From the NCBI GenBank assembly GCA_015680685.1, contig MNCI01002989.1, positions 331,484 through 395,483 on the forward strand: 64,000 nt of DNA, read 5' to 3'. The position numbers and the translations under genes were made by a program. Position 1 is the first letter of the stretch. Every line of letters begins with the position of its first letter. The notes under the pieces are model-generated. The model was not told the DNA's origin and did no database searches. It saw only the letters and a list, made by a program, of their open reading frames with translations. Of the stretch, positions 1 to 64,000 are shown in pieces. Origin of the DNA: Gnetum montanum. Lineage: Eukaryota > Plantae > Gnetophyta.

Positions 1-308
1 AAACTCTGGACGTTACTCTACTTAACCGGTAAGTTGTTGTTCACCCTTTTACCCTATTTTCATGTTTGTTGCAGCATCGTGGTTTGTATATTTTGGGTTC
101 TTATGTTGGTCAGGCGTTAATATCCATTTGTACAAACTAAACTATTGTTATGAAAGTTTAGGCGGTAAGGAATAAGGTTGTACAGAGATAATGTATAGTG
201 TATAGATGTAATGTAATTAGAGTTCTGTAATAATTATATATTACGTCAGAGTAATACGCAGCATTTTCTTTCATCGCTGTCGTCAGAGACGGACCTTGAG
301 CTGTTACA
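1..308 (+). mobile_element. Right end of an LTR of a separate retrotransposon (truncated by the window)
   Basis: TGTA-rich U5-like sequence ending ...ccttgagctgttaca, a canonical LTR terminus, followed by a compositional switch. Confidence 0.5.
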
Positions 309-445
309 AGGGTTTAGGCGGTTTTGGCTATGCACCTCCAGTATATGCTATAGTTTTCCAGGAATTGTGCAAGCCCTAGCATGGCATAACAAATATTCAT
401 GTCTAGATTTTGTCTAACAGTAGCACATTTATATCCTACAATATT

Positions 446-3400
446 ATGCTAAAGCCCGTCCTGATCGTTTTGAACATCGTGGGCGTTCTGTGCTGCGTTC
501 ATGTCCCCGCGGCCAATGTTCCTCCTCCTCATGCTCGTCTAAAGGAGGAGGCAGTGTGGTTCCGAAGAGGCGCACAGGATTTTTTGCAATTTCTGCTTTG
601 CAACTACAGCGTAATCGTCTTGTCACATCTACTAGGCGATGAAGCTGCAGCTATTTTAGAGATGTTATTGGTCGGTTCGACGCATAGCGTCTTAGCGTTT
701 CTATCAGACGGTGTGATTGAAACTATGCAGGTGCAAGACCGCGAACAGAATGTCAGGGGTTTAAGGCATTTAAGCTGGATCTGGAAAATGCTTAGTTTAA
801 CTATTATCACTCCTATAACACTCTATTCGTGGCCCGTCATCCCACAACTTATTTCTAGAATCCACCTGGTACCATGCATTATGCAGGTGGGTAAGTTTCG
901 CTTCATTTTGCAGTATTGTAATGCTAACTACTATTTAGATGCATATTGAGCGTAAAGAGTTGTTTATGCTTCTGGCATAGGTTTTTTAACAATGAAAGTG
1001 GTCTTATGGGCAATAATGATACATTTTCATTGGCTGAGAGTGCTATAAGGGAGTTTACCTCTATCAGCAACGTGCGGGCTATCGTCATGGGACATCTGGC
1101 ATTCGAGATCCCAGAATACCCTACCCGTTATGCTGACTTCTTTTCTAGGTGCAAGAAACTTGGATGGCTGGATAGGGAGTGGACTTTGGACCCTCCCCTT
1201 ACCTTTGCAAATGTTCAAAGGAAAATCCCTTCGTTTCCTTTACCTTTCGAGCTTGGTAAGCTTTGTCGTAATAATGGATTATGTCAATGTTGTGTGATGA
1301 TGATGTGAAATCGTCTTGGTTTAACTGTGGTTTCATGTTAATAGTCAGGGAATCACAGGAGATCACGATCATGGCTTCAGGTCGCGAGGCCAGCAGTCTC
1401 TTCTTTCGTTATGGTGACATAAAGGAGGCACAATGTTGGCTCGGCCATAGAGCAGCCCCAATTGTAGTAACCAATAACATTTGGGAAGCTGGACTGATGA
1501 ACCTTTTCTTGGCCATAACCCCTGATGCTACTGCAGGTGAAATGTTGACCCTAGTCAACTCCTTTAGCGAGGAAGTTGAGCGTCTCTGCATACGTGTACG
1601 TAATGTGTGCGTAAATTTTGACATTGATGTTCAGTTGTTTGCCGATCTCTTTAGCGTCCCCTCCGACGATTTTGCTATAGATGAAAAGTCGAAGAGAAGC
1701 TCCAAACTCCAGAAAGAGATAGAGGAGTGGCTAGGGGTTCAAAAAGAAACTAAGGGGATCCCCAGAGATAGGATTGAGTTACAGGTGGCCCATACCGTTT
1801 ACCCCCTTTTTTGGGCCTGGGCCTTCCCCAAGACACTCTCGCAAGGGAGATTCCTCACCATCGAGTAGGCCTGAATTATGCGAGAGGTCTTAGAGGAGGG
1901 GACACGATTCAATTGGGCAAGCTATTTTGCCAAAGGCTTGCGTGTTGAGATGGTCAGGCTTTGCCAGAAGCTTGAAACCCATTTCAACGTGCATTTTGCC
2001 TTCTTCATAGCTTACTGCAGACATTTTGCCGAATTTCTAGTGGTCCAGAGGAATGGGGTCTGGGTGTAACAAGATCTTAGCCAGATCTCCAAACCATGGC
2101 TCTCCCATATTTTTGGCACTGTCCAGTCACAAGACCCTCCTGAGAGGATCGGGGAGTCATTGTCAGTAATGACTAGAAGTATGGCGGCACCTCGAACGCG
2201 GGGCCAAGACAGTGTGGGTGGAGCATCCCCCTCTTACACCGGCGATGTGTCAAGGGGGAAGCGCGTGGCTGCTGAGATAGTGGATTCGTCAGTGCTGCGG
2301 AAAAGACCTCATTTCAACGAGGGATCTGCCGAGCCAGCGGGTGGTGTCGGGAAAAAGATGCAAATCAGGTTCCAGCGGAGTATTCTTCCAGACGATATGT
2401 GTCCAAATATGTTAGCGGTTATGATTTGCGTAGAGACTGTAGCGTAACATTTGTTGAACAAAAGTGGAATCTTTTGTTAACTAGTCATGTTGTATAATAG
2501 CGAGGGAAAAGGTTGTAGACCGGTTGACCCCTGAAACAGGGGCTATGGTCTTACGGCGTGGAGAAGGGGCCTCGGTCTCGGAAGAAGAGGCCCCAGTTAA
2601 TAAGGCGAGGAGTGCACAGCCTCCTGCGCGTGAAGACAAAATAGCTGTGGAGGATGCCGAAGTCCTTTCGGCTAGAATTAATCGAGGCAAGTGGTTTGTC
2701 GCTTGATAAAATTAATTTTTACTTTGTACTAGTTGTCGTAATATCTCAGTCATACCTTTCATCCTACATAATAGGTGAGCAAAGCGTGCCCTTGACAGTG
2801 GTGGCGACTCAATCCTGGGGGGAATTTCCTGATAAATTCGCATTTATGGAAGGGATCGTTCAAGATATGATCGGTCACTTAGAGCGAATCGATCCTGAAG
2901 TTGGTACGCTACAATCATTACGCGGAGGTTACTTTACTGCAGCATTACGCTACTTAGTTATGCCTAACTGTTATTTTCATGTTATTAGGAGCTCACCTCA
3001 GATGGGACCCGTCAGAGCCTATTGATTTAGACACTGTCGAGCCCTCATCAGAAGTGACCGTCATGCCGTACAACATTTACGATGAGATGCGTAAATGTGC
3101 TTTATGCTCAACTCGCTCCTTATGGGAATGTCAAGGCATAAACGAGGACCTCTGGAAGAGATTGCAGAGGTCGAAGAAGAAGAGAGTGGCTCTACGCGAT
3201 GAGGTTGGGGATCTAAGATCATGGAATGAATTCCTACAAGCCCAGGGGACGGGAAGTGAGGACTAGAGGACAGCTGTCATTGACTACGCCCGTTATTGGG
3301 CTGTCATCAGGAACAGTGTCCAAACTAATCGTGAACTGGTTGAACAGCGTATGCAAATGGACCTCCTTGCTCAGAAGAACCAGGACTGGAAGGACTTTAG

Positions 3401-4107
3401 CGCGAGTATTCAAGAGTAGGGGCAAATGCAAAAAGATCACAAACAAATCTACAAACAAGAAAGTGCTACCTACCGTCAACATTATAGGGACTCTGTCATT
3501 GAGGCTCAATCCCTTCGGCTGTTTCTCGACGTTATAGGTGCTTCCAAGGCATTTGAAAAGTTCCAGGAGCAAGTGACGGTGAGTGCCTCTCTGAAAAGGG
3601 AAGTGACTCTTCCTGGAGGTGAGACTACTATCCCTTCTTTCTTCCCTGAACCACCCCGATGGACTCCTGTGGAGAAGGGGAATGTCAAGTCTAGAACCAA
3701 TCTAGGGGACGGGGTTTGTTCTAAGCTTACCGAGGACGAAATCATGCGACATCTGTGGATCGGCTTAGAACAAGTCCCCTTTGCTGCTGATGCAGGACCA
3801 TCATAGGTAAGTTGCAGTATTATTACATTTTTGTTATACCTAGTTTTGACGACGATGTTAATCTATATACCATGTCTGGTCGCAGGAACGACTTGAGAAG
3901 ATTCCTCGACGGGATGAAGCTAATGAAGGTGGTGGTCCTCATGAAGAGGGTTTACAGGAAATAGAGCATATTGAAGGATCCCACGAAGAGGACCGTCCTT
4001 ATGAAGGGGTTCCTCATGCAAAGGGTGGCCTTTATGAGGACGACCTCCTCAGAGTAGAAGTTGAACTAAGGGATACAGGAGACAGCGGTAGTAAGGGGGA
4101 TGCATAA
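446..4107 (+). pseudogene. Multi-exon gene antisense to the gag-pro element: NIF/FCP1-like HAD domain + plant-transposon extra-ORF-like domain + coiled coil + acidic tail; disrupted
   Basis: Short GT-AG introns 891-980, 1256-1344, ~2928-2988 and 3807-3885 join successive ORFs. Peptides KPVLIVLNIVGVLC, VWFRRGAQDFLQFLLCNYSVIVLS, NTLFVARHP..NPPGT, FNWASYFAKGL. Contains several in-frame stops and frameshifts. Confidence 0.6.
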
Positions 4108-4354
4108 TGAATTAACCTCGTATTTTATTGTGGTATAACGAGACAAGAGACCATATTTCTTTCTTTTAACGTATTTGAGACAAATTTTGGTATTAGTGTT
4201 AATGTTCTTTTTGTTGTTTTCTCTTTATGTAAAATGTATCATAGGTTTTAACGTTATGATAAATTTTGATTAGTTTTAAAAGAATAGCGTCAATGTGCTT
4301 ACTAGTTCGAAACTGTCACGGGCTGTTCAATTGTCCAAACGTAAAGCATAAATG

Positions 4355-4845
4355 ACATTGCTAGTTTAAGGCCATTTTTGGGCCTTGTATAGTTTAAGGC
4401 CATTTCGGGCCTTTTTTAGTAGTTTAAGGTGCCAAGCGTAAATGCATTTCTGGTACATAGCATAAAGGAAATTCAAGTACAGAGCGTCAATGACATTGCT
4501 AGTTTAAGGCCATTTCGGGCCTTGGATAGTTTAAGGCCGTTTTGGGCCCTGGATAGTTTAAGGCTGTTTCAGGCCCTCTTTTTTTTTTTAGTTTAAGGTA
4601 TGAAGAGTAAGCGTAAATTGGATTCCGGTATAAAGCGTGAATGAAATTTGTGCTCCAAGCATAAATGGGATTGAGATACAAAGAGTAAATGGAATTGCTA
4701 GTTTAAGGCCATTTTGGGCCGTAGCTGATTCAAGTGCCATGTGTAAATGAAGTTGCTAGTTTAGGGCCATTTCGGGCCTTTGCGTAATTCGGGTGCGAAG
4801 TGTAGATAAGGTTGCTATTTTAAGGCCATTTCGGGCCTTTTGCGT
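4355..4845. repeat. Dispersed tandem array of ~24-bp hairpin units TAGTTTAAGGCCATTTCGGGCCTT
   Basis: About 10 full or partial copies near 4362, 4390, 4420, 4500, 4528, 4554, 4589, 4699, 4757 and 4817; AAGGCC/GGCCTT arms are self-complementary. Confidence 0.85.
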
Positions 4846-5224
4846 AGGAGTAAAGTAAATAGAAACGTAAAGCCAAGCACAAAGATAAACATGAGACTAG
4901 CTAGTGGAAAACGTAAGTACATGCGTAAACATAGGAAGTATAGACGATAAGCGTAAATAGAATAGATGATGAGACCGTATTAGTTAGGCAACAGTGCTAA
5001 CTCCATAATTGTTTCTTAATTGCTTTGATTTTCAACGACGCATAAGGACGGGGAGATTTATGGCCCTTCCCCTTCACATCGCAATCTTCCTCTGGGAATG
5101 GTAGTTCAGCCCAAGTCAGGCCGTCATCAACCATTGTTTTAGTTCGCTTGGGTACTTGGACAGGGGATGGATTCTCAGGCATTTTGATCTCTGACCCTTG
5201 TTCTGTCTCTATGTTATTAACGGC

Positions 5225-8200
5225 CTAAGGGGTTATTTCATCACCGCGGATAACGAATTCTCCTCCTGCGTAAGGCAAATGGATTTCCTGATGAATGGGT
5301 GATGAAACTACTCTCAGTTGGGCTAACCAAGACCTCCCAAGAATCAAATTAAATCCAGGCATTTCTTCGACCACGATAAACGTAACGTCTATGGGGAACT
5401 GGTCCCCTGCCACAAAGTTGATATGGACAGTCCCTTTGACCTGCACCCGTGTCCCATTGAACAACTTTAGACATGACGTTGTTGTAGGACTAATTTGATT
5501 CATCAAGCCTAATTTATCCACTATGGGATAAGGGATGACATTAGTGGTCGCCCCGTCATCTACATGTACTCTCTGGATTCGGTGTTGGCCGACCCGGATG
5601 GTGATGAACATGGGTGCTGTCGTCACTTGACCCTCAGGATTGTCCTTAATGGATTTGTCATAAAAGGTCAACGGGGTGGGATCTGTTTTTTTAGCGGCAA
5701 GGGGAAGCATGATAGAGTGAATTGCTTCTTCATCTGCTGGCAGGCTTTCATCCACAAGTATGGATGTTAGCATGCGAANGTCTGCTGGCAGGCTTTCATC
5801 CACAAGTATGGATGTTAGCATGCGAACCATAGCCTCACGATGTGTTTGCGACGTCATGAGCAAGTCATAAAGGCTCAATGTTGTATTTTTTTGTTTTAGA
5901 GCCTATTTGACTTGTGCCAGGGCATCAAAGAGATCTTGCCCATGATCGGGTTTTTTGTCACCATTTTCCTCCTCCATTCGCCCTAAGAGGTGAATTTCGC
6001 GGGGAGGAGTGACATTTGGCCAAGGGTTACACTTCCTTTGGCCTGGAGGAGATAATTGCTTTCGTGTAACCTCTTTGTTTTTGACAAGTGGGGCAAAAGG
6101 TGCAGAAGCAAGGCGTTGAGGTTTGGGTAACCCCAGCGTAAGAGGACCCTTAGCTGCATCAACATTGACAGTAGGTGGGTTTGACTTAGAAGATTTCCCT
6201 TGCGTAGGAGGGGCGGTTGATAGTTTTGGCACTCTGATGACTAAGGGTGCCTTGGGTGTAGGTGCGGGCTAGGCCGCGACTTTAATGATTGCAGGCTGTC
6301 GGGAAGCATTCTGAGACACAGTTTGAAGGATGAAAGGGTGCCTTAGAGTGCCACTCTTTGGTGTTGACGGACCCGTTGTTTGGGTCGAGTGAGGTTGCGT
6401 TAGCAACACAAAAGGCTACCTCAGCTGCGCCTAATTGTCACCCTCTATTCCTACCACGTTGATTGTGTACCCTGCGTTGTTTGTATTCAACGGATCTTGG
6501 TACACATGCATGGCCTTGTTTTCTGGGCGTGTCAGGCTACTGCTATCTAAGATCAAGTCACCTTGATCTATCAAACATTGGATGTCATCCTTCAATGCCC
6601 AGCAGTAGTCTGTGTCATGGCCGCACAATTGATGGTAGTCACAGAATCGGTCTAGCTTAAAGTTCTTAGGCACAGGCGATTCATTAGGTTGGGCTAAGGA
6701 GGGATTCTTGAGTAGCTCGCAGTGGTGCCTGTGGTGTTTCAGAGCCTTCTCAGACACCACCTTGTGTCGGATGTGGCCAGTTCCCAATAATTGCTTCAGA
6801 ATTTTTGAAGGCTTCACAGGTAGGGTTGTGTAATTTGAGCGATCTTTACGCTCAAATTTTAGCCTTGGTTGTGGAGATGTTTCAAGGGCAGAAGTAGCTT
6901 CTTGACCTGAGCTGGCTGTCGGCTCAGCTAACTCCGCGGTAGTTTTCTTGCCTTGTTGTTCTTTTTCTTGGCTCCTTCAGCAACCGCCACGACTGTAGTC
7001 GTCGTGACTTTGCCTTTGTCCTTACCCTTGCTGTGGGCGTTTTTGTAGGCCACATATGCTGGATCTTTACTAGCCTCTGCCGCGTCTTGGATGTTCTTAG
7101 TCTGAGCAAAGGCTTGGTTGAGGGAATGGGGGGCGAGGTAATATAGCTTAGACTTGATAAAGTCGTTGACTGCTCCCTTGAAGATTGTCAGTAGATGGGC
7201 CTCCACGATGGGTTCACGGATTTCATTCAAGGTGGCGCTCCACCGTTGTATGAACTTTTGGATTGACTCGAGCAGGTCTTGCTTAACTCCCATGAGCTGG
7301 TCCAGTGTGACTTCTGGCTTCAGGTTGTATTTGAAGCGAGTCACAAACTGGGTTAACAGCTCTTCCAAAGTTGAAATGGAGGCATGTGGAAGTGCTCGAA
7401 ACCAATTTAAAGCTTTACCCATTAAGGACATAGCAAAGACATGGATTATGGTATGCGGCCATTGTTGCAGCAATAAGGACTCTAACCTGAAAGTGACGAG
7501 GTGGGTGTTGGGATCACCTTCCCCATTGTATTTTGTGAAATGGGGAAGGGGTGTCCCGGGTGGCAACGACAAGACTGGGACTATTGGGCTAATAGGATCG
7601 TCATGGTAGAAATCCATGACTTGTACCGTGTTAGAGCCAGCAGCTTTGAGATGTTTGACCTCTTCTGTAAGGGTCTGGATGAGTTGGAAAGCTTGGTCCA
7701 GACCCGTAGACGACGATGTCGTTTGTGGAGCGGAAGGGGGAGCCACATTGGGTGGCGGCACAAAAGCAACAACTTGGCCGATGGTTGGAGGGATAGTCCC
7801 TATAGGCAGTGTTGCTTGCGGCATACACCATCTGGTGGTTGGTGCAGCTGGGGGAACCACCATTAGCTGCGCTATTGGATACGCTGTCTATGTAGCTGGA
7901 GGCACAGGCAGTGGCCCTACAACTGGGTTTAGCACTTGAGGGACGTGGCCCTGAAGGTGGGGATGGTGGTGCATTTGCGCAGAATGCACAACAAGAGACA
8001 TGTTGGGAGCCCACCATGCTATGGTGGTAGGCCCTATCATGTGAATAGGGAGCGTAGTTGGCATTGCAAGTATTGCATGCCCATGCGATGGCACAGGCGC
8101 AGACACACGATGCAGCGACTTAGGCAATCGCGCCTGCTGAGGTATAATCTGTGATGGACCTTCACCTGGGAAGATAGTCAGTGAGAGAAAATGTAAACAC

Positions 8201-8762
8201 AGTGAATGTGGGACTCGATCAGTGTTAGATAACGTCAAAGGTGTGGTGACCATGAACAACGGATTTACACGAGACGTTGTGGAGGGAGGGGCCATGGTGA
8301 AATCGACATGACTGCCTCCCTCAGAGTGGGATTCTAGATCATCTTGTCTGTCGTGAAGCATTTCATTATGGAATAAAGTCTTTAGTTCTTCCGACGATGT
8401 CTGTGCCATCAACATTTGATCTAGGATCCACCTTTGTTAATCTGTCAAGGGTATGAAAGTGGTAGGCGTAAGAATGAGTTCTTTCCCGTTGCGGTACATG
8501 AGCTCGTACTCTCGTTTTTCCTCGAGCTCTTGTGGGTACATAGGCAGGTTTGCCATAACTTAGCATAGAGGAAATTGTAGCTTTCCCTACGCTGAGACTG
8601 TCCCTCAAGCTCCTTGTTTTGTAACATGAGGCAGCGGCGTGATTGCACCAGACTGAGTGGTTGCTCGACCATGGGAGGCGTGACTTGCATGGTAGGCATG
8701 ACTTGCATGGTCCAAGGGTTCTCAAGGCTAGTGGTGTCAATGGCAGTAGTTGATGTAGTCAT
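5225..8762 (-). pseudogene. gag-protease polyprotein, broken by TAG stops and frameshifts
   Basis: ORFs 8445-8762, 7888-8415, 6928-7863, 6431-6817, 5903-6232 and 5225-5878; the last three are in one frame. Confidence 0.85.
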
Positions 8763-9102
8763 TTTTTACACAATTCGGAGATAATGACAACAAAAGTAGA
8801 GATCGGAAGGACAAAGGCGAACTAAGATAATAATCAGGGCTTTTATCTTGTAGGACTCCAAAGGAATCGTCGAAGCGACCGATCTGCATCACACAGTTTC
8901 GTAAACAACCTCGGAAGTATTACGTTTATGTTGATTGCCAATGGGTACAGACAGCTTACAAGACTACCCGTAAAATACGGATCGGATATGAAGGCCCTCC
9001 TTCTAGCGCCAGAAAACTGTAACGATGGAAAACGTCGGTCGCTAGAAATACCGAACGAAAGTCCATGTACACAGTTCCAACCCCGGATCCATGCGAGCAC
9101 CA

Positions 9103-10474
9103 TGCTGGAGAGAAAAAATGAATCCGAGGTGCCCTAAACGGTCTTGTTAATCAAACAAGGACTTATTTAATCAGTAAAAGGTTTGGTAATAATTTTGATG
9201 GAGAAATGGAGATTCTTTATAAAGCGATGCAATGTTTTTAATCCTGAAAGCAATTGAAGATAATGCAAATGATTTAGATAAGATTGCTAAATCCGTCTAA
9301 CTAGGATGCAGGAGATCAGATTTGGTAGATAATATGATCACAAGATCTAGGATTTAATTTATGAAAAACAATATGTTTGATACAATGACTTCAAGCGTGC
9401 TTCGGTTTGGACGAAGCATATGCCAGTAACAAGAAAGTTATGCAAAGATGAAACAAGCGAGGATCGATCTACCTTGATCTAGTCAATCTGGGTGCAAGGA
9501 AATCAGACCTGTGGGAGAATATCCGGTAGCCAATTGTTTCTGATCAATAATTCTTGTCAATCACCTCCAACATTCTCACGATCGCTAATTCTCTTTTGCT
9601 CTCTTGCCAATCTTGAAAGAAAAATTTTGTCAACCCCCCTTGATCTTCGTCAACTGGAGCATTTATAAGGTCAAGGTCAGGAGAAAAACGCGGTTTAAGT
9701 GACGCGTGTCCTGAACTCATAAAATGTCATTGACTCAATGTGTTGTTGTTAAAGCTTACGACGCTATGCTGCGTAACGCGTCGTAAACTACCCTCGTGTG
9801 AGTTTTGATAACAGACTATCCTTTGATTATGCTGAAATACGCTAGAGAGCGTATTATGGCGTATAAACTATTGATGTCTGAATTGTGCTTGTCGTTACTT
9901 GAATTAAGCTGCATTACACTAAATTACGCATCGTAGCGTAATTCAGTGTAAAATAACGAAACCGCAAAAGTTGAAGTGTTGTTGCCATGCTTCCTCTGTT
10001 TCAATCTTTCTCGGGGTTTTTACTACACTGCACTGCGTAAAGCAGCATAATGGGCCCCTTAACCAGGAAAGAAAACCTGCTGAAACGCGCGTCATAGTGC
10101 AAACTGTTGCTTAGGCCTTGAGATTTTTACTGGGCTATCGAAGTATTTCATGTTTGCCATCCTTGATGTTGTGGTGGACTGTCTTTGATATTACGCTGCA
10201 CAATGCGATATTACTCTATGTAGCGTAATATAACGTAATTTGCCAAAAGTTAAGATTTTCAAAATAGATAACTTGCGAAGTTGGAAGTTTTGCCACCATG
10301 CATCCGTCGCTTTGCTCTGTCCTCTGGAATTTGCTTGTGCTGTGCTACGCAGCATGGCGGGACAAACCTTAGACTGAAAAGAAACTTGCTGCGCCGCGCC
10401 TTGTTGTGACCCTTCACCTGAATCACCAGCCTTTTGCTAAACCTCTGAGGCCTTGAAATTTTCATGGTGTTTCA
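9103..10474 (-). repeat. Putative 5' LTR (~1.37 kb) of the gag-pro element
   Basis: On the minus strand it starts TGAAACACCATGAAAATTT, exactly at the junction with a different gag copy, and ends ...ctctccagCA followed by TGGTGCTC (candidate PBS). TATA (ccttataaat) at 9661-9670. Confidence 0.55.
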
Positions 10475-11930
10475 AGGATAAAGGAAAAGCCACAACAACG
10501 ACAGTAGCGGCGGTTGCTGAAGGGGTCAAGAAAAAAAACAATAACAACAAGAAAACAACCGCAGAGCCAACCGAGCCAACAACTAGCTCAAATGGCGCCA
10601 ATTAAGAAGCTCCTTCCGCCCCCTGAAGCATCCCCACAACTGAGGCCAAAATTTGAGCATAAAGACAGCTCAAATTACGCAACTCTACTTGTGAAGCCTT
10701 TAGAACTTCTGAAGCAATTACTGGGAACCAGCCACATCCGACACAAGGCAGTGTCCGAGGAGGCTCTGAAACATCACAGGTGCCACTATGAGTTACTCAA
10801 GAATCCCTCCTTGGCCCAACCTAATGAACCGCCCGTTCCTAAGAACTTTAGGCTAGATTGATTCTGCGACTACCATAAATTGTGTGGTCATGACACAGAC
10901 AACTGCTGGGCATTGAAAGATGACATTCAACGTATGATTGATCAAGGTGACCTAATCTTAGACAATAGTAGTCCAGCTCACTCAGAGAATCAAGCCATGC
11001 ATGTGTACCAAGATCTATTAAATGCAAATAACGCAGGATACACAATTAATGTGGCAGGAGTGGAGGGTGATAATCAGGTGCAGCCGAAACAGCCTTTCGT
11101 GTTGTGAACGCATCCTCGCTCTCCCCGAACAACGGATCCATCAACATCGACAAGTGGTGTTCCAAGGCAACCTTTTATCCTTAGAGCCCCTTCTCAGACA
11201 ACTTCTCGACAGCCCCCTATTGGTAAAGCTGTGGCCTAGCCCGCGCCTGCACCCAAGGCTCCCTTTGTCATCAGGATGCCAAAACCATCAACTGCCCCTC
11301 CTGTGCAGGGGCAAACCTCCAAGTTAATCTTCCAATCCCAACTTAACAAAAAAGGAGAAGGAAGTATGACAACTGGTACGGCCAAGGACCATCTTACGCT
11401 AGGGTTTCCCAAGCCTAAACCCCTAGCTTCTGTACCCTTGGCCACATTTTCTAACAATGGTGAAGTGACGCAAATGCAACCATCTACTCCTAGCCAAAAG
11501 AAACACAGCCCTTGACCGAATGTCACTCCTCCACAAGAAATTCGTCTCCTAGGGTGAATGGAAGAGGAAAAGGATGACAAGCAGCCAGATCGGGGGTGGG
11601 ATCTCTTCGACTCCTTTATGCAAGTCAAATAGGCTCTAAAACAAAAAAATACAATGTTGAGAAACCTAGGCCTTCCTTATTGACCTTTCATGACATCACA
11701 GAAACATCGTGAGGCTATGGTTCGTATGCTGACATCCATACCCGTGGGCGAAAGCCTGCCAGTAGATGAAGAAGTGATTCACTCCATTATGCTTCCTCTC
11801 GCAGCTAAGAAACCTGGGCCTTCCTTGTTGACCTTTCACGATGAATCCATTAAGGATGACCCAGAGAAGGGTTAGGTGACAATGACACCCATGTTCATCA
11901 CCATTTGGGTTGGCCAACACCGAATTCAGA
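10475..11930 (+). mobile_element. Older gag/pro fragment of the same family, in opposite orientation
   Basis: Colinear with the reverse complement of 5572-7022 (e.g. CGHDTDNCWALKDDIQRMIDQGDLILD, SQKHREAMVRMLTSIP); many stops. Confidence 0.9.
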
Positions 11931-14371
11931 CCAACTGGTGGGAACCAGGCAACCGATTCTAGATGTCTTCAATCTTCTGAACAACATAATTGTAACTTAC
12001 TTGGAGCTATTGGAAGCAAGGGTCAAGAACATCATTCTGGAGGGCCAACTTGAAATAGCCAAAGAGCTAAATGAATGCTTAGCTATGGAGGTTGTCGAAC
12101 TAAGAGCCCATATTGTTGACCTTGCATTCCTCAACCCAATACTAACAAAGAATAAAGCTCTTGAACATCTTCACATAAGACTAAAAGGCGTTGAGGGTGT
12201 GATGGAGATGGTGGTGTTCTATTGATCCTTGGTAGAGGCCACTTAGCATAAAATTTAGAAGGCCTTGGATTAGACCCGCTAGGAGATGGTACAATTGACT
12301 ACAAAGAATCATTGCCTACGAAATGTTGATGCATAAAAATAGAATATGGTAGATTTCATCCATCAATAGTATGAATAGCTAGGCAGAGTGAACACTAAGC
12401 TGAGGAGATTAGCAGTAGAAAATAGAAACCTCTCTATCGAGGAGGTCCGTGCTCTTCGCCAAAAGACTACAATCGAAGTAGTCACTTGGAAATTAAAGGC
12501 TCTCAAATTTGAGAGAGTCAAAAATTACTACAGATATTAGCTTGGTCTACACAAATAAGTTAATGAAAAACACATCTAGTTAGTGAAGGAAAAGGTAAAT
12601 GAGAGCCTCCAGTAACTCCAATAAGGAAGAGAGGTATGACAACCTATCATTGATGGTATAGATGCCTACAACAAAGTGGAGATTCACATGGAGGAGTTGT
12701 AGATTAAAGAGATGATAGAATACATGGAGCTTACCAATCTTCGATATGCAAATCTGGTTATGCTGAGTGTTAGACGACCGTAGTCTAAATTGGAGAAATA
12801 AGTGGGTAGCTTATACTTGTTGTATAAGACAAAGTTCAAGCATCACAAGGACACCAAGTAGAAGCTTGTAGTGGTAAATGCGGAACTCAAGGTTCTCAAG
12901 GCGAAGTTCACTGATCAAATATTAACTACTAAGAACCTGGCCAAAAGGATGAATGAGTACTAAGAGTTGCAGAATACAATTAGGGTGTTTGATATTGAAT
13001 GTAAGCAATTCATTGCTTAGTTTATCAATGTCAAGGAGTTGTTCCCAAAAATGCTTTATCTATGGGATATCCCCATTCCAGCCCACATTGGTGATGTCAC
13101 GTGAATTGTGAATGATCCTTGGAGCAAGGAGGAGAAGATGAAGAAATTGTTGGATGCCTTTCACCTTCCACTAGAAGTGGCAGCTATAGCAAGACAACCA
13201 TAGCTGCCTCAACCACTACGTGCACCCAAAGTTGGAGAAGGTTCTTTGGAGCCCTAGGAACCTCCACCACTTGGGACCGTCTAACCTTTTTAACCATCTT
13301 CATGCTATCAGAGGATGTGTTGTGCAATTTTATTCAATCATGTTCTGGTGTTCAATTTCATGTCATGAACACCATAATTTTGTAATCAATGTCGATCTGT
13401 ACACCTAGGCACTTAGTTTTGTTTTTTTATGTTACCTTGGTTGTATCATAAGTTGGTTAATAATTCCATACCTTTCCCATTTTTGTAAAGATTTAGTCAT
13501 GGGGGTATGATTAAGTGTCTTTGGTCAACTACATTGATAGGATGCCATTGACAGGATCCTGTCAATGTAGGGTTTTCTGCATTGACGTATACTTGTCGAC
13601 ATGGCATCCTGGTAGGTCTATAAATACAGCATCCCAGTTGTGTTAATGAGAGTTAGATTTTTAGTTGCTAGTGGAATTCTTATAGTTTGTTTTCATAAGA
13701 GAGAATAATTTTCTAAGTGCTTGTGGCGAGAGTTAAGAAGTGTATGGATCTTTATTTTAGCACTATTGTACCTGAGCATTACATTGTGTGCGACAATAAA
13801 GATGAGCTTTTTGATAAACCTTGCAGCACTTGGACTAGCTTAATGATTTATTTATGAATTTATTATTTTAATTAATTAAACTAGAATTATTAAGATTTTA
13901 AGTAATTAATTAATTAAGCTAAATACACTAGCATACATAAGTACAACCACTTCAAACATATGTATAACACTTGGTAATCCCAGTAGCGCTTAACGCTTGG
14001 TCGCCCAATAGTGTTATATTTGTTCAGGATGTGTACAGAAAGTCAGACCAGATGCTTATGTTAGGATAGTTAGTTAGTAATTAGCAATTAAATTAGTTGA
14101 ATTATTTAATTAATTTATTCTCAATCTATTACCAACCTTAGGTGAACAATATATAAAAATGATAAAAATCATGTTCCTAGATTACACTTAATCATACAAC
14201 TGAGCCTCACAAGTGTAGTTGGGAAGACAATGATCATTCCATGATTAGATTCACCTTCTAGATTGAATCTTGTGTACAAGAACACTAGGAATCAATGGAA
14301 TTCAACCAAATCATACGTGAAAGCCTTAGTGATTCGAATGGTTGGGCGTAGGGGTACCTCACTACTCATCA
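11931..14371 (+). mobile_element. 3' portion of an Athila-like element: degenerate coiled-coil ORF, PPT and 3' LTR (13508-14371)
   Basis: PPT-like tcatgggggta followed by TGA...CTCATCA; LTR and pre-LTR sequence resemble the reverse complement of 14876-15750. Confidence 0.7.
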
Positions 14372-14875
14372 CTTGTCGACGCATCATAGGATGCATTGGC
14401 GCATGTGTGTTGATGCTAATCCAACCATTGCCTATATAATAAGTATGCACACCTACCTCAATTATGACACCATTTGGTCGATTCCCTAGTCAAACTCTTG
14501 AAATTTCTCTTTGTAAAATTTAGCAAACTTTTCCTCATGAGTGCTTGTAGTGTGGATTGAATTGATTATACAACATTTTATTTTGGTGCAATATGTACCT
14601 AGACGCACTTGCTTGAATGACAATAAAATCAAGATTTATTCTATCCATTGCAACACTTAGATTAGTTTAAATTTATTTTCTAACACTTTAGTTTGAATGC
14701 AATTTACTTTCTTGCCTTTAAGCATTTAATATGATATAATTTTTAATTAACGTGAGTATGACCACTTCAAGCATAATATACTAACACTTAGTAATCCTAG
14801 TAGTAGATACTTGGCATGCCCAATAGTAAACACTTGGTAATTTAGTAGTGTTAGTATATGTTCAAGATGTGTCCA
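14372..14875 (+). repeat. Left piece of an interrupted related LTR
   Basis: Similar to the interior of LTR 13508-14371; continues at 26389. Confidence 0.65.
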
Positions 14876-15681
14876 TGATGAGCGGCGAGGTATCCCTACG
14901 CTTAACCATACAAATACGAGCATCTATGCACGATTCGGTCGAATTCCAAGGACTAAGTGCTTATGTGCCTTTGTAGAACAAGGATGGGTTGATCAATCAT
15001 TGTCTTCCCAAGCTTACTTGTATAGCACAATTGTATGGTTAAGTAAACTTGAGGTACTTGATTTTTATAGTTTTTATGTTTTATGTCCTAGTGCTACAAA
15101 GGGAGGAGAGAGATAACTAAGTAACTAATTTTGATTTAACTACTCAACTATCCCTTAACTAGTCCTAACACCAGCATCTATTTTCACTTGTCGTACACAT
15201 TCTGAACTAGTGCAACACTACTGGGATTACCAAACTCTAACCATTACTAGGTTACCAAGCATTACATGCATGCTCGAAGTGATCATACTAAGTGTGCTTA
15301 CTTAGGAGAGTTGTAGGGGGAGAGAGAACATTAATTAACTAAGGAAAGCATTAAGTAACAGTAATTAACATTAATTAATCTATTCTGAATGCTGCAAGGT
15401 TTATGACAAAGTTCATCTTTATTGTCGTACACAAGATGTGCTCAGGTACACAATGCTCAAATAAATATTCGTTCACTTTATGACTCATACTGTAGGCACT
15501 CAGAAATAATTCTATCTCTGGAAAGGGAAAAAGGCAAGAGTTTGGGTAAGGGACTAAGACTAACTATGCAAACCAAGTGTGCCTGCCTCTTATTTATAGG
15601 CAATGAGGTAGGCCCCAATATCGCGTACATGATATTGCTTGGAAGGCTCCAATATTGCGTACTTGATATCGTAGCTCATCA
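14876..15681 (-). repeat. 3' LTR of the Athila-like element
   Basis: Direct repeat of 25596-26388; adjacent PPT tacccctac at 15682. Confidence 0.9.
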
Positions 15682-17635
15682 TACCCCTACGACTAAATGA
15701 AAACTCATCCTCAAGTTCCTTACAAAATATTGGGAAGGTATGGGATTATTGATTGAATGAGAACTGACTGCGACAAAGAATAACAGACTCAAAGTGCCTA
15801 GTGAACAGATCGACAAACATATTACAACATTGGTGTTCACGCCCTTTATGGTGAACACTGTACATAGATGATATCTGAACCCTCATTCGACAACTTCAAG
15901 AGAGAGTAAAGAAACTGAGGCCCATTGCTACCGACGTCACGATTACGCCTTCCGTTGTTTATCCATAGCCATGTGACCAAACTTGTTCCCAGCATAAACC
16001 CTCCAGCTCTAATCCATTCCAAGTGCTTCCGCCTATCCTAGTCCATAGTTCATGCAATTGCCATTTGCACACAAAACACAATCACAAATGAGCAAGGATA
16101 AGTAAACCATAATGCAGTTGATACCTTGCCTTGATATAAAGTATTGGCTGGGTTGTGGTTATGACAGAAACTCGGTTAGAGGTTTATCACTAATAACTAC
16201 CCAAGTTCTAGGGGTGACACAAGTAGTAGAATGGAAAAATTTGTGATAGGCCCCCCACAACTAAGAGCGAACCTCCGGTAGCAATAGGGTGGAAAAGTAT
16301 AGGGAACAAGAAAAATGGGAAAAATAACAATGACGATGCTAATAAAATGGATGTCATGGATGGGGATGAAATGAGAAATTGCTGATTGCAAGAAATGTTT
16401 AAGGAAAAGAATTTAATAATTACACCATAAAGAAATGTTAGTGGTCCTCCCCAAAGTAGGCTCATGCCCTTTATGGCCTAACAAACCCACAAACCAAAGA
16501 GTCCATAGGCTCTAGGAATGACATATGGAACCGGTGGTTAAAGATTGACCTACAAGAATTTACCAAAAAATAACAATGCATTAACCAGGAGATAAACTAA
16601 TCATAAAATCGGCAATGAGGTGGAAAATGGGACGAAAGATGGAGAGTAGAAAATGGAATGGAATCCCAAGAGCAAGGTTGTGTAAAGTCCCTTGTGTATA
16701 TTATGGTTAAGGTAACTAAGTAGAACTCATTCCAAATCCAGACTCAAACCAACCACATTCAGTGACCTCACATCAATACACTTGGCCAATCCATCCCCTT
16801 GAAGAAATAAGAATGCTTCCCCAAAGAGCCACCACCATTCCAAGGAGAGCGAGATGGAGAAGCAAGAAGCAAGAAAGGGCCTTAGTTAGAAAGAACCTTC
16901 AGGCATGGGTAACATGTCTTTCCAGTGCTTGTAGCCTAGATTTCTTCATTATGTCTAAGGGATGTGCTTTGAATTCTCACCAGTTTTTTTTTAACGTGAG
17001 AACCACACCACGCAAAGAATTATTTGATTTATTCGACTTCCTAATGTTTGGTCATCAGAAGAATGGCGGAGAACCCATGAAAAGTATCCCAAGTACCCAG
17101 GAGAATAGCCAGCACACATGCATCAAATCCCCTTGAAGTCACATCCTTTTCAACCATTGAATCCTTCCTCGATTTGAAGAATATGAAGCCACCAATTTAT
17201 TAATAAATTTATTTAGAAAAAGGGATAGTACAGTTCCAAGACCAAGCGAGACCATAGAGTTGAATGGACGAATGGACGGTGTGGGCTCATTGCCTGTTTT
17301 ATCAAAAGAACCATATCATAGTATCATCATTGAAAATCAAATGTAAAAACCCAACATTAACAATCAACACCATTATAGTACAATCCACCATCATGAGCAC
17401 TTATTGTATGATGAATGAAAGTAAATCAAACAAAGAAATAGGAAAAAATGTAAACCATGGTGTAAAACAAAAAATAAATAAAATTGTAAAACAAAAGATA
17501 CAAAAAAAAAAGAGAGCTGAGGGCTTAGAATGGTTAGCATTGGTGGCCATCTCCCCCACAACTAAGTTGGAAGAAGGAGATCCAAAATAACGAGCAGGGT
17601 TGTCCACCAATAGATGTAGTATTGGTACTAGCTAT

Positions 17636-20600
17636 TCAAAGCTCATGAAAGGGTTTGGTTTGTTGGATGTTGACCAAAAATTTCTTATCTGGGCTCTCAA
17701 GTTTGTAAATCATCATGGCCCCTAAAGGAAAAGTTGCATAAATAATATAAGGTCCTTCCCACAAGGTTTGAAATGTAGTGCGTTGTGGCACATGTGTGGG
17801 ATTCCAGTATAGAACCTTATCTCCTAGTTGATATTTAACTTTCCTAATTTTCAAGTCATGACATCATTTATTGAAGGCCTTATGTAATTCGTTAGATGAC
17901 AGGGCGGCTAATCGATTCTCATCTAGTAAGTTAAGGGTCATTAACAGTTCTTTTTGTGCTAGATCAAGGTCAAGGTTGAGATCACACGCCATAGATAGTG
18001 TATGGAGTTCTACTTGAATGGGAAGTGTTGGAAGTTCCCTGTACACTAACTCATAGGGAGAGTAGCCTATAGGGAGTTTTCATGTGGAGCGGTATGCCCA
18101 AAGAGCATCATTCAGTTTGGTGCTCCGATCTCTCCTATACTTACTAATAGTTCTTATCAATATTTTTGTAATCTCTCTATTGGTGACCTCGGCTTGACCA
18201 TTCACTTGAGGGTGGTATGGAGTAGTCAATTTGTGTTCAACCCCTAAGCGTTGCATCAGCTTCCGAAAAGTTGCACCTATAAAATGTGTGCCATTGTCAG
18301 AAATAAGTGCACGAGGCATGCCAAACTTGTTTACGATTTGTTGTTGAACAAATTGTGCAGCTGTAGATGAGGTAAAATCCTTAACAGTAGCTGCTTCTAC
18401 CCATTTTGTAAAGTAGTCAATAGCAACAACAATGTAAGCTTTCCCATTGGACATTGGTGTAATGGGCCCCATAAAATCAATTCCCCATATGTCGAAAGGT
18501 TCTAAAGGTTGAATCCATTGTTGTGGACCCTCCATTCTAGCAGTCATTCCCCCATCACATTGACAATGCTCACAAGATTGGATGAAATGATGGACATCCC
18601 AAAACAATGTAGGCCAATAATATCCTGTAGGTAGGATTTTAATGGTTGTTCATCTCCCAACATAATGACCCCCCACAAAGACCCTCATGAGCATCTTGGA
18701 GAACTCGTAGTTGATTTATATTAGGAACGCACCATCGAACCAAGCCATCGGGACATCCTTTATAAAGTTTCCCATTGATCTCCATAAAATACTTGGCTCA
18801 GTGAAGGAACTGTGGTTTCTTTTTAGCATCTAACTCTTGTGGTGTTTTTTGTGTAACGAGATAGGTGAGAATACTACTATACTATTTTGTTTCCATGGTC
18901 AATTGATTAGTTACTACACTTGCAAAGAGGAGTTCATTGGGGAAATGATCAGAAATTGGATACTCATCTTCTTTGTTGTCCCATCGCAACTGAGATAAAT
19001 GATCAGCAACTATGTTCTCGATGAGTTTACGATCAATCATTATAAGATTGAATTCTTGTAAGATTACGAGCCATCGTATGATGCAAGGGTTCATCATTGG
19101 TTTATTTATTAGGAACCTTATTGCACTATGATCCATGTGCATGAATACCTTATAGCCCAAGACATAGTGCCTAAATTTTTCTAGTGCAAACACTATAGCC
19201 ATTAATTCTTTCTCTGTTGTGGTGTAGTTAAGTTGTGCACCAGCAATACTCCTACTTGCATAGTGGATATAATAAGGATGTTTTTGGTCATCTAACTATG
19301 TAAGTAAGCATAGTTGGATGCATCAGTCATTATGCGGAATGGTCTGGACTAGTCAGGAGCTTGTAGAATGGGTGTTTCTATGAGCTTCTATTTTAACGTT
19401 TGGAAAGCTAGTTCGCATTCCCTAGTCCATTGAAAAGGTACGCCCTTTTTCGTTAGTTCAACCAATGGTCTTTCAACCTTTGAAAAGTTCTTAATAAACC
19501 TTTTTTAATAGCCAGTGTGTCCAAGGAATGACAGGATATCTTTTACAGTTTCAGGTTGCTGAGTGATTCCTTAAATAACTTTGATCTTTTCGGGGTCTAC
19601 CTATATCCCTATTTGTGAAATATTATGCCCTAATATGACACCTTCTTGGACCATTAAATGGCTTTTTTGCTAGTTGAGCCTTAAATTGGTTTTTACACAT
19701 GACTTTAGTACTTACTCTAACTGGTCCAAGGCTTGATTGAAGTTCACTCCGTAAGTGGAGAAGTCATCCATGAAGACTTCCACAGCATTTCCTATCTGCT
19801 GCTGGAATATGCTTAGAACTAATCATTGAAACATTGCAAGGGTACTGCACAAGCCAAACAACATTTGTTTGTATGCAAATGTTCCCCAAAGACTAGTGAA
19901 TGCAGTCTTGGCTTGGTCTTCTGGGGCTATTTGTATTTGGTTGTACCCACTGTACCCATTCAGAAAACTATAGTAGCGATGCCCTGTAATGGTGTCTAAG
20001 ACTTGGTCGACGAATGGCAATAGAAAGTGGTCTTTGAATGTTGCCATATTCAGTAGCCTAAAATCTATGCACATCCTCCATTTACCTCCCTTTTTGGGCA
20101 TAATAACTAAGGGGCTAACCCATTCACTATCAGCAATGGGGTATATGAACCCAACTTTTAGAAGCTATTCAATTTCTTCCTTAACCACTTGCTTAAGCTT
20201 TGGGTTCAATCACCTCTGCGATTGTCATCTAGGCTTCATGGAGGGGTCGGTGTAAATTCTGTGCTGGCATATCCTAGGATCTATTCCAGTTAATTTGGAT
20301 ATGACTAAGCGAAGGCTTTCAACCATTTTTTTATCACCTTCAATAGTCTCTCTTTCTATTGAGGAGCAAGCTTCGCGTTAATAATTACCGATTTTCCATT
20401 CTTGAGAAACGTGTACTCCATATCGGTGGGCAATGGTTTTAACTCAAGGGGCTCTTGCTTAAACTTATCAGGGATTTCCAACTTTCCCCAGTTGATATTT
20501 TCAATGTCAAGACTTGGAAGTTGGTGATGGACTTACTCTAATGTGTTTATGCTATCGATGTAAGCGCAAGTCAAACCCTCAATTGGTTCCATGCATATAG

Positions 20601-21332
20601 TTGAACTACTCTCTTGATCAACTATCAGCCACTGGGTGCCTTCTTCTCTTGTGGTTGTTGCATACAGGCATCTTTGTATATTAGTCACTTGTGGACACTG
20701 ATTACATGTAAGCAATGTTAAATGTTGTACAAATCATGCCTTCTGCATGCAATTACACCCTGTGTCATTGTATGCGATGCATGGAACTTTCCTCTTCTCA
20801 ATCTTCCCAAATGTATTTTCCTTTGATATTTCCAGGGAAGGATCACAGATTCCTAAGCATGCGTCAATTCTGCTTAGCCATGCTCTTCCCATTATGATTG
20901 GGAAGTCCCCTTACCATTGTTCACTTGAATCAATCGGAAGTCAGCTGGATACAACCACCCACAAATAGTGGTATCAATGTCCTCCACTAGCCCTAATGGG
21001 ATAGTGATGGACTGGTCGGCCAACTCTAAATGAATGTTACTCTTTTTTAGTGGAGGCAGGTTCTAGGCTTTGTACATTTCTTGAGAGATTAGGTTGACAC
21101 CGGAACCTAAATCCAAAAAAGCCTTGCACGGTTCATTCCCAACGATTTGTAAATATATAAGAGAACTTCCAGGATTACAAAATTTCCTAAAAAGATGATC
21201 GGCCTTAATCCAATTGGTGATGGCATGAGTTAACATGACCATATGTGTTAGGCACGGTGTTTGGCCTGAAGGGAGTTCCGAAGTTTTGATTGGTAATGAG
21301 GCATCTAAAGGATTAGCCACTTGTGGTTGCAA
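17636..21332 (-). pseudogene. pol (PR-RT-RNaseH-INT) of the Athila-like element, fragmented
   Basis: ORFs 21063-21332, 19823-20101, 18882-19202, 18080-18607 and 17636-17854. Confidence 0.9.
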
Positions 21333-24300
21333 GGGCTTAGGTGGACTTTTGGCTCTAAAGAAAGGTCTTTTCTTTATGCGGTTGTCAAAACCAATAGTAG
21401 ATTGAGAGTTAACAACCCTTGTAGTGTTACGTTGTTACAGCTAGGCAGGGAGTTCACCCTACATAGCTGGAGTAGGTGGTAATGGAGATATGGGTGGAAG
21501 AGGTGTAGCCGGATGAGAAGGATAGTATGTCTATGGAACGTCACCCCTAGGAGAAGGAGTCCTATAGTACTCATGAGCTTGGTAGTGAGGTTGAGGAGTG
21601 ACGTGACCAGTAGAGTCATGTGGAGAGATTGGCTGCTGCACGTAATATCCATACAGGTCAGTTTGCCAGTAAGGATACTGTTGTCGTGGTGGTGGCATTC
21701 CCCATAATTGTGGGTATTGCCACTATTGATACTGATCGATTGGTTGTGGTGGAGTTCCACTTGGATAATATGTTAAGGGTTGGTGGAACTGCCTTGGGTT
21801 ACCTTGAGGATAAGGAAACCTTTGGGGTGTTTACCTTTTGTTTAATCATGGGTTGAGTGCATACACCCCAGACTCCTGCAGATGTGAGATTACAGGGCAA
21901 CATCCCTTAGGATGGTCATATTGGCATATCTCGCATCCACTATCATTGTCTGTATTCGAAACCATAACCTCTTCGATGATGGCAACTTTGTCCTTACCCT
22001 TGTTACATGCATATTCTGCTTCTCTCTTCTTCTTTTTCTTTTCCCATTCACTACCTTGCTCTCTAGACTCCTCTACTATTTTGAGAACAGTTTGAAATTT
22101 ATCATCTAGGGAGTCCCACATTTGGTCTACCTTTGCCGATACTTTTCATGTAGGTTTTTGAATGTGTAAAGTTTTCCTATTCACCATCTCTTTGAGTGGT
22201 GACTCTTCTTCATCCTCACAAAATCTTACTCCCTTCTTTCGGAGGGAAGGATCTCTGTTATATTCCTTCGCACTTTCTCTTTTCTGTAACTCACCTCCCT
22301 CTTTAGCAACTTGCTCCAATAATCTTTGTACTTGATGGGTCCTAAGCCCAGATAGTCTTCCTTGGGCATAAGTCCCAAGGGTTCTTTGTGTTTCATGCCT
22401 AAGCTCATCTACGAGATGGCGTAGTTGATCCCTCTGTGAATAACCATGCTAGGACAATGATATAACAGTGCATAATATTGGCCCATGGCAGCATCCAAAG
22501 GTTCATGTCCTCCTTGTCTCCAGCCTTGGATTTGCTTTCACAGGTTGGACACTCGAGAGTACGTTTGGTACTTATTGTTGAACAATTCTAACATGGTACT
22601 CCACCTATGAATGGATTCCAGTTCTAAGGACCGGTACTAGCTTTCCGCTTCTTTGATTAGCATCCGTGGAAACAACTTTAATTTTTGCCATTCATTTTTT
22701 ATGTTTTATAAGGTACATGCATCATGAAATGCTTGTAGATGATTTTGAGAACCAACGTTGTATCCCCCTTCAAATCGTGGGATGTTATTCATATCTAATC
22801 TCTTGATCCTACTATCTTTTTGATGCCTTGTTGGAATTCTAACAGCCTCAGTTGTGTCCAACATACTTCGAGTAGCGAGGAGGGGTTCATTGTGATCGTC
22901 TTGTCCATGGCATCTATGATGCCTACGTTGTTCCCTACTCTCCCTTCTTTCACGGTGTGTTTCTCTAGAGTGCCCTTGTCCCCTTTCTTGACTATTTTGT
23001 CTATGACTCCTATTTTGCCTACCCTTATCCTCATGGTCTTTTTCTTTGTGACTATGTCCAGATCCTAAAGGAGAGGGTGAAAGAGATGATGAAGGTGAAG
23101 AAGAAGGAGGACCATCACCATGTTGGTGCCTGCTTCCTTCTCTTCGGTGGTCATGGCCTCAATCGCGGTTATGATCGGAATGTCCATCTTTGTTATGTGT
23201 TCGTGTTCCTTTTTTAGATCCTTTATGTCTGTCGATACCAAAATTCTGGTTATGGATAGTTGAGTAAAGATTCTAATACACAACTCCTTGACTAAAGTCA
23301 ATGGGAGGAACATCATTGTGTGGGCAATTACCTAAGGCAGGTTCATTACCCTCATTTTCTCTTAGGACATGTGGGACATTTTGCGACAACTTTCCCTTCA
23401 TGGATTCATGATGTCTCTCCTATTGTAAATCCCTTTGATGTTGTGCCTCCGTGGGTCGGTACTCTTTTGAGTCATGATTGAAACACCACTAATTTTGGCC
23501 TAACACTTTGAGACGAGAACAACTTAGAGCCTTTTTAGCTTTTGGAAGGTAAAAATTTGACTAAGGCATGTAACTCACATTCGACTTGTCAAGCTAGCTT
23601 ACCCTCAGCATGAGCTACTCCAACAACTTCAAGATCAAGTCAAAACGGTCCAACTTGAGGGTACAAGCCATCCTCAAAGGTTACTATTGTCCACTTTAAG
23701 TTTTAGCATTCAGGAGTTCAGATTTCGAGCCAAATTGCACAAATTTTCCTAGGTCACGCTGGCAGCGTGAGTACAGCGTGAGCAACTATAAGAGCCTCAA
23801 AACAAAGTCAAAATGGTCTGACTCCCAAGGTGCAAGTCATCCTCAGGGTTCATTACTAACAACTCCAAGTCCTTGCCTCCAGAATTCTAGATTTCAAGTC
23901 CAAAATTGCAAACTTTTTGTAGCTCACGTTGTGGTCACGCTAAGCTCACGCTAGTAGCATGAGTCCAACGTGAGCTACCAAAAGGGGTTAAAAACAAGGC
24001 ACATCCAAGCTCAGTTTTTGACTTGGAGATCACTCTCAAGGTCAACCATAATTAGGCAATTGCTGTACTCAAGAAACAGGCTTCAAAGATCAAAATTTGG
24101 TGTGGAATGTATTATTTTTAACTCACTCACGCTGAGGTCACGCTGGCAGCATTAGTACTGATCAATCCCGGTCAAAAGCATGCCAAACACATGCTGAAGA
24201 CATGCCAAGACGAAATCAACTCACGCTGGAAGCTTGTGTGAGGTAGAAATGCCTCAAACAGCCACATGATCACTCACATCAGCACTCGGCAGCAATCAAA

Positions 24301-25575
24301 TCCATGTCAAGAAGTTCCAAGCGAGCCAGAGTCAAATTCTCTTGTTGTACACTATCATTTTCATTGTAAATTTTCGCCATTTGTGGGCTTGTCAAGCTCT
24401 TACGCTCCAAATTGTATGTGCTTCCATGGGTGTAAGCTAGCTTGCATAAGCTAACACACGCTGTAAGATACAGTGCATCCGGTCAAAAACGTAGCTTGCC
24501 TATGCACATCCAATTCACACACAGCTGTCCATCAAACACGTGTCACATGATCCGTTTTCCTCTCATTTCTCAGCCGTTGATTCCATCCATGAGTTCCGCA
24601 CCCGAGCCTAGCCGAACCTTATAAATACCTTGTGAATTCACATAAACAAGGTTGGCAATTTTAAAGGTTGACGACTTAGGAAGCACTAACTAGCAACTTT
24701 GGACGCTCGGGTGCATGTGACTCCTAGCATCCAAGCACCTTTGAAACACATCACCCCAAGGCTTGGCGCTTGACTTGCCATCCACACGCACAACTACGCT
24801 TTGACCAGTGCACATCCTTTCTAAGCAATACAATACAGTTCATTTTGCCTGCCATTATATTGTTTACTCTGTTTTAAATTTGTTTTTACTTTTCTGTATA
24901 TGTAATCACAGTTTCAAGCTCGGTTTACATTTCGCACATCACTAGTTACGATAACCCCAATGCAAGCCATAGCTTAAGCTCGAGGAAGTCCTTGGTTGAT
25001 TTGCATGCAGACCATCCAAGGCACTCTACCTTCGTTTCCTTTTTCCAGCTTGCCCTCACGTGAAGGCAGGGTCAGCTATGTCTCTTTGGCGATCTTTTGA
25101 CGTTTGTTTTTTCCCTTCCAGCCTGACGCCGATGATTTCGATCAGCACAATGATCATGCACAACATACTCTGCTTGTAAGTGCTGCATACCAATTCGTGT
25201 GAGACCACGAAGAAGCATGCCCGAGATTGAGCGATCAGGAGGTAACACTATGTTACCTTCTAAATCTCACCAATGTAGTTGTTCATCCTGTTGGAGGAAA
25301 AAGGTAAAGTTTGGTATATACTCATCAGGATGAACATATACCACACGAAACTATTGAGGGATTGGTGGATTATCATGTGTACTACGCCTTCGATTGTTCC
25401 CTGTATTAGACCTAGGTGGTGAAACACTTTCATACGAAGAAGGAGACATGATTGTCTATTCAGTGTGCAATGTATTATATATTATTATATATTTTTTTTC
25501 TTGTAACCAACCCTAAGGGTTTGTTTCAACGATGAGAAAGATTTCCTAAGTTCTAATTAGTGCACAAACAACAAA

Positions 25576-25594
25576 GTCCTCGGCAATGGTGCCA
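25576..25594 (-). promoter_or_regulatory. Primer binding site (tRNA-Asp type)
   Basis: Minus strand TGGCACCATTGCCGAGGAC vs Athila consensus TGGCGCCGTTGCCGGGGA, 1 nt from the LTR end. Confidence 0.85.
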
Positions 25595-25595
25595 A

Positions 25596-26388
25596 TGATG
25601 AGTGCCGAGGTATCCCTACGCTTAACCATGCGAATACGAGTGTCCACACACAATTCAGTCGAATTCCAAGGACTAAGTGCTTATGCACCTTTGTGGAACA
25701 ATGATGGGTTGATCAATTGTTGTCTTCCCAAGCTTACTTGTATAGCATAATTGTATGGTTAAGTAAACTTGAGGTACATGATTTTTATAGTTTTTATGTT
25801 TTTATGTCCTAGTGCTACAAAGGGAGGAGAGAGATAACTAAGTAACTAATTTTGATTTAACTACTCAACTATGCTTTAACTAGTCCTAACACTAGCATCT
25901 ATTCTCACTTGTCGTACACACCTTAAACTAGTGCAACACTACTGGGATTACCAAATGCTAATCGTTACTAGGTTACCAAGCGTTACATGCATGCTCGAAG
26001 TGATCGTATTGAGTGTGCTTACTTAGGAGAGTTGTAGGGTGAGAGAGAACATTAATTAACTAAGGAAAGCATTAAGTAACATTAATTAACATTAATTAAT
26101 CTATTTTGAATGCTGCAAGGTTTATGACAAAGTTCGTCTTTATTGTCGTACACAAGGTTTGCTCACGTACACAATGCTCGAATAAAGATCCGTTCACTTT
26201 ATGACTCATACTGCGGGCACTCGGAAATAATTCTATCTCTGGAAAGGGAAAAAGGCAAGAGTTTGGGTAAGGGACTAAAACTAACTTTGCAAACCAAGTG
26301 TGCTTGCCTTTTATTTATAGGCAACGAGGCAGGCCCCAATATCGCGTACGCGATATCGCTTGGAAGGCTCTGATATCATGGCTCATCA
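25596..26388 (-). repeat. 5' LTR of the Athila-like element
   Basis: Direct repeat of 14876-15681. Confidence 0.9.
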
Positions 26389-26694
26389 GTTAGGATAGTT
26401 AATTAATCAATTAGTTAATTTAAATATTCAAACCTTCTTTTATTTAATCATTTTATAGACAACAAAAACAATAAAAATTATTATAAAAATAAATATCTTA
26501 CACTTCAGTCACACTTAATCATACAAATGAGTTAACACAAGTGATGACTGGGAAGACAACGACTAGTAAGCACATCTTTCACTATCTAAGAATATAGGCC
26601 ACTTAGGTAAACATAGTTCACAGAATTCAACCGGATCATGCATAAATGCTAGTGATTTGTATGGTTAAGCATAGGGAACACCCACTACTCATCA
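26389..26694 (+). repeat. Right piece of the interrupted related LTR (ends CTCATCA)
   Basis: Similar to 14060-14371. Confidence 0.7.
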
Positions 26695-27270
26695 TTATTT
26701 TACGCTTTTTCTTTTAAATTTATAACTCATTGCTATCCAATGGAATTAGACTAGGATTACAAAGCCAAAACTCAGTTACTAAACTAACGCCTCATTAATA
26801 AAACCTATTTTTCAATTCTACGTTGGCTTAATGTTCATTAGGCATTAAAATTTAGGCCAAGGCCAACCCATGTTTGACTTTCATTATGCCAATCGGTTTC
26901 CAAACGATTTATCCCACCTTGTGACATCTAACACAATTCGTAGATTTTTTGACCGATTTTTAAAACCTTCATATGTTTCCAGACTTTTTACGCAGGTGGC
27001 CCTGCTGGGTATACGCGCGAACGAAAATAAAATCATCATATATTACTGTAACAATATTGAACATGTTTTTAGTCTTAACGCCTGCACGAGCGCTCCAAAA
27101 CCGATTAACCGTTTTTGGAAAACTTGGCTTGAAAGTTGAAACTATATATTGAGCTTGGAAATACGCCTTTGGTTCGAGGAGAGAGCAGGAATCTTTGTCT
27201 CAATTTAAAGCTCATCGATATTAATATATAGCGTCCCTGCTTTGCTTTGTTCATGTCAACAATTTTTCCT

Positions 27271-27278
27271 TAGGGTTT
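27271..27278 (-). promoter_or_regulatory. Telo-box (AAACCCTA) in the THO2 promoter
   Basis: tagggttt about 440 bp upstream of the ATG; a common plant element in RNA-processing and translation genes. Confidence 0.45.
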
Positions 27279-27654
27279 CAAAATAAGTACACACAACCCT
27301 GCTTCATCCTCCAATTCCATTCGTTTTTTTGGTTTTGGAATCGATAATATTTCCTTCTCTCCATCGCCTAGGGTAGCCAACGACGAATCTTTCCCTATTG
27401 CTGACAGCAAATTACACACAGCGATTGAAGAAGAACAAGCAGAAGAAGATGCAGGTATTCTACTACTTAACAGGAATTACTACTACCGCTCCTACTACTA
27501 CTGTTAGTGCTTATAGAATTATCATCATCCTCTTCATCGTCACCGCGGCGGCGGAATATGAAAATGCAAATGTGTTTGATGCGAATTCTTCGTCATCGGC
27601 AGATGTAGTTTCGGATGCCGAGTCGTCTGCGAGAGTGAGAGTTCTTTTTCCTTT

Positions 27655-27699
27655 GGCATCGCCATCGCCATCGCCATCGCCATCGCCATCGCCATCGCC
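27655..27699 (+). repeat. (GCCATC)n microsatellite in the THO2 5' leader
   Basis: Six perfect copies at 27661-27696 plus partial flanks, ending 18 nt before the ATG. Confidence 0.95.
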
Positions 27700-27717
27700 T
27701 GCGAAGTTGGATACAAA

Positions 27718-27867
27718 ATGGCGTTATCTTTTGTGCCTGTGGAGTGCAAGTATGTCACAGAGGAATGCATTCGCGAATGGAGGACTGCCGGCGGCAATTT
27801 CAAGTCGCAGCATCTCCAGCAGCCCTTACCTGTCGGGAGATTCATTTACGAACTTTTTTGGACCATG
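27718..27867 (+). CDS. THO2: THO2 exon 1
   Basis: MALSFVPVECKYVTEECIREW...ELFWTM; donor gtgaat. Confidence 0.88.
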
Positions 27868-30800
27868 GTGAATATTTTTGATTTTATGCCATTTTCTGGG
27901 AAAGAGTGTGTTAATTGCTTTGATTTTGATATCAACCTGTTAGGCGACTTCATGTTTTTAACAATTTTCTGGAACTTGTGCTGTTCGAGTCTTAAATTAT
28001 TTACATGCTATATTTGGTTATTGCTTAGATATTAGGGTGAGGGTATCGTGCATTTTCCTTTTTTATTTTTCGAGAATCATTACAATTGCGCATGGATTTT
28101 TTAGGGCTTTGTTTTGTAGGGCGAAGGAAGTCACCCGTTTCGCGGCTGCATATATTTGAAAACATGTTTTTTTTTCTTGCAATCTCCATCTCTTGCTTTT
28201 CACGGTTATGGTTTTTTGTCGTACTAGTTTTTAAAAGTGCTTTGATGTATTCCTGTTACTATCTTTTCCCTTATAATTCGTCCATTTTATAGCAACCGAT
28301 GATAAGGTTTTGGTAACCTAAATTATTAGAATTTTTAAATTTAGATTTTCAATGCAAGTGGAATATTTTGTAAGTGTTAACATTACGTTAATTTCAATTA
28401 ATTATATGATTGTTAAGTCATTAACGATGATATTTTACAGGTTCGTGGAGAGTTACCTCTCTCAAAATGCAGAATTGCCCTGGAATCTGTTGAGTATTTG
28501 GAGAAACAGGCCAGGGATAATATGCCTTCCATTCTTGCTGACACAATTGCTCACATGGGTCAAGAAGTAAGTTGTATATATTGGATTAGCTATGTAAATT
28601 TTGTCATGAAGTATGTTACCTGTGGCCTATATAAATATGCAAAGGATGATAAATTTGCTCCTAAGGTTTTTTTTATTCACACCTTAGATGTGTTTCGAAT
28701 TTGAAAACTTTACCTACAGTCAAAGCTTTCATTGATTGCCTCAGTTATACATGATTGATTAAATGAATGAGGCATTCAGGATATTCCTTAGATACAGAGG
28801 ACTAGTTGAATTGATGAACCAATAACCCATTGACATCTCAGTTGTGACTTTCCATTTGCAAAAGTATTAATGGTCAATAGGACCTGGGAACTTGACATTC
28901 CTGACAGCTGCTAATGAAGCTTTCCGTACATTATAGCTACTTGATTGTTTCTTTATACACTTAGCTATATTTGTTAAGATGTATCAATATCGTCACAATG
29001 AAAACTTCACTCTTGACCTGTCTGCTTGATACCTATTAACTCCATTATTACCTTATTATACGAAAACTTTGTTAAGTGATGTGGCGTTGTAGATGGCTAA
29101 AACTTTATGGAATGAATGTGACTTAGAGTTACCATAAGAAAGCTTTAATGCTGGGTATTAGATTTTCCACTGTCTAAGTAGTGCTTTAGCGTTGATTTCA
29201 TTTTGCAATTACTGCATTGTATTTGCCAGGGTGTGTCAAAACAGACTTTTAAAAATTTTTACAGGATGTAGACTGCAGTCATATTGAACATTTGACTTCG
29301 ACATTGAGCTGTTGAATAGTTTGAACAGTTGAAGTGCAGAACTGTAAACATAGATTTGACTGCAGAAGTGCTGTGTTTAAAAACTTATAATTGAAGCTAG
29401 CTATATGTTTTGAAGGAAGACAGATCAAACTGAACAATTGCTGGTCAGATTTTGTATATTTGAAATGCATGAAACTAAGAATTGGAGGTATAGGATGGGC
29501 CGTTGAATGTTTCCACTTTGGGTTTTGTAATTGATAGTCTTTTAAGGGTTTTTATAATTAAAAAATTTTGGGTGTTATTAAGCATGATTTTTTATCTTTT
29601 TGTTCCCGGGAATCTGTTTTGGGGTTTGAATTAACTCAATGATTGACATGCAGTTAGTGGTTCTTAGTGTGATTAATCAGAGATTTTGCAATCATTTATT
29701 TCAATTTGCTTAGTTTGTTTAAAATATTACGGGTTTTGTTTCCCTGTTTCAATTTTTTGTACTAGCTTTCATTTTGGTTGTTTCATCATTAATCTTTGAA
29801 CGTAGTAGACATGTTTTTGGATTTTCTAACTTAACTCTGACAGATAAGATATGTTCTACAGATTGCACTTCCTGGAGAATTTAGAGGACGACTTCTGGAA
29901 CTGGTAGGCTTCACCTTATTGAAGAATTTGATGGATTATTTTACTTCCCAATTTCTACTACCTAATAAATTAATTTTGTTAAAAGAAATTCTTGGCACAT
30001 TTGTCCGTTGTTGTTTCTTATTGTCTATGTGTACTCAATGCAATTCATGTTTCCTTTGGGAAATTCGTTTAGGAATGCATGTATGTCATTCGTAACTGAA
30101 TTTATTGATTCATTCATTTTGTTTTCAGTTGCTTTTGTAAATTAATGAAAAAGTGGCAGCCTTTTCATTGAAGGGATATTTCTCTTGCATTTGTAAGTTC
30201 ACTGACATTGAAAACTGTTTGTTAGTGGAAAGACACTGTTTTGAAAGTGCAAATTCGTTAGCAGTGAAGCTTGTGCCACTATTCAAATGGTTTACTCATC
30301 AGCTAGAGGATTTCTTCTTAGCAGATCTATGAAATTGGAACTCTCTGCAGATTTTGGAATGATAGAATTTCAAGTGTTATGCATGTAAAAGTTATATACA
30401 GTTGGCTATGTAAACATGCAAACAGCATCCTTAGGAGAGTGAAAAAATGGTTGAAGTTTGTATATAGCATGCGGTCTATGATAAGAAGTCATAAAAATGA
30501 AGCAATAAGATAATCAGGCAAATGATGATAAAGCCAATGGATATTACCTTGGAGCTAGAAGTTTGCTTGTGTACATTTTAACCAGATCTTTCATGTTTGC
30601 TGCAAAATATATCTATTAGTTTTACAAGATCATTATTTTAAAAGTAATTGAAATAACCAAAAGATATTGAAAGTAATGGATAAAGGTTTTTTGATTCAAG
30701 GATGGAACAGTTGTGGATGTGTTTAGTTCATGGAAGAGGAGAATAGTTGGCATGTGTGGAATGTGTGCATGAAAATCAGTATCCATTATACATTATGTAT

Positions 30801-33800
30801 TACAAACTCCTAGTAATTATGGTACTTATTTTGAAAGTAATTCAGAAAAGTGTAAGGTATCTTAATTAATGGATAACAGTTTTTGATTCAAGGATGGCAC
30901 AGTTGTGGATATGTTTGGTTTGGAGAAGAGAATTATAGCTGATGGGTATGGAATATATGCACAAACACCAGTAACAATTATGTATTAAAACTCCTAGTAG
31001 TTATGCTATTGGCCCTTTCAAGTGACAATATCAACTTCCATGCTATGTTTACAAGTTTGTATCATCTGGACTGGGTGGCTTGCAACATTTTAAAGCTTCA
31101 CATCATTATCAGATCTGTTGGTGTTTCTACATCTGCTTTCTCTATGAATTTTATTGGTCTTTGTGAGAAGCCTTTGGCAAGTTGGACACAGTTCATTTTC
31201 AGAAGTATTGCAGCAATTTACAGACACTAGGCTGCTGAGCACTTGGAGTCATTTTTTTATGGAAAAAGCAACACCTGTTGGAATACCTAGTCCGTTATTC
31301 TGCTATATGTAAGCACTTGGAAAGGTTGTCTTCTTTCAAGACTTTTATTACAACCTTTTTTGAAAATATTCTATGTTGTATTGGGTGCATGGGTTCTAGA
31401 TCCAAGTAGTTCACGTTCTTTTGTCTTTTCGATATTATCTCCCTTGTGTTTATACTTAAAAACATATTAAGTGGTGATCTCAAATATTTTTGTAAATTAC
31501 AAATACAATAGCTGCTTAATTTTCATATATAACATCATTGGTTTTTGATATATAGGGAGGTAAATGTGTTGAGAAATTTTTTGTAAGTTGTAAATCCTTA
31601 TGCTTCTTTTCCTGCTTTTCTTTTCCTCATTTTCCAGGTTTTCTAAATTATCTTAGGAGAGGATGACCTTGCACCTTGTAGCTTGATTGATATTGTTGTA
31701 ATAGAAGCGCATTAATGTTATATTTTCCCCAGAAAATTTCTAATTCAGTTAAAAATGTTACAATGGGATAATTGGTTGTGTGGCTATGCATGCTTATCAC
31801 AAAATGATCCCATGTTGAAGATCAAGTACAATTAACGGCGTTTCTTTTGTACTGAGTGAATGATATGGGAAAATGTTGTATTTTGCTGTATATGTTTGTT
31901 GTCTAAACTATTCCCAGTTTCAGAGTACTATTATATGGGCCATGCTTCTTAAGGATTTGGAACCTGGGAAGTTTGTTTATACTTCATTGCCATTACCTTT
32001 TTTTTTCTCAAGTACATGACTTTGTTAAAGAAGCTAGGGTAAGAAGTTGTCAATCCTCCCATGGTACCAGCGACAATGTCTGACAGTTGATAATGATTAG
32101 ACTTCAGATGGGTGTGTTCCTGTATAATATTATGTAGTATGAAATATATAGTATTTTTTGGGGTTGTTTATCACTTAATGTATGTGTTCAGTGGCATGTT
32201 GATTTCTAGGTGGTATCATGGACTTGTAACTTCTACAATGAGACTTGACCATGTTTATGAGTTAGTATTCTATTACTTTATATTCAATGTGGTGTCTTTT
32301 ATCTTGATTTAATATGCTTTTGCGCATTATAGTTATCAAAAACGTAGTGACTGAGCATCTTGGACCTGCCTTGACAACTTGATGTCTAACTCTTTGCTGA
32401 TTTTCTTCTTTTGTTTTATCACTTTAATGTTTGGTAAGGTGCTTCTGCAGTCCTATTCCTTTTGGCCCATGTGATATGACTCTTTCATTCAGGATTCGGC
32501 AGCACCAGCTGGGGCTTCTGTGTGTGCCATAGGTTCAGTCTGGGAGGGGAGTTCAGAAAATAAAGTTGTTTCGGAGTTGTGGAAGTTTTAGGGTGACTGC
32601 TTCCTCCTTTGGACATCTTGAACAGCAGCTCCCACTCTACAACAAAGAAAAGAGTATCTTACACGTGGTTCCTGCAGTAAATAAACATTCATCAATTACA
32701 ATGTGTTTTGGTTGTGCAAAGATAATAAAATATCTTTCATGAAACAAAGATGGTATTGTTTCACTAGTTGATCTGAATATGGGGCACATTATTCTGTGTT
32801 ATGCTCGTATGCTAACAAGTTTGTGTAGAAAGGAAGCTGTTGATATGGACTTGCACTAGTTTGTTTGGGTAGGCCTGTTTCTTAGAGGTTGTGTGATCAT
32901 GTTTGCAAAGAATCATAACACTCATTGCAATTATGCTTAGCGATATCATAAAATAGTAGCTAAACATGAGTTTTGGGAGCCAGGAGCTGTGCAGGTGACC
33001 TGGTTAGCATTTTAATTGTATATTTGGAGTCTAAAATGACTTTTTAGATAAAGCACAATTATGCTTTTATATGTTTTTTAAAATTACATTGACTTTTTGT
33101 TTGTTTGGTTGAGTAATATTTAACAATGGTTAATTCAATGTTTCCAAAATTTTCCTTTCAAAACATGTATGGTTTTAGGACATTAAGTCAAATAAATTGT
33201 TAATCAAGCTCTGTTCTCTCAATAGGCAAAGTGGTTAGTTGATTCTGCACTTGTTCCTGTGCGACTTCTTCAAGAAAGATGCGAGGTATTGTAGTTTTTA
33301 TGGTTGGTTTTACTTTTTACTTGTATGAATGTGTTAGTGAAATTGAAGTAATGTCATCTCTAAGTACTTTCAATTTTGCAGGCTGAATTTTTATGGGAAG
33401 CAGAAATGATTAAGATAAAGTCTGCTGAATTAAAAGCAAAGGAGGTAAGCTTGCTAGGGATATACCTTAGTACTGCAAGCGTTGTCTTTTAAATTTTGTT
33501 CTTTTAGTTGAATTTCTAATACTTGTACACGTAATCTACAAGTTCATGGATAGAGTAATGTATAGCATTAGTGTAATTTCTTAATATAAAAAAGAATGCT
33601 ATTCAGATGGTATGTAAATGTGCAGAATTTTGTTTAGAGATACTTGGGCTGATAGCCAAATGGTGAAATTTCACACTCATGAGAAAATTTAAATGGTTAA
33701 GACATTGGATTTACAGAGTATTTGGTGATTTTTCTAGCAGCACAATTAACAAGACAAAAAATTTAACTGAGAACTCATAAACAAAAAGAAGACAGCAGAC

Positions 33801-36800
33801 AAGATTTGATGTGGTGAAACTCTTCAGTGTGAAGGGATGTCCATGGGAAAGCAGCGTAATCTGATTTCTAATAAGGAGCTGAGTTACATCCCACAGCGTT
33901 ATTCACCTATTTTAAATATCCTCCGGCATCCAAAAATCATGGGCAATCAATCAAATGAATTAGAACAGTCGTATCTGAGTTCATGGATATCATTGTGCCA
34001 TGTATAGATTGCACGTTTTTCCGCTTTCTTGGCAAGACATTATGAAACATACTATAAGGGGTTACAGCTAATGGCCTGGTTGAGATGCACTGGATAACAG
34101 TTCTAAACTATAATAAAATAGTTGAAGTTAAAAATTTAAAGAAAAAAGAGAATAAAGAACTAATTTTTAAGGGGTAGATAACTACAGTTAGTTACAATGA
34201 AATTAATTCATTACCATAAGGGGAGGCTGTTACAAAGTTCTCTAGCATGAAATCACGGAGAGGATCAAGGAAATGATAGGGATTTGGCCTCACTCTATAT
34301 GTAACACAAATGGAATCGTTATCTATGATGAAGCTTTACACAAGCTCACAAGCAATGAACTGAAGCCTATATGGGAAAATGTATCACAATATACGAAAGA
34401 TGAGGATTTTAAATTTAGATGAATGTTGAATTAAACCATGCTTCAAGCCCTCTGCCTTATGTAAAATTTAAACATAAAACTTTCCGTAACTGCTGAAACA
34501 CGATTCATCAAGAGAGGCAGAGAGTAATTGATATCATAAAACCTTTCATGTGGAGTGAAACATCACGGAAAAGCAGACAGATTTCAATTAGCTGTTAGTG
34601 TATGTTAGTTTTAGTGCATTGAGACTTTATAAAGAACTCAACAGATATGTATCACATGTGGCCCATTTAAAAAACGTCTTCTCGCCTAAATGGAACATAA
34701 AGTGACTTTATAGCAACACTTCATATAGAGAAGTAATTCATAGTCACATATGAAAATTTGGCCATGCACTGAAATCCAACAATTCCAATTTGTCACTTGC
34801 TTTCCAATTTGCATTTTTTGATTACATCTGTGCCATTCCTATTTTTATTTTTACAAAAGGTTAGCTTTTTCAGTTGGGTTCTAGCGAACATATCAGCTGA
34901 TTGATCATTTGTATCAACATTCTTGACTTCCAACACTTCTTCCTCAGTGCCTCAGTGATCATGGGATGCCTTACATTAATGTGCTCTATTCTAGCATGAA
35001 ATGCAATTTTCTCTGCCAGAAATATTCCTCCATTGTTGTGACAAGACAAACTATGGTCTTGTTGGTTCAGCCCTAGCTTCTTCAAGAAACTAGCAATCCT
35101 CTTCCTTTGCAACCTAGAGTTTCTAGTGTCAAAATTTTGTTCCCAGCAAGGAAGATTAATCACTAATTTGATATATTTTCTAGTTTTTTGTTGTTGCCAA
35201 AGTTATTATAATCCTTCAAGTCAACATTTTAGCTTTCTAAGAAAAATGCCATGATTTTTCTTAAAAATAAAAACCTATCTAAGCTTAATTTGTTGCTTCT
35301 TCTTAGGTATTGGAACTATCTCCTAGACATTACTTTTCTCCAACGTATTGAAGTAACATGCATTGCCTCCTTCCGATGTCATATTTGTAGAGATCCCTTG
35401 TAGTCTTTGTGATTGGTCACCTTGAAGACTTGAGGCTTCTTGAAGACCTGAGCTGTCATGAGCATATTTCAAGTTCTTTGAAGTATGAACTGGTTGTAAT
35501 GCTACAATTTTTTAAATTCTTCCATCATTACACTCTCCTCCCCTGTATGGAAAGGTCTTCAAAGCTATTAAGCCTTGGTTGGGGCAGCATGTTTCTCCGG
35601 TAAATAATGTTTGGAAGTGGAATCGAACTTCCATCTATCAATTAAAACAAGTGCATCGAACTTTAAGAGAGGTGGAGCAGGTTCAATTTCATGGTTATTT
35701 TATGGATAAGATTTACACCCCATGATTCAGATTGTTTATATTTAAAGTAATTATGGGATGGCTACCAACCAAAGAATATATTTGGGCAGGGGGATAATAC
35801 AGGATAACAGCCGCACTCTAAGAAATTTTCAATGGACAAACAACAGTTTATGTAGTACAGAACATGGATAAGCAATACGTGGGTTTGGTTTATGCTTAGC
35901 AGCTGTATGACAATTTAATTGGGATGGATGGATATTTATTTTTGTTTTATCTTGTGAGGGCACTTTTCAAAGCAAGCAAGCAATGCAGGATCCTTTTCCT
36001 AGTCCAAAGGGAAGGTTTTTTTTTTTTTTAATATTATAAGGATTGATGGAAAGGATAAAAACCTGAAAAGACATCTTCAAAACTGTTGGGAATTTGGCAT
36101 TATTTCTGCTTTCACGAAGTGATGTAAGATTTTATCTCAGTGGGGATGTTTTACTTGGGACCTTTTGGGGAACCTTTTGCTGTGAGCTGTCCACAATAGA
36201 ACTGGGGTTTTTCATTTGCGCAAAAATTAACTGGTTGTAATCAGATTACAATGTCTGATGCACATGATCATGGTTGCAGTCGTGATCTATTTAGCTTGAA
36301 TCTTGAATTTTTCAGTCCTTTTAACATGGAAACATGACGATCTTCATCATTCGAATGCAATTTAGCAAGGGTTTAAAAAATAAATAAGGATTCAACCTGG
36401 ATTTGAGAAAAAATTTCTTAAGGACTTCAAATCATCAAATATCTAATGATTCTTCATCATTTCAACCTAAGATCTGCCCAGAATTGATCTTAAACCAACA
36501 AGAATCATAAAAGAAATAGTGAACTAAGCACTTGAACAGTATTTCAATCAGATCCAAGCAAGAAGCAGTGAACTTCAAAGGAAAATAAGCTTCTAAGTTC
36601 AATTTTAAACATCTTTATCTTCAAGGCTATAGTTCTTAATTGAATGACACTCAAATAATATCAAAATAACACAGGCTTTCATATGAGAACGAATTTTTCT
36701 TCATTAATATAAGTCCAAAGAGTTTTTTCAGACCGTTATCCTTTTCATGCATTTAGACCAACTATTGATTGAATGTTGGATATGGACTGTTCCATCTAGA

Positions 36801-39800
36801 TGTCAAAATTGTAAAATTAAGATTCATCTGATACTAAAATTAAGATTCATCTAGATGTCAAAATGTACTGTGAGATGCTACCCTTCCGATATCAATGCTC
36901 TGGTTGTAGTGTTCATATCTAGTATCTGGATACACTCATAATTTTTTTTTCAGGCACAAGTGTGATCTGTAGTGAAATTTCTTTCTACCAAAGCTGTAAT
37001 ACCCATTCATAGGGAGCAAGAGCTATCACCCGAAGCCCCCAAAAGAAAAGCTAGTTGAAAGAAGAAAATGCATAGGTGACTTTCTTTCTACAACAATCAA
37101 ACTGATATTAACATATAAAATTAAAACAAAATCAGCAGTGCCAAGTTCTAGCTCTGCAACAGGTTAATCAATATTAATTTTAAGAATTAAGAGATAATTT
37201 TAAAAAGAAATTGCCATAGTAAAATATCTAGGCAAGATTCATCAGATTTAAAAAAATTCAATTTTTTATTCAACCTAAAGGAAATATCTAATCAAGATCA
37301 TTTACACATTTGTAAACCAAAGAAATGACCACAAAAGCAGAAATGAGTTCAATTCTTTTCATGGTCACTATCAAAAATCAATATAATATGTATATTCATA
37401 GGTTGCAGGTTCAATTCCTAAATCAACAATTTTTTTTAATTTCAGAATTCAGATTTTGCTAGATCTTAGGTTCAGTTCCTCTTGATAATTACAAAACATT
37501 CAAGCATAAGATGCAAGAAAAGAGTTTTTAAAATAGATTCATGATAAGGTTAGTTTAGGATACATAATCAAATAAGACATCTTTTTCAGGTCATTAGCGA
37601 TGTGAATTTTCCCATTTTCTTACGAGCCTTAAAAGACCTTTCTACAGCCATGGAGAGGCTTCTTATACTCTACTATTTTAAACTAAAAAAACAATGCATC
37701 ATATTTAGATGAAATTAAAAAATAAAATATAAAGCTATGGTATTTGCACACAATATCCCTGATTCATGGGTCAGGTTCCTCCAACTTGATTCATAGATCA
37801 GGTTCCTCAGTAATGGGCATTCTTTCGCATTCCTTTTTCAAATCATTTACATCTCAACATACTTGTTTTAGCTCTTGAGGCACACCTTAGAGTATTGTTG
37901 TCTGTTTTTCTTTTGTTTCTCAGCATCTCTGTTGAAACAGAACAGAAAATATTTTGTTTTCCCATATATTTATTATTATTATTATTTTAAAACATTCCCA
38001 GCCTGTATTTTAAAACATATTTCTTATGCATAAAGTATTTAAACATTTAATCATAATACATATAAAAATTAGGTTAACAGATTTATTACTATTCCAATCA
38101 GTCATTTCCATCACAGTCCAAGCAAAGTGCACACAACCTGACAACAAAACATGCACACGAACACAGAAAAACTTAAAAACTCAAGGAGAAGTGGTTCGTT
38201 ACAAAAACCACATGTAGGATCTGGCCTTAAGAGTTTTTTAATATGACAATTGACAGCTCTATACATCTATGGCAGTTATGTTTTTTTTCTTTTTCATTTC
38301 TCTTTCAAAACTGATCATAATCAACTCAGGTTCAATCTTCTATGCAGCCACCCTTAAAAAAAAACATCTGACCTTTCCAACCAAGATCATTCTGGTTCAA
38401 TTCCTTTAAGAATATATCTATATCTGTTGTGCCATCTATAGCTTGCGGATTAATTCTTGGAAGACATTTTGAATCATAGTAGACCCATCATGAGTTGCAG
38501 TTGATTTCTCAAGGATTAGAGACAATAAATAGCATGACATTTAACAACTGGTTCAGATGTAATAGTTAATGGTTAGTTTTAGACAAAAAAGGCTAGTTTT
38601 AGGAAGATTATGATGGCAAATTATAAGGGAAAACAAAAAAAGAATTAATTAAAAAAACCATAACAGCTAGTTTAGGAAAAGCAAGACCATTATTAACAAA
38701 AAATTAATAACAAAAAAATAAGATAAAAGGTAAATCAAATAAAAAATTAGTAAAAACAAAAAGGTAAGAAAGAAAAAAAAAACAAATGAAAATGAAAGGT
38801 TCAAGCAAATGAAAAATAGTAGCATAATGACATGTCAAGCCTAATTGAACTTGCAACTTCTGACATATAAGACAAAAGCTTGTAAATAGAGTTATTTTGT
38901 CATCAGCAATCAACGTAGAACATACAAAGTAACATTTAAAAATTATTACTATACAAAAAAAATAAAAATAATGGTTAAATTAATTAATATTTTGAAAAAT
39001 ATTTTCAAATTACTTGATTTTTGTAAAAATATCATTGGGCCAAGTGGGTGAAATATCTTTGATCTCAATTATTTTTCTTATACAAAATTTTTCATTATAC
39101 AAAGAACACTACTATTATCATCTAACCACCCATACTTTTTGGGGTATGCTTCATTTTCTATCTTTTCTTCAAGAGGTGATTTAGATATATTATATTATAC
39201 ATCTTTCAAGTGCTTTTTCAATGTAACGAAGTTTTATCAGTTTTTCCAATATAATATTTACCACAAATGCAAGAAATTTTATGACACCATAATTATTTAA
39301 AATCTTTAAGACTGAAAAAATTCAGAGATTTTATTATACATTTCTGATATTTTTTTCTATCTAAAAAAATTCACTGTAACCCATGTTCCATCATAATTCT
39401 TTCTCATAAGATAAAACCATAGAGTGCAATGAATGAGAGTTTCATGAGTGAGAGTTAAAGAAACCAGAAGATCAAAGTATTAAGACAAGGAAATACCTTT
39501 TTGTTCAAATCACTTAGCAATACAACCGGTGTTGCATCATCTTATGAGTATTGAAAGCTCATCATGCAACGTTTCTACACCTATTGAGAGAGGATTTTAT
39601 TTTTGATTTACTTAATTTTATTTCCCCAAAAGATTGTTAAAGAGAGTCAAGTAGTCATCCGTGATTCATAGGGCAGGTTTCTCCCATCTCAAAATTATAA
39701 AATAGTAATGCATCATACTTGTTATCACCTTTCTTTATGAAGGTGTCAAGATGAATTCAACTAAAGATAAAAGTTTTATTTAGTAGCCTCAATTTAGAAC

Positions 39801-42800
39801 ATAGCCAAAACCACATCCATTCTTTAAACACAGCCACACTCACAAAGCGATAAGGGAAAATATTCAATTACATTTCTGAAAACAATCTAACACAACTGCT
39901 AAAGAAGAGTGTTGTTACGATATGTTTGCTTCTTATTGTGCACACACGTGTATGTCATCTATCTCTTTGTGTCTTCATGTACACAAGGTGATCGAGTTTC
40001 ATATTGTTTTGATCTCTTGAGATCTTTCCATTGTTTAAGGATTGGTATTTTGTTTTTGAACATATTGGTCTTTTTTGATGTAGAAGGATTCTTATAGTTT
40101 CCATGTTTAACCTTTTAGATTAATTGTATTGGTTAGATACTTATGTATATGATAGTATTAATACATTATGTTTCTTAAAATACACTATCTTTGCATAGAT
40201 ATTTCCAAAAAGAAAGAAGAAAGAAAAGAAATGTTTTAACTAGCACTACAAGGATCGCAGGAGATAATAAATACAGAACTAGGAAACTTTTTTTGTTGAT
40301 TCTTAATGCATCTAGTGGGGTTGATTGATCTCTGTGATCTATAAATTGCATTTCAGATTAAGATGTTTGAAAAATATACTCAAGATTAAAATGTCTGAAA
40401 AAAACAGTCGCATATGTATTATTTGGAGACTGTTATAGCCAATATAGGACAATGCCCTGTGAGGTTATTTTAATTACTGAAAGCCATAAAATCATAAATC
40501 ATCACCTACTAAAAATTATCGTTTAAAGCATATAACCATTGTAATAGCAAAAGACCAACCGTATTTCTGTTACATGTGAGAACAGTTTTAAGTCTGTAGA
40601 ATATAAACTTAGCAAAATCTTGCCAAAGTTTTTTAGCCACATCTATTTTTTTCAGCATATTTAATGGCAATATATATGCAGGTTGCAGTGTATCGTTGCA
40701 GGTTGAATTTGGATCTAGCTGACGGCGACTCTATCTGCAGTGCATATTTACATCTGTGTTTAACATTGTAACTTAACGTTCAACCAGTTCATGGTATCTA
40801 TGGTAGTATTTACATAATTTCCCTCAAACTTTAACCTTTGAGTGTTATATCCTTCCCTATTTCGCAAAGGAGACATTTGACATTTAACCTACCAAATATT
40901 TTTGTTGCTTGTAAAATGGCAACATATGATAGAGAAAGCGTTATACAAAATTTTGGTGTTGCAGTTAAGGTAGGGTATGAAGACTTTTAACAAATTATTA
41001 TTTGATGGAACATTCAAAAATATTTGACAAGGTGAAGAAACTGAAAAATGTAGATTTGGTGTTTCCTAGATCCCTCTTTTGTTTTTGCTATGGTATCTCC
41101 TGAACTCCTCACATTACCAGAGGTTTTTGAGTTGCTATCAGTCTTTGAATTAGTTTCTATTTTCGTTTGAGTGATTTTCACTTTGGAGTAACCTCAAGAA
41201 GTCGCTTTTTCCTTCTGTCATTTGGAGAGGGTTTTATGGAGTGGCTGTAATCGAGTGAAATTTTGCTTTAGTGACTCTTCTGTCTCCAAACTTCTTGCAA
41301 GTACTGAGGGTGAGTTGCTACACTAACACTTTAGTTATGTGGGAAGATGATCCATCAATCTGTTTCAATTCTTATGAGATGGGGGTTCACTTGTGCTTTG
41401 CTACTCTGTATGCATACATATATCTGTGGCATCTTTTGTAGCCTAGTCCATTTCGGAAACAAACGGTATGGTACATCCACCCTGGGAAGAGCAGCTGGGT
41501 GCCCACCTGCATCCGGGAACTGCACTAACTAACTACTTTATGTCGCTCTATCTCTATAGATCGTTTTGGTGGTTCTAGGTCAACGGTTTCTGAGTTTTGT
41601 AAACTGCTGTATGTAGTTATTGAGGGTTACAATGACAAATAGCTAGAGAGCAATTGATCCAGTTCTAAGCAGCTGCAGCATAGAACTGTCTAGGATCAAT
41701 TATTCTTTCCAGATCTTTACCACTATTACTTTTCAGTATAATTTCTTTTGTCATTCATCTTACCCCAGTACATGTGTAACATGTTTTTTATAGGTCCAAA
41801 AGCTTTATTGATTTGTAATCTTCTCCATGTTTTCAAATGAATTGGACATAAAAAACGATGGCAAAATATAAAACTAATGGCAATCTTCAGTATCTTTTCC
41901 ACATCAGGGAAGATCCACATTCTTGATGCTGCGGGTAACATCCTTTATAAAGATACTTTTCCTTCATGACCCAACATAAAGCACTAGATGTAAAAAGAAT
42001 TCATTCATCTTAAGAGCCTTCTTTAAATCCCATCTTCCAGAATTTGACCCAGAACAAATTGTATGTTTCTAGAATAACCTCGATGACTAAAAGGTGTAGA
42101 GAAGCTTATCATCGTGTATGGTGGGGTAGCCTGTTATGTTGCTTTGAACTTTCATCTTCCTGTTTGTGACAAAAGTTTAGCCGTCTGACCTGTTAATTTT
42201 AAGATCTATTCATCCCTTAACACCCTTGTACTTATGCTGCCTTAATCACTCTTAAAGGTGCCTTTTGAAAGAAACTTCATATTATTTATGAAATAAATTG
42301 TATTTTTCCTGTTCTTTCATAAATTGCAAGCATACACAAAACCTATTAAACTTATTGCACGTCCACCATTTTAAGTGTCTGCTATCAAACGTAATTAATC
42401 CTCTGTTGCTTGTCACATAAAACTTGGTTGATTGGCAATTTTCTTCTGTTTTATCTATATGGTCGACAAAATTTTTGGTTAATGTATTTCTGATCCCTTC
42501 ATTGCATTAGTTCAATTGTTTTCTCTGTCTATGCAGGTTCGAGTCAACACTCGTCTTTTATATCAGCAAACAAAATTTAACCTACTTCGTGAAGAGAGTG
42601 AAGGCTATGCAAAATTGGTGTGTAATTTTACCCTTTATTGTTATATTTTGGTTTGTGTGTGAAGTTTAGACAATTGCATTAGAGCAGCTGGTATTGGAGA
42701 AATTTTAAGTCATAATGTTTAATGCTCATAATTGAAATGCATTTTTTGTTGCTTGAATTATAATATATTTGTATGATACTATTTACTGCATGTTGTACGT

Positions 42801-45800
42801 GATCTTTAAAATTATTAACAGTGGAGCAGCACTGTACTTACATCTGTTACTGATTGCAGATTACGATTGAAAATTAGATGACATGCATATGCTTTGAATT
42901 TCAAATAGGTTTTGGTTTTTGTTTAAGGTGATAAAATCCGGTCATTATAGGGATATTGTTGTGGCAACTGCAATTGTTAAATTCTGTTATGTCTTTACTT
43001 TTCAGGTAACACTTTTATGTCAGCTTTGTCATGGGGAATCAACTAAAAGATCTTCAACTGCAATTATAAGTGCTGTCAAGGTGCCCTTGAATTCCTTGAA
43101 TTCCATTTTATTCTTCATGAGGTTTTGTGAATTGGAACTATCTATATAACTGATGTAATGGCTACTACTTCTTTGCAGTCACTAATTGGGCACTTTGATT
43201 TGGATCCAAATCGAGTTTTTGATATTGTAAGTTTGTATTTGACTTTTCTTTTGAAGTTTAACTGAAATTTTCTGTATGCTACTCTACTTCACTTTTACAT
43301 TTGTAGTAGTCAACATGGTAGACATTGTTAGATAATGTGATGCATTGATATATTTAATAGTGCACATACAAAGAATGAGGCATTAGCTTAGTAGTAAGAG
43401 TGTTAGCCTGGAAACCTTAGGTCACAGTTTCAATTCCAGTGGGCCGCACGTAGTTGTGGGATTTTATGATGTTTTGATACCAGCAGTTGTAAACTTTTGA
43501 GGGAGAACTTTTATTTGTTTATTTTTATTTCGTGTTTCTCAGCTGGCAATTTCATTGAATATATGTCAAATTTTTAATGCAAAAGTTTGACTGTTATCTT
43601 TGAATCAATTTAGCTGTTATTTTTGTTATTAAATATAGTGTAGGAAAAACCCAGATAGAAAGTGGTACCATGCAGAAAAATGCTGAGAATAACAATGAAA
43701 CACTGAAGGAGAAAAAAATCAGAGAATTTTGTAGTTCAGCAAAGCATTACATACAGCAAGCAAACCACATAGCCATTTACATAGAAACCCTATGTGGGAA
43801 AAACCATGGGAAAGGGTGTAGATCTCTCTATTTCTTCAAGGAGCAAAAGAATTGATAATTACAATCAGCACGTTAAGCACCTTATATAGGTTTAGGGTTC
43901 CAAGCAAACTCACTGTGAACTTCCTAACACCTCACCCTTTTTTATTTGTTCACTTTCAATTAACTATTTCAAGGGAGTTTGCATAACTTCCCTTTACAAC
44001 ACTCCTTTTATTTTTTATTATTTTTATACCAAAGGGTAAATGTTAAAACATAACGTTATAACAAATTTGGTTTCACACATCAACACTCTCACACTTGAAG
44101 ACACATTTGGTATGTCATCAAATCTCTTAGCAAGAGATGCGCCACTTTGCAAATGTTGTAAATCAAGTCTGCAGATGTATGCCCCTTCAACATAATTGAT
44201 GTTTTGTGCCAGCAACTGCCTTCGTCAGGAAATCAACAGAATTTGGTTGCATGTGAACCTTATATCCGGCTCCCTATCTTCAGTTTTCTGTTTGATGAAA
44301 TGGTACCTCACGTCAATATGTTTTGTTTGGGCATGATAAGTAACATTCTTGGCCAAGTGAATAGCACTCTGAGTATCACAGTAAATGATGTATTGTGCTT
44401 GTTTAAACCCAAACCAATGAAGCAACCACTTCAGCCAAATCATCTCCTTGCCTGCTTCTGCCAAAGCTCTGTATTGCAACATCTCTTTGCAATCGAGACA
44501 TTTGACTAACAGGACCTTTGCCCACAAGAAAAATATATCTAGAAGTGGATTTTCTGCTACTTTTACATGCTGCATAATTTGCATCCACATAGCCAACAAA
44601 ATTCAAAGTGAAGTTACCAAAATATAAGTAAAGGTTTTGTGTACCTTTCAAATATCACAATGTTCATCTTACTGCTTACTGCTTCCCAATGTTTAGGACC
44701 AGGATTACTCATGTAACAAGAAACAACTCCCATTAAATATGTGATATCCGTTCTGGTACAAACTGTTTCGTACATTAGGCTACTACCATCTTTCTCCATT
44801 CTTCTTTAGATTTAGGGAAATCCTCCACGGACAATTGAAAATGTGCTGCTAAAGGGGGGCTAACAAGAATACAATCTGTCATATGAAAATGTTCAAGCAC
44901 CTTACCAATATGCTCGGGGTGGACTACGCGACAATTTGGGATGTGCCCTATCTCCAGAAATCTGCATACCAATTTTTTGCTTTGCTAGACCCAAATCTTT
45001 TGTGGCAAAATGTTTACCCATTTCCTTTTTCAACTTTTTGATCTCATGTCCATGATTTTCTGAAATGTGCATGTGATCAACATACAGTAACAGGATAGTA
45101 ATCTTACCAAAAGTTTGCCCTTGAAGGTAAACACAGTGATCAATGCTACACTTCTCGTATTTTTGATCCCGCATAAAAATTATTGAACTTCTTGTACCAT
45201 TGTCTAGGGGCTTGCTTCAAACCATACAAGCTTCTCCTTAACCTACTAACCAAATTCTTTTCTTTCCACTCATATCCTTTAGGTAGTTTCATGTAAATCT
45301 CTTTCTCCAGGTCACCCTGCAAGAATGCAGTTATTTTCTCTAATTGTTCCAATTTTAAGTCTAAACTAGCAACTAGAGAGAAAATCTTTGTGAAGTCTAT
45401 ACCTGGTTTTTGACTGAATTCCTTTACAACCAATCTAGCTTTGTAGCATTTCTGCCCATTGGCCTCATCTTGAATTCTATACACCCATCTATTAGACAAA
45501 GGAACAATATCCCAAGTTTGATTATGTCTTAGAGCATCCAACTTTTCTTTCATTCTCATGTTCTCCCTTATAAGGTCTAATGTTCTCCCTTATCACTATA
45601 CAAGATGTAATGCAATTATGGGGAATACTTGAAAGGAGGTCTAGAGGGACGAGTGGATCTCCTAACCCAATGCACAGGAGTATACAAGTTATGATCCTCA
45701 TTTTTTGAAGTATCTGGCAATTGCCCTTCTGCTGAAACATATTCCCCTTATCACTGTTATCATTCGGAAAACATTCAACTTTAAATCATCATCATCATGA

Positions 45801-48800
45801 TCAAATGGTTTTACAAAAGGACTAAAATTCTCTCTCTGGTTGAGTTCCTTTTCTTGTTTCCTGTAAAACATCAAGTTTTTATGAAAAATAACACCACTTT
45901 CATGAATACTTTCTTATCGATAGGATCCCACAATCTGTAACCAAGATTATCACCGCCATATCCAATGAAAATGCATCTATGTGCACGTCCATCAAGTTTA
46001 GCTGTATTTTGCTGATGACCATAAGCTTCACAGCTAAAGACTCTCAAGTGAGAAAGATTGGGTGCTCTCCCACTCCAAATAGATTTTGGTCCTCCCCTTG
46101 AAGAGTTGTATGACGTGACTTGTTGATTAAAGAAGCAACAGTTGCTGCTGCTTCAGCCCAAACTTGCTTTGGCACATTAGATTGTTGCAACAAAGAACAC
46201 AACCTCTTTAAAACAATTCTAGTATACCTCTTAGCTACACCGTTATTTTGCAGAGTATATGGCGGAGTTTTGGTATGAATGGTTCCATTCTCTCTGCAAA
46301 AATTCTCAAACTTGTTGGAGATGTGCTTCCTTCCATTATCAGTCACAATACGGTTGATGCTACAACCAAATTCTTTCTCAACTTCAACTTTAAATTCTTT
46401 GAAAACATCAAAACTTTGTCTTTCAAAGACACTACAAACAACCAAATCTCCATATTGTATTCCTCTATAAATGTAAGAAAATACAAAGCTCCACCCAAAG
46501 ATCTAATAGACATTGGACGAACAACATCTGAATAAACCAAATCCAACTTAAAATTTCTTTTGTTACAAAGACTAGATCTTTTAAAGGTTACTTGTTGAGA
46601 TTTTGCTACTACATAGTCTTTATAGAAATCCAATATGGGAAGCATTTTCTTCAATGTTTGAATCTTCATTCCTATTTTGCTGAGATGACTGAGTCTCTTA
46701 TACCAAAGAAACTTGTCCTTTTCATTTGTAGCAGCAACACTTGCTCCCATTGAACCTGCATGTAGTAATTATAATGTTCATTCCTTCTTACCACATGCAA
46801 GAATTATGGAATCTTTCACAATGTTCCAGCCACCAGCTCCAAATGAAATAGACCAACCAGTAGTATCAAGTTGTCCAGCAGAGAACAAGTTCTTTGAAAG
46901 TTGCAGCACATGATGAATCTCATTCAATAATAGCTTTTTGCCATCCGAATCCTGTAGCATAACTGAACCAATTCCTTTAATGTCATAGCATTTGTCATCA
47001 CGCGGGAAGATGCCTTGTTTTGCAACTTTTGTGTAGGTGCAAAACATTGAAGCGTCGGGGTACACATGGAATGAAGGTTCTAAATCCAAAATCTAGACAT
47101 TGGAATTGGAGTACTATGAAACATTGACTGCAGCATCATTTGCAATAAGCATGACATCTACTTCTTTGTCAGAATTCTGGCCTTGACCATTCATGGTCTT
47201 GCTGCCCTTGTCCTTTGTTGCTACCTTTACTTCTTTGCTTGCATTTATCCTTCATGATGTAACAATCCTTGGTAAGATGACCCTGGTAATACCAACATTC
47301 AAGGTCTTTGTTGGTAGACCTTCCTCTGCTTCTACTTTGACCACATCCTTTGTATCTATCTCTCTTTTGAGAATGTCCCCTTCAAACTACGAAGGCTTCA
47401 CCAGTTGCAAGAGAATTCATGGTTCTAGTCTTTTCAGCATCCAACAATTTTGAGATTATGGCAACATCTTGAAAGCAGCTGTTAGGGTAGTTCAAATAGT
47501 CTCCCACAAATCAGGTAGAGAATTGAATACATCAATAACTCTCAGATCTTCTTCAAACTTGATACCCAAATCATATATTTGAGTGAAAAAGCCATTCATC
47601 TTGTCGAAATGGCTTTGCAAGGATGGCCCCTCAATCGTAATATTGAAAACCTTGTTAATAGTGTAATATTTATTTGTTCGTGTGGGCTGATCATACCTTG
47701 CAATCAGAGTTTTCTAGAGTTCATGTGTCTGGGAGGTTCCTATGGCTACGATATGCTGCTACTAAAACATGGGTGTATGGTTGTGAGAGCCTTCCCGTTG
47801 AGCTTCTCTCATTCCGCATAAGGATATTTCTTTTGCTAGTCAGCATTATCCTTAGACTTAAGAACAATATTGCAGTCCTTGGAGAAAAGAACATCCTCCA
47901 ATAGGATCTTCCAAATTTCCCAGTTCTCAGTTCCAACTAATCTGTCCATTGTCGATAGGTGTTCCATGTCTGACAGCCGAAAACATGATTTACACAATCA
48001 CAAAAAATTTTCTCGACACCTCACCCTTTTTCTTGTGTTCACTTTTAATGACTATTTCAAGGGAGTTAATTAGTTAAGGAAAAAAATTTAGCTTCACACA
48101 TCAACAATTTTGATGACCTGTATTGGTCAAGGTAAAAAACAAAAACAAAGAACAGTGCCTTTTTAAATTTTTTAAAAATGTCTGCCACTTCAAGAAAAAG
48201 ATTTATGAGATTAGAACTTTTCCAAGAACATTGTCACCTAGCCATTAACTTACCTTTTGCTTCAAAATACTACTAGAAGTTAATGATGATTCTAATGAGA
48301 CCATGTTAGATCTACTATGATCTCTGAATGCTGTATTCATTGGTGAGATCTCATTGTATGTTTCACCAAGGTGCACAGTTTCTGCGTTTTCTTGAACTCT
48401 CGGTATATTGTAGCAATAAATTAATTTCAGAATCAACTCCTTCATCCCATGTATTCGCTAGATGAAGTGTGTCAGAATCAATTAGTGGCTATTTGTAATA
48501 ATCACTGGTAATTCAAGTAATTTGAACAGTTAAAGATTAAAGGCATTTACGCATCTAGCTTATCTAAACATTTTCTGTAGACAGTTTGATTACTGACTGA
48601 ACATATTCCTTTCAATGAACAGGTGTTGGAATGTTTTGAGCTGCAGCCAGAGAATGATTGCTTTCTTCAGCTGATTCCTATGTTTCCAAAGGTTTTATTT
48701 TGAAGAATGATGATTCTTCTATGTCTTGTGCACTGATACAATAGAAAATCTTAACATATTTTTTAGGATTTTAATATATATGAATCCTTTTGAACATGAA

Positions 48801-51800
48801 CTTTTTGTATTTGAATTTGACAATACACTCTTTAACAGGCACATGCTGCCCATATTCTTGGTTTCAAGTTCCAATATTACCAGCGCACAGAAGTAAATGA
48901 AGTAGTGCCGGATAGCCTATATCGACTCACAGCAGCAATGGTTAAGGCAGAATTCATTAGCCTGGATGGCATGTAAGTAGCTATTAGCTTGTGTGTGTTA
49001 AGAGGGAACTTGGAGCATGTTGTGGTTCCAGAATTTGATATTAGCTTTCTACCACATCCAAAATTACACAACATACGCACAAATACATAATATGCCATTT
49101 ATGAAATTTTCACATGGTGCATATATGAACTCAAGTACATCTTTTGTTGGAAACTGATTATCTAGTTTAATTAATGAGAAGTTTATGTAGCAGGACTGTA
49201 ATCCTGTTCTTTCATTTCGGCATGAACACTAGCTGCAAAAATAATTTATCCATTGAATATTTAATTATTATTTTCAGATACGCGCACTTGTTACCAAAGG
49301 ATGAGCTAGCAATCGAACACTATGAGGAGTTCACGAAAAAAAGAGTAGATGATGTATGTTTCCTAAAGAACTTTTTACAGTGGAAGTTAGTGTATGAATT
49401 TCACCTTTTTGTAGTTGTTTTTTCGCTTACCCTCTCGGTGGTGTTCTATTGTTACAATGTTACATGTTTGCAGGCAAACAAAATTGGCAAAATAAATCTT
49501 GCAGCCACAGGGAAAGATCTCATGGAAGAGGAAAAACCTGGAGATGTTTCAATAGATTTATTTGCAGCTCTTGACATGGAAACAGAAGCTGTTAGTGAAC
49601 GTTTAGGAGAACTTGCAACAAATCAGAAGCTAGGCCTACTGAAAGGCTTTCTTGATGTTAATGATTGGTAATGTTGGTTTGTTGCTTGCTTTTTAAATAT
49701 TAAATATGATTCTTTGAAATTAAAAATTTCCTGTTCAAGGGATGCCAAGAGTCTGTAGTGTATCCGGTAATTGATTGCTCTAGCTTTTTCTGTTTAGGAT
49801 TGATATCGTACTTTTTAAATTTTTGGTGCCACTTTTTACACTTGCCTTGATTGTGATGAGATACCTGTAAAATATTTAGTGTTTTGAAACAGCATAATCA
49901 ACAATGTTACGTTGACGGATATTCAATAATTCCTTGGACTTTCTTTTCCTAGGAGGTCTTTCCTGCCTTCTTCCTATTTTACATGCATGAAATGAGCTGT
50001 ATAATTTCACCATAAATAAAAAATGGAAAATAGATACAAAAATTAAAAAGCAATAGTAAGCAATACAGCGGCAGCAGGATAGAGTGCATGAGCACAACAC
50101 GTGGCTTTGGTTACAGGATGGGAAGTGCCCTTACATTGTTATGGACATTAACTGCAATACCTTGTGGCATGCACTGCAAAGACATATAAGGATTGTTGCT
50201 CGGCTTCATCTGGATGGTATTGGTGACACGGCGGAGTGCCACCCAAGAGGAGGAGGAGTTTAAGGAGTTCCAACAGGCTGTGGCCTTTGTTGATGCAGAA
50301 AGGCACTGGGCTGTTCTTGTGGTGATTCACGCTCAGGAGTGTGTGACTTGTAGGTGTATCAGGCTGCCCAGGCATCTGTAGGATTGTGGGGTCCTTGTTG
50401 GTGGGTGGGGGAGTCCACCTTTGCGGTAGTTGCTTGCTGGTCATTTTGCTCTTTCGTTTCTTTTCCTTTGTCTGTTTCAGCCTGGGAAGGGGGAGTTTTT
50501 GGTTTCTGTTGGTTGTATTGGTAAGGGTTTCGACATTTTCAAAAAACATAGATGACGTGAGGCTAAAACATGGAATGCAATGATTTTCATTTCCAGTGAG
50601 AAAAAAGTTAGAGATTGAGGCATACGGTGTACGATTATTAAATGAACTAGGTTTAATTGTGTGATAGATAAACGATGTTGAGTTGTTTATTTAGCCTCTA
50701 TAGAGATGGTAATTAGATGACCAGTGCAGTTCGAAATGTAAGTGGAGTAAGATGAGGAGTCTTGGATTCACTTCAATAAAAAAAAAATTATCGGTCTGTT
50801 CATCTTGGGTGACTGCCAAAGATTCCATGCCATCTTGATGTAAATATCACCCTTTTTGTAGAAACCTTACCAACCAACAGTGTTGCTACTACAGTACAAC
50901 TATTAATGTTCCATTGTAGTTTTTTACCACGTAAGGAGGACATGCTAAGGAGCCATCCTAAGGACAAGGATTTTGTGTGGTATCATTATGTTTCCAGCAT
51001 AGTGAGCATTCAGCTACAACAACATAGATATTGACGCTGTCTAGGTTGACAAAATTAAGCATATGGATCTTTTTGTAATGCTTCCTGAGCCGAAGCTCCT
51101 GTACTTGTACAAAACTAATAGTACTATAATATGGTATTTGTTATTCACTGCTGATGTGAAAGTTGGTATGAATAAGGGTGTGCAATATCTCTTGTAACTC
51201 GGTTCTGTGACAGAAGGGATCAATTGTGCACATTATGTTGTACATTATATCTAGATTTCTCGAATATGGTTATCTTCAATTTGTATCACCCACACACATA
51301 GAGACACACACTTATGTACATCTCTTCCTTTTTCTAGGTTTTATTTTTTTGGAATATCTAAAAAAGAAGATTTTCGAAATAATGAAGTTTTTGGAAAAAT
51401 TAATAGGGCCTTGGAGGTAAAACCAAGGAACATGGACAAGGTTCCATTATGTAATCACCCAATTGTAAAAAGCGAATGGCCCAATGTATTTAAAGATGAA
51501 CTCCGGTTTCGTTTCTGGATTCAATTGTCCTATGTTTATCAGAACATTTATGGTTATGATCCTTCATTACACTCCATTAAGGATATTGGAACTCTATGTT
51601 TCAGGGACTGAATAAAATTGATAGCTGATGTGCTTTCTTCAAACGTACAATTTTTGGTGAATGTTAAGTTAATATTGAATCAGTTCATTCTTTTGATGTT
51701 CGCTAAAGTGACGGCCAATACTTGTTTTCTTAAATATCATTTACGATAGTTGAATGATAGATTTACTTCATTCAAGTATTTTGTGAATTCAATGGATTAC

Positions 51801-54800
51801 TACTAATCATTATTTTACATTGTTTATAGATGGAATGGCAATTTACATTTATGATTTGCAGGTATCATGCACATCTACTTCTTGAACGTCTTTCGTCCTT
51901 AAATCCAGTGGAACACAAGCCTATATGTGATGGCCTGATGAGGTTATATAGTTCTTTTTCATTCAATATCAATTGTTATGTTATGGCCCTGTTGATGATA
52001 TTATGTTTTTGCATGATTGAATTTGAAGTGATGTAAATTTCCAGGTGTATAGAAATGTCAATTTCACGGGCATATTCGACTTTAAAGCCTATGCATTTAT
52101 TGAGCAGTCATCCTTCTCGACATGGAGACTCAAGTGCGCATATAACTGATTTGCCACCAGAAACGTTCCAGATGCTTGCATGCATTGGTCCATATCTTCA
52201 TAGAGATACTATATTGTTACAAAAGGTTATAGTCTTTAGATTCTTGTTTCATCATTTTTGATTCCGCTTTGGTGTAGCTGACCATTGTTTTTTGTGGTTC
52301 AGGTTTGCAGAGTACTGAAGGCTTATTCTTCTTCAGTTTCAGCATCTGTGGCTGGGCATGGTCAAGAGCAAGGTGAAATCCATGATGGTAAAGATTCCCG
52401 CGTCATGTTAAGAGAAGCTCGTCTAAATGTTGAGGAAGCACTTAGCACTTGTTTACTTCCATCATTACAACTAATACCTGCAAACCCTGCTATTGATCTT
52501 GAGATATGGGAAGTTTTGAGTCTTCTGCCCTACGAGGTATGGACTGAGCCGTGCAAAAATATGCTTTAAAAATGTTGAAATCCTGAGTTATGTTATATCA
52601 TGTAAAATGTTGGTTGAGTTCTTGCATAATGTATGTCAATATATTTTATTTACGACTGTATCCTGAAGGGTTTTGGTACTGTGATGTTTTATGTAATTAA
52701 ATGTCAATTTATTCTTAACACTCTGAAGGTACGGTATCGTCTATATGGAGACTGGGAGAGAGAGGATGAACGGAACCCACTGTTATTAGCAGCACGCCTT
52801 ACTGCAAAGGTGAAAGAATTTGTGTATTTGGACGTGGATCTTGTTTCCAGTTTGTTAATTTTTGAAGCATTGACATGCTTTTTTGCAGCTAGATACACGC
52901 AGAATTTTAAAACGGTTGGCAAAAGAAAACTTAAAACAGCTTGGTCGCATGGTTGCTAAAATAGCCCATGCCAATCCAATGACTGTACTACGCACAATAG
53001 TTCATCAGGTGAGCATGTGTGTAGGTGCATCCGTAGATATGCATTTACTGATATGTGTTTTTAAAATGAAATATATTGAGGAACATGGACATTTTGTTAT
53101 ATCACGTTACCTTCATTTATGTACATACTAAAACTTTCAGATTGAAGCTTACAAGGATATGATTGCTCCCGTTGTTGATGCATTCAAGTACTTGACACAG
53201 GTATTTAACTATTTTCTGCATTGATTGTTTGTAATAGTCTTATTTTCCATCTTCTTTCTATCGTTTAGCTCTTTCATTTTCATTTTGTTAAAGAGGGTTT
53301 TAAAGATTTGCATGTTAAGATCACAATAAAGATTTTACTATTAAGGGCTGGCTCATGGGAGACCATTTTCACCTGTAACTACTGAAATGGCCATCTGCTG
53401 TGGGTTATTCTACCGTAGCAAAACACTCTGCAGATTTCAGGGTGCTGTTCTGATTTTGGGAGTGGGTCTTCTTCCTCAAAATTGCAAAATGTGTAAAAAA
53501 TTATAATAGATCAGAAAGTTTTGTTCAAAACATGAATGGGGAATTCAAAAATTGGATGCAGGCTGAAAAAACCAACCCAACCATGACCATATGCTTCTGA
53601 ATGTAAGCCAAGCATTTCTTTACAGCAGAGCTATAATCCACCAAAGCAGTCCAATGTTTATTTATCATTTGACCTGACCCTGATGAACAAATAAAATTTA
53701 ATCTTTGGAAATTTCTCTGATGCTGAATTTCCTGTAAGTTTTCCATTGGAGGGTGACACTTTTCATTCAATTTAATCTTTCTATTTTCATATAAGAAAAT
53801 GCTTCAACTCGATAATGATTTTGACCTTCATAGAATCTATCTATCGTAACGTTGAGAAACTGTAGCATAACTAGAGGAAGCTTTTTAACCACCGAAATGG
53901 CAATCTGGCTTGGGTTACTGGGCTGTAGTACAACCTATTCAGGATTCAGGGTGTTGTCTTTGCCCTTCATAGCTGTTGTTATGTCTTTTCTTCCTTGAAA
54001 TTACCAGTTGTGTATGAAATGATGACATCTATCAGAAAATTCTGTTCAAAGCATGAATGTGAAATTCTTTCTTCGGTATCTTGTTTAAGTTCAAGAAGCT
54101 GTAGCATCAACTGTGTCATTGATGGGGGCTGTCATGGGTTCACCTGAAGGTGGGAGGGTTGTGTGGCCAAGTATGCTAGTGGCCCGGAAGAAACAAACAC
54201 AACTTGACATCTATTTGGGATTCCGAAAGACCTTGAAGGAGGTCTCCCACAAATGGTCATCTAGCCGATCATGAAGATACTCTCCCGGAATTGCAGGGGT
54301 CAGGGTACTCCCTACAAACAAAATACCCTGAAAATGAATTGTACGGAGTGAAGGATGTGACGTAGGGTGCTTGCAGGAAATGAAGCTCCAAGCGTTGGAG
54401 TCTAGATTTTTGCAGTGGGATTGCTGGAACTTGCAGGTGGTTTCGTGCAAAGGCCGAGCTGGAGGATTGGCCATTCTCTCCTCATTTCAGTTAATGCTGG
54501 TTGATGACTCTCATTGGAGTTAGACGGTTCATGTGGTTTAGAAGAACATTTGGTTGATGGATGTTTATGGGGCCCAAAATTGGGAGATGTGGCTACAAGA
54601 ACTGAGGCAGGTAGCGCAAGTGGTCCATGACAAGGAAAGATGGATCCTGATCAGCAACTTTAATTAATGATTATACCCATGGGAGAAAATGGGAGGGGAC
54701 AACGTGGATCCCTTGGGGGGTCTGGAATCCATTGCCTTCTTAAGAGACCATGATCTGGTGGACATGGACATTGAGGGCTACAAATTCATGTGGAGTAATA

Positions 54801-57800
54801 GGAGGAGGGGCAAAGAACGGGTCCAATAATGTATAGACCACGTGTGGATTAGTATGAGGATGGTGATGGGTTCGAGATCCAGGTGTTGGGAAAGGAAAGG
54901 CAAGCCTCAGACCACCGGTTGATCCTATGTCAACTCTTTAGTAGTCAAGAAATGGCCCCTAGAACTTTCTATTTCGAGCAAACGTGGTTGTGCAAGGCAT
55001 GGTTGATATCGATGGTTCAAGACATTTGGCAGGAATATTTGAAAGCCTAGGAATTTAGAGAATTCTTGAAATAGGGACTACAATTGCTTAAACAAAGGAT
55101 ACGGGCCATAGTGTTAGAGGATAAATATAGCTTTAGGGCTTAGCGGACTCAGCTGTAGGCATGTCTTGGGGAGATACAAATGAGGCAGGAAAACGGGGTT
55201 GATTTGATAGTGGAGGAAGATGAAGTGCTAGGGGAGCTGCAGGACTTGGCTCTTGAGGAGGAGAGTTACTTGAGACAACGGGCTCGAATTAATTGGTTGC
55301 AAGATGGGGACCACAATATGCATTTTTTCTTTGCCTCAGCCAAGGGGCATGGGCAAGTGAAGAAAAAACTACAGATTATGTTTGAAGAGGAGGTGCTGGG
55401 AGGGGGCAAGCAGGTGGTGGATGTGATGTAGCAGTACTAGGCAAATGTTTGGCGGCGAAAAGACACATGACTGATCTTCATCCCCATCTAGAAAGTCCTT
55501 GGCGATGCTAAGAACTAGGTACTTAAATAGCCTTTTACAAGACAGGAGTTGGAAATGGCGATGGGTTCCATGAGGGCTAACAAGGTGTCAGGGCTTGATG
55601 GTTGGCCCATTGAATTCTTTCAGAAGCATTATTAGGGGGAATTTGCTAGATGCTTTCAACAGTATGTTGAGGTGGCAGTAAGTTCGCAGGGAGATAAATT
55701 GCTTGCAGATTGTTCTCATACCTAAGGTGCCCAACCCCACTTTACTGGCACACTTCCAGCCTATTGGGGTATGACTGGCACACTTCCAGCCTATTGGGGT
55801 ATGTAATACTCTTTTGAGGCTTTTTACTAAGATGCTTGTCCAATGGCTTACTTCGTTAATGTTGAAGCTAGTGGGGGAGAATCAGGTGGGTTTTGTACAG
55901 GGCTGTTTCCTACAAGATCAGGTAATTCTTTTATAGGAGATTTTGCATTTGATCTAGCACATTGGTTTCCTCAGAATGTGCGTCAAGTTGGATATAACCA
56001 AGGCATACGATACAGTGAGCTGGGAAGCATTGCAGGAGATCATGTTACTTTAAGGATTCATGCCCAAATTCGTCAATCTTTGGATGCATCTGCAATGCTC
56101 GAGAAGAGACTTCTTTGATATTGACGGCAGATTATTGGGGTTTGAGGCCTTGGAAAGGGGGCTATGGCAGGGGGTTTTGCTATCCTCGCTGTAGTTCATC
56201 ATGGTGATGGACACGCTGGAGCACTACTATGCGTTAGAGGAGATGGGAGGATTGGAGGTGGCTGGGGTACATTGCCTTGCTGAGCACTATGCGGATGACA
56301 TAATTCTTTTCTCACGGGTGGGTGTTCCTCAAGCAATAGCGCTTAAGAGGGCTTTGAGCAGATGGTGTAGGAAGTTGGACTTGAAATTAACAAAGCAGAG
56401 TCAACAATCCATCTAGTTAAGGCGGCATAGGTGAAAGGATAGATTTCTCAAGTCCTGGGAATCCTGTTGGGGCCTATTCACAATTCCTATTTAGGAATAT
56501 GTCAGTGTTCAAATGGAATCGTCAGAAGACATGGATGGTGTTGCTATAGAAAGTGTAAAAGAAGGCTGAACACTAGGCTAATAGATTTGTCCAGGAAAGG
56601 AAAGATATTATTAGCCTCTACCTTCCTTATGGCAATGGTGAGGTTCACGGTTTCCATGGCATCCCCCGCTGCAAGGGTAATCCAAAAGATCGACTAGGTT
56701 GTGTCACTTTAGGAGACAAACTTCATCTAGTGTGTTGGGAGAATACGATGAGACCAAGAAATGCTGGTGGCATTGGACTACGACCCTTCATAGATGAGAT
56801 TGTCTGGGAATGCAGAGGCTGGTGAATAGATTGATGGGGTCGGGGTACAAACAGGTGCAGTGGATTAGGATGGTGTGGCAAAAGTATCGGATGTGGGAAG
56901 CAGACATAGGAGGGTTGTGACTTTGGTAGGATCTTTGCAAACATTTGGATAAGATGCGGGATAGAGGCTAGGCAAACCTCCTAAAGAAATAGTCAAAGCC
57001 ATACATACGTTGGTGGCCCGATGGACATCCATATGGAGAGGGCTACTACTTGAGAAGTTGAAGGCTTTTGTGTGGTTGATAGTGCATAGGGTATTGTCAA
57101 TGAGGGGGTTTTTGAGGGCACAAGGGGTAAATATTGCTCCCAATTGCCCTATGTGTGTGGCAGACACAAAAACACTCGATCATTTCATTTACCATTGCCC
57201 TTTTATGAAGGACACTTGGTGGGCAGTTGGGCTGGTGCCACTACTCAGACCAAGTAGAGATTCCAAGGAGATTGTGGTTCTGTGGGCAAGGTGGAAATGT
57301 CGAAATAATCTAATCTTTTGGGAACAATGGCTATTGCCACTGGCATATGCTACTACAGCTGTGATACACCTATGGGCAAAAGCATCATGGAGTATGGGTA
57401 GGGGTATTTTTGCGAATCGGCGGTGAGTGAGTTCAAGGATAATGTTGACCTTTGGTCACTGATTGAAAGGGCTAGGTTGGTTGAGATGCTGGCATGAATT
57501 GAAGGAGAGCCGGGTCTGGCGGATGATTGCTTCTTTGCAAATTGGGAAGGAGAAGAAACTTCGTTTCAGGGGAAGCAGATTCTCTTGACGAAGTCAAGGC
57601 TTGCAAAGGTGCTTGGGGTATTAGCAAAGGGGGAGATCATCCCATTGGTGGTTCATAGCCATGGGTACACTAGAGAATTTTTTCTTGGAGGGATCCCCAA
57701 GACTGCTAGCAGGCTTGTGCCCAAGTTGGCATTGCCATTGCTATGGTACACCGTGGTAGTGCTGATTGACAAAATTCTGGTACAGTCGAGCAGCCTGGAA

Positions 57801-60800
57801 AAGCTGTTGGAGGTTCACTTTACCTTCTCAAGATGCTTGAAACATGAACTGAAGGTAAACGTTCTGTAGTTCTTTCTAGATTCACTAAGGAGTAAACGGC
57901 CAGGTTGGCACCTTGGTTTGATCCTTGCCTTGTGGCATTCAAGGATGATTGTGCTCCTGTGGCAGCTATGGTTGGTGTATGAGCGGTTATGTACTCGGTA
58001 TACTAGGAGGGATAAGGAGTTGACAATAGTGGAGGACCAGCAGACAGGTAAGGGTTTGGAGGAGGGTGCTGGCACCTCGCGAGTGGTGTAGAGGAAGGGG
58101 GAAGAGGTTACGTTGATAACCCTAATTGAGATTGAGGCGTTGGTTGGAAGAGCTTGTAGGGAGATGGCCGAGCTTACACGGGTGGAGGAAAAGGCGGTTT
58201 GAGAAGCTTGATGGATGGCATGGGAGGCTGACCTACAGCAAGCGGTGGATATGGCAGAATGCTCGAGGGTGGAGTTGCAGAACAAGGTGGACAGGAGCAG
58301 GAAAAGGAAGGAGGAGACAACTATGCAGATGTTGCTGGAAGAACTGCAGATTCAGATCTGGGCAGAGCTGGATACTGAAGCTTTGCAGCGGATCACAGAT
58401 GCACTGCTGTGGCAAACCGTGGATTGGGAATGCAAGTGCGTTGGATGGTAGGTCGAGTACCTTCAGTAGGGTGGGGGACCAATTGTCCCCGTCTAGCATG
58501 TATGCTGATTGATGGGGGCAATTTGTTTTACAGGTCTGATTTCAATTGTTTACAGTAGGGCATGGCTTAGGGGTTATTGCTTTACGTGCAGAAGCCTCAG
58601 ACTTACAGGTCTTTTTTAGAGGGATGGGCCTGCCGTTTTTCAGGCCAGGTTTGGGAGGATGTGTCCAGAGGGGTGGGCCTTGGGGGATGGGGGGTCTGGG
58701 GGATGAGGCCTAGTTGACGGCATGCTTCTGCTGCTTGGGAGAGGTGCCAAAGGGGCATGATGATCTTGCTTGTATATAGCCTTTTTTATTTGAGTTAATA
58801 AATCCTTAATTTTACTCAAAAAAAGAAAAAAGAAAAAGAACTGTGTCAATGCAAAACTAGAGGAATTTGTCTGTGGTTCTTACACTGGGTATATTATTAA
58901 TTTTTTTCATAATTTGTCTTCTGCTGCTGAACTCTTCATTAACTCTTGTGGTCTGTCATTTGCATCCTAGTTGATATATGGCTTATTGTTCAGTTTTAAT
59001 CATTCTTTACCCCTCTATTTGTTATATTCTTGTAAACTATTGTATATTAGGCATCGTTACTGGCCATGATAATCAACATGTTATGGTTTCTAGACTCTTC
59101 AAATGAAAATGGGATACGTCAACACCGTCTTGGAAGTTAATTTTGTCAATGATTAAACATTCTGCCGAAAACATTCTAGTTTAAAAGCCTGAAAATGTTT
59201 TTTTAACTGGTTACGACTTTAAGCTGAATGTTTTGCATAATCTATACAAAATTTTTAAAAGAAGTTTGGTTCGAAACTTCTGGAAAACAAATATGCTAAC
59301 CACCAAGCTAACAAAGTGATGAATTGATTAATATTGTTCTCATATTTTATTGTTGTAATGTTTCTTTTAGATTCAATGAGAGTGTTTGTATGGTAATGTC
59401 TCCTATTATAAATTATTTGAATAAAATGCAATGTTTTATTGAAATGTCAAAGTAGGGCTTTAAACAGTGTAGGTTTTTATATTAAAAAGCCTGCATTAGT
59501 TGTAATTACGAAGTTTAATATGTTCCTCGATGTAACAGTACCATGGTCCGTCCTTTTTTCAATTAAAAAAGTTGCAGATTCTAAATATATAATGTTAAGT
59601 TCTTGATGGTGATTTATGATTTTATGGCATTTAGTGATAAAATACTTTTATGAAATATTCTTGAAGGCCTTTTCTATCATAGCATTCACTTGGTGATAAT
59701 TTTTCTGTTTTCTTTTGACAGCTTGAATATGACATCCTTGAGTATGTTGTGATAGAGCGTCTTGTGCAAGGAGGTCGTGAAAAGTTGAAGGATGATGGTC
59801 TTAACTTGTCTGATTGGCTACAATCGCTTGCTTCATTTTGGGGTCATCTGTATGTTCCTTATTGCCTAGTTTTATTTTATTTTAACGAATTTTTAGATGT
59901 TTTCTTAAAAAAATTGTGGGTTGAGCATGGTGGGAATCAAATCCATGAACTCTGCTGAGTGAAGCTGATGTTCTACTGCTGAGCCACTGACTTGCTCCTT
60001 TATTGCCTATTTTATAAGCTGTATGTATAATTGAATGTTTGAAAAAATGTTGATATTTTATTTGTTGTTTTTGCAAGATTGGTATATGTTGGTTTTAAAT
60101 AGTTTTCTCATTGTTTGTCAATCCGTAAGTCTCCCACAGAAATTTCAGTACTTGTATATTCTTACTGTGTCTAATAACAACAATATGGTTATTCTTTTAT
60201 TTCGGGAAGTGAGACAAATTTCTGGTTTTTTAAAAACATGTTATTGAGTATATTTGTGCCTTTTCTTTGAACTCCAGAATATTAGATTCACGATTATTCT
60301 GAATTGATTGTTTATTGATATTAGTTAAATTTATAGAAATGAAGCCACTCACTAATAAAATTGGTTTGAGCTTGCTTTGTTTATTAACATCGTTGAAAAC
60401 TTTCATTATTAAGTTTGCTCCGTTGTTTTATTCGTTTGATGTTGCTTGCCATTTTCCAGATGCTAGAGTTAATTTAACATTCCATGCAATTTTGATAAAC
60501 ATTTTTTGTATCTGATTTATTAAGACACTCATACTTCATGTCTGTTGCCTTGGAAAAGTATTATGAACGAGGCAGGGGTTTTAGAACTGTATGCCTATCC
60601 TTTGCTATAGTAAGGTATCACCAAATTCTACGCCTACCTTAATGGTAAGCTAATTATAGATAGGATAAGGGCACCGTGATGATGATGATGCCGTCAATCC
60701 TTGTCCACTATTCAGGGCACCTTCAATGGAACTAAATAGTTAACAGTGAGATATGGGAGTTAAAAAACTGCATGGTGAACTTAACTTGTTTCAGTGGATA

Positions 60801-62880
60801 TGTTAGGTTGCTAGTAAAATTGATTTATCCATCACTAGAACTCGGGTACTTTTAACTAGTAATTTTTTAGCATTTCGAAGCTGTATTTTGGAACTTCTTA
60901 CTCCGCAATATCTTCAAGATAAAAGCTGATTGTTGGAGCAAGTTTCATGAGTTTGAGTGGTATAAGGAAAAGGAGTTTCATGAACTCATTAACAAGTCCT
61001 TTCTTCTGCTTTACAATGCACTGTATTTTAAAACTTAGGTTGTCTGGTTTCATATGTGTGTTTGAACGATAAAAATGAGTTCCAAATGAGTCCTGGTTTG
61101 ATAATGTTGTTGTAATTAGAATAACCAATAGACTCTTGCTTCTTACAGTAAAAATCCAGCCATCTTCACAACCTATAATGATCTATAAGGTTTTTTGTTT
61201 TTTTTTTGAATATTTTAAACTTAGTGTAGTATTTCAGAATTTAGAAGCTTATATTCATATTTTAGTTTTCCTTTGGTTCTAACAAGAAAAAGCCTAAATG
61301 GCGACAAGTGCAATTAAGCTTATATCTAAGACAACAAAGTGGCTTTGGCTTTTTGAACATTAAATATTGAACTCATTCAATTATGACAGGATTCACTCTA
61401 TCTAATTATTGAAGCATAGGATAATTTGTGGTTTGTTGAATATCTGCAAGTGTAGTTTGGTAGAATGCTTATTTGTTGCATCTAGTTAGTGGATAATAGA
61501 AAGCCCAAAAGTTAATCTATGTACTATAAACTCTAAACAATGACAGTTGCTAGCACTAATTATAATTTCTTGTTTTTAATTTGCTATATCGCTTTAACAA
61601 AGTTATCATAGTGTTAGCTACAATTCCTCTTTTTGTATTTGGTTGAATTCTGATTTCTACGTATCATGTAGATCTAATGTGGTGTACTGTTCTAGTTGTT
61701 GGGAACGGAATATCTGACATTTTTTGGTTGGTTAGGTGTAAAAAATATCCATCGATGGAATTAAGGGGACTTTTCCAGTATCTTGTGAATCAACTGAAAA
61801 GAGGAGAAGGCATTGAACTTGTGCTATTGCAGGTGCACGTACATTTTATTTCTTTGGGGCGTTACTTTCTGACATTCGTGTCTATCTTTGGTGTTTGGCA
61901 AAACGTGATATTTTGTTACCCTGATCCAGGAACTTATACAACAAATGGCAAATGTCCAATATACAGAGAATATGACTGAAGACCAACTTGATGCATTGGC
62001 TGGTGGTGAAGCCCTTCGCTACCAAGCTACATCTTTTGGCATTACCCGAAATAACAAGGTTTTGTTTGCCTTTTTATATGCTTTGTTCTCCCTTTTACAT
62101 GCTGCTTTGTTGGTAAGAAATGTTAGAATATGAGTATATGCGTTTGGGGTGAACTTTATGGTTGGAGCATTCTGCTTATAACCATAATTGGAGGATGGTA
62201 AAAATATAGATTCAGGTTGGTGTCAGATAGACAGGTTATAGAACCTATCGTCCAGGCACGCATGCAAGTTTGATGTGACGAAGTCGGTTTAATTTAGTAC
62301 ATGCATTATTTCCTCAGGAACTTAATATTGTTTTGATTGTATGCGTAACACTATTAAATCATAACCATACTGTGATATTACTGTTCTCAGAATATGTATT
62401 TTAGTTTTTAAAAATTACAATAGAATTTCTTACTGCCGTTTGGGTTTTCTACTGTGTTCTTTGTTGATATATTTTAAATTTCTGTGTTTACATCAGACAT
62501 TAACCAAGTCCACTAACAGACTGAGGGATGCTTTACTTCCTAAAGATGAACCAAAACTGGCACTACCTCTCTTGCTGTTAATAGCACAGCATCGCTCAAT
62601 GTCTGTACAAAATTTCAGTGTTCAGTATTTTTTCTTATTATTGTTCTGTAATAGTTATGTTATGACCAAGTTGAAGTTATATCTTCACGTATGTTTCAGT
62701 GTTGTTATCAAAGCAACTGGATCACATATAAAGATGGTCAGCGAACAATTTGACCGTTGCCATGGGACACTTCTTCAGTATGTTGAGTTTCTGACCAATG
62801 CAGTTACACCTGCCTATGCATACGCAGAGCTTATTCCCACATTAGATGAACTAGTACACAAGTACCATCTTGATCCAGAG
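27718..62880 (+). CDS. THO2: THO complex subunit 2 (THO/TREX), coding exons 1-23; gene continues beyond the window
   Basis: Manual splicing of 23 GT-AG exons gives one open frame of 838 codons with hallmark THOC2 peptides: [134 protein letters not shown]. Confidence 0.96.
28441..28566 (+). CDS. THO2: THO2 exon 2
   Basis: ttttacag | VRGELPLSKCRIALESVEY...HMGQE | gtaagt. Confidence 0.9.
29862..29903 (+). CDS. THO2: THO2 exon 3
   Basis: ctacag | IALPGEFRGRLLEL | gtaggc. Confidence 0.85.
30636..31010. repeat. Old ~190-bp tandem duplication in intron 3
   Basis: Two diverged copies of taatggataa..ttttttgattcaaggatgg.acagttgtggat...attatgtatta.aaactcctagta.ttatg. Confidence 0.8.
33226..33285 (+). 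CDS. THO2: THO2 exon 4
   Basis: caatag | AKWLVDSALVPVRLLQERCE | gtattg. Confidence 0.9.
33382..33444 (+). CDS. THO2: THO2 exon 5
   Basis: ttgcag | AEFLWEAEMIKIKSAELKAKE | gtaagc. Confidence 0.92.
33640..35700 (-). mobile_element. Highly degenerate Ty1/copia remnant in intron 5
   Basis: Copia RNaseH-like GIFLAEKIAFHARIEHINVRH (34870-35163); LTR-like block at ~33640-33900; boundaries uncertain. Confidence 0.55.
42537..42617 (+). CDS. THO2: THO2 exon 6
   Basis: atgcag | [27 protein letters not shown] | gtgtgt. Confidence 0.95.
43006..43080 (+). CDS. THO2: THO2 exon 7
   Basis: tttcag | VTLLCQ...IISAVK | gtgccc. Confidence 0.9.
43179..43226 (+). CDS. THO2: THO2 exon 8
   Basis: ttgcag | [16 protein letters not shown] | gtaagt. 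Confidence 0.95.
43376..43450 (+). other. tRNA-like relic (possible SINE head)
   Basis: A-box-like tagcttagtagt and B-box-like gttttcaattcc at tRNA-like spacing. Confidence 0.3.
43639..48070 (-). mobile_element. Degenerate Ty1/copia retrotransposon in intron 8
   Basis: gag N-terminus (GTENWEIWKILLEDVLF), PR, INT (QNNGVAKR), RT (YKARLVVK, LYGLKQAPRQW, LLYVDH) and RNaseH (KHIDVRYHFI) in copia order. 3' LTR ~43639-43998; partial LTR match 48015-48067 vs 43927-43978. Confidence 0.9.
48623..48691 (+). CDS. THO2: THO2 exon 9
   Basis: gaacag | VLECFELQPENDCFLQLIPMFPK | gtttta. Confidence 0.93.
48839..48972 (+). CDS. THO2: THO2 exon 10
   Basis: taacag | [16 protein letters not shown]...ISLDG | gtaagt. 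Confidence 0.93.
49278..49353 (+). CDS. THO2: THO2 exon 11
   Basis: tttcag | YAHLLPKDELAIEHYEEFTKKRVDD | gtatgt. Confidence 0.92.
49474..49667 (+). CDS. THO2: THO2 exon 12
   Basis: ttgcag | ANKIGKINLAATGKDLM...NQKLGLLKGFLDVND | gtaatg. Confidence 0.94.
50085..50548 (+). mobile_element. Probable LINE 3' fragment in intron 12
   Basis: G-rich island; peptide EEEFKEFQQAVAFVDAE resembles WEADLQQAVDMAE in the 3' extension of the intron-18 LINE; ends in an A-run. Confidence 0.4.
51862..51942 (+). CDS. THO2: THO2 exon 13
   Basis: ttgcag | YHAHLLLERLSSLNPVEHKPICDGLM | gttata. Confidence 0.92.
52045..52225 (+). CDS. THO2: THO2 exon 14
   Basis: ttccag | CIEMSISRAY...GPYLHRDTILLQK | gttata. Confidence 0.92.
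52303..52536 (+). CDS. THO2: THO2 exon 15
   Basis: gttcag | VCRVLKAY...[12 protein letters not shown]...LLPYE | gtatgg. Confidence 0.94.
52729..52809 (+). CDS. THO2: THO2 exon 16
   Basis: ctgaag | VRYRLYGDWEREDERNPLLLAARLTAK | gtgaaa. Confidence 0.93.
52889..53008 (+). CDS. THO2: THO2 exon 17
   Basis: ttgcag | [20 protein letters not shown]...TIVHQ | gtgagc. Confidence 0.95.
53141..53200 (+). CDS. THO2: THO2 exon 18
   Basis: tttcag | IEAYKDMIAPVVDAFKYLTQ | gtattt. Confidence 0.94.
54119..58838 (+). mobile_element. 5'-truncated L1-type LINE in intron 18, sense to THO2
   Basis: APE start MKILSRNCRGQG (54271), RQRARINWLQDGDHN, RT HYADDIILF, zf-RVT KLKAFVW...CPMC..LDHFIYHCPF, AATAAA at 58797, A-rich tail, TSD aactgtgtca at 54109-54118 and 58839-58848. 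Confidence 0.93.
55744..55803 (+). repeat. Perfect 30-bp tandem duplication in the LINE RT
   Basis: actggcacacttccagcctattggggtatg x2. Confidence 0.9.
59722..59849 (+). CDS. THO2: THO2 exon 19
   Basis: tgacag | LEYDILEYVVIERL...SFWGH | gtatgt. Confidence 0.95.
59907..59992 (-). pseudogene. tRNA-derived relic (tRNA pseudogene or SINE)
   Basis: Minus strand gtcagtggctcagcagtagaacatcagcttcactcagcagagttcatggatttgattcccaccatgctc...ttttttt: A box, degenerate B box, oligo-T. Confidence 0.4.
61736..61832 (+). CDS. THO2: THO2 exon 20
   Basis: ggttag | CKKYPSMELRGLFQYLVNQLK...VLLQ | gtgcac. Confidence 0.94.
61930..62058 (+). CDS. THO2: THO2 exon 21
   Basis: atccag | ELIQQMANVQYTEN...ITRNNK | gttttg. 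Confidence 0.94.
62497..62600 (+). CDS. THO2: THO2 exon 22
   Basis: catcag | TLTKSTNRLRDALLP...IAQHRS | gtctgt. Confidence 0.9.
62700..62880 (+). CDS. THO2: THO2 exon 23
   Basis: tttcag | [21 protein letters not shown]...YHLDPE | gtacgc. Confidence 0.93.
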
Positions 62881-64000
62881 GTACGCTACTCTTAACTCTT
62901 TTTTCAAAATTAATATTTCTTTGGAAATCCTTGAGTTTGCCTTAGCAATGTTAAGTCTTTTTGGAGTATTTGTATTTTGGCAGTATAAATTTAAACAGTT
63001 CACACATTTGGTTCTCGGAGAATTCTTTCTTCCAGCTCTGAAGTGTATCTGTTTTCAGGATTCTTTAAAAAAAATATTTTGATTCTGTGCTTTAAAAGAG
63101 CATGCTATGGTAAGGGTATAAAACGTTTTTAGGTTTTCAACAATTGTGAGATTGGTTCTAGCTTTGAGATGTGAGAGAAAGAGGTGTCCACTGCAATACC
63201 TTGGACAAATCTTGCATGATGAAGGCAAGTGGATACGAGGTTTTTAATGACCAGTTGACAATTCTTACCTGTGGGTTTTTTCTTATTTGTTTGTGTTGAA
63301 GTTTCGATTACTAACACAAGCCCTTAAGATCGAATTAAATTAAATGAAAAATGCTGGATCGAAGAATATGCTTATATGATACAAAATTATTTTTAGTACA
63401 GAATATGGTTATTTTTCTGTACGTTCACTGATATATGGATTTCGTGTTTCTATCCGTTACTGCATCCTATGAGAAGTCTCTAATGTATCTGTTCTCTAAT
63501 GTATCTGTTACTTTGCTAGATGAACTTTCTTCTTTGAACTAACTATTTTATATCACGGACTCTTATTGAATAATCTGTATTTGATTCTATTTCATTGAAT
63601 TGTATCATTTCTCTGCATCACACCCTTTTGCTTTGATACCTGATCATTGTGTCCGTTCTGTTGTACCCTCTACATCTAGTGCCAAAGATTAATGATCTAG
63701 CTCCCCTTGATCGACGATAACGATTTTGCTTTTATTGATTAACAAAGGTGTTTACTAGTTCAATGGATAAATAGTCCTCTATACTTTGTCTAACCATTAT
63801 ATTATGGATAAACAATTATTCATACTTGAGGATGGGTCGCCACACTAGACAGTTTGTTTGTGCAATTAATCTATAAGATCTTAATAATATTGAACTTGTG
63901 TGACTATTGTATGGAGACTAAACGATTGACGTCCTGCATAATACTTCGCAATTTGGATGTAGGCTTATTTGACGCTCTGCATAATATCTCTATATTTAGG

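Follow-up and report, generated by a model that had tools for sequence, protein, structure and literature searches.

Layout of the locus

The window, by which we mean the whole analysed stretch of 64,000 nucleotides from Gnetum montanum, is repeat-rich DNA with long introns, and its elements and genes look plant-like. A broken gene runs along its plus strand from 446 to about 4107, and in it GC-rich (0.44-0.50) and AT-rich (0.32-0.34) blocks alternate, with GT..AG bounds. The open reading frame starts at the ATG at 446, and 446-890 of the plus strand encodes the core of an FCP1/NIF-type HAD domain; in this copy the domain exon is interrupted twice, by a stop codon at 856-858 and, near 795, by a frameshift. 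The gene can be laid out as follows:

446..890, plus strand: exon of the NIF-type HAD core, DxN branch; the frameshift is missing in 3/3 reads of RNA run X11
891..980, plus strand: predicted intron, GT..AG, phase 2, GC 0.34 against 0.44-0.47 in the adjoining exons
981..1255, plus strand: predicted exon after the HAD core, with no significant NIF-tail or Pfam match
1256..1344, plus strand: predicted intron whose removal would bring the NIF part together with the exon that follows, GT..AG, phase 1, GC 0.34
1345..2390, plus strand: predicted exon (right edge approximate) for a domain that matches no known family and, after it, a linker rich in Ser and Gly, with stops at 1866, 1872 and 2067
2989..3806, plus strand: predicted exon with a charged part, judged coiled-coil-like by eye, ahead of a C-terminal region, with stops at 3264, 3417 and 3804
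3885..4107, plus strand: last exon, acidic, predicted from the sequence
4240..4260, plus strand: possible polyadenylation site of the plus-strand transcript in other copies; 5 reads of RNA run X12 diverge past 4250 into an A-run, and the window itself has no A-run near 4250

The four RNA runs yielded no splice joints, including for the intron at 891-980. The start at 446, the change of frame near 795 and the GT..AG intron at 891-980 in matching phase are as an earlier note on this DNA had placed them. The note had also read a third domain motif (DVR.FV..HPF) in 981-1255; this NIF-tail motif is at chance level, 588 of 2,000 shuffles scoring equally well, and was rejected. On the other exons, Pfam matches to SpoIIE_N, NRN1, DUF1993, DUF4080 and DUF7647 fell far below the cut-off and were disregarded, and neither PMD nor Transposase_28 was matched by Pfam on the predicted exons.

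Beyond the gene lie a repeat array and the remains of a Gypsy element:

4333..4840, strand not assigned: degenerate direct-repeat array, 8 matches in one orientation
5228..5902, minus strand: Gypsy aspartyl protease (PF13650, E=1.4e-5), its frame ending near 5000
6434..8436, minus strand: broken gag region (PF03732, E=5.7e-7 in 6931-7887)
8993..9011, minus strand: primer-binding-site-like motif, recognised from the sequence, which we take to be of the tRNA-Arg type
9018..10473, minus strand: presumed 5' LTR region, with an LTR-like inner edge at 9018 and a nominal outer bound

In the available text of PMC6317226, tRNA-Arg primer-binding sites dominate among Ogre (89%) and TatIII (64%) elements. 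The broken gene is antisense to gag-protease and lies on its 3' side. No reverse transcriptase, RNase H or integrase remnant of the gag-protease element was found in 1-12000, where tblastx with the pol sequence from another element of this DNA was also empty. A partner LTR was likewise not found in 1-5000, nor a 3' LTR within the window, and the gene's membership in the element is therefore inferred from the layout of one copy. By analogy with known elements, the gene probably belongs to the LTR element. The description of the locus in the earlier note, a retrotransposon-associated antisense gene, holds for its many copies and for its antisense position beside gag-protease; it is less secure in that the layout is that of a single copy with no 3' LTR in the window.

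Several other features of the region were recorded. At 10474-11930 lies an inverted fragment, from gag to protease, that belongs to the same family and is 74% identical to 5572-7023. Around the single N of the window (5733-5826, in the protease frame), 46 bases are duplicated exactly, likely an assembly artefact. A second LTR element spans 14869-26376, with 788-bp LTRs that are 92% identical and minus-strand RT/RNase H/integrase-like remnants, and an inverted LTR piece related to it lies at 13698-14246. From 27718 onward there is a long-intron host gene; it presumably is a THO2-like gene, and we take the remnants within it near 44-47 kb and near 55-59 kb to be Copia-like and LINE-like, respectively.

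The NIF-type domain and its relatives

The earlier note had recognised a NIF/FCP1-type HAD domain in the first exon and had called for a check against Pfam. A Pfam scan of 446-793 agreed in matching NIF (PF03031) as the single family, but the score, 15.7 bits (E=0.012) for the 116 residues ahead of the frameshift and not for the core as one piece, is below the 21.8-bit gathering cut-off. NIF references came from a motif scan of viral contigs, in which 3 of 20 matches were NIF proteins; the remaining 17, not being NIF ORFs, were set aside. Compared with these three viral NIF proteins by hhalign, 446-793 gave E=7.8e-5 over 111 columns. Two homologue searches, with the window piece in the alignments, returned 72 and at least 120 proteins, all of them PF03031. 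When the 2,753 six-frame fragments from the window were scanned with a profile HMM of the 72 NIF proteins, built without the window sequence, a single fragment matched (407-946, E=7.5e-8), the next E being 0.95. Over residues 6-155 the X-patched read-through of the gene reached 37.8 bits; the highest score among 2,000 shuffles was 3.0. Scored alone, the part behind the frameshift (796-888) matched in the correct order, and 4 of 2,000 shuffles reached the same score. The match is collinear over about 150 residues at about 20% identity. The domain that the earlier note described is thus real, and 446-890 almost certainly derives from the NIF family.

Searches with 446-793 alone were empty: none of 294 candidates among longer proteins at E 0.01, no match among 1.84 billion representatives, chance-level matches only in the PDB and no match in NCBIfam. 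This means that no close annotated relative was found with the single sequence. A single-sequence structure model showed a HAD-like order of strands and helices (pLDDT 51) and no HAD structural match. The alignment-guided model (pLDDT 78) matched CTDNEP1 (E=3e-4) and SCP1 (Z 8.2, rmsd 3.4, 100 aligned), matches that are circular because the guiding alignment consisted of NIF proteins; the strand of motif IV, beyond the frameshift, lies outside the folded piece. With the same circularity, this model would give the domain the fold of SCP1/CTDSP1, FCP1, CTDNEP1, UBLCP1 and the pseudophosphatase Tim50. The best match of the family profile is UBLCP1.

Judged from its sequence, the affinity of the domain is with the DxN branch of the NIF family. 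Motif I reads D-x-N in 192 of the 192 listed relatives, a count to be read with the fact that the seed motif itself selected for D-x-N, and the window also shares the GVL and NT..NP context of the branch. The likeness to the DxN(G) branch (PF03031; available text of PMC13216928) comprises a collinear core, GVL after motif I, the Trp-Ser of motif II and NT..NP. The earlier note had likened the family to the DxDxT phosphatases of the RNA polymerase II CTD; this comparison has to be given up, and the DxN branch is the proper reference. Unlike the DxDxT phosphatases, the window domain has neither DxDxT nor the acids of motif IV, and there is no sign of a Pol II CTD substrate. Fungal NIF proteins of the "DXNXT" kind are candidate pseudophosphatases, as the consulted part of PMC13216928 has it. 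Among the 192 matches listed, none is named as a seed-plant host NIF protein. In a tree of 49 sequences (the window and 48 of the 192 listed relatives, hand-picked for spread), the window forms a branch of 2.5 substitutions per site, the next longest being 1.17, and pairs with protein P0066 with a support of 65.

Catalytic residues, copies and selection

The positions of the four HAD motifs differ between this copy, the relatives and the other copies:

473..481, plus strand: HAD motif I, Asn-Ile-Val here; transcribed copies have Asp at the first position, and +2 is Val against Asn in the relatives
620..625, plus strand: HAD motif II, which is Leu-Ser in this copy; Trp-Ser accounts for 67-78% of the contig depth across the four DNA runs
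764..766, plus strand: HAD motif III position, Arg; Lys in 190 of the 190 covered relatives, whereas other copies show no change that reaches 45%
832..837, plus strand: HAD motif IV position, Ala-Arg; Asp-Asp in 187 of the 189 covered relatives, whereas in other copies no change reaches 45%

The residue directly after motif IV is Lys in 189/189 relatives and Thr in the window, which across the catalytic columns thus reads Asn, Val, Ser, Arg, Ala-Arg and Thr. In comparison with the DxN(G) branch, the window domain is encoded by a repeat, is about 20% identical and has +2 Asn replaced by Val, the Lys of motif III by Arg, Asp-Asp by Ala-Arg and the next Lys by Thr. In HAD phosphatases the first Asp of motif I is the nucleophile and the second the acid/base, Ser/Thr and Lys hold the phosphate, and the acids of motif IV bind Mg2+ (PMC8069645, available part).

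Other copies of the gene are abundant. The numbers of contigs aligned to 452-880 (429 bases) were 3,456, 3,010, 3,079 and 2,277 in four DNA runs, which represent four organism labels from three studies, and these contig totals are no copy number. The run that matches best may come from the organism of the window itself. The gene belongs to a large repeat family common to related species, and the earlier note's assumption of many copies is confirmed in all four related organisms. In each of the four DNA runs, summed contig depth is about 10x as high at 512-541 as over the remaining domain. Of 26 DNA differences at 45% or more, 16 are A-to-G or T-to-C and three are the reverse; such a bias from G/C to A/T in the window sequence is what would be expected from decay of this copy by deamination. 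With its frameshift, its stops and this G/C-to-A/T decay, the copy in the window is dead.

Most other copies restore the Trp ahead of the Ser of motif II, and the Ser itself (623-625) shows only a silent change in other copies, as does 847-849. In the four DNA runs, 764-766 and 832-840 are free of differences that reach 45%, and the neighbouring positions 756, 785, 825, 842 and 849 do carry such differences. The loss of motif IV and the exchange of Lys for Arg are therefore majority states, in a comparison that covers copies at least 80% alike and whose 45% threshold would mask a minority Asp-Asp subfamily. The DNA difference rows lie within 510-849, so that position 473 and the stop at 856-858 are outside their range and a large share of copies with Asn is possible.

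No RNA run was among the indexed runs listed as containing the sequence. Transcription of the family is very low: 245 reads aligned out of about 51 million records in four RNA runs. Since 239 of the 245 are less than 95% alike to the window, the transcripts stem from other copies. In X11 and X12 most first mates align to the minus strand, consistent with plus-strand RNA; in X14 they are mixed. The nucleophile Asp at 473 is encoded by 20 of 21 RNA reads, whereas this copy has Asn. The acid/base Asp at +2 is absent, Val taking its place here; among the best 40 of 169 RNA rows there is no change at 479-481, and positions 473 and 478 do appear among these 40. The earlier note had described the domain as lacking catalytic aspartates. 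For motif IV this holds in most copies, where it reads Ala-Arg, but the Asn of motif I is specific to this copy. Because Asp-Asp of motif IV is replaced in most copies, the gene family is a predicted pseudophosphatase, in which canonical catalysis would be lost, and the view of the domain as a pseudo-phosphatase is supported as a prediction. We consider it likely, from the residues present, that the family is catalytically dead throughout.

An alternative explanation is that the product of the family is a HAD hydrolase active without metal, in which the retained Asp acts as the nucleophile and the Arg residues stand in for Mg2+ and Lys. Metal-free HAD chemistry occurs in haloacid dehalogenases. 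The Asp in the RNA reads, the retained Ser of motif II and the conservative nature of the exchange of Lys for Arg in motif III would fit such an enzyme. However, both the motif IV acids for Mg2+ and the second Asp are missing (roles as given in the consulted part of PMC8069645), and the parent DxN branch is itself a candidate pseudophosphatase (PMC13216928, in the text available), so we regard this explanation as very improbable.

Synonymous changes make up 6 of the 9 RNA-supported differences that fall in the domain (expected fraction 0.31, p=0.028). In 2991-3803 they make up 12 of the 23 (expected fraction 0.28, p=0.012). The test uses 33 of the best-supported 40 of 169 rows, 7 rows lying outside the modelled exons. 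The DNA majority differences show no excess (8/26 synonymous, p=0.57); this is the result that private decay of one dead copy would give, and it lends selection no support. The evidence for purifying selection on the family, read from these substitutions, is weak; we nevertheless lean towards the view that the domain has been kept by selection.

If it was not, the domain would be a relic passenger whose function was lost before the family expanded, leaving a folded N-terminus or an untranslated remnant with no binding role. The very long branch in the tree points in this direction, as do the alteration of four residues or residue pairs that are invariant or nearly so in the relatives, the neutral appearance of the DNA majority differences and the minimal transcription. 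The loss of the conserved Lys after motif IV and of the Asn at +2 fits general decay as well as repurposing. On the other hand, the reading frame, the nucleophile Asp and Trp-Ser are retained in other copies, the RNA-supported differences lean towards synonymous change, and the match to NIF is collinear over about 150 residues. We therefore think a relic rather doubtful, though it is the most probable of the alternatives to a non-catalytic binding module.

Origin and possible role of the gene

Intact domains of the DxN branch occur in other multi-copy sequences. In Adiantum nelumboides, the P0107 cluster is a 20-member family, 90% identical and with scattered locus tags, that has an intact DxN-NIF domain at the C-terminus; its proteins have 889-1246 residues among the 15 listed. 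This cluster is probably transposon cargo annotated as host genes. Intact D-x-N/Asp-Asp NIF domains are also found in 41- and 16-member metagenome clusters, whose loci have a eukaryote-like context and include one stop-broken copy. On four metagenome contigs, L021-L024 (e.g., L023, 1943-2659), an intact, multi-copy DxN-NIF gene lies 3' of a 519-residue low-complexity frame that matches no Pfam family; this locus resembles what may be a bryophyte-type mobile element.

These relatives raise the possibility that the gene is that of another mobile element, such as a CACTA- or Sola-like DNA transposon, or was taken from one, and was not captured from the host; in the strong form of this explanation the gene merely adjoins the gag-protease fragment. 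The multi-copy families of the fern and the metagenomes, the weakly supported pairing of the window with P0066 in the tree and the absence of a 3' LTR from the window agree with it. However, a CACTA reading of the array at 4333-4840 is unlikely, since its repeats are all direct and no conspicuous CACTA-like end lies between the gene and the protease; the position and orientation of the gene are those of known 3' antisense ORFs; and no other part of the fern and metagenome NIF proteins matches the remaining exons of the gene. As an account of the gene as a whole this explanation seems unlikely to us, and for the domain, transfer from another element is as possible as the capture from a host gene that the earlier note had proposed.

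As the gene of an LTR element, the locus compares with the 3' antisense ORFs of the Tat clade (the PMD of Ogre, Transposase_28 of Retand and gene23 of Grande; PMC7264820, PMC6317226 and PMC11963269, each as far as available). Shared features are the antisense orientation, the position 3' of gag-protease, an adjoining tandem array, weak transcription and a charged, coiled-coil-like part. Unlike those ORFs, the window gene has no PMD or Transposase_28, begins with a NIF-like domain, has several predicted introns and is accompanied by no pol. PMD and Transposase_28 are common but not universal in 3' antisense extra ORFs. Cellular enzyme domains in the extra ORFs of Gypsy elements have precedents, according to the available text of PMC9289625 and PMC6317226, in the AlkB domain fixed in Ogre-like elements of orchids and in the lysine-decarboxylase/LOG-like ORF of Athila. 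The orchid AlkB keeps its cofactor-binding residues (PMC9289625, same portion), whereas the metal ligands of the window family are lost in most copies.

The earlier note had known of no such domain among the described Ogre/Tat extra ORFs, and this agrees with what we found. NIF is missing from the published table of extra-ORF domains in the available part of PMC6317226, a table restricted to E<=1e-10 and at least 5 elements that would miss a domain this diverged. Literature searches of titles and abstracts found no NIF/FCP1/HAD domain in an LTR element; the word "phosphatase" occurs nowhere in the main text of PMC6317226 or PMC11963269; and NIF, HAD and FCP1 are missing from five supplements of PMC6317226 and from the main text of PMC9289625, whose supplementary domain chart could hold NIF. 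A NIF cargo in a Gypsy extra ORF is thus apparently undescribed, extra ORFs and captured enzyme domains as such being already known.

Our preferred interpretation, which we consider evenly balanced between right and wrong, is that the element has this gene, dead in the present copy, as an accessory gene of its own and that the NIF-type domain is a non-catalytic binding module. A promoter on the side of the 3' LTR would drive a spliced, polyadenylated transcript, from which one protein would be made, with the NIF-like domain followed by the domain without a known family, the linker and the coiled-coil-like part. Without the acids of motif IV, canonical binding of Mg2+ would fail, and hydrolysis is therefore predicted to be lost. 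The Ser of motif II, the Arg of motif III and the new Arg of motif IV may form a basic pocket able to hold phosphate without a metal, and the protein might in this way bind a phosphorylated partner from the host, or shield it, to the benefit of the element's expression. That the domain binds a phospho-group is a tentative suggestion, possible but not probable. A bolder version, which we think improbable, is that mobile elements of plants have recruited the DxN-NIF domain recurrently and that here, fused to the antisense accessory protein, it serves as a metal-free phosphate trap on a phosphorylated silencing or transcription factor of the host and so as an anti-silencing pseudoenzyme.

The origin and function of the antisense extra ORFs of plant Gypsy elements are a stated open question, and most of these ORFs resemble nothing known (PMC7264820, in the portion available). 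Here such an ORF begins with a recognisable signalling-enzyme fold, and the loss of specific residues alongside the retention of others across many copies provides a testable handle on the fold, the pocket and the binding partner. Since DxN-NIF domains are also present in further multi-copy repeats of plants, this uncharacterised branch seems to have been put to use by mobile elements more than once.
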